DNA from: an uncultured Gammaproteobacteria bacterium
GTDB taxonomy: Bacteria > Patescibacteriota > Microgenomatia > UBA8517
Assembly: GCA_964430475.1 (NCBI GenBank)
Contig: CAYSEQ010000001.1
Coordinates: 13,659 to 77,658, forward strand
Direction of reading: 5' to 3'
Length of the DNA: 64,000 nucleotides
Shown here: in pieces, positions 1-64,000 of the stretch
How positions within the stretch are numbered: position 1 is the stretch's first letter
How the letters are laid out: each line of letters starts with the position of its first letter
Notes under the pieces: model-generated
What the model was told of the DNA's origin: nothing
Seen by the model: only the letters and a program-made list of their open reading frames with translations
Databases searched by the model: none
Position numbers and translations under genes: made by a program

Positions 1-873
1 TCCCGATTGATCAATCCTTATGTCAAATTTGCCATAGTCGTACATTTTGGTTACATCGAAAGCCTTTTTAACATATTCTTTTAGTATTGGATCTTCATAT
101 TTTCCGTAGTGGAAACTGGTATACCCTTCACTGATCCATTGGTCCTCAAAAGTGGCGAATAAATATTTTTTATCTTTTTTTTGAAAAATTTTCTCTGCTA
201 GATAGACTTTTTTGTTTAATCCTTCAAGAAGTATTGCCGTAATTTCTCTTCCAACAATAAATTCTTCAACTATTACAGGTTGTTTATAGGTTTTTATTAA
301 GAATTTTAACCTTTCCCGAAGGTGTTTTTCATTTTCTGAGACAGCATTCTCAGTTATCTCAACAGCTCCGTGTACTTCATTTAATTTGGAAATCAGAGGA
401 AATCTAAGGGTAGGGTCAAGATAGTCACTTGGTGTATTAAATAGTTGGTAATTTGGTACTGGTATCCCGTTTTGTTGAAGAAGTTTTTTGACAATGAATT
501 TATTGCCGTCTATTGACATTCCCAAAACATCCGCGCCTGTGTAAGGAATTTCCAAAAGTTCCAAAACGCCTGGGACAACTGATGATAAACTCTCGCTTCC
601 TTTAACCGAATCAACGAGATTAAGAACCATATCAGGTTTACCTTTTTTAAGTTTCTCAGTCAAAGAGGAATTTCCAGGATAAAGGACGGTTTTGATATTC
701 ATTTTCCTAAGATAATTTGAAATGGTTTCGGCATCCCTTTTGGCGTCTTTTTCAGTTATGTATTGAGCCTCCGTGGGGAAGTATTCGCGTTTAACATCGC
801 TATAGATTATTCCTACCTTTTCAGGCAAGCCGTTTAGAACTTTTGAATTCTTATCTTTGACTTTTAGTTGCAT
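1..873 (-). CDS. ATP-grasp enzyme, D-alanine--D-alanine ligase family (N-terminal part; 3' end lies outside the window)
   Basis: Manual translation of the minus strand from the ATG at 873 gives MQLKVKDKNSKVLNGLPEKVGIIYSDVKREYF...SVVPGVLELLEIPYTGADVLGMSIDGNKFIVKKLLQQNGIPVPNY...EEFIVGREITAILLEG. The EDG..QG.LE...IPY.G and EEFI.GRE motifs are typical of Ddl. It is absent from the ORF track because there is no stop in the window. Confidence 0.55.
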   Translation of the reverse strand, partial: MQLKVKDKNSKVLNGLPEKVGIIYSDVKREYFPTEAQYITEKDAKRDAETISNYLRKMNIKTVLYPGNSSLTEKLKKGKPDMVLNLVDSVKGSESLSSVVPGVLELLEIPYTGADVLGMSIDGNKFIVKKLLQQNGIPVPNYQLFNTPSDYLDPTLRFPLISKLNEVHGAVEITENAVSENEKHLRERLKFLIKTYKQPVIVEEFIVGREITAILLEGLNKKVYLAEKIFQKKDKKYLFATFEDQWISEGYTSFHYGKYEDPILKEYVKKAFDVTKMYDYGKFDIRIDQSG

Positions 874-981
874 ATTTTTTAAATTCAAAAGTAAGAAATT
901 TTTATTGAAAAGTCAATTAGAGAAGTGATTTGTAAGTAAAATTTTGTTAAAATAAGCGGGAATTCAAAAAATCGTTGTCTT

Positions 982-1055
982 GCCCCTGTAGCTCAATTGG
1001 ACAGAGCAGGTCGGTTCTAACGACACGGTTGGGGGTTCGACTCCCTCCAGGGGCA
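982..1055 (+). tRNA. tRNA-Arg (anticodon TCT)
   Basis: Cloverleaf folded by hand. Acceptor is GCCCCTG/CAGGGGC, D-stem GCTC/GAGC, anticodon loop GTTCTAA, T-arm GGGGG-TTCGACT-CCCTC, discriminator A. Confidence 0.8.
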
Positions 1056-1282
1056 CAAAGCTGTTGTAGATGTTGGCGGTAGTATGTGTATGGAGGCTTA
1101 GGAAAGTTTCTGATTAAAAATTATGGATTCAATGGCGAAGAACTTGTAGAAGTTTGGAATTTATCGGATGGTTGCGGAGGGAGTGGAGAACATATTCATT
1201 AAAGGATTTTAAATCTCACAAGTCACAAAAGTTGAAACTTGGTTAATATTCACGCGCAATATTAAAAAATACAAAAAAGATA

Positions 1283-1733
1283 TTGGAGAAAATACATAGA
1301 GAAACAATTAATCGTACTATGAAAATTTATTTTTCAGGTTCAATTAGGGGTGGGCGTGATGACCAAAAACTTTATGTTAAGATTATTGGTTTGCTTAGTA
1401 AGTACGGTGAGGTTTTGACAAAACACATTGGAGATAAAAATTTGTCTGCCTTGGGGGAGAGTTATTTGACAGATGAAGTATTTACGAACGCGATATAGGT
1501 TGGCTTAACGAAGCTGATGTTGTGATTGCTGAGGTAACAATGCCGAGCTTGGGTGTTGGTTATGAGATTGGAAAAATCGAAGGAAAAAAGCCGATACTTT
1601 GCCTTTATCGAAAGCAAAGAAGTAAAAGATTATCCGCTGTGTGATTGCTGGAAATAAAAATTTGAAATTAAAGGTGTACAAGAATATGTATGAGCTTAAA
1701 AGAATTATTAAAAACTTTTTTACGAATTTATAA
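1283..1733 (+). pseudogene. 2'-deoxynucleoside 5'-phosphate N-hydrolase (DNPH1/Rcl)-like gene split into three reading frames
   Basis: Segment 1 reads MKIYFSGSIRGGRDD...GEVLTKHIGD. Segment 2 (another frame) reads [54 protein letters not shown]. Segment 3 (third frame) reads [31 protein letters not shown]. The three together match the DNPH1 fold end to end. The shifts sit next to a G5 run (~1452-1456) and a gtgtg dinucleotide repeat (~1636-1644). Confidence 0.55.
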
Positions 1734-1740
1734 AAAACTT

Positions 1741-2905
1741 TGACCTTATTATTATCGGCGGTGGGGCAGGAGCGTTCGCGGCAGCAATCCGAGCCAATGT
1801 GCTTGATGCAAAAACCACTCTTGTCAATAAGGGACTACCTCTTGGTGGCACATGCGTCAATGTTGGGGTGTGTTCCGTCAAAAACGCTTTTCTATGCCGG
1901 CGAGGTATTACAACGGGCGTTATACCACGGGGTTCCTGGTATTGAACATGAGGTGAAAAAATTTGATTTTCAAAAAGTTGTGCAAGATGAATTCTTACTT
2001 GTAGAAAAATTACGGAAAGAGAAGTATGAGAAAGTACTAACAGATTTAGAAAATGTAACCTTTATTGAAGGGGATGGGCAAAATTAGTGTCTCAAAATGA
2101 AGTTGAGATTAATTCGGAATAAAACAGTCAAGTGTATAGGATTCAAGGCGAGAAATTTATTATTACCACAAGTTCTAACGCTAATATCCTACCGATTGAG
2201 AATATCCGTGATGTTGGTTACCTGACTCACATAGAAGCCCTGAAACTTGAAAGACGGCCAAAAAATTGATAGTTGTAGGTGCAGGACCCTTGGGCTTGGA
2301 ATTTGCTTGAGATGTTCTCGCACTTTGGTCAAAAGTAATAATTTTACAGCGCGGCGATTCAATTCTTTCCCGTTTAGAAAAAGAGCTTACCAACAGACTT
2401 ACTGAAATACTTATTAAGGAAGGTATCATTATCAAAGCTAATGTTGAAGTAAAAAGTGCCAGCAAGGATAGTGACAAAAAGGTTATTTCCTATTCAATAG
2501 GCGGAGTACAAGAGGAAGTTTACGCGGATGAGATACTTTTGGTGGCTGGCAAAACGCCAAATACTCAAGGCCTTGGTCTTACCAAGGATGAGCAAATGAA
2601 GCAAATGGGTGTGTGCCTGCCGTACGCTTTCTTTTGAGGGTGTGCCTAAAGCAATTATTATGCGAGCTACTTTTGGACTTATCAAAATGTCGGTTCATCC
2701 TCAAACAAAGCAAATTTTAGGTGTCCACATTCTTGCGCCAAATGCTGGTGAAATTATTACCGAGGCGATGATGTTAATGAAAAATAAAAACACGATTGAT
2801 GATGTTGTAAATTCCCTGCCGGTATTTCTGACGCTATCTGAGGCAATAAAGCTTGTTGCTCTCTCATTTATTAAAGACATTTCTAAATTAAGTTGTTGCA
2901 TATAA
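1741..2905 (+). pseudogene. merA: Mercuric reductase merA remnant with multiple frameshifts and in-frame stops, and no start codon
   Basis: [42 protein letters not shown] then a frameshift at a G4 tract, then [13 protein letters not shown]... Downstream fragments are in other frames: GYLTHIEALKLERRPKKLIVVGAGPLGLEFA*DVLALWSKVIILQRGD...LLVAGKTPNTQGLGL...HPQTKQILGVHILAPNAGEIITEAMMLMKNKNTIDDVVNSLP...KLSCCI*. It has the redox CxxxxC and the C-terminal vicinal CC that are hallmarks of MerA. At least five lesions are present. Confidence 0.7.
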
Positions 2906-2913
2906 ATAAAAAT

Positions 2914-3272
2914 ATGAAAAACGACGACAGGATATTTCTTTAAATCGGGATTACGAGTGCCTTTCTCGCATCGCTTTGCTGTCTAGGATCTCTTATTCTT
3001 ATTGAACTTGGATTAGGCAGCGCTTCAAGCTTTCTTTCTATCGGGTACAACAAACCATATTTTCTAATCGGTACACTTATTTTTTTGCAGCTACTTCTTG
3101 GCTTTATTTTAGAAAAAAAAGAATGCAGTTTGTGATTGCGAGGATGGCTCGGAAAAACTCGCAAGTAAAAAGATGGCGGGTACAGATTGCCATCGCTTTT
3201 TTTACAATGCTCACGCTTTATTTTTTTTCTGACATTTGTACTCGTATCATTTCTTGCGCCATTAGTTTATAG
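2914..3272 (+). pseudogene. merT: Mercuric ion transporter merT-like remnant (in-frame TAA at 2941-2943 plus downstream frameshifts)
   Basis: MKNDDRIFL*IGITSAFLASLCCLGSLILIELGLGSASSFLSIGYNKPYFLIGTLIFLQ aligns to the MerT TM1 Cys-pair motif (LASACCLGPLVLIALG). The C-terminal TM helix IAIAFFTMLTLYFF continues in another frame. Confidence 0.5.
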
Positions 3273-3288
3273 ATATCTTTACTAGCCT

Positions 3289-3697
3289 ATGAACAAAACT
3301 TTTATTTTTGTACTAGTCGCTCTAGTGTTCGTTGGTAGCATTGTCTTTCGTCTAGCAACTCATAACACCAACTCCACCAATACAAAGCAAATGATGAAGT
3401 TAGACAACTTGCGTCATGCAACACTTAAGATTGACGGTATGGATTGTGTCTCCTGTGCTTACAATATAGAAAATGCTCTTAAGGATACACCTGGTATCGT
3501 AAATGTTTCGGTTGGGTTTGTTGGGGAGAAAGTAGTAAGCGGAACTGGCGAGGGACGAGGTTATTTACGATTCTACAAAAACAACCTCGGATAAAATAAT
3601 CTCAAAAATTTTACCTTACAAGGGAACACTCCTAACCGAACAAAACACCAATAATAGTGTGGAGCTTACGCCACTTCCTAAAACATTTGGTTTTTAA
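3289..3697 (+). pseudogene. merP: merP-like periplasmic heavy-metal-binding (HMA) protein, frameshifted near 3540-3560
   Basis: Signal/TM segment then LKIDGMDCVSCAYNIENALKDTPGIVNVSVGFVGEKVV (GMxCxxC). The rest of the HMA fold, VIYDSTKTTSDKIISKILPYKGTLLTEQ, continues in the +1 frame to a stop at ~3697. Confidence 0.5.
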
Positions 3698-3743
3698 CTT
3701 TCTTGTAAAAGGCCTTGAAAATTTTTAATAAATAAAAAAAGGA

Positions 3744-4838
3744 TCATATAAATTTTACTTGCATTCCTTCTAGCACTTTTGTGTTTAGAGAAACCTCCTG
3801 ACCAGGAAATTTAGCTCCATCCCCCCAGATTTTCGCGCCTTTCGTGTTAGCAAATTTCGGACCTAGTTTTAGTGTTATGTCGTACAATGTTTGTCCTTTT
3901 TGCATGATTATTGGGTTGTCAAAATTTGGTTTTTCATTTCTTTCTACAAGATATGCTCTAACAAGTCCTATTTTTTCCCAAACTTTTTCTTTAAGTTCGG
4001 AAATTCCTATCCCCTTTTCCGCGCTAATCAGGATAACGGGTTCGCCATTAATAAAAGAGAGATTTTCGTTTGAATTTTTTAATAGAGGTTGTAAATCAAT
4101 TTTGTTGATAGCATAAATCGCAGGTAAATAAGCCCTATTTTCGGAAAAAGAATCTATTAGGCGTTCAGTACTTATCTTTTCATTTATAAAAATTTCAGCA
4201 TTTTTCAGACCCGATTCCTGGGCTATCTTTATTATTGTCTCTTTCTTAAGTTCTTGCTCAAAATTTGAATGGATTATTATTCCTCCCCTAGCTTTCTTTT
4301 TGATCAAAACTTTTGGTCGCACAATATTAAGGCGTATTCCATTATCTTCTAATGATTTTTTAATACTTTGAAAAGCGTGTATTCTTTGTACATCAGTTAG
4401 TAAAATTATTAAATCCGCTCCTCTTGCAACTGATAGGACCTCGCGTCCTCTCCCCCTTCCTTCTTCTGCTTTCTCAATAAGTCCAGGGACATCTAAAATC
4501 TGGATCTGAGCATCTTTATATTCCATTATTCCTGGGATTACAGAGACTGTAGTAAAGGCGTAGGGCGCGACTTTGGATTTGGCATTGGTCAGTTTGTTGA
4601 AAAGTGTGGATTTTCCTGAAGAGGGAGGACCGATTAAAACAACTGTTGCATCACCTTGTTTTTTTACCGCATATCCTCCTCCACCCCCTCCTTTTTTAAA
4701 CGATTGTTCAAGAAGTTTGTCTTTTAATCTTGAAAGTCTTGCCCGTAGCAAGCCTATATGATGTTCTGTACCTTTGTGATAGGGAGTTTCTCTTATTTCT
4801 TTTTGGATTGCTTCAATTTCGTCTTGAATATTAACCAT
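3744..4838 (-). CDS. OBG-type GTPase of the DRG family (TGS domain)
   Basis: 364 aa. N-terminal ETPYHKGTEHHIGLLRARL, Gly-rich KKGGGGGGY, P-loop GPPSSGKSTLFNKLT, and a C-terminal TGS-like segment. Confidence 0.8.
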   Translation of the reverse strand: MVNIQDEIEAIQKEIRETPYHKGTEHHIGLLRARLSRLKDKLLEQSFKKGGGGGGYAVKKQGDATVVLIGPPSSGKSTLFNKLTNAKSKVAPYAFTTVSVIPGIMEYKDAQIQILDVPGLIEKAEEGRGRGREVLSVARGADLIILLTDVQRIHAFQSIKKSLEDNGIRLNIVRPKVLIKKKARGGIIIHSNFEQELKKETIIKIAQESGLKNAEIFINEKISTERLIDSFSENRAYLPAIYAINKIDLQPLLKNSNENLSFINGEPVILISAEKGIGISELKEKVWEKIGLVRAYLVERNEKPNFDNPIIMQKGQTLYDITLKLGPKFANTKGAKIWGDGAKFPGQEVSLNTKVLEGMQVKFI

Positions 4839-4932
4839 ACAATGAGATTATAATCTATAGGCTCTAAGTGGTAAAATTTTTGAGTGTGATTAATGTTAAC
4901 TAGCAATGAAGGTCTAAAAGATCTAGCTTCTA

Positions 4933-5736
4933 TCAAACTCTTCTTAGATAAAGATTAATTACTTTTCTGAAAGAAGCATTTAATTCACTTAGACTTCCAC
5001 CTCTTGATAAAATGTCTAGGATGCTTTGAGTTATTTGACTGGCATTTTCATTAAACACTAAGCCTTGAACGATTCTCAAAGGAGGGGGGAATAAATTAAA
5101 TTCAATAAAAAAGGGAGGTTTTCCTGAAAGTTTTGATCTTAAAAGATTATCCCATTTGCCGTTGGTATCTGGTATTTGAATATCTGGACCTAATGGGTAG
5201 GCTATGAAGAACTTATCCCCTTTAAATGTAATCAGAGGGTTAAGATCGGTTCCTTAAGAAGAAGTGTTTACGGCAAGCATTATTGGAGATTTATGTGTTG
5301 GTGAAGCAATGCTTAGAAAAAAACGCTTTGATAAATCGAGGGGACCTCCTTCTTTAAATAAATCTATAGGTGGTAAAAATCCAGGTGAAATTTGTGATAA
5401 TACTTTCTTTGAATTTTCGAAATCTTTTTCAACTCCTTTAAAAATTTGTGCTCCCAATAAAACATGATAGTGTGTTATTTTATCGTCCTCTTTCCACATC
5501 ATAATATTACAAGTTCCGAGTTCTTCAGATTTATAATCAAAATGTGGGGTTTCCTTTCCAGTGATAATAACTTGCTGAGGTTGGTAAGAAGATGGTCTGA
5601 ATTCAACAACATCACGTTCATTAATTTCAAGATCACCTGAGATTATCGGTAACTGGAAGTAAGGTGTTGCAGCGTCTAGTGAAATTTGCGTTCGGAAAAA
5701 CGGTACGAAATTATAACAATCTTTCTCCTTTGACAT
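4933..5736 (-). pseudogene. Hypothetical protein interrupted by an in-frame TAA (plus coordinates 5254-5256)
   Basis: The 160-aa ORF ends ...MLAVNTSS*. The same frame stays open for 106 further codons (GTDLNPLITFKGDKFFIAYPLGPDIQIPDTNGKWDNLLRSK...NLYLRRV) to a TGA at 4933-4935. No family recognised. Confidence 0.4.
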
Positions 5737-5881
5737 AGGTGCATATTATTAACGAGGCTTACTCTACTTGTCAAGTTTTTGTACGGGTCACATACCTTAG
5801 CCTGATTTTGTCCGAACTGATGCTATTTCTCATCTTAAATGGGAAATATTTGGTTTTCTACTAAACTTGCTTTCCTTGCTG

Positions 5882-5954
5882 TGCACCCAGCAGGATTTGA
5901 ACCTGCAACCTCCTGTTCCGAAGACAGGCGCTCTGTCCATTAAGCTATGGGTGC
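5882..5954 (-). tRNA. tRNA-Arg (anticodon TCG)
   Basis: Reverse complement is GCACCCATAGCTTAATGGACAGAGCGCCTGTCTTCGGAACAGGAGGTTGCAGGTTCAAATCCTGCTGGGTGCA. It folds as a canonical cloverleaf with anticodon loop CTTCGGA. Confidence 0.8.
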
Positions 5955-6099
5955 TTGGTTTAATTATTTTTTTACCCTGTGTTTATTTTACACTTGTCGG
6001 TGAAATTTTTAAAGCTTCTCTAAGAAGAAGTGTTGAAAGTTTTGATTTTTTCTTAAAAAGGTTATATAGTTTATTTATTATCGGCTTTTTTGTTGGGGT

Positions 6100-6861
6100 G
6101 TGAAAGAGAAAGAGATAGGCCAAGATTTTTTGAAAGAGCTTCTCTTAAAGGAGCAGGATCTTTTCGGGCTGGGTAATTGGAAGATCCCATGTTCGTGGGC
6201 AAGTCCGGATGATATACAAAGGTTAAAAAATGAAGAAGCCACAGCTGCGATTTTTGTAGAACCACCTAACCTTGCTACAATCCTCCTTGATCCAACGATT
6301 CCTGAACAAAGACTTCTTAGGACAATTGATCACGAACTTGCCCACCTTTTTCTTAATACTGGTTACTCAAGTCCAACAGGCAAGGCTTTAGAACATACTC
6401 AAGCTTGTCATATTGATTTTGCTATAGATGAGTTAAGGAGAAACCCCGATAAGTACAGAGTTAAAAGTGATGATTTAGCCTGTATCTGTGAAAAATCTGG
6501 AAAATTGACAAGACTTTGGGGTGATGAGGAGGGTGTTGCAAACAATTGGAGAATTATCACTGAGGAGAAAGAAGATATTTTAGTAGACGGTATACGTTCC
6601 CCTGTGTTTATCATGAATCAGTATTGCGAATCTAGACGGCATCTTGGTGGATTGTGTGCAAGACAAGCAATACTTTATGTAGATAAGAATTATTTAGAAG
6701 CATTAGGAGGAGATTTACCCTACTTCGTCCTAAAGGAAATGTGGTGGATAGTTTTGTCACCTTATCAAGGTAAAAGGTTTGCTGCCCATGAAGTTAAAAT
6801 AAACAAGATTATGGAGATTATGCAGAGTTTAGGTTGGAAAAAAGGGCAACTTTATGATTGA
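6100..6861 (+). CDS. HExxH-motif protein, putative zinc metallopeptidase (ImmA/IrrE-like)
   Basis: 253 aa with TIDHELAHLFLNTG. Its stop overlaps the start of the next gene by 8 nt. Confidence 0.4.
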   Translation: MKEKEIGQDFLKELLLKEQDLFGLGNWKIPCSWASPDDIQRLKNEEATAAIFVEPPNLATILLDPTIPEQRLLRTIDHELAHLFLNTGYSSPTGKALEHTQACHIDFAIDELRRNPDKYRVKSDDLACICEKSGKLTRLWGDEEGVANNWRIITEEKEDILVDGIRSPVFIMNQYCESRRHLGGLCARQAILYVDKNYLEALGGDLPYFVLKEMWWIVLSPYQGKRFAAHEVKINKIMEIMQSLGWKKGQLYD

Positions 6862-7639
6862 AAGAGAAACTGCAACACCCTTTGTGGATTCTTTAAGACA
6901 TAGAGGAGAAAGAGAAGCGGTAGGAGGTTTGGCTGAAAGAATTATAATAAAAAAATTATTAAATGATGAAGCAAGGGGGAAGGCATGTGGATGTCCTAAA
7001 TGTTTGAGAATGGCGGATTGGAGTCATGAGATGCTTGAAGGACTGTTAGGTAGGGAAGTACAGAAAGAAAATTTGAAAAGTCAGTTAAGAGATTGGAACC
7101 CCGAAGATTTCGAATATCGTCCAATAGAAAAATTAAGGTCGTACAAGCAAAAGGAAGCTTGTGGGCCTTCCGCACTCAAGATTGTTTATGAAGGCTTTGA
7201 TATCTATTTAAAAGAAGAAGAAATAATTGAGTCAATGGGTTCAATTTTATCTTATTTACCAGAAGAGGATACGGGTAACTGGTGGGAATTTGTTCAGGCT
7301 CACCCTAAGATGGAATCCTTTAAGGTCATTTTTAAAGAAGAGTCAGATTTATCGGATATATCTACCTGTCTTAGTCTGGGACTTCCGGTTATTGTAACAT
7401 GGAAATCTATTGCCGACCCTGAGGATAACTCTCATTTTGGCGTTATTTATGGACTTGATAGGTTTCATATCAACTTGATCGACCCAACTATTGGGGCGTT
7501 TATTACTGTTAAGAAAGAGGATTTTCTTGATCGTTGGCAGAAAGATGATGAGGGTTATATCCGGCCTATGATGGTAATTTATCCGATTGCTCCAAGTTCA
7601 AGCACTCCTGGAAATACCCCCTCCCTTTCAAAAGTTTAG
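6854..7639 (+). CDS. C39-like papain-fold cysteine peptidase domain protein
   Basis: 261 aa. Cys motif QKEACGPSALKIV, His motif NSHFGVIYGLD, Asp motif INLIDPTIG, in the order of the C39 catalytic triad. N-terminal CGCPKC. Confidence 0.45.
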   Translation: MIERETATPFVDSLRHRGEREAVGGLAERIIIKKLLNDEARGKACGCPKCLRMADWSHEMLEGLLGREVQKENLKSQLRDWNPEDFEYRPIEKLRSYKQKEACGPSALKIVYEGFDIYLKEEEIIESMGSILSYLPEEDTGNWWEFVQAHPKMESFKVIFKEESDLSDISTCLSLGLPVIVTWKSIADPEDNSHFGVIYGLDRFHINLIDPTIGAFITVKKEDFLDRWQKDDEGYIRPMMVIYPIAPSSSTPGNTPSLSKV

Positions 7640-7673
7640 GGGATCAAAATTTGTGATTTTGGTTAGAATGGAG

Positions 7674-8072
7674 TTATGCCAGTTTGTAGTTTTTTAAAAT
7701 TTGCCACAATCCCCATTGGATTGTATTCATTACTAAACCCAGAATTATTGCCCAAAAAAATCTTGAAATGCCGAATCCCGAAAATTCAGCTACCCTTGCG
7801 AGAATCCATATCGTAATCGAATTTGAAGCCCAATAGAATATGAAATTTTGCGCTTCACCTTCAAGTTTTAATCCAATTTGGGTGATTACGGGTTTGGAAA
7901 ACCAAACGATAAAAGTAAGCCAAGCTCCTACCCAGAGAAAAGCCAAGTTTTCCGGTATAGTCGCGCTACCCAATTCGAAATTCCTCGGAAGAATTAAACT
8001 TGAAAGGTAAAATATCGTGGAATTTGCCAGCCAAAATATTATGTATGGAATGTATCTTTTAACCTCTTGCAT
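7674..8072 (-). CDS. Hypothetical integral membrane protein
   Basis: 132 aa with 4 predicted TM helices. Confidence 0.35.
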   Translation of the reverse strand: MQEVKRYIPYIIFWLANSTIFYLSSLILPRNFELGSATIPENLAFLWVGAWLTFIVWFSKPVITQIGLKLEGEAQNFIFYWASNSITIWILARVAEFSGFGISRFFWAIILGLVMNTIQWGLWQILKNYKLA

Positions 8073-8180
8073 TCTTTTTGAGTGTCTTTATTTTTAAGCT
8101 TATGATTAAATTAGATTTTTGTCAATATTATGAGATGATGATGATTAAGAAATTCCAAATTCCAAACAAATTCAAGATAC

Positions 8181-8240
8181 AAAATTCTAAATTCTTAATT
8201 CTTAATTCTAGATTCTATATTTTTGATTCTTGGTTCTAAA
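8181..8240. repeat. Partial inverted copy of the AT-rich intergenic repeat family (aattcttaattcttaattctagattc)
   Basis: Reverse-complement similarity to the gaatctagaatcaagaa...aagaatcaagaattt arm of the repeats at 13285 and 35610. Confidence 0.4.
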
Positions 8241-8416
8241 ATTTTTAACTTTTAACTTTGAACTTTTAAATTTTTTTATAGGATCGAAAGCTATATTTGC
8301 GCCTATAATATTTGTGAAAATGTGGGCATTTATGTTTAAAAGGTATTAAACTTATAAAACTAAAATATTGTTAGTGAGGAATTGACGAGTTTGTAGTAAA
8401 ATACATCATAATAAAC

Positions 8417-8506
8417 GCCGAGGTGGCGGAATAGGTAGACGCCCGGGCCTTAAGAGCCCGTGTTGCAACTAGCAACGTGTGGGTTCGAGTCCCACCCTCG
8501 GCACCA
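8417..8506 (+). tRNA. tRNA-Leu (anticodon TAA), type II with long variable arm, CCA encoded
   Basis: GCCGAGG...CGGGC-CTTAAGA-GCCCG...variable arm TGTTGCAACTAGCAACG...GTGGG-TTCGAGT-CCCAC-CCTCGGC-A-CCA. Confidence 0.8.
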
Positions 8507-8710
8507 AAACCCGCAAAAATTTTTCTTTCATTTTCTTTTAGGAAGCGCGCGCAAAATCCGCCGAAGGCGGACAAAAAGGTAAGAAAATTTTTGTGGGTTT
8601 TGTTCTGCGCTAAACGCGCAGGCGGAGCCGCTCCCTCCCTCACCGCGCCTTCGGCGCGGAAACAGACGGGCAAAAAGGAAGGGGGTCTGGGGGAAGGAAT
8701 TTTTGCCCGC

Positions 8711-8753
8711 CTGCTTGGATTTAACTCTGAAAAATTGGAGCGGAGGCGGAACA
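8711..8753. repeat. Left 43-bp inverted repeat bounding the arsenic cassette
   Basis: ctgcttggatttaactctgaaaaattggagcggaggcggaaca. Its reverse complement at 12054-12096 is identical except for 2 mismatches. Confidence 0.7.
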
Positions 8754-8825
8754 CATTAAAAAGTCGTCCTTGCCCCACCACATCCGTGCGCAGGCGACAA
8801 CAAGGAACTCCCCAAAATCTTACGA

Positions 8826-9074
8826 TTAACCGCAACACCCTCCGCCCGGATTGCAACCGCCAGCACGGCTTCGTAAATTCTTGACATAGTTGTCGAAATC
8901 AAAACTCTCCTTTTTTGTCGAACTCGTTTGCCTAAACTCGTCGCATTCAGAACCGCATTCGGAACATTTTGCCACGCGCTTCCAGCACGGGCCGTAAATG
9001 GAACTTGTATATTCCCGTTTTAGTCCCTCAGCTTCAAAAACCTTTTGACACTTTTGGCAATAGAATTTGTCCAT
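8826..9074 (-). CDS. FmdB-like CxxC...CxxC zinc-ribbon protein with a Gly/Cys tail (…GGCNPGGGCCG)
   Basis: Likely start is the ATG at 9074 (MDKFYCQKCQKVFEAEG...CSECGSEC...), 4 nt after the stop of the upstream gene. The longer ORF-track start at 9161 would overlap the upstream gene. Confidence 0.45.
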   Translation of the reverse strand: MDKFYCQKCQKVFEAEGLKREYTSSIYGPCWKRVAKCSECGSECDEFRQTSSTKKESFDFDNYVKNLRSRAGGCNPGGGCCG

Positions 9075-9078
9075 ATTT

Positions 9079-9438
9079 TTAGCCGCAACATCCGCCGCCG
9101 CCCGCAAAAGGCACGCCGGTAATGGCGGTAAGCTGATTACAAATTTTGCGCGCCAGAGCAACAGCGGTATTTTGTGCTCTTAAATATTCCATGCAAATTT
9201 CATTTTGTCTCATTTTTGCCTGCGCGTCGCGAAGTTCTTGCTGTTGTTCAATGGAAACCGGCAGGCCGTTTTGCTGTAAAATCGCAATAGTTTGTATTCG
9301 TTCTTGAACATCCTGAAACACATTCAATGCGCTTTTATCATTTTCCAGTTTTTCAGCCGCTTTTTGGAATCTGATAAACTCCGGCGTCTGCTTAATATAA
9401 TCGCTGAACTCTTTAATTTTTTGATCTAAATTGTTCAT
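9079..9438 (-). CDS. YheA/YmcA/YlbF-like (UPF0342) helical protein with the same Gly/Cys tail (…FAGGGGCCG)
   Basis: 119 aa. IKQTPEFIRFQKAAEKLENDKSALNVFQDVQERIQTIAILQQNG...EYLRAQNTAVALARKI is the YheA-like pattern. Confidence 0.45.
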   Translation of the reverse strand: MNNLDQKIKEFSDYIKQTPEFIRFQKAAEKLENDKSALNVFQDVQERIQTIAILQQNGLPVSIEQQQELRDAQAKMRQNEICMEYLRAQNTAVALARKICNQLTAITGVPFAGGGGCCG

Positions 9439-9470
9439 AGTGTGTTGATTGAATTATGGCTTTTTCTTTA

Positions 9471-11333
9471 TTATTGTTTTCCATAAAGCATATAACCAGC
9501 AATTTTTAGTTTCTCTTTTCCGATCAAGTCATCGACCAAAAGCGGTAATTTTACAATCGGCGCAGTGAACCTTTTATCCATTTCCGCAAGATATTTTTCC
9601 TCCATCGCCTTTCTTTGTCTTAAATAATCGTTGGTTATTATGGATTGCGGCAAAATAAAGTTTGCCACCACCAAGCTTGTGGGGACGCCGATGGTTAAAA
9701 GCTCTTCCATAGCGCGAGCCGCCTCTTCAATTGGCGTGGACTCCGGATACATCACAAAACTGAAAGTTGTTTGATTGATGTCTTGCATCATATCAATTAC
9801 TTCCTTAAAACGCGACTTGGTTATTTTATCAACCTCTGTTTCGCCGGTTGAAGTAAAAGTTTTGATCTCTATCTGTTTACTCCAATCAACCGGCAGCTCC
9901 AATAACCGCAAGGTGTGGCCGGTCGGGGCAGTGTCAAAGATAATTACTTCAAAATCTTTACGAGTCGCGAAATCAATAAATTTTTCAAAAGTAGCCATTT
10001 CTTCAGTGCAGGGTGAATCAAGTTCTTCTTCAATCGCGGATACTCTTTGTTTGTCATATTTTTGTCTTGCTTCTGACAAAATTTTTTCTTTGTATTCTTC
10101 GGTCGCCTTCTTGGTATCAATGTTGGCTGCCCATAAATTTGTTTCTCCATTTACTGCCGTCGGCTCGCCTGAAATTTCTTGCTCGAAGACCTGATTTAAG
10201 TGAGAGGCCGGATCAGTTGTTAAAATCAGAGTTTTGTATTTTTGTTCTGCCACCCAAATGCTGGTTGCCGCCGCAACCGAGGTTTTGCCTACACCGCCCT
10301 TGCCCGCAAAGAAGATCGCCCGTCTTTTTCCATTTTGGGGGACAAGCAGCTGTTTTATTCTTTCGTCTATTTTGGGGAAATTATTCCTTATTATCTTTGC
10401 TTTATCCACATCAACTTTTAACGGCTGATAGTCGCTTAATTTTAGGGCTTGTTCGTGAAGCTTTTTGCCTGTTTGAAGTAGTAGTTTTTTACCTTTGATT
10501 TCATTCGGCTCTAGCTCCATCAAGGTTATGGGAACGGAAAACTTGTTTTTGATAAGTTCCAAAAATTTCTGCTGTTTGGCAAAGCGAGCGAGCATAAAAG
10601 GATTATCGCAAGCACTTTTTGGATAAATGCCGTTGATAATGAGCTCTTGCGAGTTTATTTTGAGTTTCAAAAGTTCGGCGATTGAACGTTCCGCTTCATA
10701 AATAGGCGTAACTTCCGGGCGCAGGACAAAAACAAAAGTGGTTCTGGAAGTATCGCGCATTGCCGCAATCGCTTGGTCAAATTTAGCCTTTGACTCAGCT
10801 AGCGCGGCTGCCGGACCGATGCAGGTTTGGCCGCCGCCTTCTTCTTTGGCGGCTTTTTCAATAACCCCGCTCCACTCTACGGGTAGTTTCAAAAGCCGCA
10901 GCGTATGTCCAGTTGGCGCAGTGTCAAAAATGACTATGTCGTATTCCGGTTCTTGCAAAAAATCAGTAAAGCGGTCAAAGGCGGCCATTTCGGCGGTGCA
11001 GGGCGAATTTAGTTGTTCTTCTAAAACTTTAAAACTTTCAATCGGAATTAAGCCGCGCAGAGGAGATAAAGTTCGCTCTTTGTACTCGGCAGTGGCAATA
11101 TCCGGGTCAAGTTCCATGGCAAATAAATTTTTTATGCCATAGATTGGAGTAATTTTGTGTCCTATTTTTTGTTCAAACACATCGGCGAGATTTGACGCAG
11201 GGTCAGTGGTAATAATAAGCGTTTTCTTGTTTTGGCTTGCAAAATAAGCCGCACTGAAAGCGGCCATCGTGGTTTTTCCAACGCCGCCTTTGCCTGAAAA
11301 GAAATAAAATTTTGTGTTCATATTATTTTTCAT
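9471..11333 (-). CDS. arsA: Arsenical pump-driving ATPase ArsA (tandem A1-A2 halves)
   Basis: Two P-loops GKGGVGKTT/GKGGVGKTS and two DTAPTGHTLRLL motifs. Metalloid-site Cys motifs SPCTAEMAAFDRF and SPCTEEMATFEKF. Start taken at the internal MKNNMNTKFYFF; the track's 5' extension overlaps arsD. Confidence 0.9.
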   Translation of the reverse strand: MKNNMNTKFYFFSGKGGVGKTTMAAFSAAYFASQNKKTLIITTDPASNLADVFEQKIGHKITPIYGIKNLFAMELDPDIATAEYKERTLSPLRGLIPIESFKVLEEQLNSPCTAEMAAFDRFTDFLQEPEYDIVIFDTAPTGHTLRLLKLPVEWSGVIEKAAKEEGGGQTCIGPAAALAESKAKFDQAIAAMRDTSRTTFVFVLRPEVTPIYEAERSIAELLKLKINSQELIINGIYPKSACDNPFMLARFAKQQKFLELIKNKFSVPITLMELEPNEIKGKKLLLQTGKKLHEQALKLSDYQPLKVDVDKAKIIRNNFPKIDERIKQLLVPQNGKRRAIFFAGKGGVGKTSVAAATSIWVAEQKYKTLILTTDPASHLNQVFEQEISGEPTAVNGETNLWAANIDTKKATEEYKEKILSEARQKYDKQRVSAIEEELDSPCTEEMATFEKFIDFATRKDFEVIIFDTAPTGHTLRLLELPVDWSKQIEIKTFTSTGETEVDKITKSRFKEVIDMMQDINQTTFSFVMYPESTPIEEAARAMEELLTIGVPTSLVVANFILPQSIITNDYLRQRKAMEEKYLAEMDKRFTAPIVKLPLLVDDLIGKEKLKIAGYMLYGKQ

Positions 11334-11631
11334 TGATAAATTTCTTAAGCTCTTCGAGCGTGGGGTATGAGCCGGTTTTAACGACTTTTCCGTCACAAGT
11401 AGTAATTGGCAATGCTTTCAGCTGTTGTTCTTGGATTAGTTTTATTACATCCGGGTTTTCCTTGAATTTTTGAGGACTTTGAGTAATGAGCCACCGTTCG
11501 ACTTCCACGCCTAACTTTTTGACTTTTTCCAATGTATCCTGCAAATTGATAAGCGTTTGATCCGGGTTCGGCCCGCAGACGCCGGTTGAACAGCACATCG
11601 GAGGATCATAGATAACGATTTTATTTTTCAT
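11323..11631 (-). CDS. arsD: Arsenic metallochaperone / repressor ArsD
   Basis: MKNKIVIYDPPMCCSTGVCGPNPDQ, the ArsD CCxxGxCG motif. 102 aa. Confidence 0.85.
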   Translation of the reverse strand: MKNKIVIYDPPMCCSTGVCGPNPDQTLINLQDTLEKVKKLGVEVERWLITQSPQKFKENPDVIKLIQEQQLKALPITTCDGKVVKTGSYPTLEELKKFINEK

Positions 11632-11965
11632 AATTTTTGGTTAACTGACGACAAACATCATGCGAAGTGCATGGTTTATCGGAAATATTGTTAGAATTTA
11701 AAATTTTTTGGTACAAACTCTCCAACTCTTCAAATTTTTTCTTATTCAAGGAGCAATGCACCCACCTCCCGACCTTTCTGTCTTTGATAAGCCCGGCTTC
11801 TCGCAATGTCTGCAAATGATGGGACACGAGTGTTTGTTCCAAACCCAATTTTTCCGCCAGTACGCAAACGCATTCTTCGCCCCTCATTAAACACAGAACG
11901 ATCTTGTATCTGTTCTTGTCAGATAAAATTCTTATGTAGTTGAGTAATTTTTCGTTTTCCTTCAT
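11621..11965 (-). CDS. arsR: ArsR/SmtB-family metalloregulator
   Basis: HTH with the ECVCVL metal-sensing motif. Overlaps arsD by 11 nt. Confidence 0.85.
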   Translation of the reverse strand: MKENEKLLNYIRILSDKNRYKIVLCLMRGEECVCVLAEKLGLEQTLVSHHLQTLREAGLIKDRKVGRWVHCSLNKKKFEELESLYQKILNSNNISDKPCTSHDVCRQLTKNYEK

Positions 11966-11980
11966 TTTAATTGCTATCTG

Positions 11981-12010
11981 TTAATATGTGAATCCACATT
12001 CATATATTAA
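11981..12010. promoter_or_regulatory. Candidate ArsR operator: 8-bp inverted repeat TTAATATG-N14-CATATTAA upstream of arsR
   Basis: The palindrome sits 16-45 bp upstream of the arsR start codon. Confidence 0.4.
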
Positions 12011-12053
12011 TCCTTGCCGCAATCAATGTCAAGTGGATTTTTCTTTAAACTTT

Positions 12054-12096
12054 TGTTCCGCCCCCGCTCCAATTTTTCAGAGTTAAATCCGAGCAG
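12054..12096. repeat. Right 43-bp inverted repeat bounding the arsenic cassette
   Basis: Reverse complement of 8711-8753 (ctgctcggatttaactctgaaaaattggagcgggggcggaaca). Confidence 0.7.
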
Positions 12097-12224
12097 CGGA
12101 GCCGCGGGGTGGGTCATTCCGCGAGCGAAGCGAGCGGCAATCTTCCAATTTTCAGGAATTTTCGGTAAAATAAGTTCGAGCTTGGTTGTATAGATACACA
12201 TAAGATTAGTCACTTTATTTGATC

Positions 12225-12297
12225 CGGGGTGTGGCTCAGCTGGTAGAGCGCACGGTTTGGGACCGTGAGGTCCCCGGTTCGAATCCGGGCACCCCGA
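12225..12297 (+). tRNA. tRNA-Pro (anticodon TGG)
   Basis: CGGGGTG...CACGG-TTTGGGA-CCGTG...CCCGG-TTCGAAT-CCGGG-CACCCCG-A. Confidence 0.8.
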
Positions 12298-12507
12298 CAC
12301 ACAACAAAAGGAAATTTAAATTTTATTCTTTATTCTTTATTCTTTATAATAAGAGATTCTGAATTAGACAAAGAGAGATTTGAATCCTCGTATTCCAAGA
12401 CCCAAGCTTTATTCAGATGTTCAGATTTTTGGATCTAAAGATAGAGTTCAAGGCCAAAAGAGAGGAAGATTTTAGTCATTTTCTAATTTAAAAAGTTTTT
12501 TGTTTTT

Positions 12508-13128
12508 TTACCGCGTAAATAAGCCTCTGAAGATTAGGTTTATATTTTGCCAAACTTTGTTTATCATATTTGAGCTTCTTAAGTCTTGAATCCCTAATGT
12601 GTTTGAAAATGAAGTTATCGGTGGGGTGACTGATGGAGCTATTCCCTCAACCTTGACACTTAATGTATCAGTTGCCGCCTGATTTTCCCGCCATTCTACT
12701 CTGACTAAGGCTTGGTATAGTCCTTCATTTTTGTAGTCACATATATCTTTCACAGAGTAAGTAGTAAAGAGGGTAATTTTTTCGTGTTCATATTGACCAT
12801 TGCTTTCACAATCAAACCTATAGCGAATTAAACCTGGACCCCTAATTCCAACTTTGGCAAGTAGGTCAACACCTGTTAGCGGTGCTTGCCCTGATATTCC
12901 ATTTGAATTCCAGGAATCCTGAGAACTTACTCTTCCAAGGAGAAGAACTCTGCCTTCAATAATTTTAGAACTTTCATTTTGTTTTGCTTCAGGGAAAGCA
13001 ACCAGTAGCCTTTGCCTATTCTTAACTAAGGACAAAGTTGTCGCAAGCGTTGTGGTAAAAAGAATTACGGCTAGTAAGCCAAAGATTACGCCTAAATGCA
13101 CAATTCCATTATTGTGTTGATGTTTCAC
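12508..13128 (-). CDS. Hypothetical membrane-anchored secreted protein
   Basis: 206 aa with an N-terminal TM helix. No family recognised. Confidence 0.35.
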   Translation of the reverse strand: MKHQHNNGIVHLGVIFGLLAVILFTTTLATTLSLVKNRQRLLVAFPEAKQNESSKIIEGRVLLLGRVSSQDSWNSNGISGQAPLTGVDLLAKVGIRGPGLIRYRFDCESNGQYEHEKITLFTTYSVKDICDYKNEGLYQALVRVEWRENQAATDTLSVKVEGIAPSVTPPITSFSNTLGIQDLRSSNMINKVWQNINLIFRGLFTR

Positions 13129-13284
13129 TCTAAATTTATTCTAATTAGATTTTTTTAAAAAGTCTATAGCATCTTGGACTTTGTGCTTTTAAGGTGGCAC
13201 CGACCTGAAAATCAAAGCTTGAAAAATCAAAAAAAGTGACAAACAAATTCATTTTTAGGAATTAGGAGTTGGTATTTTGGGATT

Positions 13285-13445
13285 AGAATCTAGAATCAAG
13301 AAGCAAGAAGTAAGAATCAAGAATTTTTAATCATTAATCATTTTTTTATAATTTTGGATTTTGAAAATTTGAATTTGTTTAGGATTTAGAATTTAGGATT
13401 TGGAATTTTTCTAGGATTTAGCTTGTCTGCCGACTAGACAAAAAA
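13285..13445. repeat. AT-rich intergenic repeat element, copy A, in a divergent promoter region
   Basis: aagaatcaagaatttttaatcattaatca...ttggattttgaaaatttgaatttgtttaggatttag...ttctaggatttagcttgtctgccgactagacaa. About 115-150 nt are near-identical to 35610-35760. Contains the hairpin TTGTCT-N7-AGACAA. Confidence 0.6.
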
Positions 13446-13556
13446 TTTAGAGATTAGAATTTAACACTTAGGATTTTGAGTTTCAAACTTTACTTATAAG
13501 TTATACCGTCTCAGTTGAGAAATATGCTTTATTTCATCTTAAACTCATAAATATAT

Positions 13557-14006
13557 TTGACAACTGGATTCTGGTGCCCTATAATACGAGCCTGTATGAA
13601 AAGAAAGTTGATTGTCTTTATTTTATTTTTGGCTGTTTTGGTATTCCTAAATTTTGCTCAACTTAATTTTCTTAAAGTTGAAGCAAAAAGTAATTTTCCT
13701 TTAACAGGGCCGATTACCCAACCTGTTACATACTTTATTAGAGGGTTCGTATTTTAAAGAGCCTTTGGATGGATAAGGCCTGCTAGTGGTGCGAAGGTTC
13801 AAGCTACTAATTTAGTGACCCATGAGCAAATTGCTACAGAAGTTTCCCAAAATGGAAGCTACGCGTTAGGGATTAATAAACCCGGTTTTTACAAAGTTAA
13901 AGCATACGATACGCGTGGGACTATTTTTAGACCTTTATTAAGATTCGTACGGATAAATGACCAAGATGTCAACGGAATAAACTTCTTTGGTATTTGGGTA
14001 AGATAA
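13557..14006 (+). pseudogene. Carboxypeptidase-regulatory-like domain protein interrupted by an in-frame TAA (13755-13757)
   Basis: ORFs 13557..13757 and 13815..14006 are in the same frame and separated only by the TAA. The joined sequence ...PITQPVTYFIRGFVF*RAFGWIRPASGAKVQATNLVTHEQ...YALGINKPGFYKVKAYDTRG fits the G.V.D..G.P..GA.V...G.Y.L...PG.Y.V pattern. Confidence 0.4.
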
Positions 14007-14096
14007 TTTAAAAACTACTTTATTCCTCCTCTTTCCCCTGCACTTAATTGTATTTCGTAATATATAAAAGTTGTATTTTTGTGTAAAATCTAAGAT

Positions 14097-15181
14097 GTGT
14101 TGAGATTATTGATTTCACTTCTTATCTTTTGGCTTCCTTTGGTTATTTTTCCTTTTGGAACTTCGCCTTTTGAAATTCCTAAGGTCATTGTTGCCCAGGT
14201 ATCAATAGAGGTTCTTTTTTTGGCATGGCTTTATAAAAAAAGATGGAACTTTAAAAAGATTTTTGATCTTGAAAAACTTCCCTTTCAGGGCTTGATTATT
14301 TTAAGCCTAATCCATCTTATCTTCTTGGGGAGGGAGACATCATTTTTTGGAAATATTTTCCGATTACAAGGTATTTTTTTACTTTGGCACCTTATTCTAT
14401 TCTCCTATATTTCTAGTTCAATAAAAATTTACCAAGGTAAGAAATTTATTTTTATTCCTGCTATTCTTCTTTCAATATTGAGTTTTGTTTTTAGTGTTGA
14501 TAAGGCGGGAAGGTTTATGTTGTCTCTGGGAGAACCTAATGCCTTTGCTTCTGTGTTGGTTTTTTCTACCCATTTTTACTCTTCACACTTAAACGCCAAA
14601 AATCAAAAATCTGGAAAATTATTTTATTTTTGTGGATATTTACCCTTATTCTTTTTTCGGGCTCACGATCTGGGTTGATTGCGTTTTTATTGGAGAACTT
14701 GTTCTTTGCCATCACTCATAAATATAAACTTGGAGTTAGAAGCGCTAGTATTTTGATAATGATTCTACTTTTTACTAGCCTTTTTTTGCCTTTGATTCAA
14801 AAGAAAAAGATTTGGGAAAATAGGACTGAAATTTGGAGTACAGCACTTGCTGCGGGATTAGAAAGACCAATCTTGGGCTGGGGTTTTGGGAATGTGGAAT
14901 TTGCTCTTAGAGAAACTTCTTTTTTACTAAAAAATAATCTTCGCTTTCAGTATGTTGATAGTAGCCATAATCTGATTTTAGATTATTGGGTCCAGGGAGG
15001 AATTGTTGGTGTTATCTTGATTTTATATCTTATTTTTCTTACATTTAAGAAATTTATCTCAAAAAAAGATAGGCTGAGTTTAGGGGTTTTCTTTGGGGTC
15101 TTAACAGTGCTACAATTTAATCCTGTAAGTGTTGTTACATCGATACATTTCTGGTGGCTTATTGGGAAGATGTTTAGGTAA
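14097..15181 (+). pseudogene. O-antigen ligase family (Wzy_C/WaaL-like) membrane protein, frameshifted near 14600-14630
   Basis: Two overlapping ORFs in different frames. The second carries the signature GSRSGLIAFLL...HNLILDYWVQGGIVGVIL. The shift lies in an A-rich stretch (aaaaatcaaaaatctggaaaa). Confidence 0.5.
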
Positions 15182-15227
15182 TTTTTGATTGCCTTAAGGA
15201 GGTAAATTTAGTAGAATAAAGATCATT

Positions 15228-15298
15228 GCGGGTATAGTTGAATGGCTCAACGCCACCCTTCCAAGGTGGAAATGCGGGTTCAATTCCCGCTACCCGCT
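15228..15298 (+). tRNA. tRNA-Gly (anticodon TCC)
   Basis: GCGGGTA...CCACC-CTTCCAA-GGTGG...GCGGG-TTCAATT-CCCGC-TACCCGC-T. Confidence 0.8.
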
Positions 15299-15333
15299 CC
15301 TTGTTTAATTAAAGAGGAAATAAGAAACCTAAT

Positions 15334-16467
15334 TTATTTAGAAGAAAGATTAAACCCTATTTGTTTTTCCAGAAAGAAGCTGTTTTTAGTATTGGAATCT
15401 GCCTTTTTAAGATTTATAGAGATTGGATTTGTATCTTTAAATTCCTCTGTGTACCGTATCTTATTTCTCGACCGACCAGAAAAAACAAGAGTGAGTAGAA
15501 TAATTGTAATAAATAAGATTACTGGAAGAGTAGCGATGATATAAAATATTGCCTTTTGTTTATTTGTGGGTGTAAAGATCATTTCGCTTTTGGCGCTTTT
15601 TAGGAATTTATATAGCAGATATTCATATACAGCTGTTAATGGTGTCAGGAGTAAACGGATCAAAAATGCGCTAATTTGCTCTCCGAAAGAAGACTTAAGA
15701 AGATAAAAGAAAGATAGTGGAATGAGAGAAATTACTAAAGAAAATATCCAAATGAAAAGATAACGCAAAAAAACGTCAACCCACTTACCCCTTACATATT
15801 CGCGGCTTTTGATTAAAGCGTTTATACCTTTTAAATCTTCTGAAACTAAAATAAATCCTGCAAAACTAAACCAAACTATAAAAATAATCCCAAAAATACC
15901 AAAAAGAAAGAATCCACCAAGCGTAATTGCACCTCCCAATATTAAAACCCATACAAAGGAGATTAACTTATGTAAACTGCTTCGATATGATTCGATGATG
16001 CCAATTCTTTCTTGACTATTTACAACTGCATATAGCAATGCTATTTGTCCCCAAGCTTGGATGAAAAAAATAATAGTAAAAAAAATGATAGCTAAGGGTA
16101 TGAAAAAGGCAATTCCTCTGGTTATAGATTGTATAGAAAAGAAACCTATACTTAAAAATCCTATGCCACCAAAAATAAAAATAAGCGGTAAAATGATCAA
16201 GATAGGAATTATTGAGATTACCAGAAAAGTCACAAACCTTTGCTTATAAATGTTAAAAGCCTGATACAAAATAACTGTTGGTCTTGGTAAAGAAACTTCC
16301 TTTCTTTCCTGTACTTGTGATTGTTGGGAATTAGGATCTAAAAGTGAAAATGCCTTTTCAATATCCTCAGCCTGCCAACCTCGATCGGAGAGTGTTTTTC
16401 GGATTTCCTCTTTACTTACCCCCTTTTCTATTTGCTTCCTTATGTAATTTATAAGTTCGTCATTCAT
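15334..16467 (-). CDS. Hypothetical polytopic membrane protein with a soluble N-terminal domain
   Basis: 377 aa. About 60 aa hydrophilic N-terminus followed by many TM helices. Confidence 0.35.
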   Translation of the reverse strand: MNDELINYIRKQIEKGVSKEEIRKTLSDRGWQAEDIEKAFSLLDPNSQQSQVQERKEVSLPRPTVILYQAFNIYKQRFVTFLVISIIPILIILPLIFIFGGIGFLSIGFFSIQSITRGIAFFIPLAIIFFTIIFFIQAWGQIALLYAVVNSQERIGIIESYRSSLHKLISFVWVLILGGAITLGGFFLFGIFGIIFIVWFSFAGFILVSEDLKGINALIKSREYVRGKWVDVFLRYLFIWIFSLVISLIPLSFFYLLKSSFGEQISAFLIRLLLTPLTAVYEYLLYKFLKSAKSEMIFTPTNKQKAIFYIIATLPVILFITIILLTLVFSGRSRNKIRYTEEFKDTNPISINLKKADSNTKNSFFLEKQIGFNLSSK

Positions 16468-16654
16468 TCTCTATTTAGAAAAATGTTTTTTGATAACTTA
16501 AGAGTTTTTTATAAACCTACTCTATTAAATACAGTCTAGTCTTATATGTTTTTACGAGTCAATGAGCAAAATTTAGATATTCTAATCCTTAATATTTTTA
16601 ATAAGGTTTGTGTAAGATTTTGGAGTAAGTTAGTAGAGGCTAAATTCTACCTTT

Positions 16655-19600
16655 TTATTTAAGATTAAAAATTTCACCAAGCTTTCTAATTAAAAACAAA
16701 ATCCAAGTTAGAATCTTGTCTTTTATTGCTATTACTCTTTTAGCTACACTATTTATTTTTTTTAAATATTCTAAATTGTTTTCATTGGTTATTTTTGGCT
16801 TTAATTGAGGAATGGTCTTTTCCTCTGGAATGGTTTTTTGTGTGTTTGAGGGTACTGGCGGTATGTTTGTTTTTATAATTGATTGCCAAATGTTTAATGT
16901 TAATGTCCTTTGATTTTGATTACCGGCATTGTCCTTTGCGGTAAAAGTAATTTTGTAAGTTCCTGGATTTAATGTGCCGATGTTATGCAAGAAAGTAGTA
17001 TACTTGTCGCAATTTTTGTTTGGTATGATCTTTATTTCAGTGTTATCGCAACTTAAATAAGATTTTTCTAGCTGGATTTTGTAAGAAAGATGGGGTTTAA
17101 AAAAGATACCCTCTTTCTTTTCTATTGTTATATTCACCTCTTTAGGTCCTGATGCAACCCTCGGTCCATTTTCATCTTGAATTTGATTTGGATCTCCGCC
17201 CGCTAATAAATCGACAATCTCTCCATAAAGGGTTAGGGTCTTGTTAAATGTTGAGAACTCTCCTGAATGTATTTGGGAATCATTTATCTTTAGAATTTTG
17301 AACTTAGGAGGAGTCCTATCAACAAAAAGTGTTCTGGACGTTGAGACTTCGTTTCCAGCAGTATCAATCGCCTTTACTTTCCAAGTTACTTTACCTTCTC
17401 TTAACTTTCCGTCATTTTGGCCGGTGTTAGAATCATTACTCCATTCAGTTGAAGATTTAGTGAAGACGGAAATATAATTATTTTCTTCGTCTGAATCAAA
17501 AAAATTTTCATAACGAATAAAATATTTGGGTGTTTCATAGTCGCTATTTCCTGAAGGTTTTATATTATCAATTGTGAAATCCCCACTTGGATTGCCAGTG
17601 CCAAGTGAGGGGTTGTCTATCTCAAGGATATATTTAATTACGTTTGTTGTTTCATCGCTTGTAGTTTTCCATTTAAATATTGGTCTTTCGGAGTTTGTGT
17701 AAACCTTTTCTTCGGGTGAATCAAGACTTATTGATTTTGGAGGTTGAGTGTCTATTGTAAAAGAATCACTAGCTTCGTTTCCAGAACTTGTCGTATTTCC
17801 ATTACTATCGCTTGCGCGAATGTATATTGTGTGTAATCCTTCGGATAAGGCGCTAGATATAATGCAGGAAAAATCTTCTTGGGATTCGTCAAAACTACCA
17901 TCGTTTGAACTGCAATTTTCCCAACTCCCTGACGTTGAGTCTATTTGAAATTCAACATCTGCGACTGTTCCTATACTATCAGATACGCTTCCGTTAAATA
18001 CTGGAGTATTGTCAGAATGTGGGTCTGGAGTCAAAGGACTTAGATTAATGACTGGTGCTTCTACATCATAGGCTGAAAAATTGATTGTAATTTCTTCAAA
18101 AGTAGGCGTTGAGATGGAATCAGTATTAGAGAGAGTTATTTGATACTGGATATAACGGTGGGAATCGGTCACACAATTATTTGAAGAAATATCTGAGCCC
18201 GAATTTATAGGATTGCATGAGGAAAATGAACTTGCTCCTGACATTGAAGAGGAGTTACTTGTCCTTATTCTTACTGAGATAGAAGTATTTGAAGGCGTTG
18301 TGGCAGTATAGGTTAGTGTTCCCCATAACGCTCCACTTGAAGATTCTGTGTCAAAAATTGACGATGTAAGAGTTCCGTTTGCAATGGAGTAAACTTGTTC
18401 TTCTGAAGAAAAAGTATTGAAGTTGTCTATTGCTAAGTTGTAAGTGGCAGCTATCCAAGCAGGTGATCTTGCAGTATTTGAAATCCGAACTTCATCTATT
18501 CGACCATCTACCAATCCTTCGGTGGGATTGTCCGAAGTTAATCGTCCGATGGTGAGAATTTCTGAATTTGTAAACGGCGTTGCAGTAACATTTGTAAGTT
18601 GCGCAACTTGCGAGCCATTTTGATAAAGAGTAACTGTTTGGGTTCCTGAGCTGTAAGTAACTACAGCATAGTACCAAGTTCCTGTGGTGTGGGTGAAGTT
18701 GTAATAGGCCTGAAAATTAGTGCCGGTTGAGTTTTCAAAACCACCCACTAAATTTCTTCCGGTTAGCCCAAAATCATTATTTGCCAAAGCAAGAAAGTAG
18801 TTTTGTTGACCGTTTGGGTCCGAATCCCCAAAAGTGCCCTTACCAATAAGAGTCATATCATTTAAAGGAAGAGTGTCTAGATTGAACCATGCTTCTGCGG
18901 TAAATGCGCTTGTGAGATTAAGACTGGAATTGTGAGAGACATAAATATAGTCGTTTCCCCCATCAAAATCTTGAGCACCATCTATTCTTCCACTTGCGGT
19001 TGGATTGGGTTCGGTAGCTGAGACTTTATTTCCATCGTTGTTATTGGATGTAGAATCATTAGTTGTTGTTCCTGAAGTCTCTGAAAGATGTTGAACCAGA
19101 ACATAATTTGAATCCCAAACAGAGGTTACTTGTTGGTGATCAGTTGCTGAGGTGTTACCATAGTACATATAGATATAGTCAGTTGAAGAATTGGCATCTA
19201 TTTGAGGAACTTTCACCCAGACAAAAGAAGTTCCGGTCTCGTCCCATTTTTCAATTTCATAGGCGAGATCACTTCCATCGCTATCGGTAAAGCGAATATC
19301 ACTTCCATCATTGTTTGTTTTTGAGTAATCGATATTGGAGGATGAAAGTTTGATTAGAACCGGGAAATTAGTAAGATTTTCACTGGTTACCCCTAAATTA
19401 GTATCAGTATTGTCAAAGGTGATTTTATTTCTATACTTCCAGGTAGAATTGCAATATGAATTGTTGCACCAGCCCGAGGTTGGACTTAAAGTAATCTGTC
19501 CGGCTACAGAGGTAGTGACATTTGATGAAGACTCAAACTTGGTATTATCTGACCAGTTAGTTTGTCCTGATCCTCCTGACCAATCAGTTTGTGTCCACGG

Positions 19601-19732
19601 AGACGAAGCTATCGCTTTTATTGAATTAATATTTAATAAAAGTAGATTAATATTTATCAGAAAAATCAAAATTAAAGATTTTAAGTAAACATATTTCAAG
19701 TAAACCTTCTTTAGAGAATATTTTTTAAACAT
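16655..19732 (-). CDS. Large secreted surface protein with DUF2341 plus LamG (concanavalin-like lectin) N-terminal module and Ig-like repeats
   Basis: 1025 aa. Signal peptide. KITFDN...NFPVL...DIRF...EIEKWD...VWVKVP...YYGN (the DUF2341 pattern), then ...DGRIDEVRISNTARS (LamG end motif). Ser/Thr/Asn-rich. Confidence 0.55.
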   Translation of the reverse strand: MFKKYSLKKVYLKYVYLKSLILIFLININLLLLNINSIKAIASSPWTQTDWSGGSGQTNWSDNTKFESSSNVTTSVAGQITLSPTSGWCNNSYCNSTWKYRNKITFDNTDTNLGVTSENLTNFPVLIKLSSSNIDYSKTNNDGSDIRFTDSDGSDLAYEIEKWDETGTSFVWVKVPQIDANSSTDYIYMYYGNTSATDHQQVTSVWDSNYVLVQHLSETSGTTTNDSTSNNNDGNKVSATEPNPTASGRIDGAQDFDGGNDYIYVSHNSSLNLTSAFTAEAWFNLDTLPLNDMTLIGKGTFGDSDPNGQQNYFLALANNDFGLTGRNLVGGFENSTGTNFQAYYNFTHTTGTWYYAVVTYSSGTQTVTLYQNGSQVAQLTNVTATPFTNSEILTIGRLTSDNPTEGLVDGRIDEVRISNTARSPAWIAATYNLAIDNFNTFSSEEQVYSIANGTLTSSIFDTESSSGALWGTLTYTATTPSNTSISVRIRTSNSSSMSGASSFSSCNPINSGSDISSNNCVTDSHRYIQYQITLSNTDSISTPTFEEITINFSAYDVEAPVINLSPLTPDPHSDNTPVFNGSVSDSIGTVADVEFQIDSTSGSWENCSSNDGSFDESQEDFSCIISSALSEGLHTIYIRASDSNGNTTSSGNEASDSFTIDTQPPKSISLDSPEEKVYTNSERPIFKWKTTSDETTNVIKYILEIDNPSLGTGNPSGDFTIDNIKPSGNSDYETPKYFIRYENFFDSDEENNYISVFTKSSTEWSNDSNTGQNDGKLREGKVTWKVKAIDTAGNEVSTSRTLFVDRTPPKFKILKINDSQIHSGEFSTFNKTLTLYGEIVDLLAGGDPNQIQDENGPRVASGPKEVNITIEKKEGIFFKPHLSYKIQLEKSYLSCDNTEIKIIPNKNCDKYTTFLHNIGTLNPGTYKITFTAKDNAGNQNQRTLTLNIWQSIIKTNIPPVPSNTQKTIPEEKTIPQLKPKITNENNLEYLKKINSVAKRVIAIKDKILTWILFLIRKLGEIFNLK

Positions 19733-19829
19733 TTTTAATTTGCTTAAAAATCTCTGCCAATTTAAAATTACGGAATCCCGTAGTAATATTTTAATAGTTT
19801 TTTGTGTAGGTTTTTAGAAGAAAAAATCC

Positions 19830-20672
19830 TTATTTTTTGAGAGAGCCAATAACAATCAGAATATCGTATGGAAGATTAGAATCTAAGGGTTTTTCGGATC
19901 TTACAATCTCGTAGTCTGGTAAAGACTCCTTTATCTTTTGAAAAACTTCTTCGTCAACATTTTCCTTTAAGGTCACCAAGGTTTCCTTATAGTCGTATGT
20001 TTTGGCATTTCCTACTGATATTTTTTCTTCTGAAAAACCTCCTTCAATTAGTAAAGTTTTTACACTAGCTGCTTCTCCTTTCTTTCCTGAACCGTTAAGC
20101 ACATTTAAAGAAAATTTAGTCAAATCCACTTGCTTAATAGGCGTTGTTGGAATGGGCGTAGGTGAAGTTAGGATTTTTTCTTCGTTTTGGTTTTGGTTTG
20201 TGAGATCTTTGGGAGGTAGTTTTAAACTTCTCTGATAGTAAAACACACCTCCAGCAACTGCTCCAAGGATAATAAAAATAAACGCAGTTAAGATTACCAA
20301 CTTTAAATCTATACCCCTTGATTTTTCAAATTCTTTGGTTGTATCAGGTCTTACCTCTTGTAGCCATTCTTTAATCTCTTCTGAGGAAATTTGCTTTTTT
20401 GGTTCATTAGGAGTTTGGGATGTTGTTTCTTCTTGGATATTAGATTCTTTTGCTTCATCTTGAGAAGATGGAGTTTCCCCTTTGGATTCTTCAAAGGGTT
20501 TTACTGAGTCAAGTTGACTAAACGAGACTATCTTTTGTGGAAGCTCTCCTGTAGAATGATCTTCACTTGAAGAAACTTCTTTTTCTTTGGGTTTTGGTGT
20601 CGGTTGTGTTTTTTCTTCTTCAACTTCCTCAACTTTTATTTTCGGTCTAGTACTATCTTTTTTGTCGGGCAT
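19830..20672 (-). CDS. LytR_C (LytR/CpsA/Psr C-terminal) domain protein with an acidic disordered N-terminus and one TM
   Basis: C-terminal LNVLNGSGKKGEAASVKTLLIEGGFSEEKISVGNAK...TLVTLKEN. Confidence 0.5.
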   Translation of the reverse strand: MPDKKDSTRPKIKVEEVEEEKTQPTPKPKEKEVSSSEDHSTGELPQKIVSFSQLDSVKPFEESKGETPSSQDEAKESNIQEETTSQTPNEPKKQISSEEIKEWLQEVRPDTTKEFEKSRGIDLKLVILTAFIFIILGAVAGGVFYYQRSLKLPPKDLTNQNQNEEKILTSPTPIPTTPIKQVDLTKFSLNVLNGSGKKGEAASVKTLLIEGGFSEEKISVGNAKTYDYKETLVTLKENVDEEVFQKIKESLPDYEIVRSEKPLDSNLPYDILIVIGSLKK

Positions 20673-20778
20673 AGTATGGGATTGGTATTAATTACATTTT
20701 GATCTAAATAACCTGACTTGTCAAATATTTCTACTGGATTAAAGTGGCGGAAAAATGTAAAATAAAAGATGTTTATAA

Positions 20779-20853
20779 GGTGGATGTAGCTCAACGGTTA
20801 GAGCACTTGCCTGTGGAGCAAGGGGTTGGCGGTTCGAATCCGCTCATCCACCC
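20779..20853 (+). tRNA. tRNA-His (anticodon GTG) with encoded G-1
   Basis: G-GTGGATG...CTTGC-CTGTGGA-GCAAG...CATCCAC-C. The extra 5' G pairs with C73, which is the His identity element. Confidence 0.8.
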
Positions 20854-21009
20854 AAAATTTATTGTTTGTTATATCTTTCAAAGATCAGTACAAATTAAGA
20901 GGTTTATCTTAAGTCATAACCTTTACAATCTCCGGCAACTTTCCTTGGTTTTTCTCCCTATTTTTATTGAAAGTGCTAGAATAATAAACTAAAAAGCAGT
21001 CTTACTTAA

Positions 21010-22731
21010 ATGATAGTAATTTACAATAGTAAAACTGTTGAGAAAAATGCTTTTTCAAATAAAGGACAAGACCTTGATAATAAGGATAATCTTTCTTTAC
21101 AAACGCAAGCTGATGTTCAAGATCTTCCCCCTTATATAAGAAAATTTCTTTTAAATCTTGAGGTGAAACTTAAAGAAGAAGAAGATCAGACCGCTGAAAA
21201 AATTCAAGTCAGTCAAGTTTTTGGAGGATTAGCGAGGCTTTACGAACGAATAAGGAATGTTGTTGATTATAAAGGAGAGCATGTTTTAAGAAGGAATGCA
21301 ATTGAGAGGATTTTGAAAAGGTTGATTTGGGAAAAATCCGCGATTAATTATAGTGTTGATGAGAGAAAGGTGGCAGAAAATCTTATTAAAGAACTTACTT
21401 GGGCGCATTATCTTCCCAATAATACGATCACGGAATCCAAGCTAATCAATATTCAAAAGATAATTAGCAAGTATCTTTACCTTTTAAAAAACCTTGAAAA
21501 TTCTAAAAACAAGATTTCTCCAAGCATTCTTCAGAATTGGATCTGGGGTGTTGCCTCAAGCGAGATAGAAGATTTATTGGAGCCTTCGTTTAGAGAACTA
21601 TATGTTGAGCTAATGTTTGAGTGGTTTGTTAGAAATTATAACTGGATTGATGATAGATTTACGGATTTAGAAAAGGAAACGCAAATTTACATAGCAATTC
21701 ATAGAAGTTTAACAAAAAGTGATGATGCCATAATTCGTTATCACCTTATTTTGAGAGAATTTCCAAAGTTTAGGAATGCAGATAAAAATGATTTAGATGA
21801 GTTCCTTAGTAACTTTTTTTCCTACTACGAAAAGATAGAAAGAAACTTAAATTTTCCCGGAAATTTGATACTCTATCGACGGATTAATAGGCTCACTTCT
21901 TTTTTTGAGATATTCAAAGAGATTGTCAAAGATAATCCCCTCAAGATAAGGAAGCTTTTAAAAGATAAAGAAAAGTTTAATAAAAAGGCTCAAAAAATTT
22001 GTTCAGAAAAATATTCAACAATAAGAAAAAGGCTGCGTACTGGAATCATTAGGAGTATCATGTATATTTTTATTACAAAAGTGCTTTTTGCAATGTTGAT
22101 AGAAATTCCTTATGAAGTGTTTTTTTACGGTGATGTACGGTATCTACCACTTTTAAGTAATATCGTTTTTCCCCCGTTTATGATGTTTATTATAGGGTTT
22201 TCTATACGGCTTCCTGATGAAAAGGATACTGAAATCTTGGTTAAGAATTTAGACCGAATTGTCTTTCAAAAATCCAAAAGCGAAAAAATTAATTTTTCAA
22301 TTGAAAGTCCGGTAAAAAGTAGGTCCCTAACTTTATTTTTTGGTCTTATCTATACACTTCTATTTTTAGGCGTTGTAGGAGGGATAAGCTTTTTACTTCT
22401 TTCTTTGAGGTACTCAATCTTTGGTATATTTGTGTTTTTTATGTTCTTATCCTTGGTTATCCTTTTTGCGTATCGTTTAAAATTTAATGCTTCACAACTC
22501 AAAGTTCACGGTAGAGATGAGGGGTTACTAAGTCATGTATCAGACTATGTCACTCTTCCTTTGCTATATATCGGTTTTTATCTAAGTAAGACTCTTTCCA
22601 AATTGAATTTCTTAACAGTATTGTTAGATTTTTTCGTCGAGATACCGCTTAAGAACATGATACAGGTTTTTGAAGAATGGACTAAGTTTTTGAGGGAGAA
22701 AAAACAAGAAGTTGTGGAAACTCCTGAATAA
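21010..22731 (+). CDS. Hypothetical protein: ~330-aa soluble N-terminal domain plus C-terminal multi-TM domain
   Basis: 573 aa. No family recognised. Confidence 0.35.
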   Translation: MIVIYNSKTVEKNAFSNKGQDLDNKDNLSLQTQADVQDLPPYIRKFLLNLEVKLKEEEDQTAEKIQVSQVFGGLARLYERIRNVVDYKGEHVLRRNAIERILKRLIWEKSAINYSVDERKVAENLIKELTWAHYLPNNTITESKLINIQKIISKYLYLLKNLENSKNKISPSILQNWIWGVASSEIEDLLEPSFRELYVELMFEWFVRNYNWIDDRFTDLEKETQIYIAIHRSLTKSDDAIIRYHLILREFPKFRNADKNDLDEFLSNFFSYYEKIERNLNFPGNLILYRRINRLTSFFEIFKEIVKDNPLKIRKLLKDKEKFNKKAQKICSEKYSTIRKRLRTGIIRSIMYIFITKVLFAMLIEIPYEVFFYGDVRYLPLLSNIVFPPFMMFIIGFSIRLPDEKDTEILVKNLDRIVFQKSKSEKINFSIESPVKSRSLTLFFGLIYTLLFLGVVGGISFLLLSLRYSIFGIFVFFMFLSLVILFAYRLKFNASQLKVHGRDEGLLSHVSDYVTLPLLYIGFYLSKTLSKLNFLTVLLDFFVEIPLKNMIQVFEEWTKFLREKKQEVVETPE

Positions 22732-22748
22732 TTTTGGGGCTTATTTAA

Positions 22749-24065
22749 TCACTTTCTTGAGATTGTGTAATAGGTTGGATGATAAAGGAACGCAGCTGGT
22801 AAATCTTCGAGTAAAAATCTTTGAAAATCAAGATAAATTTTCTTTCTTTCCTCCAAATTAAGTTCAGTTCTGCCATCTTCTAGAAGTTTGTCTATCCTAG
22901 GGCTTGAAAAGTTTGAAATATTGTTGGATTTTTGCGTTGAATGCCATATTTCGTATTGGTCAGGGTCGACTGGTATTTCCAGTATAGTAAGGAATGCTGA
23001 AAAGTCAGAAGGCATTATTGAGGATACCTGAAGCGTAGTTTTTACTCCTATCTTTTCCCAATCCTTTGTTATACTTTCCGCTGTTGAGAGAAGAAGAGGC
23101 GTTGAGACTAGCCTGATTTCAATATTTTCTTTTATTTCTTTAGGTAGATTTTCGATTAGTTCTTTGGCTCGTTGTGGATCATACTTGTATTCTTTTACTT
23201 GTGGATTAAATGCCCATGAATTCGGAGATATAGGAGAAATTGCCCTTACTCCTAGCTTGTCTTTATCTATTGCATATGTTAAAGCTTGTCTTAGGGATTT
23301 TTCACTTAGGTATTTGTCAGTTGTTTTAAAAAAAAGCGTTACTACTTGGTTCAAATTTGGGGAGGATGAAATTTTGAGATTTTGCCAAGTGTTAAAGGGG
23401 GAAGGATCAAGTGTTTCCTCGATTTGGTCTATCTCTCCTAACTTCATTGCTAGTTTGGTGGCTTCAAGCGTAGGATAGAACTTAAAAATTTTTTTCTGTG
23501 AGGCGCTTTTTAAAATAAGTTCGTTAACATAAGCTCCTGATAGTGTTATTTTTTCAACCCTCCACTTTCCTGTTCCTAATAGTCCCTTTTTAAATGTTGG
23601 GCGAGAGACAACAACAGGAAAGGCAGAATAAGGATCTTTTAATTCAAATACGAGGGTTTTTGTGTCGGGTTTTTTTATTGTGACATCGGAGAATTTGTAA
23701 ACGATTGTATCGCTTGTGACAGGTGTTTCATCTTGCCAGTATACGCCGTCTTTAATATGGAATATCCAAGTTTTACCTTTGTCAGGAGTTTCCCAGGATT
23801 GTGCAAGATTAGGTTCGGGGTTGCCTGTTGAATCTACTTTTGTAAGACCATCGCCTATTAGATTTAAGATTCTAGGAGGTAGGTCTTCTGTGTGGTACCT
23901 ACCGGTTAACCCTATCTTTTCCACACTTCGGTTAAAAATTAAAGGAATAATGGTTCTCACGAAGATGAAAATTATAATGCCGAGAAAGACGCCAAAAACT
24001 ATCACCGCTTTGAAACGTTTCAGATAGGCTAGGCTAAGTTTTAAAAAAAAACTTAAGCTGGGCAT
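22749..24065 (-). CDS. ABC transporter substrate-binding protein, family 5 (oligopeptide/nickel type)
   Basis: 438 aa with an N-terminal TM/signal. ...NLAQSWETPDKGKTWIFHIKDGVYWQDETPVTSD is typical of SBP_bac_5. Confidence 0.6.
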   Translation of the reverse strand: MPSLSFFLKLSLAYLKRFKAVIVFGVFLGIIIFIFVRTIIPLIFNRSVEKIGLTGRYHTEDLPPRILNLIGDGLTKVDSTGNPEPNLAQSWETPDKGKTWIFHIKDGVYWQDETPVTSDTIVYKFSDVTIKKPDTKTLVFELKDPYSAFPVVVSRPTFKKGLLGTGKWRVEKITLSGAYVNELILKSASQKKIFKFYPTLEATKLAMKLGEIDQIEETLDPSPFNTWQNLKISSSPNLNQVVTLFFKTTDKYLSEKSLRQALTYAIDKDKLGVRAISPISPNSWAFNPQVKEYKYDPQRAKELIENLPKEIKENIEIRLVSTPLLLSTAESITKDWEKIGVKTTLQVSSIMPSDFSAFLTILEIPVDPDQYEIWHSTQKSNNISNFSSPRIDKLLEDGRTELNLEERKKIYLDFQRFLLEDLPAAFLYHPTYYTISRK

Positions 24066-24074
24066 AGAAAAGTT

Positions 24075-24284
24075 TTAAATAACGAGTGAAAGAATTGAGA
24101 TAATAAGAAATAGGATAGAGAGGACAAATGTGGCTCTAAAAACCACCCTTTCAAGGCCTCTTCTTGTAAAAGATGAAGCACCTCCCCAACTTCTACCAAA
24201 TCCCGTTCCTCTAGTTTGGATAAGGATAAAAACTATAAGTACTGCTGAGATGATTGTCTGAAGGATAATGATGTAGTTTTTCAT
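24075..24284 (-). CDS. secG: Preprotein translocase subunit SecG
   Basis: 69 aa with two TM helices flanking the G-rich loop TRGTGFGRSWGGASSF. Confidence 0.6.
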   Translation of the reverse strand: MKNYIIILQTIISAVLIVFILIQTRGTGFGRSWGGASSFTRRGLERVVFRATFVLSILFLIISILSLVI

Positions 24285-24340
24285 TGAGTAAAGTATTAAT
24301 CCCCTTGATATTCTAACCTAGAATCTTACAATTTTACAAC

Positions 24341-24742
24341 TTATTTTATAAGCCAATAAATAAACGAAGTAATAAATGAGAGTAAAAACGCAAACGCTAT
24401 GAAAGCGCCAATTCCGCTAAGCTGAATCGCAGGGATATCTATCCATTTGTTACTAAAGCCTGCGTATAAGAATCCCTCAATTTTAAAATCTTTAACTATT
24501 AATGTGACTAGATAAAGAACGACTGCGGATGCTACCCATCTAAAAAGACCGAAAGTTACAAGATTTAAAGGCAGAAGTAGTAAATTTATCACGGGTTTTG
24601 CTAAAAGCGACACGATGGTTAGGGCGGCTCCTGCTATGATTAGGGTTTTAAATCCTTCTTGAAAAACTAACCCTGCGGCAATTTGTGATACTGCCCAAAA
24701 TGAAAATGTATCTACTACAAAATGTCTTAATATTCGTTTCAC
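24341..24742 (-). CDS. DUF360/YvlD-like (holin-IV superfamily) membrane protein
   Basis: 133 aa, 4 TM helices, Pro-rich loops in the pattern of that family. Confidence 0.45.
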   Translation of the reverse strand: MKRILRHFVVDTFSFWAVSQIAAGLVFQEGFKTLIIAGAALTIVSLLAKPVINLLLLPLNLVTFGLFRWVASAVVLYLVTLIVKDFKIEGFLYAGFSNKWIDIPAIQLSGIGAFIAFAFLLSFITSFIYWLIK

Positions 24743-24839
24743 AAGACTAGTATAGCAACTTTACGAAACTTATAAAAATCAATCAAGGTCTGTAAGGATA
24801 ATTTTTATGCTAACCTCCTTCAGCATTTCCGTTTCATTT

Positions 24840-26201
24840 TTAAGCTTTGAGGAGTTCTTTTTGGATTAGCTTATGATGAAGTTTTCTTGCAAATCTGTGA
24901 GCCTCGTCTCTTATTCTCTGGAGAAGATTAAGAGCATGACCTCTTGGTATGGAGATTGGCTTAAAAATAGGTCTTCCAGGTGCTGGGGTTGGAACAATTA
25001 GAGTTTCGTATCTTTTCGCAAGTCCAATTACAGGAATGTGGTATTTTTTCATCTCATTCCAAAATACTGCCACCTGCGCCTTACCTCCATCAACTAAAAT
25101 TAAATCCGGTATGCCCCAATATTCTTTTGTATTTAGTGCATTAAAGTGTCTAGCTCTTCTTTGGGATACTTCTTTAAGTGAAGCAATATCGTCTGCTCCC
25201 CTTTTTTGCCTTATCTTGAATTGTCTATAAAGATTTTTTTCAGGTTCAGCGTTTATAAAGGTAACCATAGATGCTGTTGGAAATGTGCCTGAAAGATGTG
25301 CAACATCATAACACTCAATTCTATAAGGAAGGGTCTTGAGTTTAATGTAATTTGACAAGAGGTTTTTAAGCTCTTGAAGTTCTTGTTTTCGTAAGTCTTG
25401 TTCTAGGTTTGGATTTTTAATAAATTCTATGGCTGGAATTGGAGTCTGAGTAATGTATCTGAGTTTTTGGATTTGATCCCTAATAATTAGTGCTTCCTCA
25501 TATCTTTCTTCTTTTGATAATTTTTCCATTTTCTTATCTAGTTCTAAGATAACTTTGTCGATTTTTCCGGACAAAACTTCTTTTATCCTTTTTATATTTT
25601 CTAAATATCTTTTTTTTGAAAGGATTTTTTCTTTTTTGTCCTTAGTTTTTGCAATAACGGAAGGGCAAGGGTCACAAAGCCCCAGTTGATTATAAAAGCA
25701 AGCTTTTTTAGAAACTTTGTGTTGGGAAAAAGGGAAGATTTTCCTTAATAAAGAAAGCACTGTTTTCACATTTTGGCTGGAGGGAAAAGGTCCGAAATAA
25801 GAAAGTTTTCTACCTGTTTTTAAGTCTAAGTCTATCTTTCTTGCGGTTAGAACCTGAGGATACTCCTCTTTGGTTATCTTTATATATAATGGATTTTTAT
25901 CATCCTTTAGGTTAAAGTTGAACTTCGGCTGGTATAATTTTATTAAGTTTGCTTCCAGAAGAAGAGCTTCAAGTTCTGAGGTCACCTTTATTATTGAGAA
26001 AAATGAAGTTTTATTTATCATACTTTTAGTCTTTTCCGGCAAATTTTTTCCAATATAGAACCTTATTCTTGCTTTTAGATTCCTTGACTTGCCTATGTAA
26101 AGAGGAGAATTTTCTTTATCCCAAAAGATATAGATCCCTGGGAGCTCGGGAAGATTATTGATATTATTTTTGTTGAAAGATTTTCGTTCTAATTTCTCCA
26201 T
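24840..26201 (-). CDS. uvrC: Excinuclease ABC subunit C (short form; lacks the C-terminal HhH region)
   Basis: GIY-YIG N-terminus (LPELPGIYIFWDKENSPLYIGKSRNLKARI...), a Cys cluster, and the UvrC endonuclease-domain motif IRDEAHRFA near the C-terminus. Confidence 0.8.
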   Translation of the reverse strand: MEKLERKSFNKNNINNLPELPGIYIFWDKENSPLYIGKSRNLKARIRFYIGKNLPEKTKSMINKTSFFSIIKVTSELEALLLEANLIKLYQPKFNFNLKDDKNPLYIKITKEEYPQVLTARKIDLDLKTGRKLSYFGPFPSSQNVKTVLSLLRKIFPFSQHKVSKKACFYNQLGLCDPCPSVIAKTKDKKEKILSKKRYLENIKRIKEVLSGKIDKVILELDKKMEKLSKEERYEEALIIRDQIQKLRYITQTPIPAIEFIKNPNLEQDLRKQELQELKNLLSNYIKLKTLPYRIECYDVAHLSGTFPTASMVTFINAEPEKNLYRQFKIRQKRGADDIASLKEVSQRRARHFNALNTKEYWGIPDLILVDGGKAQVAVFWNEMKKYHIPVIGLAKRYETLIVPTPAPGRPIFKPISIPRGHALNLLQRIRDEAHRFARKLHHKLIQKELLKA

Positions 26202-28053
26202 TTAAAGATATTAGTTTTTCTTTGAAGTTAGTTAAAAGTATTGAAAAAATGTTAGGTTTAACAATTTTAACGTAAAATGAAAGAAAAAATAACAACAGCA
26301 TCAAAAACATTAATACTGATTGAAGGATAATAATTTTCCCTTTTTCAGTTGATACTTCTACCTGTTCTCTATCTGCTTTGACTAAAATTGAATTCGGAAT
26401 TTTTTTAGCCATTAAGCCTGTGGGGATACTGATTTCTTTTTGGAATTTTGCAAAAGGAGGAAGCAAGGCTAGATTGAAAGATAGTTTTTGGTCTCCGATG
26501 ATGATTTCAGGATTAACTTTGTAAAGCGCTGATGGACCAGTATTAGTTATGATGATTTTGAATTTTTTGGTAGATAAAGGTAAAAAGCTTGTAGGTAAAA
26601 TCTTTATCTCAAGGCTACTTAATCTCTCTTTTGGCAACTCTCCGAGTTCAACAAATACATCCTTTTGGGCATCGTTTAATGTCTTGTATGTCCCGGCGGG
26701 TTTGGGTTCGTAAGGATTTAACCCGTGGATTACAAAGGTGATGTGGTTTAAATCAAAGTTGTTAAAATAGTCAAGTCCGGAAGTGGCACCCCATGTAGGA
26801 TCTACCGCTACCCATGTTTTTGTTTTTTCGTCCCAATATTCAGGCCAGGCATGAAGTACATCCGCTACCAAAGAAAGTGGTTTTAGGATGGGATTGTCGG
26901 AATATGCAAATCCGTTAATTTCTCTTGCGGGGATTCCGTTCGCACGCGCTAGCGCTATGAATAAATCGGTAAACTCGGTGCAAAGGAAAGAGTTGGGATT
27001 TTTGAGCGCGTCCTTTGCTCCCAAACGTGAGGGATCAGAGTTTAGTCTTTCGTAATTATATTTGAAATTATTTACAAGATATCTGTAGATTGATTCTGGG
27101 GTCTTTAAGGAACTTGCGAGATTTTTAATTTCAGGATCATTTGACTGCCAAGTTTGTGTAGGTTTTGTGTTGTTGATAAGGTTCATATTTGGAGTTAGGT
27201 TTTCGTTAACTGGTTTGGAAAAAACTTGTGCTACTGCTTCTGCGTTAACTGTTAATGTTTGTTTTGGGTTAAGACTATAGATTGCTAGCCAATTTCCGTC
27301 TTCATCAACCTTTATATCTTCCGGCAAAGGCTCGATTTTTTGGTAGTAGACTTTTTGAAGGAATGTATCTGGTGGAAGAGCAATTTCTATATCTTTTTTA
27401 TCGCTTGAGTTATTTTCAAGGTGGTATGTAAGTTTAAGTTTATATACCTGGTAGTTGCCAAATACTATTAAGATTCCTTGGTTAACAACATCCTCTTTCT
27501 CGAATTTGTAATTTATTTTTTTATTACTGTATTCTATTTTTCTTGGGCTTGGATTCACAAAAGCTTCGGCACCGAATTCTTGAGGAACAGAGATTGTCAC
27601 CTTATAGTTTTTGAACTCTTCATAATTTTCTAGTTTTGGTATTCTTATTTCCCTTACCTCTCCTAATTTTTCCGCAATAGTTTCATCTTCATAAGTAACG
27701 ATAAATGTTCTTGATGCGCCCTTTCCCACAACAGGTTTTTCAAAATCGATTGTCAGATCTACTACATTATTTTTCGTCTCCCTAAAAAAGTTTAGAGTTC
27801 TTCCTTGTTCATATACCTTTATATTTTTAGGATTTAGTCCAGAGATTCTGAAAATGAAACTTCGAGAATAGAATTCAGGAATATTGTTGATAATTGTAAT
27901 GGTATTTGTTACTTTTGTTGTTCCGTTCAAATCGATCTGGTATTCAATGTTTGCGGTAACTGTGAAGTTTTCTTGAGCGTTTGCTTTTTTGGAAAACGAA
28001 ATCAAAAGGATAAAAAAAAGTAGAATGATTTTTCGCATTTTTCTTAAAATCAA
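26164..28053 (-). CDS. Secreted transglutaminase-like cysteine-protease-fold protein
   Basis: 629 aa with a signal peptide. Core is ...CTEFTDLFIALARANGIPAREINGFA...HAWPEYWD...WVAVDPTWG (Cys/His/Asp). A C-terminal TM is present. Confidence 0.55.
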   Translation of the reverse strand: MILRKMRKIILLFFILLISFSKKANAQENFTVTANIEYQIDLNGTTKVTNTITIINNIPEFYSRSFIFRISGLNPKNIKVYEQGRTLNFFRETKNNVVDLTIDFEKPVVGKGASRTFIVTYEDETIAEKLGEVREIRIPKLENYEEFKNYKVTISVPQEFGAEAFVNPSPRKIEYSNKKINYKFEKEDVVNQGILIVFGNYQVYKLKLTYHLENNSSDKKDIEIALPPDTFLQKVYYQKIEPLPEDIKVDEDGNWLAIYSLNPKQTLTVNAEAVAQVFSKPVNENLTPNMNLINNTKPTQTWQSNDPEIKNLASSLKTPESIYRYLVNNFKYNYERLNSDPSRLGAKDALKNPNSFLCTEFTDLFIALARANGIPAREINGFAYSDNPILKPLSLVADVLHAWPEYWDEKTKTWVAVDPTWGATSGLDYFNNFDLNHITFVIHGLNPYEPKPAGTYKTLNDAQKDVFVELGELPKERLSSLEIKILPTSFLPLSTKKFKIIITNTGPSALYKVNPEIIIGDQKLSFNLALLPPFAKFQKEISIPTGLMAKKIPNSILVKADREQVEVSTEKGKIIILQSVLMFLMLLLFFLSFYVKIVKPNIFSILLTNFKEKLISLNGEIRTKIFQQK

Positions 28054-28069
28054 CTTTTTAGATTGTTAA

Positions 28070-31000
28070 TCAGTTTGAAAATCTTTTAAGAAACAACCCA
28101 GTATAAGAATTTTTATAGCTTTTAATATCATCTACTTCGCCTTGAGCTACTATATATCCTCCATTTTTCCCTCCTTCAGGGCCCAAATCAATGATCCAGT
28201 CAGCGTTTCTTATAACATCTAAGTTATGCTCGATTACAATGACTGTATTACCACGGCTAACCAGAATTTTAAGAACTTTTATCAGATTTTCTACATCTAG
28301 AAAATGCAGTCCAGTGGTTGGTTCATCTAAAATATAAAGCGTTTTTCCTGTTTCTTTTTTCGAAAGCTCAGCAGCAAGTTTTACGCGTTGAGCCTCGCCT
28401 CCGGAAAGAGTTGTTGCTGGCTGACCAAGTTGAATATATCCAAGTCCTACCGCCTTTAAGGTTTTGAGTTTTGAAATTATTGGACTATAGCCGTGGAAAA
28501 ATTCCAACGCTTCGTCCACAGATAAATTCAGAACTTCTGCGATGTTTTTCCCTCTGAATGTAATCTCTAAAGTTGATTGGTTATATCTTAAACCCTTACA
28601 TGTCTCGCAAGTTATCCAAATATCACTCATCAACTGCATCTCGATCTTAATTTGGCCTTGACCTTCGCAAGTTTCGCAACGCCCTCCTTTAATGTTAAAA
28701 GAAAATCTACCCTTTCGAAAACCCGAAGCTTTTGACTCGCGAGTTTGAGCAAAGACTTCTCTTATTAAATCAAAGACTTTGGTGTAAGTTGCTGGATTGC
28801 TCCTTGGGGTCCTACCGATGGGAGATTGATCAATTAAAATTACTTTGTTGATATTTTCAACTCCTTCAATCTTTTTGTAATTTCCGCTTTGACCTCTAAA
28901 CCTTGGGTTTAAATACGATTCAAGAGCAGGATATAAAGTTTCTACAACCAATGTTGACTTTCCGCTTCCAGAAACGCCCGTTACCGCAATAAGCTTTCCC
29001 AAGGGAAAAGAGACATCGATGTTTTTAAGATTATGCTGCGAACAACCATATAATGTAATTAGTGAATTTTTGGAAATTTTTTGCGGGGTAGACGTGTTTC
29101 TTTTAAATGCTTTGAAATCTGTTTGCTGATTAGTCTGTTGAGTATTTAAGCTTATGCCGTTTTTTAAATCAATTTTTCTTTTCCCTGATAAATACTGCCC
29201 TGTAATGGATCTTGGGTTTTCTAAAATTTCTTGAGGGGTACCTGTTGCAACTATTTCACCTCCAAATTTTCCGGCACCAGGTCCAAAATCCACTACAAAA
29301 TCAGACTCCTGTATCGTTTGTTTGTCGTGTTCTACTACTATTACTGTGTTGCCTAAATCCCTTAATGTCTTAAGAGTATTTATTAGTCTTTCGTTATCAC
29401 GCTGATGAAGGCCAATCGTGGGTTCATCAAGGACATAAAGAACTCCGGTTAGACCTGATCCTATTTGTGATGCTAACCTTATTCTCTGGGCCTCTCCAGC
29501 CGAAAGTGTTGATGAGGCTCGGTCAAGAGTCAAATAACCCAGTCCAACGGATATGAGAAAGTTTACTCTTGTTAATATTTCTTTTAAGATAAGATTTGCG
29601 ATTTCTTTTTCTTTTAAGCTTAAAGAGGTTGAAGAATCGCTCATTAATTTTTCAATCCATTCTTTAAGTTTATCAATAGGTAATAAAACTACATCGGATA
29701 TAGACAATCCATCTACAGTTATCCCAAGTGCTTCTTTTTTGAGCCGTGTTCCTTCGCATTTAGGACAGACTTTCTCCCTCATAAATTTTTGGATTTCGTT
29801 TCTTACCCATTCAGATTCTGTTTCTGAATATCTTCTTTCTAATTCGTTAACAAAACCCGTGAATATCTCGTAAATGTATGTCCACCTCCCAAAGCGGTTT
29901 GTTCCTTCCACTTTATATTCTCGTGAACCAGTACCATAAAGAAGAATCTCTTTTTGCTTACTTGATAAATACTTGATTGGAGTTCTTGTATCTATTCCGT
30001 GTTCCTCACACACCTTTTGTACGAGTCTGCTAAACCAAGTTTCTCTCTCAAAAAGGCTTGAGAATGGTAAGATTCCACCACCCCTTATTGAAAGTTGTTC
30101 TTGAAAGATTAAGTTTGGATCTACTTTTAGTATTTTGCCAATTCCCGAGCACTCATCACATGCACCAAGGGGTGAATTGAATGAAAAAGTTCTGGGTTCT
30201 ATTTCGGCTAAGTTAATATTGTCTATAGGGCAGGCAAAACGTTCTGAGAAAAGATAGTCTGAGAAATTTTTGGGGAACTCCGGTAGCTCAAGGGATTTGT
30301 CCAAGATTTCTGAAATTATAACCTTGCCATCCGAGAGAGAAATCGCTTTTTCAATTGAATCGGAAAGTCTTCCTCTTAGATTTTCTAAAAAAATCCTATC
30401 CTTAAGATCTTTTTCCGAAAAAGAAATTCTATCAATTATTGCTTCAATAGTGTGTTTGTTTGTTTTAATAAGTACAAAATCTTCAGACAAATCTTTTACA
30501 AAGCCATCAATTCTTGCTTTGACTATTCCTTTTGCCTTAAGATTGGCGAAAAGTTGGGTAAACTCGCCTTTTTTTCCTACTACAATTGGTGAAAGAATTA
30601 AAAATCTAAAAGCCCTTTTTTCTTTGGTTTTGGTTTTGATTAGCTCAATAACCGCATTTACAATTTCATCAAGGGTCTGACTTGAAATTTCTCTTCCACA
30701 GACAGGACAGTGAGGATGCCCGATCCGAGCAAAAAGAAGTCTTAAATAATCATAGATTTCCGTACTTGTTCCTACCGTTGATCTAGGATTGTGGGATATA
30801 CTTTTTTGGTCAATTGAAATTGAGGGGGATAATCCTTCAATTAAATCCACATCGGGCTTTTCCATCACACCCAAAAACTGTCTTGCGTAAGAAGATAGAC
30901 TCTCAACATATCTTCTTTGTCCCTCGGCATAAATCGTATCGAAAGCAAGCGAACTTTTTCCGCTTCCCGATACACCCGTAAAGCAGACTAGTTTGTTTTT

Positions 31001-31087
31001 GGGAATTTCAAGGTTAATGTTTTTGAGATTGTGTTGCCTTGCTCCTCTTATTTTTATTACATTTTCCATAGAATTAAACCACAACAA
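28070..31087 (-). CDS. uvrA: Excinuclease ABC subunit A
   Basis: 1005 aa with two ABC ATPase modules ([20 protein letters not shown]), zinc-finger Cys clusters and LSGGEAQR signatures. Confidence 0.95.
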
Positions 31088-31160
31088 AATTCCCAGCGGA
31101 TGGTACCGTGGTTTATTGTAGATTATAGCAAATTATGTCTTAATTAGTGTTTGAAGTAGG

Positions 31161-31472
31161 TTAAAGAGTAGGAATCTCAAAATTTAGAAGATCTACACCA
31201 AAGAAGTTACTAACTAGGCCAAGAAGTGCCCATGTTGAAAAAACGATAACGATTCCGATAAGTGAATTAACTAAATGTCTTTTGGATTCGTCTAGCTTCT
31301 CTTTATTACCTCCAGATAAAATAATTTTTATACCACCAGTTAGAATGCTAAAGACAAAAATAATTGCGGCAAAAATAAGGCTTAAGTTTATAAACGCACT
31401 AATAATTCCGCTTAAAGTAATTTCGGAAAGTGGGGTAAATTGACCTTTCGGTAAGATTATTATTTGTTCCAT
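31161..31472 (-). CDS. Small two-TM membrane protein (possibly pilin-like)
   Basis: 103 aa with two hydrophobic helices. No firm family. Confidence 0.3.
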   Translation of the reverse strand: MEQIIILPKGQFTPLSEITLSGIISAFINLSLIFAAIIFVFSILTGGIKIILSGGNKEKLDESKRHLVNSLIGIVIVFSTWALLGLVSNFFGVDLLNFEIPTL

Positions 31473-31731
31473 ATTTTGTAATTATTGATTTTTTAACTGA
31501 AACAAAATTATATTGCTTTGGCTTTTTAATATCTATTTTTTCAGTTTGTAATCTATTATAAAAATTTTAGGTTAGGAGTCAAAGCTAATCAAAAAAATAG
31601 ATAGAAACTAATGAAATGTAAAACTTAAAAAAGCTACTCTAAAACCTACAGGTGCGAATGTAAGACACCTGACGGGTGGTTAATTTTATCCAGACGCCTC
31701 AACCAGCTGTGTACAGTTTTGACTCTAAAGA

Positions 31732-33810
31732 TTATAAAGAGTTTTCTATTTCTTTAATTTTGTCTCTAATTTCTGCTGCAAGCTCAAAATTCAAATCCTG
31801 TGCTGCAAGCCGCATTTCTCTCCGAAGTTTTACTATAAGTTTTCTTTTATCCATTGGTGTGAGAGATTCAATCTCAATTTCGGGAAGAAAACTAGCTACC
31901 TTTTCTTTAGTCTGAACCATTTTTAAAAGAAAGTTCTCTTCCTCGTATTCAATTAGTTTTTCCCTGATTGGTTTTTTGATAGATCGGGGTTTTATGTTGT
32001 ATTTCTTATTCATTTCTAACTGGTATTTTCTTCGTCTTTCCACTTCTGAAATTGCTCTTTTTATAGATCCAGTGATATTATCTGCATAAAGAATTACCCT
32101 TCCTTCAACATGTCTTGCTGCTCGTCCCATTGTTTGGACAAGGGAAACTTCAGAACGCAAGAATCCTTCTTTGTCAGCGTCCAAAATTGCAACCAAGGAG
32201 ACCTCAGGTAAGTCAAGTCCCTCGCGCAAAAGGTTGACCCCTACAATAACATCGTATTTCCCTCGTCTTAGGTCATCCAAAATATCCGTTCTTTCAAGGG
32301 TATCTATATCGGAATGCAGATAGTGAACCTTTATACCCCGCTCACGCAAATATTGGCTTAAATCCTCTGCGGTTTTTTTGGTTAAAGTAGTCACCAATGC
32401 CCTTTGTTTCTTTTTTGCGGTTTTTTTAATCTCCGAGATTACATCAGATACCTGATTTTTTGTGCTTCTTATAATAATTTCTGGATCAGGAATTCCAGTT
32501 GGCCTTAAGAGTTGCTCAACAATTCCATTTCTTGAAACATTTTTAGGAATATAGACATGCTTTCTTTTAAGCTCATTTATTGATTCCCTTGCCATCCTTT
32601 TCTCCCATTCTGAGGGTGTTGCAGATGTTGCGATAAAATTTGGAATCCTTCGCATGAACTCGTCAAATGTTAAAGGCCTATTATCAAACGCTGCCGGAAG
32701 CCTAAAACCATATTCCACGAGAACCTGTTTTCTTGATATATCGCCGTTATACATCCCTCGAATTTGTGGAAAAGTAATATGGCTTTCGTCAACAATGGTG
32801 AGCCATTTGTCTTTGTAAGGTTCTCTAAAGTAATCAAGGAGGGTGTAAGGAGGTTCTCCGGGTTTTCTACCATCAAAATATCTTGAATAATTTTCAATTC
32901 CTTTGACATATCCTATTTCTTTAATCATCTCAAGATCGTATTCAACCCTTGTTTTAAGTCTATTTGCTTCAAGAATTTTTCCTTGCTTCATAAACCAATT
33001 AACTCTCTCTTCGCAATCTTTTCTTATTTGATCAAATAAGTCACGGTTTTTATTAGGATCGGTAATGTAATGTTTTGCGGGATAAAGAATAAAGTTTTGT
33101 ATTGTGGGTAAAATCAGTTTTCCGGATATGGGATTGATAATTTTGATTTGCTTAAGCTCATTTAGATCAAGTTCAAGCCTAACACCTTCATCTTGGTAGG
33201 CAGGATAGATATCTATAATGTCACCCATAACCCTGAATGTGCCTCTGTGAAAGCCAAAATCCGCCCTTTCGTATTGAAGTTCCAAAAGTCTATCAATTAT
33301 TTGTTCACGGGTAATTTTGACACCCTTTGAAAGTTCGAGGACAAAATGCCCATACTCTCTTGGAGATCCTATATTGTAGATACACGAGACGGATGCAACA
33401 ACTATTGTGTCGTTTCTTGTAAGAAGGTTGGTTGTTGCCTGAAGTCTTAATTTATCAATAAGCTCGTTAATATCTGCGTCTTTTTCTATATAGGTGTCTG
33501 TTGAAGGGATGTATGCCTCGGGTTGATAGTAGTCGTAATAAGAGACAAAATAGGAAACTGCGTTTTCAGGGAAAAAACTTTTAAATTCTTGATAAAGCTG
33601 TGAAGCTAAAGTTTTATTGTGAGAAATAATTAAGGCAGGCATTTGAAGGCGTTCAATAACATTTGCGACTGTAAATGTCTTTCCAGAGCCCGTTATTCCC
33701 AATAGAACTTGGTATTTAACGCCACTTTTAATCCCCTCCACTAAGGCATTTATTGCCCTTTCTTGGTCAAATGTTGGTTTGAAGTCTGAGTAGAGCTTAA
33801 ACCTTGGCAT
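31732..33810 (-). CDS. uvrB: Excinuclease ABC subunit B
   Basis: 692 aa. GITGSGKTFT Walker A, helicase motifs, and a C-terminal UvrB/UvrC interaction coiled-coil. Confidence 0.95.
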   Translation of the reverse strand: MPRFKLYSDFKPTFDQERAINALVEGIKSGVKYQVLLGITGSGKTFTVANVIERLQMPALIISHNKTLASQLYQEFKSFFPENAVSYFVSYYDYYQPEAYIPSTDTYIEKDADINELIDKLRLQATTNLLTRNDTIVVASVSCIYNIGSPREYGHFVLELSKGVKITREQIIDRLLELQYERADFGFHRGTFRVMGDIIDIYPAYQDEGVRLELDLNELKQIKIINPISGKLILPTIQNFILYPAKHYITDPNKNRDLFDQIRKDCEERVNWFMKQGKILEANRLKTRVEYDLEMIKEIGYVKGIENYSRYFDGRKPGEPPYTLLDYFREPYKDKWLTIVDESHITFPQIRGMYNGDISRKQVLVEYGFRLPAAFDNRPLTFDEFMRRIPNFIATSATPSEWEKRMARESINELKRKHVYIPKNVSRNGIVEQLLRPTGIPDPEIIIRSTKNQVSDVISEIKKTAKKKQRALVTTLTKKTAEDLSQYLRERGIKVHYLHSDIDTLERTDILDDLRRGKYDVIVGVNLLREGLDLPEVSLVAILDADKEGFLRSEVSLVQTMGRAARHVEGRVILYADNITGSIKRAISEVERRRKYQLEMNKKYNIKPRSIKKPIREKLIEYEEENFLLKMVQTKEKVASFLPEIEIESLTPMDKRKLIVKLRREMRLAAQDLNFELAAEIRDKIKEIENSL

Positions 33811-33854
33811 CCTTTAATTATAGTATCCGATGACAAGAAAGAATTTTTAAAAAA

Positions 33855-35501
33855 TTATTGAGATTGAGGATTGGATTTTGTTTTTATTTCTAAAAGATTT
33901 TTTACCGCCCTTTTCCATCTCCAAGGAGCTTCTAACGATAGAAATCCTATCGCTTCTTCAATTGAATAACCTGAATTTAGCAAACGATCAAAGGCTTCAA
34001 CCCCTTCTCTTATTTTTGAATTGTATTCTGAAATAAGGATTTTATTTACTAAGCCTCTTACCCTAAATTTCGGAATTTTACCCCCTTTGTAGTTTATTAT
34101 TGACTCTCTTAATTTACGGCTATAGTCGTAAGATATGCTGTTACCTGTAAGAATTTTAATAATTTCTTCTGAAGAGTAGTTTTGATCTCTCTTGTAAGCA
34201 AATATTTCATATTTTGCTTCTAGAAGATATTTTTTTTGGTATTTTTTCAAGTAATCTGTTAGCCAACTTAGTGCTTGTGCAGAATCTGGTGATTTATCTT
34301 GGATATCTTCCAAAGATGGGATTTCGGAAAAGTTAGGGAAATGTCGGATCTCCAACCACATTAGGAAAAAGTCAATAACATGTTGCTGTTCATGTCTTAA
34401 AGGTATTTCAAAGTCTACATCGCGTGTTAAATCAATGATGATTACCTTATTGTTAAGTGGGGCAAATTTTGTTGCTGTTAATACAGCTCCAGCTGCTTTT
34501 TCTGATTCTCCTTTTGAACTTTTAAAGACCCTTATAAAGTCTTCACGATTTCTGAATTTAAAAACTATAGCAATTTGCCATTTTTCTAGTTCAACAGCTC
34601 CTTTTGGTCTTACACCGGTCAACCTTTCACAAAAATCTTCAGGCGTTTCATTTGGTAATGGAATTCTTTTAATCATTTCGCGAGTTGCAATATAGTTGTC
34701 AATAAAGTATTCTACTGTTTCAATATGTTTTTCAGGAAAACCGTAACGGCTTCTATAAGTTTCAACCACATCAATAAGATTCACTCGAGAAATCTCAGGG
34801 TCGAATGTAATATCCTGAACGATTCTTTGTCTTAATTTAGCCCATCCTTCGCGCTGATAGTAAAGTTTTTCTTTGAAGGATTCAAGTAATCTCTTTCTTG
34901 CTTTATGATCGGTTTTTAGGAGATTTTTCATCTCTTCGTCAGAATCAAAAATTTCACCCTCGCGAATTGGTGCTTTTCCGTAAAGATTGGGATCAGATTC
35001 TGAAAAATACAAACTTTGTTGTCTTTGATATTCTTGTTTAGAAAGCGTAAGCTTGGCATTTTGGATGTTTTTTAGAATTTTTAGTCTTCTAAAAGAATAA
35101 GGTGGGAGTCTTTCAGTAGACCCTATTTCATAATATGGGATAAAAGTTCCTTGTTCTTCCTCATCTTCAAGCATTGCTCTAATCATCTGGCGGTAATTTT
35201 TAAGTCTTATATTAAAATCGAAAGTCTTAGTAAGATTCCCTGTATCAGGGTCTATAACCTCTTCTGGAAAACCTAATTCAGACACACAAAGTTCACAGGC
35301 TCTTGCTCTTAAGTCCGCAATCTGCTCTTCAGTTGAGAAAAATGTGAGTTCTGGACTTTTGTTGGGATCGAAAAGGTTTGGTGAATATGTAAAGTATCTT
35401 CTTCTAATGCCGAATTCCTTTTCTAATTGTTCAAGTTCTCTTCTTATTTCATCTTCTCTTTCTAGATCGTAAATTTGGGAATGTATACCTTCTTCTTCCA
35501 T
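33855..35501 (-). CDS. Hypothetical soluble protein (548 aa) divergent from lexA
   Basis: No motif recognised. It is transcribed divergently from lexA, across repeat copy B. Confidence 0.35.
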   Translation of the reverse strand: MEEEGIHSQIYDLEREDEIRRELEQLEKEFGIRRRYFTYSPNLFDPNKSPELTFFSTEEQIADLRARACELCVSELGFPEEVIDPDTGNLTKTFDFNIRLKNYRQMIRAMLEDEEEQGTFIPYYEIGSTERLPPYSFRRLKILKNIQNAKLTLSKQEYQRQQSLYFSESDPNLYGKAPIREGEIFDSDEEMKNLLKTDHKARKRLLESFKEKLYYQREGWAKLRQRIVQDITFDPEISRVNLIDVVETYRSRYGFPEKHIETVEYFIDNYIATREMIKRIPLPNETPEDFCERLTGVRPKGAVELEKWQIAIVFKFRNREDFIRVFKSSKGESEKAAGAVLTATKFAPLNNKVIIIDLTRDVDFEIPLRHEQQHVIDFFLMWLEIRHFPNFSEIPSLEDIQDKSPDSAQALSWLTDYLKKYQKKYLLEAKYEIFAYKRDQNYSSEEIIKILTGNSISYDYSRKLRESIINYKGGKIPKFRVRGLVNKILISEYNSKIREGVEAFDRLLNSGYSIEEAIGFLSLEAPWRWKRAVKNLLEIKTKSNPQSQ

Positions 35502-35609
35502 TTATTTTTAAGTATAGCAATAAATCTCTGTCTTAGAATTTGGCTCTTGACAACTTCGGGTTTTATTTGCTACTCTAGTATTGGAAAATTAAATTAAAAG
35601 TTTAAAGTT

Positions 35610-35800
35610 TTAGAATCAAGAATTAAGAATCAAGAATTTTTAATCATTAATCATTTTTTATAATTTTGGATTTTGAAAATTTGAATTTGTTTAGGATTTA
35701 GGATTTAGGATTTGGAATTTTTCTAGGATTTAGCTTGTCTGCCAACTAGGCAGAGATTTAAAATTTAGGGTTTCTTAATCATTAATCATTTTTTGAAAAT
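35610..35800. repeat. AT-rich intergenic repeat element, copy B, directly upstream of lexA
   Basis: Near-identical to 13285-13445 over about 115 nt. Carries the hairpin TCTGCC-N5-GGCAGA at the place where copy A has TTGTCT-N7-AGACAA. Internal 20-bp direct repeat ttaatcattaatcatttttt at ~35641 and ~35776. Confidence 0.6.
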
Positions 35801-35811
35801 TTGATACTTAA

Positions 35812-36435
35812 ATGGCATTAGTAGTTTATTCAAGACAAAAACAAATTTTAGACTTCTTAAGACAGTATATTCAGGCAAATGGGCATGCACCAAAACTTAA
35901 AGAGATAGCTGAAGCTTTGGGTGTCTCTTCGTTGGCTACTGTCCATGAGCATTTAACCACCCTTGAAAGTAAGGGGCTAATTAAAAGAAAAATCGGAAAA
36001 AATAGAGCCATAGAAATAGTTGGAGAAGATGTAAAACACTCTCCGGAAGGTGTGGAAGTTCCAATTCTAGGCTATATTGCGGCAGGTTCACCCATTGAAC
36101 CCTATACTGATCCTAACGCTTCGATGGATATACCTAGTAGTTTCGTTTCAGGCAAAAAAAGAACTTATGTCCTTCAGGTTAGAGGAGATTCAATGATTGA
36201 AGAGCAGATAAGAGACGGGGATTATGTGATTGTTGAACAAACAGAACAGGCAAATGATGGCGATATAGTCGTAGCGCTTCTTGATAATGGAATGGCCACA
36301 CTCAAAAGATTCTTTAAAGAAACAACCAGGGTAAGGCTAGAGCCTGCAAATGCCAAGATGCAGCCAATTTTTGTCAAAAATGTACGAATTCAGGGTAAGG
36401 TTGTGGGTTTGATTCGAAGTTATACGAGAAATTAA
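35812..36435 (+). CDS. lexA: LexA repressor
   Basis: 207 aa with an N-terminal winged HTH and a C-terminal S24 peptidase (VLQVRGDSMIEEQIRDGDYVIV...GDIVVALLDNGMATLKRF). Confidence 0.9.
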   Translation: MALVVYSRQKQILDFLRQYIQANGHAPKLKEIAEALGVSSLATVHEHLTTLESKGLIKRKIGKNRAIEIVGEDVKHSPEGVEVPILGYIAAGSPIEPYTDPNASMDIPSSFVSGKKRTYVLQVRGDSMIEEQIRDGDYVIVEQTEQANDGDIVVALLDNGMATLKRFFKETTRVRLEPANAKMQPIFVKNVRIQGKVVGLIRSYTRN

Positions 36436-38075
36436 AAAAGTCTAAGGTCGGAAAGTAAATTTCTTCCTGTCATACTAGAAGGAACAGGAAGGTTTAAAGA
36501 TGATAGAATTGTGGGAGCAACATCAGCAAGGATTCCACTCCTCAGTCCATGTCCCTTACCTATGAGATTTTTTGCAACAGCGATAAAAGGAACAGGATTT
36601 GTTGAATGTTCAGTATCAATATCTCCTGTTTCAAGATTGAGCATTTCTTCAGCGTTTCCGTGATCTGCAGTAACGACCAGTAATCCTTCATAAGCAAGTG
36701 TAAAATCGGCAAGTTTTCCCACACATTCATCCACTACCTCAATCGCGGAAATAGTAGCTTCAATATTTCCTGTATGTCCAACCATGTCTGGATTAGGATA
36801 ATTTATTACCACAAAGTTATATTTTTCAAATGCAAGTTTGGATAAAACTGTTTGGGTAATTTCTCTAGCTTTCATTTCCGGCTTTTGATCGTAAGTTGCT
36901 ACTTTTGAAGACGGGATAATAATTCTTTCCTCCAAGGGGTAGGGTTTTTCTCTAAGTCCGTTAAAATAAAAAGTGACGAATCTTTCTTTTTCACTTTCGG
37001 TAATTTTGAGCTGTCTTAATCCAAGATTAGAAAAAACACCTGAGATAGGTATGTCAACAATCTCTGGTGGAAAAGCCGGAATGGCACCCAAATTTGTTAC
37101 AGGTTTACCATAATCAGTCATGGTTACGAAGTACAAATTTACAAGTCTTTTTTTAGAAGGCGAACTGGATTTGAAATTTTTATTATCGTAATTTTTTTGA
37201 GGTGTTTGAGATTCAGAAGCGTTAGTAAAGGGATAGTCTTTATCTAGAAAAGCTCTTGTTAATTGTCTTGGTCTATCAATCCTGAAATTAAAAAAAATGA
37301 TTGAATCGTTATCTTCTATTAGGCTTAGGGGATTGCCGTCTGGATTAGTTATAATTGCAGGAGTTATAAATTCATCAGTCTCGCCTTCTGCATAGGAGAA
37401 ATCTAGAGCTTCCTCAGGGTCTTTAAAAAATCTTCCTGCTCCTTGAGTTAACGCTTGATAAGCTTTGTCCGTTCTTTCCCATCTTTGATCTCTATCCATG
37501 GCCCAATAACGCCCAATAATAGTTGCGATTTTTCCTATATTTTCTTTCTGCATTACTTTTTGCAAATTCCTAAGATAAGTTTTTGCAGATGTTGGAGGTG
37601 AGTCTCGTCCATCGGTAAAAACATGGATGAAAACATTTTCAAACTTTAACATTTTAGCCAAGTGAATAAGCGCGTATAGATGTTCTACATTTGAGTGAAC
37701 TCCTCCTGCACCGACCAATCCCATCATGTGAACTTTAGAATGATTTTTTTTAGCATGTTCAAAAGCTTCTATGAGCACTTTATTTTTGAAAAAGCTTCCA
37801 TCTGCTATTGCCATGTTTATTCTTTGTAAGTCTTGGTAGATGATCCTTCCTGCCCCCAGATTTAAATGTCCTGTTTCTGTATTTCCGTCCTCTCCTCTGG
37901 GAAGGCCTACAGCCTCACCTGATGCTTGAAGTTGGGTATGAGGATAAGACATCCATAACTTATCCATATTTACCTTTTTTGCAAGCTCAATTGCATTTCC
38001 TGGACCTTCCTTTGCTATTCCCCAACCATCAAGTATTGCAAGGATTGCAAACTTTGGAGTAAATTTTAAATTCAT
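36432..38075 (-). CDS. gpmI: 2,3-bisphosphoglycerate-independent phosphoglycerate mutase
   Basis: 547 aa. ...GRDSPPTSA..., ...TADHGNAEEM... Confidence 0.9.
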   Translation of the reverse strand: MNLKFTPKFAILAILDGWGIAKEGPGNAIELAKKVNMDKLWMSYPHTQLQASGEAVGLPRGEDGNTETGHLNLGAGRIIYQDLQRINMAIADGSFFKNKVLIEAFEHAKKNHSKVHMMGLVGAGGVHSNVEHLYALIHLAKMLKFENVFIHVFTDGRDSPPTSAKTYLRNLQKVMQKENIGKIATIIGRYWAMDRDQRWERTDKAYQALTQGAGRFFKDPEEALDFSYAEGETDEFITPAIITNPDGNPLSLIEDNDSIIFFNFRIDRPRQLTRAFLDKDYPFTNASESQTPQKNYDNKNFKSSSPSKKRLVNLYFVTMTDYGKPVTNLGAIPAFPPEIVDIPISGVFSNLGLRQLKITESEKERFVTFYFNGLREKPYPLEERIIIPSSKVATYDQKPEMKAREITQTVLSKLAFEKYNFVVINYPNPDMVGHTGNIEATISAIEVVDECVGKLADFTLAYEGLLVVTADHGNAEEMLNLETGDIDTEHSTNPVPFIAVAKNLIGKGHGLRSGILADVAPTILSSLNLPVPSSMTGRNLLSDLRLF

Positions 38076-39343
38076 TTTTGTGAAAGGAGAATTTCCGCTT
38101 CAATAGCTAAGAGGCGATTATATTTTACGACTCTTTCTCCTCTGGCAGGTGCGCCGAATTTGACATAGTCTGAACCCACACCTGTTGCAAAATCCGCGAT
38201 AAAGCTATCTGTAGTTTCTCCCGAACGATGCGAGGTAACAACTTTCCATCCTGCGTCTTTTGCCATTTTAATTACCTCTAGAGTCTCAGAGATCGTTCCT
38301 ACCTGATTGGGTTTTACAAGTATTCCATTACAAGCTTTTTCTTGGATTGCCTTTCTTACTCTTTCCGGGTTTGTCGCAAGAAGATCATCACCCACAATGA
38401 TGAGTTGTCCTTGGAATGCTTCGTATAACTTTTTCCAGGAATCCCATGCATCTTCCTGAAACATATCTTCAAGAAGAGCAAGATGATACTGACTGTTTAT
38501 ATATTTATAATATTCCAAAAGACCTGTATCGCTTAAGGGAGCAGATTTATCTCGGATTACATATTCTCCGTTTTTATAGAAAACTGTAGCCGCAACATCA
38601 AGACCCAAAAAGACATCTCGTCCCATCTGATAAGGTGTGGTTTTAATGGTTTCGTAGATAACCTCTAAGGCATCTGCGTTCGTAAACAAGTTTGGCGCAT
38701 AACCACCCTCATCTCCTACTGAGTGTATTGCTCCTCTTCTTTCAAGATCTCTTCCAATAGTTAAATAAATTTCAACTCCCATCCTTAAGGCTTCGGAAAA
38801 ACTTTTTGTGGTTGCTGGAATTACATGAAATTCTTGAAAATCAAGATTTCCTGCTCCATGAAGACCGCCATTAATCATGTTGAAAATAGGTGTTGGGACA
38901 TGGATTTCTGCACTTATTCCAAAAGCTTTCGCAAGTCTATTTATCCAAAGGTAGGTAGGGATCTTTTGTGCAAGGGCGGCTGCTTTACTAGTGGCAATTG
39001 AGACAGCAAGAATGGCGTTTGCTCCATATTTTGATTTATTAGGTGTTCCGTCAAGTTCAATAAGTTTTTTATCTATACGCACTTGTTCGGCAACATCCAT
39101 TCCCCAAAGCGCGGGACCAAGAGTTTCGTTGATATTTGCTACTGCCTTGCTTACACCTTTTCCTAAGTATTTGGAAGGATCGTTGTCCCGAAGTTCCAAA
39201 GCCTCGTAAGTTCCAGTCGATGTTCCGCCTGGAACTGAGGCTACCGATATCTCACCTGTATCAAGTTGACACGCAGCTTCCACTGTTGGGATACCTCTTG
39301 AATCCAGAATTTGTCTTGCCCAAATTTTAGAAATTTTACTCAT
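38072..39343 (-). CDS. eno: Enolase
   Basis: 423 aa. ...SHRSGETTDSFIADFA..., and an N-terminal MSKISKIWARQILDSRG. Confidence 0.95.
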   Translation of the reverse strand: MSKISKIWARQILDSRGIPTVEAACQLDTGEISVASVPGGTSTGTYEALELRDNDPSKYLGKGVSKAVANINETLGPALWGMDVAEQVRIDKKLIELDGTPNKSKYGANAILAVSIATSKAAALAQKIPTYLWINRLAKAFGISAEIHVPTPIFNMINGGLHGAGNLDFQEFHVIPATTKSFSEALRMGVEIYLTIGRDLERRGAIHSVGDEGGYAPNLFTNADALEVIYETIKTTPYQMGRDVFLGLDVAATVFYKNGEYVIRDKSAPLSDTGLLEYYKYINSQYHLALLEDMFQEDAWDSWKKLYEAFQGQLIIVGDDLLATNPERVRKAIQEKACNGILVKPNQVGTISETLEVIKMAKDAGWKVVTSHRSGETTDSFIADFATGVGSDYVKFGAPARGERVVKYNRLLAIEAEILLSQK

Positions 39344-39373
39344 ATTTATAAAAAAGTATTATCTAAATTTATA

Positions 39374-41668
39374 TTACAGTCTATGTTTTCCTTTAGCAAC
39401 CAGTTCTTTTTCAGCCTCTCTTATGACTAATCTAACCTTATCAACAACATCAGGATTTACCGAAATACTTGTGATTCCCCAAAAAACAAGTTTTCTTACG
39501 AGTTCTTCGTACTCTGAGGGAGCCTGACCACATATTGATGTTGTCACACCATTCTTTGAACATTTTTTAATAACTCTTCTTATCGCCCATAAAACACCGG
39601 GCGATCTTTCATCAAACGCTTTCGCAACCTCCGCGTTGTCTCTGTCGGTTCCGGTAAGAAGCATCGTTAAATCATTAGATCCAATAGAAACACCATCAAT
39701 TCCAACTTTTATAAAATCTTCTATAAGAATGACATTTACGGGAATCTCAACCATCATCCAAAATTTGAAGCTCGGTGAAGAAAAAAGACCTTCTGCCGCA
39801 ACCAACCTTCTTACCTTCGCAAGCTCTTGAGGACTTCTTACGAAGGGTATCATAAGCATGAGATTTTTATATTTTTCTCGGGTCATTTTTATTGCCTGAA
39901 GCTCTAGATTGAAGACATCAGGGTTTGCGATGTATCTATACGCACCTCTGAAACCTAGCATCGGGTTAGGCTCTTCAGGTTCCCAAGCTTCGCCTCCCGG
40001 GAGGCTTCTGTATTCGTTTGTTTTAAAATCAGTCGCACGATAGACAACCGGGCGAGGATAAAAGGCTTTGCAAAAAACCTTTAAGTCGTGGGCAAGTTTT
40101 TTTATAAATTCAAGTTGTTCCTTCTTTTTAATAGCCTCCTTTGGATGAATACCGATATTGGCGATCATAAACTCCGCTCTTAGAAGCCCTACACCATCTA
40201 CATTGAGTTTGGCTGCCTCTCTTGCTCGCTCAACTTCCGCTAGGTTGACATAAAGCTTTGTTGCGGTTTTGAAATGAATTTCTTTTGGAGTAAATTTTGT
40301 TTCTTGGACTTCTATCTTTGCTCCAAGGTAGACCAATCCTCTTTCTCCATCAACGGTAACGATTGTATTATCTTTTAAGGTTTGGGTTGCGGATTTAGTT
40401 CCAACCACACATGGTATTCCAAGTTCTCGCGAGACAATCGCCGCATGCGAGGTCATTCCTCCCTCATCCGTCACTATCGCGCTGGCTTTTTTCATAGCAG
40501 GTACATAATCTGGTGAAGTCATTTGGGCAACCAAAACATCCTGGGTTTTAACCTTGCCGATCTCTTTCGGGCTTTTGAGAATTTTCACAGGTCCTGTTCC
40601 AATTCCGGGAGAGGCACCAATTCCAGTTAAAATCGGAACCTGAGCAAGTTTCAATTTTTTGCCGTCTTCAGCCTGAATTTTTATCTCTGTATCGCTTCCT
40701 TTACCTTTGAGGGTTGTAACTGGTCGGGTTTGAACTATAAATAAGTGTTTACCTTCTTTGGCCCACTCAATATCTTGAGGAAAATAATAATGGTTTTGAA
40801 GGTTTTGCCCTATCTTTGCAAGTTTTATAATCTCTTCGTCTGTAAGTTTTGGTTTATCTTTAAGACTTTCCGGAACTTCTGTTTCTAAGGTCTTATCGCC
40901 TATTTTTACAAGTCTTATAGATTGATCTGAAATTTCTTTTGAAAGAATTAGAAATGTTTCTTTTTGAACGACATAGCGATCCGGAACAACTGCGCCTTGG
41001 ACAATCATTTCTCCCAGACCCCAAACAGCCTCAATGATGATTCTATCTTTGTCATTGGTTACAGGATCGATAGTAAACATCACGCCTGATACATCAGATT
41101 GAACCATCTTTTGGACTATTACTGATATTTTTACTTTTTCATGAGGAATTTTATTTTGTTCACGGTAGAAAATCGCGCGAGCTGTAAAAAGCGAAGCCCA
41201 ACAATCTCTTATTCTGATAAGGAGATTTGTTTCACCTTTTACATTCAAGAAAGTTGCCTGTTGTCCGGCAAACGAAGCGTTGGGAAGGTCTTCCGCTGTT
41301 GCTGAAGATCGCACAGCAACCAAAGCAGGTCGAAAGATTTTTGAAAGTTTTTTGTAGGCTTTTACTGTTTCTAGAATTACTTCTTTTGGTATTTCGCTTG
41401 TTGTGATAAGTTTTGATATTTTCTCTGAAGCACTTTGCAGTTCATTGGAATCGTTTATATTGGTCTTTGAAAGAATTTCTCCAATTTTGGGTTGTATTTG
41501 ATTTATTTCTAAAAAATAATCGTAAGCTGAGACTGTTACGCAAAAACCCTCAGGGACAGGAAATCCAGCTTGGGTCATTTCGCCTAAATTTGCTCCCTTT
41601 CCCCCCACAATCGGGATGTCATTTTTGTCAATCTCTTTAAAAGTTAGTACAAAAGGCCGGGCAGACAT
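39374..41668 (-). CDS. ppsA: Phosphoenolpyruvate synthase (pyruvate, water dikinase)
   Basis: 764 aa. Phosphohistidine domain GGMTSHAAIVSRELGIPCVVGT, a PEP-utilising C-terminal TIM barrel and an N-terminal ATP-grasp. Confidence 0.85.
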   Translation of the reverse strand: MSARPFVLTFKEIDKNDIPIVGGKGANLGEMTQAGFPVPEGFCVTVSAYDYFLEINQIQPKIGEILSKTNINDSNELQSASEKISKLITTSEIPKEVILETVKAYKKLSKIFRPALVAVRSSATAEDLPNASFAGQQATFLNVKGETNLLIRIRDCWASLFTARAIFYREQNKIPHEKVKISVIVQKMVQSDVSGVMFTIDPVTNDKDRIIIEAVWGLGEMIVQGAVVPDRYVVQKETFLILSKEISDQSIRLVKIGDKTLETEVPESLKDKPKLTDEEIIKLAKIGQNLQNHYYFPQDIEWAKEGKHLFIVQTRPVTTLKGKGSDTEIKIQAEDGKKLKLAQVPILTGIGASPGIGTGPVKILKSPKEIGKVKTQDVLVAQMTSPDYVPAMKKASAIVTDEGGMTSHAAIVSRELGIPCVVGTKSATQTLKDNTIVTVDGERGLVYLGAKIEVQETKFTPKEIHFKTATKLYVNLAEVERAREAAKLNVDGVGLLRAEFMIANIGIHPKEAIKKKEQLEFIKKLAHDLKVFCKAFYPRPVVYRATDFKTNEYRSLPGGEAWEPEEPNPMLGFRGAYRYIANPDVFNLELQAIKMTREKYKNLMLMIPFVRSPQELAKVRRLVAAEGLFSSPSFKFWMMVEIPVNVILIEDFIKVGIDGVSIGSNDLTMLLTGTDRDNAEVAKAFDERSPGVLWAIRRVIKKCSKNGVTTSICGQAPSEYEELVRKLVFWGITSISVNPDVVDKVRLVIREAEKELVAKGKHRL

Positions 41669-41740
41669 AATATAAAAACAATTTAAAAATCTTCTTATTC
41701 CACTATAGCATATTTTTAGAAAATTATGGCAAGCTACTTT

Positions 41741-42790
41741 TTACTTTTGGCTTAATTTTTTCTTAAAGTAGTTAACCCAAGGAATATCAATTACATCAAC
41801 CTTGTAATTTTGAGCCAGAAAAAGGGCAAGAAAAGATCCAAAGATTAAAACTTCAAAAATTTGCGAAAGTCTTTCCTGAGTATAAGGTACAAAAGTAAGA
41901 TATTCAAAAGCGTTTTTAGAGATAACCTCCTGTGTGAGCGGATATCTTTTTCCTACCTCCTTACTGTATAGTTTTGAGTCTATAAATATAAAAAAAAGTG
42001 CTTGTTTTATCTTTGCAGGATTAAGTAGACCTTCCATTAGGTGGTGGTTTAGTTCCGGTATATCAAAGATCAAGCTAAAAGTTTTTGCGTTTTCGTTTAA
42101 CTGGTTTCTAATAGCATAACTTACTCCTATTAAATGTTCTGAAGCGATAAATACTGGTACCTTCCTTTGGAGTTTGTTTGCGTAAGATTTCGCCAAATTT
42201 CTCTCGGATGGAGCGTCCTCGTGGTATTCACCTAGAACATTGTATATTCTTGATAATGTTAAGTCAATTTCTTCTTGACTTATGTTTGCTAAACCGAGTT
42301 TATTAAGGATTCCAAGAATCGCCCCGATACTAAAACCCAAGGACATCCTCGGTTGCTTTGAAGGGTTTAAAGTTTCATCAATTTGGTAAAAAGGGATTCT
42401 CCTTTTTTTAAAAATTTCCATTAATGTTGAGCCTTTTGTGATTCCAAAAATCTTTGCTTTCTTGTTGATGGCTTCGTTGGTAAAATTTAGCGTCTCCTCA
42501 GTCTTGCCGGAGTAGGATGAAGAGATAACAAGAGTATCTTGGTTAAGATAATTTGGCGCGTGATAACTACTGCTTATTTCAAATGGCACTCTTAATCTAC
42601 TTGCTAAAAAAGAGTGAACGATTCTTCCTCCTAGTGCGGATCCACCCATCCCAGCAAGAATCACATTTCTTACCTCAAAATAATCCTCGGGAAAATTTAT
42701 AGAATTGACACTACGCCAGGATGCTTCTAATTGAAAAGGATACGCCCTTATTGAATCCGCTATGATTTTATATTTTTGTGATAACTCCAT
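41741..42790 (-). CDS. SIS-domain bifunctional phosphoglucose/phosphomannose isomerase (archaeal type)
   Basis: 349 aa with two SIS modules (SSYSGKTEETL). Confidence 0.65.
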   Translation of the reverse strand: MELSQKYKIIADSIRAYPFQLEASWRSVNSINFPEDYFEVRNVILAGMGGSALGGRIVHSFLASRLRVPFEISSSYHAPNYLNQDTLVISSSYSGKTEETLNFTNEAINKKAKIFGITKGSTLMEIFKKRRIPFYQIDETLNPSKQPRMSLGFSIGAILGILNKLGLANISQEEIDLTLSRIYNVLGEYHEDAPSERNLAKSYANKLQRKVPVFIASEHLIGVSYAIRNQLNENAKTFSLIFDIPELNHHLMEGLLNPAKIKQALFFIFIDSKLYSKEVGKRYPLTQEVISKNAFEYLTFVPYTQERLSQIFEVLIFGSFLALFLAQNYKVDVIDIPWVNYFKKKLSQK

Positions 42791-42799
42791 ATTTTATAT

Positions 42800-44161
42800 T
42801 TAGCTTCGAATTAAAGAGAGAAGTTCTCGGGTTTTTTCTTCAACAAGGTCTTGCGATTTAGCCTCAAGTGTGAGGCGTAGAAGCGGTTCGGTATTTGATG
42901 GTCTTACACAAAATCTCCAATCTTTATATTCAACAGCAATCCCATCAAGTCGTGATCTTTTAGTATCCTTATATTTTTCAAATATCATCTTAATCTTTCC
43001 CTCTTTATCCTCTACCTCGCTATTGATTTCGCCGGAAATGAAATATTTTTTCATTACAGGTTTTATCGCTTGGGATAATTTTTTATTAGTAGTTGATAAA
43101 AATTTAAGGATTTGCATAACAGGAATCATTCCACAATCCGAGTACCAAAAATGCTTGTAATAAGTATGACCGCTTGATTCTGCTGCGAAAACCGCATCAT
43201 ACTTTCGCATTGCTTCCTTTATATATGAATGTCCAACTCTGCTTAAAATAGGAGTTCCACCAAATCTTTTAATCGTATCAATTAGTGCCCAGGTATAGCG
43301 GATATCAAAAATTATCTTGCCTCTTGGATATTCTTTAAGAATTTCTTTTATAAGTATAGTATTTAAATAGTAGGGTTCAACGAAAATTCCTCCGTCAGTT
43401 GCAAAGAAAACTCTGTCTGCGTCCGCATCCCAAGCAATACCTAAATCCGCTTTAGTGTCTTTAACAAGTTTGATGAATTCTCCTCTATTTTCTGGAACGA
43501 ATGGATCAGGCCTTCCTTTTGGAAACCGTCCGTCAGGTTCGAAATTAAGAGGAATAATCTCAATGGGCAGATTGCCCTTTTTTATAATTTTTTCAAAAAT
43601 TTTTCCAGCAAGGCCAAAATTCGGATTAACCACAATTCGCATTGGTTTCATTTTAACTTCTTTGATATAACTTAAAATGAAATTGCAGTAATCTTCCCAA
43701 ATATCCACTCTCTCTACATTACCCCTTTCTTGTTTTGTTTTTTGCGGTTTTTTGTCATCCTTAAGAACGAAATCTCTAATTTGGCTAATTCCCGTCTCGA
43801 AGGTGATGGGTGAGGAGTTTTCCCTAACCATTTTAAAACCATGCCACTCGGGAGGGTTGTGGGAAGCCGTTGTTTGAATACCTCCTGCCTTTTTGTAATA
43901 TCCTACTCCAAAGTAAAGCATGTCTGTTGAGATTAAACCCACATCCCAAACTTTAACGCCAGTCTCTATAAGTCCTTTGATTAGGGCTTCTTTTAGTTTA
44001 TGAGAATGAATTCTAACATCCTCACCAACCAGAACTTCATTTTGAGGTTTAATCAAGTACGCGTAGGCTTTGCCTATTTTATAAGCAATTTCTTCGTTTA
44101 GTGTTACAGGATAAATTCCTCGGATATCGTAAGCTTTGAATATTGAGGGATCTATTTTCAT
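42800..44161 (-). CDS. Phosphoglucomutase/phosphomannomutase
   Basis: 453 aa with the active-site Ser loop TASHNPPEWHGFK. Confidence 0.85.
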   Translation of the reverse strand: MKIDPSIFKAYDIRGIYPVTLNEEIAYKIGKAYAYLIKPQNEVLVGEDVRIHSHKLKEALIKGLIETGVKVWDVGLISTDMLYFGVGYYKKAGGIQTTASHNPPEWHGFKMVRENSSPITFETGISQIRDFVLKDDKKPQKTKQERGNVERVDIWEDYCNFILSYIKEVKMKPMRIVVNPNFGLAGKIFEKIIKKGNLPIEIIPLNFEPDGRFPKGRPDPFVPENRGEFIKLVKDTKADLGIAWDADADRVFFATDGGIFVEPYYLNTILIKEILKEYPRGKIIFDIRYTWALIDTIKRFGGTPILSRVGHSYIKEAMRKYDAVFAAESSGHTYYKHFWYSDCGMIPVMQILKFLSTTNKKLSQAIKPVMKKYFISGEINSEVEDKEGKIKMIFEKYKDTKRSRLDGIAVEYKDWRFCVRPSNTEPLLRLTLEAKSQDLVEEKTRELLSLIRS

Positions 44162-44176
44162 AAAAAGTTTTTAGTA

Positions 44177-44857
44177 TCAGTCTTTTGATTCTAATTGCGT
44201 AACCACCAACAAATCAAGTTCGTTGTTTAACTCAGATTGAGAATTTTTTACTTTTATGTCTAGAAAGGAGAGTTTCAGAATAATTTCTTTAAGTTTTTCT
44301 TTAGAAAATTTGGAAGCTTGTTTTTTGAGTCTAGTTATTTTCCAACTTGGATAGTTTATAGTCTCAGCATCAGTTTTAATCCAAAATAAGTCTCTTATGT
44401 GTCTTGCAAAAAGAGCAAAAATCAATTCTAATGGCTCGTTTTTTACTGACTGGTGTAATAAGTTTAAGGCTTTGCGGGTATTACCAGGGAAAAAAGATTC
44501 AAGAAAAGACCAAACAATTTTGGGGAGATTATATATTTCTACAATTTTATCTTTTGGCAATTTGGTAAGAAATTTATCGTTTAAAATTCCTTGGTTGTAT
44601 ATGATAAGATTTATTTCAGGATTGCCTTTTTCTTTTTTTAGCCAGTTTAAGTCTTTTTGCGTAATAACTTTGATATCCTCAACAACTACAGCTTTCTTTT
44701 TTTGAAAAAGACTCTGATTTGCTAAAATTTCCCTTAAGTTTCCTTTTTGTTCAAATTTTATTACTTCCCAGTCTCTTTTTCTAAGACTATCTATTATTGT
44801 TTGTAGTCTTTCGTAAGATTTAATTAGGTCATCTCCGTGAATAACAAGTATTTTCAT
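44177..44857 (-). CDS. DNA polymerase III delta subunit-like (HolA-like)
   Basis: 226 aa. Weak resemblance to the HolA N-terminal fold and winged-helix C-terminus. Lies between pgm and ruvC. Confidence 0.4.
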   Translation of the reverse strand: MKILVIHGDDLIKSYERLQTIIDSLRKRDWEVIKFEQKGNLREILANQSLFQKKKAVVVEDIKVITQKDLNWLKKEKGNPEINLIIYNQGILNDKFLTKLPKDKIVEIYNLPKIVWSFLESFFPGNTRKALNLLHQSVKNEPLELIFALFARHIRDLFWIKTDAETINYPSWKITRLKKQASKFSKEKLKEIILKLSFLDIKVKNSQSELNNELDLLVVTQLESKD

Positions 44858-44870
44858 CTAAATTTTAATT

Positions 44871-45272
44871 TTATTTTCTTTTTAGGTATTTTATATACAT
44901 TTCCCTTATCTTGTCGTTAAATTTTCTCTTACCCCTTTTAATATGTGGTACAAGACTTCCTGAAAAGTTTTTAGGTATATGGAGTAGTTCATGGATGATA
45001 ACCTTATCTTTTTCGCTACTTTCTAGTTTATCAAAGTTTTCAGATAAAACCTCTATGATGTAATTAGGACTTTCTCTAAGGGCAATTTGCCATATTCTCG
45101 TTAATCCCCAGACCCTTGCGTAAGCCCGAGCTTTTGAACCGTAGGATCTATAGCAATGAATCTTTGAAGTATCTATCCAATCCATATCAAGCACTTTAGT
45201 CAAATGAAGTATTTTATTCTTAACATCTGGTGCTTTTTCCCACTTTATCCTTTTTCTTTTTTTTACTCTCAT
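44871..45272 (-). CDS. Small basic HExxH protein, putative Zn-metallopeptidase (SprT/DUF45-like)
   Basis: 133 aa with VIIHELLHIPKNFSGSLVPH. Confidence 0.35.
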   Translation of the reverse strand: MRVKKRKRIKWEKAPDVKNKILHLTKVLDMDWIDTSKIHCYRSYGSKARAYARVWGLTRIWQIALRESPNYIIEVLSENFDKLESSEKDKVIIHELLHIPKNFSGSLVPHIKRGKRKFNDKIREMYIKYLKRK

Positions 45273-45530
45273 TTACTCCACTATTTTAAAAACTTCGGTA
45301 CCCTCTTTAACCGGCTGGTCAACTTTTAATCCAATAATATCACCTTTCTTGGCGCTTTCTATTTTCTGGTGTTCAATCTGCATGGAGGCAACCGATTGTT
45401 CAAAAAGATCTTCTCCACCTCTTACGAACTTTATCCTGTCTCCGTTTCCCAAATCACCTTCAAGTTCTACTATTGCTACCCCAATCTTGTCGTAATAATG
45501 TGTAACCTTGCCAATTCTAAAATCTGCCAT
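45273..45530 (-). CDS. Small beta-barrel hypothetical protein
   Basis: 85 aa. Its stop abuts the downstream gene and its start overlaps ruvC's stop. Confidence 0.3.
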   Translation of the reverse strand: MADFRIGKVTHYYDKIGVAIVELEGDLGNGDRIKFVRGGEDLFEQSVASMQIEHQKIESAKKGDIIGLKVDQPVKEGTEVFKIVE

Positions 45531-46035
45531 TTATCTCACCTCCTTTGCTTTCTTTAAGAGCATATGTTATCGCGCAAGCTAAGGCATCTGCACAATCGTC
45601 AAAATGAGTTTTTTTATGAGCTCCACTTCTTATATGATTTCCTAAAAGTCTTCTTATTGATCTTTGTATTTCTTTCTTTTTGGCTCTCCCGTTTCCTGTA
45701 AGAGTTTTTTTGATTGTAGCAGGAGCGTACTCTATGACTTTAATCTTTGCTCTAGAAGCAGCAAGTAAAAGTACTCCTTGAGCTTGACCGACATCAATGG
45801 CAGTTTTGGCATTGGTTGCGAAAAATATTTTTTCCATTACGAAAACATCAGGGGAATAATCTTGGATTAGTCTTCCGGCACTTTTGTAAATTTTTTCGAG
45901 CCTTTTTTCTTTGAATCCGTTTTTGTCTGTTTGGATAAGACCCCAACTTACAACCGACATTTTTCCTTTTCCGTCAAGTTTTAAGATACCGTATCCTGTA
46001 GTTGCTGTACCTGGATCAATGCCAAGGATGAGCAT
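45517..46035 (-). CDS. ruvC: Holliday junction resolvase RuvC
   Basis: MLILGIDPGTATTGYGIL... Confidence 0.9.
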   Translation of the reverse strand: MLILGIDPGTATTGYGILKLDGKGKMSVVSWGLIQTDKNGFKEKRLEKIYKSAGRLIQDYSPDVFVMEKIFFATNAKTAIDVGQAQGVLLLAASRAKIKVIEYAPATIKKTLTGNGRAKKKEIQRSIRRLLGNHIRSGAHKKTHFDDCADALACAITYALKESKGGEINGRF

Positions 46036-46097
46036 TTTTTATTTAATTATACTCCATGTTGGTAGTTTCAAATAAAAACCCAAGTAATGAAGTCTAT

Positions 46098-46322
46098 TTA
46101 ATCTTTAGCTTTTCTTTTTACCATTTGGAAAAATTTTAAATAGATTATTTCAAGAATTCCAAGCGTGTTTAGCAAAAGGATTATCAGGAACCAAATTTTT
46201 TGATTATTTTCAACCGCCCTCCAAAGCGCCAATGCTTTCCAAAAAATTGACCATAATACTATAATTATTATTAATAGTGGAGGAGATTGAGCTGGCACGC
46301 CGAATAATAAATCTTGTAGCAT
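46098..46322 (-). CDS. Small two-TM membrane protein
   Basis: 74 aa, hydrophobic. Confidence 0.3.
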   Translation of the reverse strand: MLQDLLFGVPAQSPPLLIIIIVLWSIFWKALALWRAVENNQKIWFLIILLLNTLGILEIIYLKFFQMVKRKAKD

Positions 46323-46361
46323 AAGTTTTATCCAACTTCTAGTTTAAGGTAGTTTTTTATT

Positions 46362-47165
46362 CTAGACAATTGGTAGTTTGAGATTAAAAAGCTTGAAAGA
46401 GTTTTCTAAAACTATTTTTTTAAGTTCATTTTCTTTCAACTTTTTGATTTTACTAACATACTTTAGAATAAATAGAAGATTTTTAGGCTCGTTGAGGCTT
46501 TTAAATGATTTGTTTTTTTGTCTTGTGTCAAATTTTGGCGTGAGAAATGGTGAATCTGTTTCTAAGACAAGCATTTCTAGTGGAACTTTTTTGATAAACA
46601 AGGCTTTTTGGTCGTTATATGTTATATCTCCATCAACTCCAATATAGATCTTTCTTTTTTTAGCGTACTCTAAAATTTTTAAATTCGGTTCGCAACAGTG
46701 AAAGACGCATCTTTGCTCAAGCTTTTTGTCCCAACATTCGTCAATTGTTCTAATAATGTCTTTGGAAGCATTTCTATTGTGAATAATGAGACTTTTTCCA
46801 AAAAGGAGAGAAAGCTTTATTTGCATTTTGAAAAAAGTCATTTGAATTTTAGGATTAGCCCTAAACCAGTAGTAGTCAAGACCCGTTTCTCCCACCGCGA
46901 GGACTTTTTTTTCTTGTAAAAGTTTTTTGAGTCTTTCTTTTGCAGTTTTTATTTGAATTTTTTCTAAATCCTTAGTAGGATGAATACCCACAGAAGAAAA
47001 AACGCCCTTATATTTCTTGGCAATTTCAATTCCTTTTTTTGAGGTTTCAAAATCTGTGCCGACAATCATTAAATATTCAATTTCTGAAGATTTTGCTTTT
47101 TTTAGAGTTTCCTCTATCCTCCCCTTGAAAGCTTTGAAGTTTAGATGGCAATGAGTGTCAAACAT
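46362..47165 (-). CDS. tatD: TatD-family metal-dependent DNase
   Basis: MFDTHCHLNF...VGETGLDYY... Confidence 0.85.
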   Translation of the reverse strand: MFDTHCHLNFKAFKGRIEETLKKAKSSEIEYLMIVGTDFETSKKGIEIAKKYKGVFSSVGIHPTKDLEKIQIKTAKERLKKLLQEKKVLAVGETGLDYYWFRANPKIQMTFFKMQIKLSLLFGKSLIIHNRNASKDIIRTIDECWDKKLEQRCVFHCCEPNLKILEYAKKRKIYIGVDGDITYNDQKALFIKKVPLEMLVLETDSPFLTPKFDTRQKNKSFKSLNEPKNLLFILKYVSKIKKLKENELKKIVLENSFKLFNLKLPIV

Positions 47166-47184
47166 TACGCTTTCGTTTTAGATT

Positions 47185-47880
47185 TTAGAAGTTGACGAAA
47201 TATCTTATATTAGCTTCGCTTTTTAATTTGGAGATCCAATTTTGATATTCGTTTACGAGTTTTTCCTGGGTAAGCTGTCTTTTTAAATCTTCTTTGATGT
47301 CTTCATATTTAGAGTCTGGGTAGTATTGCTGGTTTTGCTCGTAATAGTTTTTAATCTCATCATCCGAAACTTGAATTTTGTCTTTTAGGAGTGTCTCTAA
47401 AGTTTTTTGAATTTTAATATTTTCCCTAAGAGTCTCAAGTGTTTGTTCCTGAGAGGCAAGTACTGCTTCTAGGCTAGAACCCTGATCTTGTATTTGTTTA
47501 CTTATTTTCTCTATTTCTTGATTTACCTGATCATCGCTGACTACAATTTTTTGTTTACTTGCTTCGCTTAAGATGAGTTCTTTGGTTATTAAACTATCCA
47601 AAGTTTGTTTTCCACCTTGCTTTTCAAGCTCCCTTATTAATGTTAAGCGACTGATGGGTTTGCCATTAACAGTTGCGGCAATAAATAGGCTTTTACTAAA
47701 GAAAAGAATTCCTAGTAAAACTATTAACAATAAGAAGATCCTCAAAAGTCTGGATTTTGGTGTAATTGAGTTTATTTTCTTAAAAAAATTAGATTTTAAA
47801 AAAATAGATTGAGGTTTTTTAACTTCCGAATATTGTCCTTTTTGTTTTACCCTCAAGTCATCTGCTTTTGTTTTTGCCAT
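47185..47880 (-). CDS. SurA N-terminal-domain-like chaperone, membrane-anchored
   Basis: 231 aa with an N-terminal TM. ...TVNGKPISRLTLIRELEKQGGKQTLDSLITKELILSEASKQKIVVSDDQVNQEIEKI... Confidence 0.45.
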   Translation of the reverse strand: MAKTKADDLRVKQKGQYSEVKKPQSIFLKSNFFKKINSITPKSRLLRIFLLLIVLLGILFFSKSLFIAATVNGKPISRLTLIRELEKQGGKQTLDSLITKELILSEASKQKIVVSDDQVNQEIEKISKQIQDQGSSLEAVLASQEQTLETLRENIKIQKTLETLLKDKIQVSDDEIKNYYEQNQQYYPDSKYEDIKEDLKRQLTQEKLVNEYQNWISKLKSEANIRYFVNF

Positions 47881-47937
47881 GTTAGTATCCTATACGGAAA
47901 AATTCTTAAAGTAAATAGGGAAAAAGAGGCAAAATGT

Positions 47938-48552
47938 TTAGGCTTCTGAGGTTGCCTGAGCGAACCTTTCGCCAACCTTATCCCAGTTTACTACATTCCA
48001 CCAGGCTTGAATATAATCTAGTTTGCGATTTTGGTATTTAAGATAATAAGCATGTTCCCAAAGATCTATTCCAAGAAGAGGGATATTGCCATGCATAACT
48101 GGAGAATTTTGAAACGAGTGTCTTTTCAGTCTTATTTCACCTTCTTTAGTCATAATTAAAAATGCCCAACCGCTTCCAAAAACACTCATTGCTTTGTTTG
48201 TAAACTCTTCTTTAAATTTTTCAATTCCCCCAAACTTTCCATTTAACATTTCCATTAATTTTCCGCTTGGTTGTGTGGATTTTGGAGTCATGATCTCCCA
48301 AAAGAAGCTATGGTTGACATGGCCTCCTGCATTGTTGATGACTTGTTGCCTTACGCCTTCAGGAATTTTGTCAAGGTTTTTTAAAAGTTCTTCGGGATTT
48401 TCCGGAGCCTCAAAGTTTATTGATTCTAGGACTTTATTTAGATTGTCAACATATGACTGATGATGTTTGGTATGGTGAATATTCATTGTCAACTCGTCAA
48501 TGTAAGGTTCAAGGGCGTTATAAGGATAGGGTAATTTGGGTAAACTATACAT
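47938..48552 (-). CDS. sodA: Fe/Mn superoxide dismutase
   Basis: LPYPYNALEPYIDELTMNIHHTKHHQSYV ... DLWEHAYYLKYQNRKLDY. Confidence 0.9.
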   Translation of the reverse strand: MYSLPKLPYPYNALEPYIDELTMNIHHTKHHQSYVDNLNKVLESINFEAPENPEELLKNLDKIPEGVRQQVINNAGGHVNHSFFWEIMTPKSTQPSGKLMEMLNGKFGGIEKFKEEFTNKAMSVFGSGWAFLIMTKEGEIRLKRHSFQNSPVMHGNIPLLGIDLWEHAYYLKYQNRKLDYIQAWWNVVNWDKVGERFAQATSEA

Positions 48553-48559
48553 AAATTCC

Positions 48560-48841
48560 TTAAAAGACTTTTTTCCTGATCAAAAGCCTGTAAAGAAAGT
48601 ATACAATAATAGAACTTACTACAAAATATAATAATTTAGTTGTCAAGGTAAAGTAAAGTACAATCGTTAAAACGATTGTTTCGCCAAAAGGAATATAGAT
48701 TCTTCTTGAACCTACTACCTTATAAAGATCCCCGGGAAAGACTATTTTAGAGTTACTAAAGTAAAAGATAATGTACGAGACCAAAAAAGAAATAACAATT
48801 AGATAAACCAAAAGCTTAATACTTGGCTCAAGCACTTGCAT
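48560..48841 (-). CDS. Small membrane protein
   Basis: 93 aa with 3 TM helices. Confidence 0.3.
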   Translation of the reverse strand: MQVLEPSIKLLVYLIVISFLVSYIIFYFSNSKIVFPGDLYKVVGSRRIYIPFGETIVLTIVLYFTLTTKLLYFVVSSIIVYFLYRLLIRKKVF

Positions 48842-48848
48842 AAGTTTT

Positions 48849-49256
48849 TTATGTTTTTAGCGGTATAAAATTAGTGACTATTTGCCTTTGTCTGGGCCCA
48901 TCAAGTTCAACAAGGATAACTTTCTGCCATTGCCCAAGGACAAGATTTGAGTTTTCAACAGGTAAGGTAATAGAGGTACCTATTATACTTGAAATAATGT
49001 GATCTGGAACATGCTCGGGATTATGGGGGTGGCGAAAGTTAAGTTTAGGGGTTAAACCTTCCAAAAAATCAAGGTAATCTTGATCAGTGCCTCCCGGATC
49101 AAGATCGGCAGTGGTTAAGGCACAGGTTGTATGTGTAGCAAAAATCTGACAAAGACCTTTCTCGTATTGACTTTTTGTAAGATAATCATCGAGGATTCCT
49201 GTGATATCAAGGACCTCTCTTTTTTTGTTTGTCGTTATAGTTAGAATAGCCATCAA
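48849..49256 (-). CDS. YjbQ/UPF0047-family protein
   Basis: 135 aa. ...TCALTTADLDPGG...HPHNPEHVPDHIISSIIGTSITLPV... Confidence 0.75.
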   Translation of the reverse strand: MMAILTITTNKKREVLDITGILDDYLTKSQYEKGLCQIFATHTTCALTTADLDPGGTDQDYLDFLEGLTPKLNFRHPHNPEHVPDHIISSIIGTSITLPVENSNLVLGQWQKVILVELDGPRQRQIVTNFIPLKT

Positions 49257-49458
49257 TTCTTAATATAACACAAAGCGTTTGTAAACCTCAAAATTTTTTA
49301 GAATTTTTATCTTTCTAAAAGTTTTTAGATTTGCTTAAAATTTATCAGTTGCAGGCAAATTGTTTGCAAAATTTTAATCAATGAATCCAATCAAATAACC
49401 AATTAAAATTTGCAGTTGCTTTACTTTTTAGTGCTATTGTATAGTAGAAATAGGTCAT

Positions 49459-50379
49459 ATGGAAAAGGATAAAGGCAATAAAAATTTTATCTTTCCCGAT
49501 GAAAGTACTGGCTATACTCAGGTAAAAACACAACAGGTTTTAGAAAAAAAGACAACTGAAGAAAAAAAAGCCCCTTCTGAAAATACCTCCTTTTCCCAAG
49601 CTCAAGAGTCCCAGGTTGCTTCCGCTCCACCACCTCCTTCCTCTCCTCCTTTGGCTTCTCCGACAATAGTCTCAGCACAAAGGAAAGGCCCTAGTTGGTT
49701 TAAAATTTTTGTGATTTTTGCATTAATTATTATCGCGATAATTTATTCAGCTGTTTTTTACCTTTATCTCCAAAATCGCAATCTTAGAAGCCAAACCTTA
49801 CAAACTGAACCAACATCAAACCTTCCATCAGCAACTCCTACTCCCTCCTTCAGTCCAAGTTGGATAAGAATTCAAAACGGCAATGTTGTAAGACACGAGC
49901 CTGGCAAAGAACCCATAATACTTGTGAATAAAAATGACTATCCCTCAACAGGCATTGTCGGCTTTGCAAGAGTAATTGTTTCTCCTGACAACAATCTTTT
50001 ATGTTTTGAAGCCCTTTCTCCCGCAGTTGAGCCTGCGATATATGTTTCCAATGTAGACGGAAGTAATGTAAGGATGATAAGCACCAATAAACAAAATTGT
50101 GTCTTTAGAAGCGACAGCAAGTCAATCTTCTACATAAATACCGCTCCTAAAAGCTCGCCTGTAAGCATCTTTCAATATGATTTAACCCAGGAGAACGCGG
50201 TTGAGATTGATCTGACAAAAAGCTCTGTTCCTGAGGGAGTTGTGAGAAGGTACGAGATTGTAGGATTCTCAGCTGATGATACAAAAATTATTTGTAAGTA
50301 CGAAGAAATTACTCAAGAAGAGGAGAAAACAGGTGAATGTGAAATAAACCTCGTGAGCGGTGAAGTTAATGTTTTTTAA
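49459..50379 (+). CDS. Single-pass membrane protein with a Pro/Ser-rich linker and a beta-rich extracytoplasmic domain (possible fibre anchor)
   Basis: 306 aa. APPPPSSPPLASP, then a TM helix, then PSATPTPSFSPS, then a ~200-aa beta-rich domain. Confidence 0.35.
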   Translation: MEKDKGNKNFIFPDESTGYTQVKTQQVLEKKTTEEKKAPSENTSFSQAQESQVASAPPPPSSPPLASPTIVSAQRKGPSWFKIFVIFALIIIAIIYSAVFYLYLQNRNLRSQTLQTEPTSNLPSATPTPSFSPSWIRIQNGNVVRHEPGKEPIILVNKNDYPSTGIVGFARVIVSPDNNLLCFEALSPAVEPAIYVSNVDGSNVRMISTNKQNCVFRSDSKSIFYINTAPKSSPVSIFQYDLTQENAVEIDLTKSSVPEGVVRRYEIVGFSADDTKIICKYEEITQEEEKTGECEINLVSGEVNVF

Positions 50380-50524
50380 TTTAGCTATCTTAAAAATTTC
50401 TATTATCAGGTATATTTTTATACAGAAATATATAGTTGACTTAAAAATCTCTTAATGTTATCGTAAAAAAAAGTCCCTAATTATTTACAACTTCCTGCCC
50501 CAAATCTCCTGCCCTATAAGGTAA

Positions 50525-51989
50525 ATGAATAAAAGTTTTCTCTTGAGCATATTGACAGTTGGTTTGGTAAGCATCGTCGCTTTTCGGCTTACATCCTCGT
50601 TTTTTTCGATATTGAAACCTCGCGTGACAATAGCCTCACAGCAGGCGAGCTAGATTTAAAAATAGACAATGTAAGTTATTTAAACGGTTCACTAAACTCC
50701 GGAACAACTTGGCCAACACCCATTGATTTGAAAAATAAACTCTTTTTTGATTTCAAAGATTTAAAACCTAGCGATTACGGCGAAGACACTATCTCTCTTC
50801 GCGCAGGAAACGATTATTGGCTGTGCATGGACATGGAAATATCTAAAGACGATGATGAAACCTGCACTGAACCCGAAACTCAAGATGATCCAAATTGTAG
50901 CGAACCTAACAATAATAATTTTGACGGTGAATTAGGAAGTTTAGTCAATTTTGTCTGGTGGCCGGATGACGGAGACAATGTTTTGGAAGATGATGAAACT
51001 CCATTTATTGATGTAAGTTCCGCTTCTGCCTCTCTTAATCAATCTGTCGCACTTGCTGATACAACTCACAACCTTTGGGGAACGCCCGGAACTCCTCTTT
51101 CGCCAACGAAAACTTACTATATCGGCAGGCTTGGTGTTTTGGAACCCTAACCCTTTCTCCTCTTTCCCAAGATGGAGTTGGCAATCAAAGAAGTCCGGCA
51201 GGAGATAATAACCAAAATGGGAAAAACGGCGAACCTCAAGATGGCGGATTTTTATGCGATGGCGCGTATATTGATAACGCAAGTCAAACTGATGTTTTGT
51301 TGGGGAATATTGAATTTAGAGCGGTTCAAGCAAGAAACAACAAAAACTTTACTTGTGAAGAGACAGACTTATCTCCAACACCCACGCCTTCTCCGACTTT
51401 AGCCTGCGCTCAGGCGGATGTCATGCTTGTTTTGGATAGAAGCGGAAGCATTAACCCAACTGAACTTAGTCAGCTCAAAACCGCCGCCAAAGCCTTTATT
51501 GACGCGCTTGGTCTATCAACATTTGGCATCCATGCAGGCTTCTCAAGTTTTGCAACTAATGGAACTCTCAACCAGCATTTGACAGATGATAGTTTAACGG
51601 TTAAAAGCGCAATTGATGCACTCGTCTCAGGCGGTTTCACCAACCTAAAAGAAGGGCTTGATCTTGCCAGAAATGAACACGCCAACCCCGGGGATGGACA
51701 TGATAGGGACGATTCAACTTCTCCCGACAAGGTTATTGTAATTACCGATGGTCATCCGAATAGACCCTTGCCATCCGACACTGCCGATGATGCTGCTGCT
51801 TCCTCCGCTGATGCTTATTGGGCGGATGGTGCGGAAATCTTTGTGGTAGGAGTGGGAAGTGATGTTAACACAACATACCTTAAAAACGAAATTGCAGATC
51901 CAGACGATCCCGGAGAACAACATTACTACTCTATCACAGATTACTCAGGTCTTGAAAATTTGCTTAAGAATCTTGATTTATGTCAATAA
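50525..51989 (+). pseudogene. TasA/camelysin (SipW-cognate signal) family protein fused to a C-terminal vWA domain, interrupted by two frameshifts
   Basis: Signal peptide MNKSFLLSILTVGLVSIVAFRLTSSFF in one frame up to a T7 tract (~50600-50606). The next frame reads FDIETSRDNSLTAGELDLKIDN...FFDFKDLKPSDYGEDTISLRAGNDYWLC, which is the AFFSD...G.LDL...LKPGD class motif. A second shift at ~51127-51135 leads into WCFGTL...GFLCDGAYIDNASQTD...VMLVLDRSGSIN... (vWA MIDAS DxSxS). Confidence 0.6.
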
Positions 51990-52049
51990 AAATTTTTTTT
52001 AGGCTTGATATTTAAAATTTAATATCTTTTTTAAAAAATTAGAAAGGAG

Positions 52050-52922
52050 GTGAGAAAAATGCGAAGGATACTTTTAAGCCTTTTATCAATCGGCGCGGTA
52101 TTGGCTGTTTCTGTTTTTGCCTCGCAGGCATTTTTTAGCGACACCGAAACCTCAACCGGAAATATCCTGCAAGCTGGCGCAATAGATTTAAAGATTGATA
52201 ATACAAGCTATATAACCGGACCTGATGGGAAATTAGTGAAAAGTGAAAGTACGACTTGGGAACTCGCTGATTTGTCAGGGCATCTTTTTTTCGATTTTAG
52301 TGATCTTAAGCCAGGAGATCTGGGCGAGGACACCATCTCAATTCATGTAAACAATAACCCCGCCTGGCTTTGCGCAGCAGCAAGGATAACCGAGGATTCG
52401 GATGTTGATTATACCGAGCCGGAGCTTGAGAGCGATACAACTGTAAATCCAACACCAACACCTCCAGGACTCGGAGAGTTGGATGACAATATTGAGATTG
52501 CCTTCTGGGCGGATGATGGAGACAATGTTTATGAGCAAGGAGAACAAATATTTCTTCAGGGTTTAATTAGCCAATTAGGACAAAGCGGTAAAATTGCCCT
52601 TGTTGATTCAACCACAAACATTTGGGAACAAACTCCTTCTCCCTTCCCAGGAGGCCAAACTCGCTACATCGGCAAGGCTTGGTGTTTTGGGGATTTAGTG
52701 CCATCAGCAGTTCCTCAGAGCAATGGAGGTCCATTAGAAGGGGATCCACCTCGAGGTACTGGATTTACCTGTGATGGGGCAAGTAGTATCAATAACGCCG
52801 CCCAAACAGATATGGTTAAAGGCGATATCCAGTTTTACGCTGTTCAGTCAAGAAACAACGCCAGCTTTACTTGTAGTAGTTGGACTCCTGTTTGGCCAAC
52901 ACCAACACTAACACAAGAATAA
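52050..52922 (+). CDS. TasA/camelysin-family (peptidase M73-like) secreted protein with a SipW-cognate signal peptide
   Basis: MRKMRRILLSLLSIGAVLAVSVFASQAFFSDTETSTGNILQAGAIDLKID...FFDFSDLKPGDLGEDTISIHVNNNPAWLC... The C-terminal half is paralogous to 50525..51989 (GFTCDGASSINNAAQTD...AVQSRNNASFTC). Confidence 0.65.
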   Translation: MRKMRRILLSLLSIGAVLAVSVFASQAFFSDTETSTGNILQAGAIDLKIDNTSYITGPDGKLVKSESTTWELADLSGHLFFDFSDLKPGDLGEDTISIHVNNNPAWLCAAARITEDSDVDYTEPELESDTTVNPTPTPPGLGELDDNIEIAFWADDGDNVYEQGEQIFLQGLISQLGQSGKIALVDSTTNIWEQTPSPFPGGQTRYIGKAWCFGDLVPSAVPQSNGGPLEGDPPRGTGFTCDGASSINNAAQTDMVKGDIQFYAVQSRNNASFTCSSWTPVWPTPTLTQE

Positions 52923-53061
52923 AGTAGGCTTTAAGCGCGTAAAACAAGGATAAAATTGTTAATAGGGGTACAAGGTTATAACCTTGTACCCAAAGCCAAC
53001 TGGCTAGAAGAAATAAAAAGTCTTTTAGCCGGTTGGCTTTGAAAGTTTAAAAAAATTAAAG

Positions 53062-54015
53062 ATGGACAAGAAAAATTTATTTCTTAATCTTTTTATTGCA
53101 ATCCTCTACGCTTTGATTTTTTCGCTTTCCGCGGTTTCCTCTTTTTTGGCCTTGGACATTTTAAAACCCAATTTGGATTTGGAGGTGCAATCGCCTGATT
53201 TAGGTTTTTTAAATTCGCTTAAGTCAAAGATTCCGAAATTTTATATAGTCCAATCCGGCTCAATGGAGCCTGCTATTAAAACCGGAAGCATTGTTGTTGT
53301 TATTCCTTCCCAAAACTACGCTCAAGGAGACATTATCAGCTTTAAAAAAGGCAAAAATATTATCACTCACAGGATTTACGCAAAAACATTTAACCAAGAC
53401 GAAAATCTTGAACCTCTGTATTTGACCGCAGGAGACGCCAACGAAGAGTTTGATGCCTGGAAGGTAAAAAATGAAGAGATTGTCGGTAAGGTTATTGTTT
53501 CTATCCCTTATCTTGGCTACATCGCAAATTTTGGAAAAACGCCTCAGGGCTTTATTCTTCTGGTTATCGTTCCCGCAACGATAATCGTTTACGAAGAAAT
53601 AAAAGCGATAATCAGCCAAATAAGGTGCCTTTTAAGTAAGTTCTTCTTAAACCCAAATTTTACTCCAAGACTTTCTTCGGAAAATTTCGGATTGCCCTTT
53701 TACACAATCTTGATTCCATTTTTTGGCGCGTTTGCTATAGTTGGCGTTTTGACAACATCTTATTTTTTGGATATTGAATCAAGCATTGGCAATATCTTAG
53801 GCGCAAGAGAGGTTTTCAATTCCACAAATAATCTTGATATCCAAAGTCAATCAATCAACATTAATGAGAATTTTCAACCCTCTCCATCAGTCTCAATTTC
53901 TTCCGACGAACAAAACCCTCCCAACCCAACCCCGAGTGAGCTTTCAGATTTAACCCCCACTCCCACAAGTGGTCCGCAAGAAACCCAAGAGAACATAAAT
54001 GAGTCCGGGATTTAA
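53062..54015 (+). CDS. sipW: SipW-type (S26B, ER/archaeal type) signal peptidase I with an extended C-terminal region
   Basis: IVQSGSMEPAIKTGSIVVV...GDIISF...ITHRIY...LTAGDANEEFDAWKVKNEEIVGKVIVSIPYLGYI. A C-terminal TM is followed by a ~90-aa tail. Confidence 0.75.
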   Translation: MDKKNLFLNLFIAILYALIFSLSAVSSFLALDILKPNLDLEVQSPDLGFLNSLKSKIPKFYIVQSGSMEPAIKTGSIVVVIPSQNYAQGDIISFKKGKNIITHRIYAKTFNQDENLEPLYLTAGDANEEFDAWKVKNEEIVGKVIVSIPYLGYIANFGKTPQGFILLVIVPATIIVYEEIKAIISQIRCLLSKFFLNPNFTPRLSSENFGLPFYTILIPFFGAFAIVGVLTTSYFLDIESSIGNILGAREVFNSTNNLDIQSQSININENFQPSPSVSISSDEQNPPNPTPSELSDLTPTPTSGPQETQENINESGI

Positions 54016-54021
54016 GAAGTT

Positions 54022-55092
54022 TTGCAATTTTGTGTTATGTTTTTAAAAAAATTTTACTTTTTTAAAAAAAATAGACGCCATGTTTTTATTTCTGTTTGTG
54101 TTTTTGCAATCCTTTCTTTAATTTTTATCAAAAAAAATGCCAATAATGAAATCTATGCAGTTGATCCATTGGTAGTTAGTTATAACGGACAGTCGCCACC
54201 CAGCCCAATTTTTGAAATTTCAAATTTTCTTCCAGGGGACGAAATTGAAAAGAATTTTGAAATAAAAAATTTAAGCCCGCAAACGCAAAGCGTTTTTTTA
54301 AAAGCTGTAAAAATTGAAGAAAGTCAAAATTTCTCTAACATTCTTGAGGTGGTTGTGGGATTAAAAAACGGAGCTTATATTTTTGGAGGTTCGCTAGGGG
54401 TAAAAACTTTAAACAATTTATTTTCAAGCGAGAAAATAGACTTAGGACAACTTTCGCCAAACGAGCAAAAGACATTTAGAATAAAAGTTAGTTTTCCGGC
54501 TCATGCGGGTAACGAATATCAAAACGCCAAGGTTATATTTGATTTAATCTTTGCCAATGAAATTTTTGAGATTAAGCTTCCTCCGGAGTGCGAGGAACTT
54601 CAAGGGTTAGTGACAAAAGTTGTTGAAGGAACTTTAGGCAACGACATTATTCACGCAAGTTCCGCCAACGAACTTATATTGGCTTTTGAGGGCAACGATA
54701 AAATTTACGGAAATTCAGGTCACGATTGCATTGTCGCTCACGACGGAAACGACCATGTTTTCGGCGGTTCAGGCAACGACATAGTGATCGCAGGCAATGG
54801 CAACGACAAGATAGAGGCGGATTCAGGAGATGATAAAATTTTGGCTGGCGATGGAAATGATGACATATTGGGAGGTTCAGGAAATGACAAGATTTATTTA
54901 GGATTTGGAAATGATGTTTTAAGAGGAGAAAGTGGTAATGATTTTCTTTACGGACAAGCTAGAAATGATAGTTTATTTGGCGAATCAGGGAACGATTTTC
55001 TCAACGGAGGTGAAGATATAGATAATTTGCATGGGGGTTCAGGCATTGACACTTGTCAAGAAGGTGAAACAAATCATTCTTGCGAGATTTGA
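54022..55092 (+). CDS. Secreted protein with a TasA-like N-terminal domain and C-terminal RTX-type calcium-binding nonapeptide repeats
   Basis: ...SNFLPGDEIEKNFEIKNLSPQTQSV... (compare TasA SNLKPGD...F.F.N.GSL), then GNDIIHAS...GNDKIYGNSGHD...GNDHVFGGSGNDIVIAGNGNDKIEADSGDDKILAGDGNDDILGGSGNDKIYLGFGNDVLRGESGNDFLYG... Confidence 0.55.
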   Translation: MQFCVMFLKKFYFFKKNRRHVFISVCVFAILSLIFIKKNANNEIYAVDPLVVSYNGQSPPSPIFEISNFLPGDEIEKNFEIKNLSPQTQSVFLKAVKIEESQNFSNILEVVVGLKNGAYIFGGSLGVKTLNNLFSSEKIDLGQLSPNEQKTFRIKVSFPAHAGNEYQNAKVIFDLIFANEIFEIKLPPECEELQGLVTKVVEGTLGNDIIHASSANELILAFEGNDKIYGNSGHDCIVAHDGNDHVFGGSGNDIVIAGNGNDKIEADSGDDKILAGDGNDDILGGSGNDKIYLGFGNDVLRGESGNDFLYGQARNDSLFGESGNDFLNGGEDIDNLHGGSGIDTCQEGETNHSCEI

Positions 55093-55095
55093 TTT

Positions 55096-55491
55096 TTAAA
55101 TTTTAGGAGTGTTTTGGAGAGGAACCTGGGTACTTTCTTTTAAATTCACCTTGATAGGTCTTAAAAATTGTACGCCCAGTGAGGATATCTTAAATCCTGC
55201 ATTTAACAAAAAACCCATAAGCACGAGGTGGGCAAGAAAGTTCAATGGTTGATTTATCAATTCTTTTTCAACTAGTTCGGTTTTAAGAGAAGAGTTTGAA
55301 GGTTTTTCGGAGTTTGATATTGGAACCTCGCCAGAGACAAATTTTCCAAGGTCAAGTGATATTCCGGGTAAGTTAAAAAGCGGATAAGGTTTAATCTTTC
55401 CCGTAAACGCAAAGTAAACTTCAAGGATGGAAAAAACCATGAGTAGAATTCCAGCCACCAAAATGAGATATCCTATCACTTTTTCAGTCAT
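55096..55491 (-). CDS. Hypothetical membrane protein
   Basis: 131 aa with 2-3 TM helices. Confidence 0.3.
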   Translation of the reverse strand: MTEKVIGYLILVAGILLMVFSILEVYFAFTGKIKPYPLFNLPGISLDLGKFVSGEVPISNSEKPSNSSLKTELVEKELINQPLNFLAHLVLMGFLLNAGFKISSLGVQFLRPIKVNLKESTQVPLQNTPKI

Positions 55492-55562
55492 TGATTTTAT
55501 ATTACAATAAAATATCCCTAAAAATAAAGTTGCAAATGGAAAATTTTTAATATAGGATAATC

Positions 55563-55931
55563 TTGAATATGGCTAAAAAAATACTTTTAATTGAAGACGA
55601 TTTAGACATTCAAAAAATATATAGTTCAAAACTTAGTAGTTCTGGATACGAGGTAATTTTAGCCGCTACAGCCAAACAAGGCCTTCACTTCGCAAAACAG
55701 GAGCATCCGGATTTAATATTTTTAGACATTATGCTTCCGGGAGAAATGAACGGGTTTGAACTTCTGGAGGTATTAAAGAAAGACCAAGAAACTTCTAATA
55801 TTCCGGTCATCGTGATTACCAACCTTGACACAGAAAAGCAAAGCGCTCTCAATATTGGTGCACAAGACTATCTTGTTAAGGCAAACATTGATTTAAACGA
55901 GATTATTGAGAAGGTTAAAAAATATATTTAA
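55563..55931 (+). CDS. Stand-alone response-regulator receiver domain (CheY-like)
   Basis: KILLIEDDLDIQK...DLIFLDIMLPGEMNGFELLEVLK...PVIVITNLD... Confidence 0.8.
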   Translation: MNMAKKILLIEDDLDIQKIYSSKLSSSGYEVILAATAKQGLHFAKQEHPDLIFLDIMLPGEMNGFELLEVLKKDQETSNIPVIVITNLDTEKQSALNIGAQDYLVKANIDLNEIIEKVKKYI

Positions 55932-55954
55932 ACTCCCAAGCCAACTTTTCTGTC

Positions 55955-56209
55955 TTATTTTCTGTAAGATCTATAACTTTCTGCTTCTAGAGGGAATTCC
56001 AGCCTTAATTTCTCTATTACTTTTTCTCTTATTCGGCTGGATTCTATCACATTGTCTTTGGCTTCTACCCTTGCCCAGTCTTCAATCTCTTTGCTTATTC
56101 TTTCGGCATCCGAAGGAGGAACCCCGGATTTTTCAATAGAAACAACAAGCTTGTCTAGAATCCATCTTTCGTAAGAACCATCTTTCTTTTTAACTTGAAG
56201 ATCTTTCAC
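55955..56209 (-). CDS. ATP-cone-like small protein
   Basis: VKKKDGSYERWILDKLVVSIEKSG...AERISKEIEDWARVEAKDNVIESSRIREKVIEKL matches the V.KRDG..E.F...KI..AI pattern of ATP-cone domains. Confidence 0.45.
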   Translation of the reverse strand: MKDLQVKKKDGSYERWILDKLVVSIEKSGVPPSDAERISKEIEDWARVEAKDNVIESSRIREKVIEKLRLEFPLEAESYRSYRK

Positions 56210-56220
56210 TTTTTAGGTTC

Positions 56221-56811
56221 TTAGCCTCCTCTTTTATAAGTGCCCACAAGCTGGGCGCTATCAATGATTTTTTCTTTGATTTCCTTTTCAAGTTCCTTTT
56301 TTGTTGCGCCTTCTTTAAGGTCTAAAACGGAATCAAGCGCGTAAATTTTGAAAAAATAGCGATGTGTCCCAGAGGGTGGACATGGTCCTCCATAAGTGAC
56401 TTTACCAAAATCGTTGATTCCTTGGTTAGCACCCCTTGGTACTTCCCCTTCTTTTATTCTTTGAGTTTTTGGATCAATGTTAAAAACAACCCAGTGAGTG
56501 AAAGTTCCCATCGGGGCATCAGGATCATCAACTATCAAAGCCAAACTTTTGGCATTTTCAGGTACATCTGAGATAACTAGCTCTGGGTTTATGTTTTGCC
56601 CGTCGCAAGTAAATTTAGGTGGAATCGGAGCGTTGTTTTCAAAGTTTGGGCTAGTAATTTTCATTCTACCTTCTTCGGCTTTTTGGGTAGAATCTAAGTT
56701 GATAACAACCTTATCTTCTTGAAAACTCGGTATTTTAATGATACCAAAAAATGCAAGTAAGAATAAAGATATAGTAAAGAAAATAGCAATTAAAGAGATG
56801 ATCTTTTTCAC
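56221..56811 (-). CDS. YbhB/YbcL-family PEBP (Raf-kinase-inhibitor-like) protein, membrane-anchored
   Basis: ...LALIVDDPDAPMGTFTHWVVFNIDP...YGGPCPPSGTHRYFFKIYALD... Confidence 0.8.
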   Translation of the reverse strand: MKKIISLIAIFFTISLFLLAFFGIIKIPSFQEDKVVINLDSTQKAEEGRMKITSPNFENNAPIPPKFTCDGQNINPELVISDVPENAKSLALIVDDPDAPMGTFTHWVVFNIDPKTQRIKEGEVPRGANQGINDFGKVTYGGPCPPSGTHRYFFKIYALDSVLDLKEGATKKELEKEIKEKIIDSAQLVGTYKRGG

Positions 56812-57198
56812 TATTTTTTAAGAATCATTTTCTTGCTTAAGAATTTGGACAGTTCCTTGCGTAATGGTAGGTTTTACTGATATTTCTGGAGGATACTTCT
56901 GATGTTGAGTTTTATGCCAAGTTGCATCACATTTAAATAAGTCAGATAAGTTTTTGTAGAATATCAAATTTACCTCATCCCCTTTAAGGTTAGAGCTACT
57001 TTCTAAGATTTCTTCTATGGTTCTGATGAATTACTCGACCCTTTCTACAACTTCGTTGCAAACATTAAAATACTCTTTTGACATTACCTTTATGATCTTA
57101 TTCTACTTAAGCTTCTAAAATAGTATTAAAAGTTTAAGACTATTATAACACTTTCCAATAATAATATAATAGATAATTCAAAACACTTAAAAGGTATT

Positions 57199-57978
57199 AT
57201 GAAAAAGCTTTTTATTTCGGTGTTAGCTATTTTTGGTTTTTCACTGATTGTTTTTTTATTGTTTCCTAAAAAGGTTGGTAATGAAGACAAAAGAAAAGTT
57301 TCTAAAGAAAGTGTTTTATCAAAAAAAGAGAGTATTTCTCCAACTAATTTTCAAGTTTTTTTTGAAGACGAATATAGAATTTTGAAAATTAAAATTTCGG
57401 ACTTGAGGAGACTTTCTTTACACTCAAATCTTGGGCAAAAGCTTTTCTCTCAGGAGGCGCTTAAAGAAAAAGGTTGTGAGAAATTGATAAGCGCGGGTTT
57501 TTATTCAAATAATGGCTTTATAGGACTTTTTGCATCAAATGGTACGATAATTAGCAAAGCAGTAAAAAATAAAACATTTAACGGATATTTTTATATCCAC
57601 GAAGATTCAGCCTATATCTCTAAAGAATCTCCATCTTTATTCCTTCACGCCCTTCAAGCAGGACCGATTGTTTTTTCAAATGGAAAAGCAACAGAACTAT
57701 CAATGAAAAACGACGAAAATGCCAGAAGAATTCTTGTCGCAACAACCAAAAATCCGAAAGAAATCTTTTTTCTTGCAATCCACAATAAAGAAAATTTTCT
57801 TTCTGGACCAAAACTTTCGGAACTTCCGAAAGTTTTAGAAAAGATTAATCAAGAAGAAAACCTTGGTATAGTTGATGCCCTTAATTTAGACGGCGGAACG
57901 CATTCTGCTTTTTTGTTAGGCGAGGAAAACTTATTTGAAGTAGCAACAATCGGAGGTTTTTTCTGTATCAAATCTTAG
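57199..57978 (+). CDS. Phosphodiester glycosidase family (DUF2233/NAGPA-like) protein, secreted
   Basis: ...ISAGFYSNNGFIGLF...LQAGPIVFSNGKA...LNLDGGTHSAFLL... Confidence 0.5.
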   Translation: MKKLFISVLAIFGFSLIVFLLFPKKVGNEDKRKVSKESVLSKKESISPTNFQVFFEDEYRILKIKISDLRRLSLHSNLGQKLFSQEALKEKGCEKLISAGFYSNNGFIGLFASNGTIISKAVKNKTFNGYFYIHEDSAYISKESPSLFLHALQAGPIVFSNGKATELSMKNDENARRILVATTKNPKEIFFLAIHNKENFLSGPKLSELPKVLEKINQEENLGIVDALNLDGGTHSAFLLGEENLFEVATIGGFFCIKS

Positions 57979-58225
57979 AAGAGCCCTTTTTGTAAGGATT
58001 AAATATTTTTGTCTTTGGGTAAAATTTTTTAAGATTCTGGATTTTTTTCAGAAATTGCTCTTTTGAAATTCTATACACTGTATAGAATAGATTTCTTCTT
58101 ATATGAGAAAAAACCTGAGTTTGTCTTAGAACCTTGAATGATCTTGGAGTCTGACGGAAGTAAACATTTCTTCTTTAGTACTTTCTTTTCATTTTAAATT
58201 AAAAGAAATGTAATACTTAATTTTT

Positions 58226-58591
58226 TTATACAGTTATTATCTTTGCTGATTTTATTTTGTTTTTCTCAAGTTCTATTGCGACGACTTCAATTCTTAGTTT
58301 TTTGAAATTGCTAGGATTTTTAATTAAATAATACTCCGCAACCTTTCTTATTGTTTGGAGCTTTCTTTCGTTAACCGCCTCTTCAGGTTTCCCAAATTTT
58401 TCGTTAAAGCGTGTTTTAACCTCAACAAAAACAAGTGCATCTTTATCTTGGGCAATAATGTCTATCTCTCCAAATTTAGTCCTGAAATTCTTGTCAAGAA
58501 TTTTATAGTTAAATTTTTCAAGTAGGCTAACCGCTATTTTTTCACCAATATTTCCTGATTCTCGCGTATTAACTTGCTTTAGGCGAGACAT
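58226..58591 (-). CDS. YraN-family (UPF0102) endonuclease
   Basis: ...GEKIAVSLLEKFNYKILDKNFRTKFGEIDIIAQDKDALVFVEVKTR... Confidence 0.75.
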   Translation of the reverse strand: MSRLKQVNTRESGNIGEKIAVSLLEKFNYKILDKNFRTKFGEIDIIAQDKDALVFVEVKTRFNEKFGKPEEAVNERKLQTIRKVAEYYLIKNPSNFKKLRIEVVAIELEKNKIKSAKIITV

Positions 58592-58997
58592 TGCGCTTTT
58601 CTCTTTTCTTCCTAGATTTTATGGAGATTTTACTTTTCAAAACTTGGGTAATTTTAGATTTTTTGAGGACTTTTTTGTATATTTCTTGGAGTTCTTTTTT
58701 AGGCTTATTTCTTAAATAATAAAGTTTTGCTCTTCTTACACCCTGTGTTCCACTTTTTATCACATCTATTCTTTCTAAAGTTGGTGATGACAAGGGAAAA
58801 ATCCTTTCAATGCCGATTTGTCCTGCTCCTATTCTTCTTACGGTTATGTTTTTGTTTTCGTTTGCTCCCTTAATAGCTATAACAACTCCCTCAAATACTT
58901 GGGATTTTTCTTTTTCTCCCTCTTTGATTTTTTGAATAACCTTAATTTTATCGCCAACTCCAAATTTAATGTCTTTATGTTGAACAAAAAGCGCCAT
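58569..58997 (-). CDS. rplS: 50S ribosomal protein L19
   Basis: ...FGVGDKIKVIQKIKEGEKEKSQVFEGVVIAIKG...ITVRRI...GIERIFPLSSPTLERIDV. Confidence 0.9.
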   Translation of the reverse strand: MALFVQHKDIKFGVGDKIKVIQKIKEGEKEKSQVFEGVVIAIKGANENKNITVRRIGAGQIGIERIFPLSSPTLERIDVIKSGTQGVRRAKLYYLRNKPKKELQEIYKKVLKKSKITQVLKSKISIKSRKKREKRNVSPKAS

Positions 58998-59035
58998 GCT
59001 AGAATTTTACTCTAAAAAATTTTCCCTAACAAGTC

Positions 59036-62000
59036 TTAATTACTATGATTAGTGGGATGTAATATTTCTGAAATTTTTCGAGAAAGTTCCTCACTCCAGC
59101 TGACGCCTATGTTTAATTCAAAAATCTCACCCTTTCCCTCAAAAGAAAGTACGACCTTTTGATTTCCAGGATGTTCTAGAAGAATTTCTTTTATTTTGCT
59201 CATCTGCTCATGGGTTGTATCTTTGGGAATATTTATAAAAAAAGTATCACCAGGATTAGCTTTAATTACTTCTTTAGTTTCTATTTTTTCTACTATCAAA
59301 GATGGTTCTTCATCCCTAAGGTCTACTTTTCCTGAAATAAGCAAAGCCTTTCCGTCTACAAGAATATTTTTAGCTGTCCGAAATAGACTCGGGAACACAA
59401 TAAGTTCTATAGACCCTGTCTCGTCTCTAACCTTAACAAAGGCCATTTCTTGAAGATTTTTTCTAGTTATCACTACCTTTACATCCGAAACCACTCCCGC
59501 AATCCTAACATTTACTGATTCCAAATTCGTTTCATTTTGGGTAATATCTTGAATTTTATGTGTAGCATACATGTTTAGTTCACCAATAATTTCACTGATT
59601 GGTCTTGCGGAAAGTGAAAATCCTAAAAGCTGCCTTTCTAGACTCTGGATTTCTTCTTCACTAAAATCTTCTTTTTTAAGGTCTTCCCTAATGAGATTTT
59701 CAATCGGTTGCGATTCAAATTCTTCCTCGGCAAAGAGCGTCTCTTGGTTAGAAGGTCCCTTAGGTTTAGCCACTTTACTTCTTATATCATCAAGAAGAGA
59801 TAAAAGAGTGCTTCTACTGCCAAACTCGGATAGCGCTCCAACTTTAATTAAACTTTCCACTACCTTTTTATTTACTTTTCTTGAATCAACCCTACTTAGA
59901 AAATCCGTAAAAGATTTAAATTTGCTTTTTCCCCTCGCTTGGAGAATTGCTTCAATTGCAGCTCTACCAACATTCTTAATAGCGTCTAATCCAAACATGA
60001 TTGCTTTGCCTTCTCTCGAATCCTTATCCTTTATAATTTTAAAGCCAACATCGCTTTCATTAATGCTTGGTGGATATACCTTAATGCCCATCCTTCTGCA
60101 CTCATTGACAGCTGAGGCAATTTTCTCTACATCTTTTGATTCTGCAGTTAAAAGTGCACACATAAATTCAACTGGAAAGTTTGCCTTCATATATGCCGTC
60201 CAATATGCCACAAGTCCGTAGCTTGCTGCATGAGCTTTGTTAAATCCATAACCCGAAAAAGGTTCAATCAACTTAAAAAGTTCCTCCGCTTTCCTTCTTA
60301 CCATACCATTTTTCACAGCCCCTTCAATAAATTTACTTTTTTGTTTTTCCATCTCTTCGGGTATTTTTTTGCCAACTGCTTTCCTGAATTTATCTGCCTC
60401 CTCCCAAGAATAACCCGCTATTTTTATGGCTGTCAGAAAGACATCATCTTGATAAACCAAAAGGCCATATGATTTATCAAGGTATTCTTTCATTCTTTCG
60501 TCAAAATATTTGATCTTTTCAGGTGAATTTTTTCTTTCAATGTATTCAGGAATTTGGGAGATAGGCCCGGGTCTATATAAAGCAACCATTGCCATGAGAT
60601 CTTCTACTCTCGTTGGTCTCAACTGTTTCAAATATTTGGTCATCCCCGCTCCGGACAACTGAAAAACCCCCATTGTCTCTCCGCGTGACAAAGATTCAAA
60701 AGTCTTTTTATCATCAAGAGGAATTTTTAGAAGATTAATTTCTATACCCTTTTCTTTTTTGACAATGTTAATTGCCTCTCCCAAAATTGACAGGTTTCTT
60801 AAACCCAAAAGATCAAATTTTAAAAGCCCCACTGCTTCGTTAGGCGAAACATTAGGATCCAGGGCATCCATATCGTATTGAGTAATAATCTTTTTTCCCT
60901 CGGGATCAAGCTGAATAGGGGTAAAGTCGGTAATCTCGCTGGGAGAAATTACCACACCCGCTGCATGAACGGAAACATGCCTTGCATTGCCTTCTATTTG
61001 TTTTGCCAAATCAATGATTTTTTTAGCATCAGAATCTTCCTTGTAAACTTTGGAAAGCTCTGGAGAAATTTTTAAAGCATTGCCTATCGTCATAGGAAAA
61101 CCTTGGGAACCAAGAGGAATCATCTTTGCAATTTTATCTCCTACTGAATAAGGGTAACCGAGTACCCTTGCTATATCTCTTACTGCACCTCTTGCCATCA
61201 TCCTTCCAAAAGTACAGATTTGAGCAACTTTCTCTTTACCGTATTTTCTAGTAATATACTCAATAACTTCTTCTCTTCTGGAATCTTCTATATCAAAATC
61301 AATATCAGGCGGAGATGGTCTCCATGGAGTCAGGAACCTTTCAAATGGAAGGTTGTACTCCAAAGGGTTGACATTGACAATCCCCAATCCAAATGCAACA
61401 AGTGAACCCGCTGTTGAGCCTCTTGTATTAGTAATTATGGATCTTTCTGCACACCACTGTGCCATATCAGCAACGATTAGAAAATAAGTTGCATAACCTT
61501 TTTTGCATATAATACCAAGCTCGTATTCAAGTCTTTCCTTAACTTCAGGAGTGATTTTTTTAATCCTTTTGCTTATTCCTTCCCACGCCTTTTTTCTCAA
61601 AAGTTTTTCCGGAGTTTCGCCTTTCTTAAGCTTAAATTCCGGGAAATACCACTTATTCAATTCAAGTTGGACATTACATCTTTCTGCAATTTTTGTTGTA
61701 TTGTTAATTGCATCAGGCAAATCTTTAAACAATTCAGCCATTTCCTCAGGACTTCTTAGGTAGAAGGTTGGTGAATCGATGTATCTTAGTCTTTTAAGGT
61801 CTTTAACAGTTTTCCCAGTGGCTATACATACAAGAGCGTCCTGGGCTTGAGCCTGTTCTTTTTTTATATAATGAACATCGTTAGTTGCGACAATTGGAAT
61901 ACCTAAGTTCCTACTTAAAGAAACTAATCCCCTGACCACTTTTTCTTCATTCTCTGCCTGTAACCTCAGATTTTCCTTTATTTCTGGACTTTCTGCCTCA

Positions 62001-62557
62001 TGGATAAATTTCTCATATTCGTGTCTTTGAAGTTCTAGATAATAATCTTTTCCAAAAAGATCCAAGTACCATTTGGCAATTTTTCTTGCTTCTTCAAGAT
62101 CGTCTTCTATTATTGACTGGGCAACCTCTCCAAGGTTACAAGCAGAAGTACAAATCAGACCTTTTGAATATTTCTCTAAAGTTTCTTTATCAATTCTGGG
62201 TTTGTAATAATATCCTTTTATATGAGCAATAGAGGTTATTTTCATAAGGTTTCTATATCCAACCTCGTCCTTGGCTAAAAGAAGAAGGTGAAAATTTTTA
62301 ATTTTTGAGCGTTCTGGACGGGACTCTAAATTGTAGTTACTTAGATAAGCCTCCATCCCGATAATCGGCTTTATATTTTCTTTTATACATTTTTTATAAA
62401 ACTCTATTACTCCATACATAGCCCCATGGTCTGTTATCGCAAGCGAATTCATGCCAAGTTCTTTTACATAGTTGATAAGCGGAGTTATTTTGCTTAGACC
62501 ATCCAGAAGTGAATATTCAGTATGGACATGGAGATGAACAAATTTTCCGGCTTCCAT
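59036..62557 (-). CDS. dnaE: DNA polymerase III alpha subunit
   Basis: 1173 aa. PHP domain (FVHLHVHTEYSLLDG), polymerase core, and an OB/tau-binding C-terminus. Confidence 0.95.
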   Translation of the reverse strand: MEAGKFVHLHVHTEYSLLDGLSKITPLINYVKELGMNSLAITDHGAMYGVIEFYKKCIKENIKPIIGMEAYLSNYNLESRPERSKIKNFHLLLLAKDEVGYRNLMKITSIAHIKGYYYKPRIDKETLEKYSKGLICTSACNLGEVAQSIIEDDLEEARKIAKWYLDLFGKDYYLELQRHEYEKFIHEAESPEIKENLRLQAENEEKVVRGLVSLSRNLGIPIVATNDVHYIKKEQAQAQDALVCIATGKTVKDLKRLRYIDSPTFYLRSPEEMAELFKDLPDAINNTTKIAERCNVQLELNKWYFPEFKLKKGETPEKLLRKKAWEGISKRIKKITPEVKERLEYELGIICKKGYATYFLIVADMAQWCAERSIITNTRGSTAGSLVAFGLGIVNVNPLEYNLPFERFLTPWRPSPPDIDFDIEDSRREEVIEYITRKYGKEKVAQICTFGRMMARGAVRDIARVLGYPYSVGDKIAKMIPLGSQGFPMTIGNALKISPELSKVYKEDSDAKKIIDLAKQIEGNARHVSVHAAGVVISPSEITDFTPIQLDPEGKKIITQYDMDALDPNVSPNEAVGLLKFDLLGLRNLSILGEAINIVKKEKGIEINLLKIPLDDKKTFESLSRGETMGVFQLSGAGMTKYLKQLRPTRVEDLMAMVALYRPGPISQIPEYIERKNSPEKIKYFDERMKEYLDKSYGLLVYQDDVFLTAIKIAGYSWEEADKFRKAVGKKIPEEMEKQKSKFIEGAVKNGMVRRKAEELFKLIEPFSGYGFNKAHAASYGLVAYWTAYMKANFPVEFMCALLTAESKDVEKIASAVNECRRMGIKVYPPSINESDVGFKIIKDKDSREGKAIMFGLDAIKNVGRAAIEAILQARGKSKFKSFTDFLSRVDSRKVNKKVVESLIKVGALSEFGSRSTLLSLLDDIRSKVAKPKGPSNQETLFAEEEFESQPIENLIREDLKKEDFSEEEIQSLERQLLGFSLSARPISEIIGELNMYATHKIQDITQNETNLESVNVRIAGVVSDVKVVITRKNLQEMAFVKVRDETGSIELIVFPSLFRTAKNILVDGKALLISGKVDLRDEEPSLIVEKIETKEVIKANPGDTFFINIPKDTTHEQMSKIKEILLEHPGNQKVVLSFEGKGEIFELNIGVSWSEELSRKISEILHPTNHSN

Positions 62558-62580
62558 TATACAAGCTTATTATATCAGTT

Positions 62581-63834
62581 TTATGTAGGGTTGCTGTTTA
62601 CCTTAAGCAAACTTGCGTGAAATTTGTCCAAAAGGAAATAAGTAACAAGAAAAAAGATCGCTAGTCCAAGAAGCAGAATTTTTATTCCGAGTATCTCTGT
62701 TATTGCGCCAGAAGCAAGGACCGGAAGAATGGTTGCGATGGTAGCCACAAACCAAAAATTTCCAAATACTCTTCCTCTAAAAGCTTGAGGTGTTTTTTCC
62801 TGTAAAAATGTTTGGCTTGGAATAACGATACCTACATAAGCACTTCCCAAGATCATCAAACCTAAAATGTCTAAAAGTATTTTTGCTCTTCCTAAGAGGC
62901 TTGTTGGGAATGTAATAAACAAGAAAAATAAAATTGAAAGTACAAAAATGGAGGATCTTATCACCTTTATTTTCCTGATCCCCTTTCTTAATAATCTAGG
63001 AATTAATATCGCACCAATTCCGGTTCCTAATCCCGTGGGAACAACAAGAAAAATACCTGCCTTCTTAATATCTATCGTAAAAATTTCAATTGCGATAATC
63101 GGGGCATTTACCAAAATAATAGCCAAACATACCTGCATTCCCAAAAGCAAAAGAAAAGGCGTAAGTACTGATTTTTCGTTCCTAATAAGCCTAAAGCCTT
63201 GAAGTATAAATACAAAAAATCTTTTAAAAGCATAAGAAAACCTGAATTTTTCTTCTTTCACATTTAAGGAAGGTAAAAAAGAAACTGACAAATGTGCTAA
63301 AAGTAAAAGAATGCTTAAGAAAAATATTAAATTATTAAATCCTAAGAACTCAGAAAGGTATGAGGCTAGGCCAAAACCTGTTATTAAGGCTAATTGTTGG
63401 GTTATGAAAAAAAGACCGTTAGCATGAGGAAGAGTTTTTATATCGACCAATAATGGAAGACTTGAAAATTCGGCAGGGATGTAAAACTGATTTACGAAAG
63501 AATAACACGCGGTTATTACAAAAATAAGAAAGACGGATTTATGATGAGTTATTCCATACACCAAGAAAATTAAAGATTGTACAAAAGTAGAAAGTCTAAG
63601 AAAAAATTTTTTATCAAGGAAGTCAGAGATCGTTGCAGCGAATGGACCGACAATCACTGCGGGTAAGGCGTAAGAAATCCAAAGAAGTGAGGTGGCAATT
63701 GTGGAATTTGTAAATTGGTAAAGCCTAATAATCAAAATGAAGTTCATAATATTGATAGTAAGTTGCGTCAAAATTTGGGAAAGCCATAGAAGAATAAAGT
63801 TTTTGTTTAAAAAAAGATTCCTATATTCTTGCAT
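62581..63834 (-). CDS. 12-TM transporter, probably MFS
   Basis: 417 aa with a two-times-six TM topology. Confidence 0.45.
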   Translation of the reverse strand: MQEYRNLFLNKNFILLWLSQILTQLTINIMNFILIIRLYQFTNSTIATSLLWISYALPAVIVGPFAATISDFLDKKFFLRLSTFVQSLIFLVYGITHHKSVFLIFVITACYSFVNQFYIPAEFSSLPLLVDIKTLPHANGLFFITQQLALITGFGLASYLSEFLGFNNLIFFLSILLLLAHLSVSFLPSLNVKEEKFRFSYAFKRFFVFILQGFRLIRNEKSVLTPFLLLLGMQVCLAIILVNAPIIAIEIFTIDIKKAGIFLVVPTGLGTGIGAILIPRLLRKGIRKIKVIRSSIFVLSILFFLFITFPTSLLGRAKILLDILGLMILGSAYVGIVIPSQTFLQEKTPQAFRGRVFGNFWFVATIATILPVLASGAITEILGIKILLLGLAIFFLVTYFLLDKFHASLLKVNSNPT

Positions 63835-63840
63835 TTTCTT

Positions 63841-64000
63841 TTAATCTTCTAGTTTTTTCTGAATTAACTTTCTTATTAATATTGGATCGTATTTTCCTTT
63901 TGTGATCTTCATAACATATCCGATGAGCGCGGATATTGCGTTAGTTTTTCCTTTTTTATAATCTTCCACTGCCTTATGGAGATTTTTTATTGCTTCTTCT
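63841..64000 (-). CDS. C-terminal end of a GatB/YqeY-domain protein (5' part outside the window)
   Basis: Manual translation gives ...EEAIKNLHKAVEDYKKGKTNAISALIGYVMKITKGKYDPILIRKLIQKKLED*, the GatB/YqeY C-terminal motif. Confidence 0.55.
   Translation of the reverse strand, partial: EEAIKNLHKAVEDYKKGKTNAISALIGYVMKITKGKYDPILIRKLIQKKLED

Follow-up and report, generated by a model that had tools for sequence, protein, structure and literature searches.

The repeat copies A, B and C of the 64-kb window (the whole stretch of DNA analysed, 64,000 nucleotides) are best read, with a probability of roughly 75%, as decayed selfish repeats of the intervening-sequence (IVS) type, namely ORF-less, one-armed derivatives of widespread heptamer-periodic inverted-repeat cassettes. 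This reading is carried by demonstrated homology to such cassettes, by the anatomy of their family, by its link to a four-helix-bundle ORF and to rRNA, and by an insertion polymorphism at lexA. The window copies would be relics of the 5′-arm type in which the start codon has been lost (ATG to ATT), the relic arm having become joined both to an (AAGAATC)n array specific to this genome and to a small terminal hairpin. For the Woesebacteria-like source genome, the main gain is one of clarity: on this reading the repeats represent decayed selfish DNA and not a regulon signal. The family itself is an AT-rich non-coding arm kept nearly base-for-base in genomes of 30–65% GC from many phyla, and it joins three usually separate topics: 23S rRNA intervening sequences, the very large four-helix-bundle family (relatives of the DGR protein Avd) and bacterial heptanucleotide repeats. 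The features of the window are as follows.

8149–8194, minus strand: copy C, a diverged inverted family arm (nhmmer E = 4e-9, 26-mer match, inverted-repeat pairs)
8150–8175, minus strand: 26-mer core of copy C (exact 26-mer)
8183–8276, plus strand: heptamer arrays (AATTCTN)n and (TTTTAAC)4.6 adjoining the arm of copy C (TRF)
13285–13447, plus strand: copy A, whole (aligned to copy B)
13285–13324, plus strand: (AGAATCA)5.7 heptamer array of copy A, a genome-specific unit type (TRF)
13327–13342, plus strand: (TTAATCA)2.3 of copy A (TRF; its 20-mer recurs at 35640 and 35775)
13346–13415, plus strand: family arm of copy A, 5′-arm type, antisense strand shown (nhmmer E = 5.5e-15)
13369–13394, plus strand: 26-mer core of copy A (exact 26-mer)
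13423–13441, plus strand: terminal hairpin of copy A, UUGUCUG / loop CCGAC / UAGACAA (RNA MFE -5.7 kcal/mol, z -2.3; as DNA -3.1 kcal/mol)
35547–35576, plus strand: putative lexA promoter region, 5′ of copy B, conserved (alignment with L127, L128 and L129)
35604–35759, plus strand: copy B, whole (aligned to copy A)
35612–35637, plus strand: (AGAATCA)3.7 heptamer array of copy B, one unit fewer than in A (TRF; 7-nt indel)
35640–35655, plus strand: (TTAATCA)2.3 of copy B (TRF)
35658–35726, plus strand: family arm of copy B, 5′-arm type, antisense strand (nhmmer E = 2.6e-15)
35681–35706, plus strand: 26-mer core of copy B (exact 26-mer)
35738–35754, plus strand: terminal hairpin of copy B, TCTGCC / loop AACTA / GGCAGA (RNA MFE -10.1 kcal/mol, z -2.5; as DNA -6.0 kcal/mol)
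35775–35790, plus strand: additional (TTAATCA)2.3 block between copy B and the lexA ATG (TRF, repeat family)
35812–36435, plus strand: lexA, whose leader received copy B (Pfam LexA_DNA_bind and Peptidase_S24; Woesebacteria homologues named LexA)

Pairwise alignment of copies A and B gives 146 identical positions out of 154 (~95%), with two indels, one of 7 nt (exactly a single repeat unit) and one of 1 nt; five of the eight mismatches cluster in the final 17 nt, where the duplicated segment ends. The near-identity over about 115 nt reported in the original prediction is borne out by the core (13306–13422 against 35619–35734), in which 114 of 116 positions are identical. Because of this core identity and the one-unit slippage difference, A and B would stem from a recent duplication or transposition; their near-identity over a non-canonical 150-nt composite could instead reflect selection or gene conversion. 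The short tandem motifs noted earlier in both full copies belong to a continuous 7-nt periodicity detected by TRF at all three sites, and lag-7 identity of at least 0.69 is confined, in the whole window, to these sites and a small (TTTATTC)3.7 array at 12322–12347. This periodicity spans 13267–13347 at copy A, and lag-7 identity reaches up to 0.83 across 8161–8276 at copy C. The latter, foreseen as an inverted partial third copy near 8181–8240, is confirmed as a diverged copy at 8149–8194 with flanking arrays extending to 8276; its core lies on the minus strand, so that its canonical reading direction is the plus strand, towards tRNA-Leu. In copy A the canonical ORF reading direction is the minus strand, where the CAAATTCAA-ATG of the family appears as CAAATTCAA-ATT. 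Heptamer units and the core CTAAACAAATTCAA persist in the window copies, with ATT and not ATG at the start-codon position.

All three copies contain the 26-mer TTGAATTTGTTTRGRATTTRGRATTT, which is present three times in the 64-kb window and 0.00 times in 100 shuffles. The family profile (nhmmer) recovers copies B, A and C at E = 2.6e-15, 5.5e-15 and 4e-9, respectively, and nothing else in the window below E = 0.1, so there is no fourth copy here, nor is there a further one in the 6.7 kb of source genome beyond the window's left end. The copies are solo, with no partner arm within 1.2 kb at up to 8/26 mismatches, and no four-helix-bundle ORF is found in the 64-kb window (tblastn with three family ORFs, nothing below E = 0.2). 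The window contains no rRNA by Rfam, and all three copies are intergenic. Additionally, the pattern AGAATYAAGAATYAAGAAT / (AGAATYA)n array occurs in none of the other fetched family loci, the A/B-specific 21-mer CTAGGATTTAGCTTGTCTGCC has 0 matches in metagenomes, and Logan contigs, an independent assembly of the same genome, break inside A (~13340) and inside B (35714, a contig start).

The element is by no means confined to the source genome: the 26-mer common to A, B and C occurs at no fewer than 120 genome loci in MAGs of many phyla, against a chance expectation of ~0.2 loci even if all 596 Gb were 30% GC; the taxonomic breadth is qualitative, all genome loci among the matches listed being MAGs. 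The host loci range from 30 to 65% GC, and the arm has ~23% GC. By blastn, the arm of copy A aligns with arms of many phyla at 85–96% identity across 48–70 nt, and the family membership of the window copies rests on ~60–70 nt of 85–95% similarity together with the common periodic architecture. Canonical members consist of two inverted arms of tandem heptamers that either stand 45–80 nt apart or enclose an ORF of ~121 aa, and many members keep one arm alone. Specifically, the 5′ arm of complete members runs through four outer 7-nt units (C-N-A-A-N-N-N; e.g. AAATCCT, AAGCACT, AATATCT) into CTAAACAAATTCAA-ATG-ACC-GAA-ATT-CAA-AAC, and the inverted 3′ arm carries the core CTAAACAATATCAAAA. The family logo displays a fixed 7-nt phase, with G at position 2, TT at positions 6–7 and three variable positions per unit. 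Exactly two more units follow the 26-mer in 95 of 131 arms, and conservation ends abruptly after unit 4. A sequence profile (nhmmer) is used in place of a covariance model because conserved base pairs do not link the arms. A full-text literature search for the repeat as a literal string returned chance matches in eukaryotic primer lists alone.

Complete members link the arms to a protein. In L010, L033 and L098, an arm is followed by a 121–126-aa ORF and then by an inverted arm, with the ATG within the arm; the start codon and the first ~9 codons of complete members lie inside the 5′ arm. This ORF, the sole one seen inside complete members, matches PF05635 at 1e-13 to 6e-16 and TIGR02436 at 2e-20 to 5e-22, and its predicted product is, by these profile matches, a four-helix-bundle protein of the 23S rRNA IVS protein family. 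Across 80 metagenome loci of the ORF clade, the 5′ arm covers the ATG in 47, the 3′ arm follows the stop in 39, and at least one arm is present in 64. The palindromes of three ORF-less members (L086, L093 and L119) fall within Rfam LSU rRNA matches; situated inside 23S rRNA genes, these are true intervening sequences and place the family in one class with the classical ones, selfish stem-loop inserts excised by RNase III. Paired arms of the family may likewise be processed by RNase III; arm-to-arm pairing in 47 palindromic members is 73% Watson–Crick, with 27% of aligned positions unpaired, weak pairing for a stem that RNase III would require. As a separate observation, four-helix-bundle genes are generally bracketed by heptamer arrays: this applies to every such gene inspected, in CPR and Planctomycetota MAGs as well as on plasmids of cultured Nostoc, Planktothrix, Euhalothece and Chlorohelix, and all eight examined on plasmids of cultured bacteria have flanking arrays with lineage-specific units. 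The bracketing arrays are usually inverted between the two sides, and their unit sequence varies with the lineage.

Copy B provides the insertion polymorphism. It is flanked by a 548-aa ORF on the minus strand and lexA on the plus strand, an arrangement preserved in the Woesebacteria relatives L127, L128 and L129, where LexA is 85% identical and the hyp(-)/lexA(+)/iPGM/enolase synteny is kept. The lexA intergenic region measures 33–72 bp in these relatives against 310 bp in the window, the element is absent from the lexA upstream region of all three, and their promoter and ATG align on either side of copy B. Given the length difference within the same synteny, copy B is an insertion between the lexA promoter and start codon, and no clear target-site duplication is seen against the empty site of the relatives. 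The promoter letters comprise TTGACA at 35547–35552, then TGc-TACTCT, and align with TTGACA-N17-TATAAA/G of the relatives; this conservation suggests that the region is in use in the source genome, and the consensus scan does not list it because the -10 matches at 3/6 positions. Copy B would have landed between the -10 box and the ATG and turned a near-leaderless lexA into a gene with a leader of ~225 nt, and it may thereby affect lexA expression. In practical terms, lexA would have gained a long leader derived from the repeat, with a possible effect on SOS control.

The element is presumably selfish; since no transposase, target-site duplication or other mobility sign was found, the term mobile rests on the patchy distribution and this one insertion polymorphism. 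It also counts against the main reading that, of the defining parts of a complete element, the window copies keep one arm alone. Phages were considered as the main vector and ruled out, five stretches with the 26-mer among 2.9 million viral contigs indicating a family that is not chiefly viral. A general rule of insertion into hairpin loops was likewise rejected, the flanks being complementary in 3 of 45 palindromic members; across these 45 palindromes, flanks are neither complementary nor duplicated beyond chance.

At the distal end of each full copy stands a terminal hairpin. The original prediction placed it at the same position in A and B, which holds, and described both arms as changed in a compensatory manner, which does not: the 5′ arm segment TTGTCTGCC has the same letters in both copies, and the hairpins differ on the 3′ side alone, through three A/G transitions that move the stem register by 3 nt. 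The difference is a register shift, not compensatory change, and covariation is not demonstrable for the hairpin because there are two sequences to compare. A short hairpin (at least 6 bp) abuts the arm end in 24% of family arms against 5% of control windows, and the terminal hairpins seem to belong to the arm ends themselves.

Several other explanations bear on the same observations. All three copies do lie between divergent genes, as first described, with copy A flanked by a 206-aa ORF (minus) and a small ORF (plus) and copy C by a 132-aa ORF (minus) and tRNA-Leu (plus); this arrangement, the adjacency of one copy to lexA and the resemblance of the tandem short motifs to iterated binding sites had suggested a host operator array or shared promoter module co-regulating divergent gene pairs. 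Such a role is hardly credible, as the orthologous lexA control region of the relatives lacks the repeat, the neighbours (an ORFan, tRNA-Leu and lexA) are functionally unrelated, and the same arm recurs across dozens of unrelated phyla in all gene arrangements, even within rRNA genes and in operons such as leuC-leuD, so that a divergent-promoter position is not a property of the element. The 206-aa neighbour of A is the ORFan, yielding a self-match alone in the homologue search. ArsA homologues come from short contigs of scattered phyla, a pattern that fits a mobile island, and for this reason are unusable for synteny at copy A. Independent simple-sequence repeats made by slippage, their likeness across genomes arising from convergence of AT-rich low-complexity DNA, would accommodate the difference of exactly one 7-nt unit between A and B and the abundance of heptamer SSRs in some bacteria (PMC4692102, PMC4679880); this explanation is effectively refuted by the non-repetitive conserved core TTGAATTTGTTT, with inner sequence such as GGTCAT, and by fixed boundaries at four outer units, and neither the 26-mer count, expected below one by chance, nor its absence from window shuffles agrees with it. 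A small structured RNA, with long G·U-rich and terminal hairpins as the functional unit, is very unlikely. The plus-strand RNA of copy B does form a long interrupted hairpin between (AAGAAUC)n and (GGAUUUA)n (MFE -36 kcal/mol, z -3.1), the terminal hairpins reach z of about -2.3 to -2.5, and the three A-to-G changes in the 3′ arm of B would keep the A-type register through G·U pairs. However, whole-element folds, which pair via G·U, give z of 0.0 for A and -0.3 for C against -3.1 for B, so that A folds no better than shuffles and C likewise, and the minus-strand RNA of B folds poorly. Rfam at gathering threshold returns tRNA and rRNA matches alone in the window and 20 related loci, scans of both copies place no promoter or terminator so as to frame A or B, and the outer units of the two arms in palindromic members are often in unlike order. 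G·U-type mismatches in the 47 palindromic members are exactly symmetric between strands (193 vs 193), which leaves RNA-level stem selection without support. Unit 'flavour' agrees between paired arms at 67% against 38% expected, which is not proof of pairing because inverted duplication accounts for it equally well. Among the candidates originally listed, a miniature mobile repeat is the sole one left standing, and it is narrowed to a decayed arm of an IVS-type four-helix-bundle cassette.

A small chance is given to the heptamer arrays being functional RNA or ssDNA cis-elements, that is, periodic sites recognised by a nucleic-acid-binding protein of ring shape, for which the pentameric four-helix-bundle protein itself or S1- or CsrA-like factors are the most plausible candidates, and acting as portable leaders for translation or processing, with the window copies as exapted leaders or regulators, for example of lexA. 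In its favour, the four-helix-bundle ORF has its ATG within the array, fixed-phase base conservation is more characteristic of sites read by a protein than of a simple stem, arrays flank every plasmid four-helix-bundle gene examined, and copy B sits in the lexA leader. Furthermore, in the viral contigs L124 and L126, solo arms together with a second array, (ACGAGNN)n, run exactly up to the ATG of 3–4 consecutive genes without Shine–Dalgarno, where they look functional rather than junk, which also counts against the main reading, and TAACTGA heptamers of Beggiatoaceae lie just upstream of start codons (PMC4679880). Against these points, solo arms are sense to downstream genes in 32 of 52 cases and antisense in 25 of 52, an orientation bias that is not convincing; the window copies end 90–240 nt from the nearest gene starts, with A outside both predicted divergent promoters, one of them a perfect TTGACA-17-TATAAT at 13557–13585; the window has no four-helix-bundle gene; and close relatives manage lexA without the element. 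A broader proposal, tentative and with a modest chance of being right, holds that four-helix-bundle (PF05635, Avd-like) proteins and tandem heptamer arrays form one cognate system across phyla, in which a toroidal pentamer would bind ~5 7-nt units per arm, as RNA or ssDNA, and thereby regulate both the translation of its own gene and the fate of the cassette (processing, spread or silencing). In this scheme, orphan arrays, such as copies A, B and C here and, more widely, repeats of the STRR, GGGAATC and TAACTGA types, would be trans-acting sites of this pentamer, able to rewire host genes such as lexA. If true, this would assign a function to a large 'hypothetical' protein family and to a repeat class unexplained since about 1990. 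The bracketing of four-helix-bundle genes by heptamer arrays already makes a single, directly testable binding hypothesis of two old questions, the role of heptamer repeats and that of S23p/IVS proteins.

The reading of A, B and C as decayed IVS-type arms can be set beside known systems. Like MITEs and REP-like palindromes, the family is short, non-coding and multi-copy with an inverted-repeat architecture, shows presence/absence polymorphism between relatives and breaks short-read assemblies; unlike them, it has no identified transposase, RAYT partner or target-site duplication, is conserved across phyla and not just within a genus, and in its 'autonomous' form encodes just a 121-aa helical protein without known catalytic motif. 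Cyanobacterial STRR are a further class of tandem heptanucleotide repeat; A, B and C share their head-to-tail 7-nt units and copy-number variation and depart from a pure repeat through a conserved unique core and a sharp end after four outer units. Bacterial heptanucleotide repeats also include GGGAATC in Xanthomonas and GGGGA(C/T)T in Nostoc (PMC4692102) and TAACTGA in Beggiatoaceae, Cyanobacteria and Bacteroidetes (PMC4679880); IVS and four-helix-bundle proteins go unmentioned in both papers. As in the family, their tandem 7-nt units are mostly intergenic, often near start codons, subject to unit-number slippage and often arranged as convergent inverted pairs (~70 pairs in Xanthomonas). They are described as lineage-specific variable-length SSRs without an associated gene, unlike the family with its fixed arm length, non-repetitive conserved core, embedded start codon and four-helix-bundle ORF.

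Avd, which binds nucleic acid and reverse transcriptase, belongs to the same protein superfamily as the ORF of complete members. It is the accessory protein of diversity-generating retroelements and forms a PF05635-like pentameric four-helix bundle (PMC10053308); unlike in Avd systems, no reverse transcriptase or template/variable repeats lie beside the cassettes examined. A precedent in the literature is the Coxiella IVS, which RNase III excises; it has an S23p ORF and terminal inverted repeats, and tandem heptamers immediately precede the ATG (PMC4990558). The window copies differ from 23S rRNA IVS in being one-armed, without ORF or long stem, and they and most family members occupy ordinary intergenic DNA or operon spacers; moreover, the family arm (at least 26 nt) is conserved across phyla, and the Coxiella heptamer GACAGAT is a different unit. 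Nevertheless, as in the S23p-encoding IVS of Coxiella burnetii (helix 45) and Leptospira (PMC4990558), terminal inverted repeats of the family surround a PF05635-family ORF, heptamers immediately precede its start codon, ORF-less variants and a patchy taxon distribution occur, and three family members lie literally inside 23S rRNA genes.

The AT-rich repeat occupies three sites in the window (about 36% GC, a Patescibacteria genome whose LexA has its closest proteins in Candidatus Woesebacteria). Sense is defined here as the direction opposite to a 26-mer, TTGAATTTGTTTRGRATTTRGRATTT, that is common to all three copies:

Copy A: 13285-13447; sense strand of the arm, −
Copy B: 35604-35759; sense strand of the arm, −
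Copy C (diverged): 8149-8194, flanking arrays up to 8276; opposite strand relative to A and B; sense strand, +

The 26-mer matches the window 3 times, where 100 shuffles give 0.00, and a profile of the family arm, the heptamer-periodic conserved stretch of the repeat, recovers B, A and C at E = 3e-15, 6e-15 and 4e-9, respectively, with no further copy below E = 0.1 in the window and none in the 6.7 kb past its left end. As the original prediction held, A and B are near-identical and a third copy is inverted: A and B agree at 146/154 aligned positions overall and at 114/116 between the cores 13306-13422 and 35619-35734, their indels being one of 7 nt (exactly one repeat unit) and one of 1 nt, and the inverted copy is the diverged C. 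The short tandem motifs seen in the full copies are present as well, as parts of a continuous 7-nt periodicity. Strong lag-7 autocorrelation in the 64 kb is confined to the three copies and a small (TTTATTC)3.7 array at 12322-12347, a perfect heptamer array 24 nt downstream of tRNA-Pro without similarity to the family arm.

The arm starts with four outer heptamers C-N-A-A-N-N-N (AAATCCT, AAATTCT, AAGCACT, AATATCT, AAACTCT and others) and continues as CTAAACAAATTCAA-ATG-ACC-GAA-ATT-CAA-AAT-TCA-AAA-C. Its outer boundary is sharp, lying exactly two units beyond the 26-mer in 95/131 arms, and conservation is at background level past unit 4. Units are also conserved where the search pattern did not fix the base, about 80% for G in second place and 90-94% for TT in sixth and seventh place; three positions vary. 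In three foreign loci (L010, L033, L098), arms surround an ORF of 121-126 aa, and the arm contains its start codon and the coding sequence up to about codon 9 (MTEIQNSK); the encoded protein matches PF05635 (23S rRNA-intervening sequence protein) at E 1e-13 to 6e-16 and TIGR02436 (four helix bundle protein) at E 2e-20 to 5e-22. A reverse search of metagenome contigs for this protein clade yields 571 confirmed relatives. Among the best 80 of these, whose loci were inspected, 47 have their ATG covered by a 5' arm, in 39 an inverted 3' arm closely follows the stop, and 23 show both and 64 at least one, counts that are lower bounds because the profile was made from T/C-flavour arms. The two arms are distinguished by their cores, CTAAACAAATTCAA (5') and CTAAACAATATCAAAA (3'). 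By match, A, B and C are of the 5'-arm type; no partner arm was found for any of them, and no four-helix-bundle ORF occurs anywhere in the window. On the sense strand of A and B, the canonical ...CTAAACAAATTCAA-ATG is replaced by ...CAAATTCAA-ATT, and the window arm is followed by arrays (AAGAATC)n / (TTAATCA)n, a unit seen in this genome only among the loci fetched. Several diverged loci hold the cassette in a leuC-leuD-like spacer, the genes being identified by eye from translated flanks, and the divergence of these contigs suggests stable inheritance of the cassette inside an operon. Six metagenome contigs (L135, L139, L140, L144, L147, L148) have the complete cassette (arm, ORF, inverted arm) between a gene ending ...GKLADPRKY* and the next gene, read as leuC and leuD.

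The family extends far beyond this genome. At least 120 stretches of a species-representative genome collection match the 26-mer, against a calculated chance expectation of about 0.2 even with all 596 Gb at 30% GC; viral contigs give only 5 stretches in 2.9 million. Host labels among the matches listed include Elusimicrobia, Bacteroidales, Saccharibacteria and many other CPR groups, Acidobacteriota, Planctomycetota, WOR-3, Aminicenantes, Dehalococcoidia, Nitrospirae, Gamma- and Deltaproteobacteria and others besides, several MAGs contributing 3-4 loci each. The fetched loci span 30-65% GC (median 46%), and the arm has ~23%. The matches listed (L002-L121) are all from MAGs, none from a cultured isolate, which reflects either a concentration of T/C-flavour arms in uncultivated sediment/groundwater lineages or a biased order of the matches listed. 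The 121 genome matches listed comprise about 45-60 short palindromes (two inverted arms 45-80 nt apart), five loci with arms 370-430 nt apart and about 50 solo arms. In 16 solo-arm loci (L008, L035, L113 and others), a long sense-strand ORF, as given by the crude ORF calls used for foreign loci, reads through the arm, with N-terminal peptides such as ...SEILNSKQIQNSK...; arms may have been annotated as, or turned into, N-terminal extensions of host proteins.

Judged by sequence comparison with relatives, copy B is an insertion upstream of the lexA ATG. Relatives with 85% identical LexA retain the order UvrB / hypothetical(-) / lexA(+) / iPGM / enolase, and the divergent intergenic region at lexA measures 33 bp in L127 and L128, 72 bp in L129 and 310 bp in the window. 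The relatives' promoter (CTCTTGACA-N17-TATAAA/G) and ATG, with only about 13 nt from -10 box to ATG, align to the window on either side of B, and the synteny across B indicates that the assembly is correct there. Provided that the conserved promoter is still used, B would constitute a lexA leader of roughly 225 nt; in the window the -10 box has changed to TGc-TACTCT, and the promoter is missing from the consensus-scan list. A Woesebacteria relative (LexA 79%) has, at the same spot between the lexA -10 box and ATG (L132:5905-5995), a different ~90-nt heptamer-like palindrome, (AACTYAN)3-ATG-TTAAAAC ... TTTTGAGTTATAAGTTTCTAGTT, which the arm profile does not recognise. The leader of lexA may be a site of repeated insertion.

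Two divergent promoters are predicted on either side of copy A, which therefore need not be transcribed. One of them, TTGACA-17-TATAAT at 13557-13585, matches the sigma-70 consensus perfectly and leaves 11 nt to the ATG (13597) of a small hydrophobic ORF. This spacing and the relatives' 13-nt lexA leader suggest that the lineage commonly makes near-leaderless transcripts. The 206-aa ORF next to copy A, at 12508-13128 (-), is an ORFan: a search of 5.8 billion clustered proteins finds only the ORF itself, and Pfam gives no match. Contigs of this genome in Logan break off within A (about 13340) and B (35714), the behaviour expected of a repeat. In the window, a 43-nt inverted repeat (8711-8753 and 12054-12096, 95% complementary) encloses a 3.3-kb block of higher GC (0.41) at 8.7-12.1 kb, between tRNA-Leu and tRNA-Pro, that encodes ArsR-like, ArsD, ArsA and YlbF-like proteins. 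ArsA homologues of 80-87% identity come from records labelled Parcubacteria, Omnitrophica and Dehalococcoidia, mostly short contigs, and the block looks like a mobile arsenic-resistance island.

The A/B hairpin, originally read as compensatory change preserving a structure, does not show such change in the usual sense. A and B share an unchanged 5' segment, TTGTCTGCC; on the 3' side, three A/G transitions have moved the best stem by 3 nt, and 5/8 A/B mismatches cluster at that side, which is the end of the duplicated segment. Folded as RNA, the + strand of B forms a long interrupted hairpin via G.U pairs (z -3.1), and A and C form no such hairpin (z 0.0 and -0.3). In 47 palindromes, alignment of an arm with its reverse-complemented partner shows Watson-Crick pairing at 73% of positions, and G.U-type mismatches are equal on both strands (193 vs 193), a symmetry that gives no sign of selection for pairing in one particular RNA strand. 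A structured sRNA is poorly supported. The order of outer units is often unlike between the two arms; unit flavour (the variable base: CTAA, CCAA or CGAA) agrees between the arms more often than expected (67% of unit pairs, expectation 38%; the related loci are not independent), an agreement that either pairing or a homogenised inverted duplication could produce. Perfect hairpins of at least 6 bp start 0-2 nt past the arm end in 24% of arms versus 5% of control windows (18% versus 2% for stems of at least 7 bp), with sequences unrelated to one another; in the window copies the small hairpin lies 13-14 nt past the canonical arm end. Because complementarity between the two flanks of a palindromic member is the exception (3/45), these small hairpins look like end modules, not split targets.

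Heptamer arrays also accompany other members of the protein family. Searched by tblastn with the four-helix-bundle protein, plasmids of cultured bacteria yield 23 records at 35-43% identity, mostly cyanobacterial and annotated 'four helix bundle protein'. Tandem heptamers of lineage-specific unit flank 8/8 plasmid genes inspected, with strong lag-7 periodicity (>=0.79) in at least one flank of 6/8, as judged by eye and lag-7 score without a formal control set, and upstream and downstream arrays are mostly inverted relative to each other:

Heptamer arrays flanking plasmid four-helix-bundle genes
Nostoc flagelliforme: upstream (AATTCAA)4; downstream (TTTTGAA)4
Planktothrix: upstream (CCCCAAT)6 (CGTAAAT)4; downstream (ACGATTT)n
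Nostoc punctiforme: upstream (GTCGGAG/A)4; downstream (CGACYTC)5
Euhalothece: upstream (CAGTTAC/CAGTGAG); downstream (ACTGGTC)13
Chlorohelix: upstream (GAAGGAT)n, into ATG; downstream (CATAATT)n

The inspected genes are L215 and L217-L222 (plasmids of Nostoc, Anabaena, Planktothrix, Pseudanabaena, Euhalothece and Chlorohelix) and L216 (Bernardetia); cas1, cas2 or restriction-modification genes adjoin several of them. Papers on heptamer repeats (GGGAATC/GGGGAYT, PMC4692102; TAACTGA, PMC4679880) do not mention the four-helix-bundle family, and within the part of the literature covered the link was found for Coxiella only. Two IMG/VR viral contigs carry solo 5' arms, three or four in ~8 kb and all in one orientation:

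L124: arms at 1053, 4356, 5621
L126: arms at 2456, 5759, 7005, 7125

A second array, (ACGAGNN)n, follows each viral arm and stops precisely at the next gene's ATG, a pattern seen at three or four consecutive genes that have no visible Shine-Dalgarno sequence. These arms and arrays look like portable intergenic leader modules.

Collectively, we favour, at a probability of about 0.75, the reading of A, B and C as derivatives of an IVS-type four-helix-bundle cassette that have decayed to a single arm without the ORF, selfish DNA spreading patchily within and between genomes, with A and B arising from a recent duplication and B disrupting the lexA leader. No transposase or target duplication was seen. 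The main rival, compatible with this reading, takes heptamer arrays as functional periodic binding sites or leaders; it draws on the phase-specific base conservation in the units, the ATG embedded in the arm and the viral arrays ending at gene ATGs, yet solo arms lack orientation bias (32/52 vs 25/52) and the positions of the window copies speak against it, leaving it rather improbable. A host operator and independent SSRs are both poorly supported. Precedents are known separately for IVSs that combine an S23p ORF with upstream heptamers, for extragenic four-helix-bundle genes and for heptamer SSRs. In the literature, as far as covered, no description was found of a cross-phylum family of near-identical arms, of ORF-less and solo arm derivatives in ordinary intergenic DNA, or of a general bracketing of four-helix-bundle genes by heptamer arrays.

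A close known system is the IVS of Coxiella burnetii, experimentally characterised and described as a selfish element of 428 nt whose terminal inverted repeats form a stem cut by RNase III and which contains an S23p ORF of the PF05635-type family, with three tandem heptamers GACAGAT right upstream of its start codon (PMC4990558). In the Xanthomonas homologue, four-helix bundles assemble into a homopentameric toroid (PMC4990558). The cassette anatomy matches that of the Coxiella element, which places the family among IVS-type cassettes. By analogy with characterised IVSs, the paired arms of complete members would probably form an RNase III-cleavable stem, making residence in rRNA or operons tolerable. 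In L086, L093 and L119, an ORF-less palindrome lies within an Rfam bacterial LSU rRNA match that is correspondingly longer, and these palindromes are intervening sequences in the classical sense. Unlike classical IVSs, most members of the arm family reside outside rRNA.

Follow-up and report, generated by a model that had tools for sequence, protein, structure and literature searches.

A probable recent pseudogene of a Patescibacteria-wide secreted-protein family, frameshifted at two sites

Introduction

The closest described counterparts of the locus analyzed here are the TasA fibre operons tapA-sipW-tasA of Bacillus and sipW-tasA-calY of B. cereus. As in those operons, the locus encodes an archaeal-type signal peptidase beside several secreted β-sandwich proteins with a junction of the A-F-x-D type. 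Homologues of TasA (PF12389) have been reported in Patescibacteria (PMC9245690). Our literature search returned nothing specific on TasA in the Candidate Phyla Radiation, no paper on a fusion of such a protein to a VWA domain, and no paper on phase variation in Patescibacteria.

One gene of the locus is interrupted next to a run of seven T, an arrangement that recalls three further kinds of system. Phase variation through homopolymer tracts is known from the contingency loci of Neisseria, Haemophilus, Campylobacter and Mycoplasma; like them, our gene is one for a surface protein and has, close to its 5′ end, a run of a single nucleotide in which one added base alters the frame. Rescue by transcriptional slippage at poly(A/T) tracts is known from the endosymbionts Buchnera and Blochmannia and from Thermus dnaX, in runs of about nine or more and with a single event needed; the likeness to the endosymbiont cases lies in a frameshift beside a U-run in an AT-rich, reduced genome. 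With the pseudogenes of reduced or host-dependent genomes, finally, the gene shares a pattern in which isolated indels of one base, several to a gene, hit dispensable accessory genes, housekeeping neighbours are intact, and orthologues have been broken independently in other lineages.

The initial annotation of this DNA had proposed the first of these readings, i.e., a T7/T8 phase-variation switch, with a caveat concerning a second frame change. Here we describe the gene, its relatives and its surroundings in the window, by which we mean the whole 64-kb stretch of DNA analyzed (36% GC).

Results

A gene in three reading frames

The interrupted gene occupies positions 50525–51989 of the forward strand and is spread over three frames (A, B and C), each of which is a −1 step from the preceding one. 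The two junctions, at 50607/50608 and at 51127–51128, each correspond to one missing base. Its parts, all on the forward strand, are as follows.

50525–50607, forward: frame A, encoding the SipW-type signal peptide MNKSFLLSILTVGLVSIVAFRLTSSFF and, at its end, the TC with which the Ser28 codon begins (from translation)
50600–50606, forward: T7 run, read TTT TTT T(CN) in the Phe-Phe-Ser codons; intact orthologues have the same run
50607–50608, forward: lesion 1, third base of the Ser28 codon missing (TC- GAT), frame A to frame B (placement inferred from homologues)
50608–51126, forward: frame B, D29 to G201, TasA-like β-sandwich domain with no internal stop (from translation and tblastn)
51127–51128, forward: lesion 2, where "AG" is left of the invariant Lys202 codon and the frame changes from B to C (from an insertion scan)
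51129–51989, forward: frame C, A203 to Q488, comprising the rest of the TasA-like domain, a Pro/Thr linker, the VWA domain and the stop codon (from translation)
51417–51968, forward: VWA domain with a DRSGS MIDAS motif (Pfam PF00092)

Frame A, opened by the ATG at 50525, reads MNKSFLLSILTVGLVSIVAFRLTSSFFS and comprises 42 codons before its stop. In frame B, (F)DIETSRDNSLTAGELDLKIDN leads on to TYYIGRLGVLEP at the end, with the stop at 51148–51150, while frame C passes through AWCFGTLTL, crosses the VWA domain and stops at 51989. The assembled sequence has T7 followed by CGAT at site 1 and GGCAGGCT at site 2.

When intact orthologues were used as tblastn queries, the gene was covered by three HSPs in collinear order, one each in frames 2, 1 and 3, with junctions at 50602–50608 and 51126–51129. 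Residues 2–27 of orthologue P0005, for example, aligned to 50531–50608 in frame 2, and residues 26–199 of orthologue P0001 to 50602–51129 with 72% identity. Both positions at which the initial annotation had placed a change of frame were thereby confirmed, including the second one, which it had described as lying outside any homopolymer and which can now be pinned to the "AG" at 51127–51128.

The repaired product and its family

Restoration of one base per site yields a product of 488 aa with no further stop. Its architecture is that of a SipW-type signal peptide followed by a TasA-like β-sandwich and by a C-terminal VWA adhesion domain. Among the matches listed, the repaired protein is collinear with at least 120 intact orthologues (about 450–500 aa, 95–100% coverage), the best of which, P0001, shows 67% identity. 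The named sources of these orthologues are Woesebacteria, Daviesbacteria, Levybacteria and other Patescibacteria, the family being present in Microgenomates, and more than 100 of them are encoded in a single frame.

The VWA domain was matched by PF00092 over residues 299–482 with 80.2 bits (cut-off 23.8; E 2.8e-22). Within its DRSGS motif, at residues 305–309, D305, S307, G308 and S309 are invariant and R306 is found in at least 90% of the orthologues. The N-terminal region of about 280 aa remained below the Pfam cut-off, with no match of the repaired gene to PF12389 (camelysin/TasA) at E ≤ 0.01; some orthologues do have a precomputed PF12389 match. The FFSD.E.S junction motif of the SipW-type signal peptide is present, and a TasA-type jelly-roll/β-sandwich fold is predicted by structural modelling of the paralogue (see below). 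The evidence thus supports the description "TasA-like, SipW-dependent" at the level of superfamily and operon rather than of strict family membership. This is also the sense in which the signal peptide and the TasA-like mature domain proposed in the initial annotation have held up.

Besides the two missing bases, the gene is extremely well conserved. Only two deviations in invariant columns are unique to it, both conservative (L250I and D262N), the corresponding number for intact orthologues being 0–9. Given so few changes, the inactivation would be recent.

Site 1 and the T7 run

The junction motif F-F-S-D-x-E-x-S is near-invariant among the orthologues. In the window, positions 50597–50611 read TCG TTT TTT TCG ATA, meaning that frame A already encodes S-F-F-S (TCG TTT TTT TCG) and that frame B carries on with D-I-E-T-S. 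The consensus is regained only if one base is added after C50607, at the third position of the Ser codon. Aligned to the intact orthologue from genome L006 (ACA AGC TCG TTT TTT TCT GAC ACT GAA), the window shows ACA TCC TCG TTT TTT TC- GAT ATT GAA.

An in-frame T7 is found at the FFS motif of the intact genes in L006, L007, L013 and L019, and a T8 in L010; altogether, the run reaches at least seven in 15 of 201 motif instances (T7 in 13, T8 in 2). To judge from these alignments, T7 is the native in-frame length of the Phe-Phe-Ser codons (TTT TTT TCN) and not a contracted T8, and the base lost at site 1 would best be placed in the third position of Ser28, 3′ of the run. The alternative, that an ancestral T8 lost one T, is formally conceivable, but would need an ancestor unlike every relative.

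We also considered what the addition of one T would achieve. The initial annotation had located the interruption at the T7 run, exactly at the junction of signal peptide and mature protein, and expected an extra T to fuse the two frames with restoration of the AFFSD consensus. The interruption does adjoin the run, but is not demonstrably inside it; an eighth T does join frames A and B, but the product reads SSFFFD rather than FFSD. The residue at the Ser position was tabulated over 299 homologous motifs (183 instances of the motif from related loci, 116 from orthologous proteins): it was S in 265, N in 18, G in 6, T in 4, A in 2, Q in 2, I in 1 and H in 1, and never F.

The tract itself is not exceptional. 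A/T runs of at least seven occur 90 times in the window and 58 of them lie inside intact ORFs; all of these 58, spread over 41.5 kb of coding sequence, are in frame. Lesion 1 is at most 2 nt from such a run, which is true of only 1.6% of window positions. This proximity is attributable to the T-rich codons of the FFS motif and not to any peculiarity of the tract.

Site 2

At the second site, the window reads GGC AG GCT TGG TGT, with the Lys202 codon one base short. All 17 aligned sequences share G201, K202, W204 and C205, and at least 90% of them have A203. The surrounding sequence (C GGC AGG CTT) contains no mononucleotide run, no repeat and no slippery heptamer of the X XXY YYZ type. When the 93 nt downstream of each site were compared with shuffled sequences, no stimulatory RNA structure was apparent at either site (z = −0.24 and +1.73). 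Programmed −1 frameshifting was rejected on these grounds, i.e., for lack of a slippery heptamer at site 2 and of downstream structure at both.

Because lesion 2 falls outside any repeat and within an invariant codon, no change in a single tract can yield the full-length protein. If only site 1 is mended, the product stops at about residue 208, before three conserved cysteines of the β-sandwich and before the entire VWA domain.

Reproducibility of the sequence

Contigs of the Logan assembly of SRR11582147 matched the window at 100% over 43459–52723, 52725–60015, 1–10838 and 13413–22467. The two assemblies are therefore completely identical over the 36.5 kb compared, though Logan and NCBI may share the same reads. 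The Logan contig runs unbroken through both lesion sites and does not branch at the T7 run. The same gene fragments are found on an NCBI contig of 166,662 bp, possibly again from the same reads. The identity of the two assemblies excludes an artefact of the assembler, but not an error at the level of the reads.

Exact-protein look-ups matched only the Logan sample SRR11582147 and the one NCBI contig (166,662 bp). In the literature, nothing on SRR11582147 turned up. In the collection of genome contigs, a single-protein scan found no genome of the same species or nearly identical, and a profile scan returned 344 loci, none from a close relative. In the collection of metagenome contigs, the closest relatives were at most 62% identical, with no genome of the same species.

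The Logan contigs of SRR11582147 end and begin around base 52724 (52723–52725), within the intact TasA-like paralogue described below. This break may be a branch point in the read graph, due to a strain variant or to a paralogue repeat.

The surrounding cassette

The interrupted gene is embedded in a cassette that includes the following genes, all on the forward strand.

49459–50379, forward: membrane protein of 306 aa, upstream (synteny by tblastn in L002, L004, L006, L013, L023 and L027)
52050–52922, forward: intact paralogue of 290 aa with a TasA-like domain only, motif SQAFFSD (from translation and alignment)
53062–54015, forward: SipW-type (archaeal-type) signal peptidase I of 317 aa (TIGR02228)
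54022–55092, forward: secreted RTX-repeat protein (PF00353, E 2.5e-29)

The paralogue is 42% identical to the repaired gene and collinear with it across both lesions. With PF12389 it scored 18.7 bits (cut-off 22.5), over the signal-peptide region only. The AlphaFold model of the paralogue had a pLDDT of 83.9, and the only significant PDB match that Foldseek retrieved with it was the TasA fibre 8AUR (E 1e-4), at modest TM-scores of 0.36/0.44. This match is a further likeness to the TasA fibres of Bacillus and B. cereus, from which the proteins of the window differ in scoring under the PF12389 cut-off. TasA, moreover, has no VWA domain, whereas the interrupted gene has one at its C-terminus.

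The signal peptidase scored 91.3 bits with TIGR02228 (cut-off 51.85; E 5.5e-26), while its 97.3 bits with the SipW model NF046067 were under the cut-off of 190. Unlike the Bacillus and B. cereus SipW proteins, it is extended by a substrate-type motif: it is 317 aa long, against about 190 expected, and a transmembrane segment at the C-terminus precedes TTSYFLDIESS at 53752. Among 63 complete SipW-like ORFs from related loci, 15 had such a motif after the peptidase domain, and these ORFs reach about 610 aa. The arrangement suggests peptidase–substrate fusions that may process themselves.

The cassette (50525–55092 in the window; L002–L083) is conserved among Patescibacteria and comprises the upstream membrane protein, TasA-like/VWA fusion, one to three TasA-like paralogues, SipW, RTX protein. 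In the GTDB representative genomes, 344 loci of the cassette family were confirmed by tblastn. Of 83 related loci, 69 have a SipW homologue no more than 4 kb away, and by tblastn the RTX gene is located downstream of SipW in L002, L010, L011, L027 and others. No TapA homologue was identified.

The TasA-like domain of the cassette has six conserved cysteines, and the MIDAS motif is intact. To go by these residues, the proteins may form a disulfide-stabilized fibre or a tip adhesin.

Other broken genes and broken orthologues

A home-made hexamer scan of coding potential was noisy where scores were weak; consequently, it was used only to flag candidate broken genes, which were then checked by translation, Pfam and homologues. 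At least four further accessory genes of the window turned out to be frameshifted. The fragments and genes concerned are the following.

1320–1730, forward: nucleoside 2-deoxyribosyltransferase/DNPH1-like gene (Nuc_deoxyrib_tr), with one-base deletions at about 1478 and about 1640, in a non-repeat context
1712–2902, forward: merA-like mercuric reductase, ending in KLSCCI, with four or more changes of frame, one of them an extra G at about 1865
2944–3132, forward: MerT-like fragment
3286–3694, forward: HMA/MerP-like gene with one shift
14097–15181, forward: Wzy_C O-antigen-ligase-like gene, with a one-base deletion at 14564–14567 beside a T6 run

In the merA-like gene, the pieces matched by Pfam Pyr_redox_2 and Pyr_redox_dim are in different frames. 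The repaired Wzy_C product, of 361 aa, matches intact proteins of 355–390 aa from Microgenomates with 94–100% coverage. The decayed genes at the start of the window form a cluster at 1247–3694 (forward strand), all of which is reproduced in the Logan contig L086.

Long housekeeping ORFs, in contrast, are intact, among them the one for DnaE (1173 aa) and two others, of 1025 and 1005 aa. Ten indels fall in at most five of 62 genes, a distribution with P = 0.0007 under a model of uniform error.

In 2 of about 21 representative genomes, too, the VWA fusion is broken, independently and by lesions unrelated to those of the window. In L009 (Daviesbacteria) we found a frameshift and a short duplication of DLTEGD at about 3786–4001, and the NCBI annotation retains only P0054, an N-terminally truncated protein of 409 aa; in L021, an internal deletion of about 72 codons with a change of frame is located at about 3955–4001. 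Fragmented orthologues were the outcome that the initial annotation had named as favouring a simple pseudogene.

Discussion

We consider it likely that the gene at 50525–51989 is a recently inactivated pseudogene of a secreted-protein family found throughout Patescibacteria. With respect to its intact orthologues, the gene shows frame-breaking lesions that are reproducible and unaccompanied by recoding signals, which is the pattern of a frameshift pseudogene. Two independent one-base deletions would have broken it, one removing the third base of the Ser28 codon just 3′ of T7 and the other removing one base of the invariant Lys202 codon, and translation from the ATG would end after 42 codons. 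The loss was probably tolerated, as the TasA-like paralogue of the same SipW cassette is intact and the RTX-repeat partner is retained. From the pseudogenes of reduced or host-dependent genomes the gene differs in nothing material, except that it would be at a very early stage of decay.

That the deletions are true mutations rather than read errors is something we infer, and the opposite view deserves some attention. If the organism's gene were intact and the consensus had dropped one base at each site, one would expect the rest of the gene to be perfectly conserved, as it is. The clearly placed lesions here and in the DNPH1-like and Wzy-like genes are, moreover, all one-base deletions, and the NCBI and Logan records come from a single sample. 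However, the two assemblies agree without exception over 36.5 kb. Systematic miscalling of homopolymers could be ruled out from the 58 long in-frame runs in intact ORFs, which are free of errors. Lesion 2 and both lesions of the DNPH1-like gene lie outside homopolymers, and the indels are concentrated in a few accessory genes while sparing ORFs of 1173, 1025 and 1005 aa (the P value given above). A sequencing or assembly artefact therefore seems unlikely to us. Programmed recoding is another way to keep the gene functional: slippage of the transcriptase on U7, or −1 ribosomal frameshifting, would mend one or both sites and provide some full-length protein. Both shifts are indeed in the −1 direction, a U7 could allow slippage of RNA polymerase at a low level, and the downstream sequence still appears to be constrained. 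Yet site 2 offers neither a slippery heptamer nor a repeat, site 1 reads G UUU UUU and does not conform to X XXY YYZ in the zero frame, downstream structure is absent, and the orthologues, more than 100 of them, make do with one frame. Slippage would also place an F where the Ser belongs. In comparison with the rescues known from Buchnera, Blochmannia and Thermus dnaX, the run is short (seven), its slippage product departs from the consensus, and the second shift has no run at all. We regard recoding as having scarcely any likelihood. Near-perfect conservation, which is also expected of a sequencing error or of a recoded gene, is the main residual argument for either.

As for phase variation, slipped-strand mispairing between T7 and T8 would toggle a subunit of a surface fibre or adhesin. 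The idea has some appeal, given that one base added in the run joins the signal peptide to the mature domain, that a predicted secreted surface protein is the usual type of target, and that lesion 1 adjoins the run, which could hence act as a nearby suppressor site. But T7 is the length that intact orthologues have in frame, the T8 "ON" allele would read FFFD, with an F seen in none of the 299 motifs, and lesion 2 keeps the gene off whatever the length of the tract. In this genome T7 runs abound and are stable, the Logan contig does not branch at the site, and the orthologues broken in other genomes owe it to unrelated lesions. In contingency loci a single tract suffices for ON/OFF switching, exceeds the background in length, and gives a consensus ON allele; here, by contrast, the tract is native, set by Phe-Phe-Ser codons and no longer than dozens of others, its ON allele departs from the consensus, and there is a second lesion outside any repeat. 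The switch put forward in the initial annotation thus fails on the native T7, on the T8 allele and on the second deletion, and decay of the same kind is seen in other accessory genes of the genome. The caveat which that annotation attached to the second shift, as a sign of decay, proved right. We give phase variation a very slight chance, and together with recoding it would still be quite improbable. There is an equally slim prospect that T7 serves as a high-rate suppressor site, with T8/U8 slippage re-joining the signal peptide and the mature domain as SFFFD. If that were true, and if the deletion at 51127–51128 were unfixed or an error, a TasA-like/VWA surface subunit would be reversibly switched, and the Candidate Phyla Radiation would then have its first described contingency locus.

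The TasA-like/VWA family is already represented in public databases, though uncharacterized, and on the reading we favour, inactivation by two deletions, the gene is an ordinary pseudogene of it. As such it matters little: the reduced genome has several other frameshift pseudogenes, and this gene adds one to their number. For scans of this kind the lesson is that a homopolymer beside a frameshift is no proof of phase variation when conserved codons make the run and a second, non-repeat lesion is present. More interesting than the broken gene is the cassette around it, a widespread and uncharacterized surface system of Patescibacteria.
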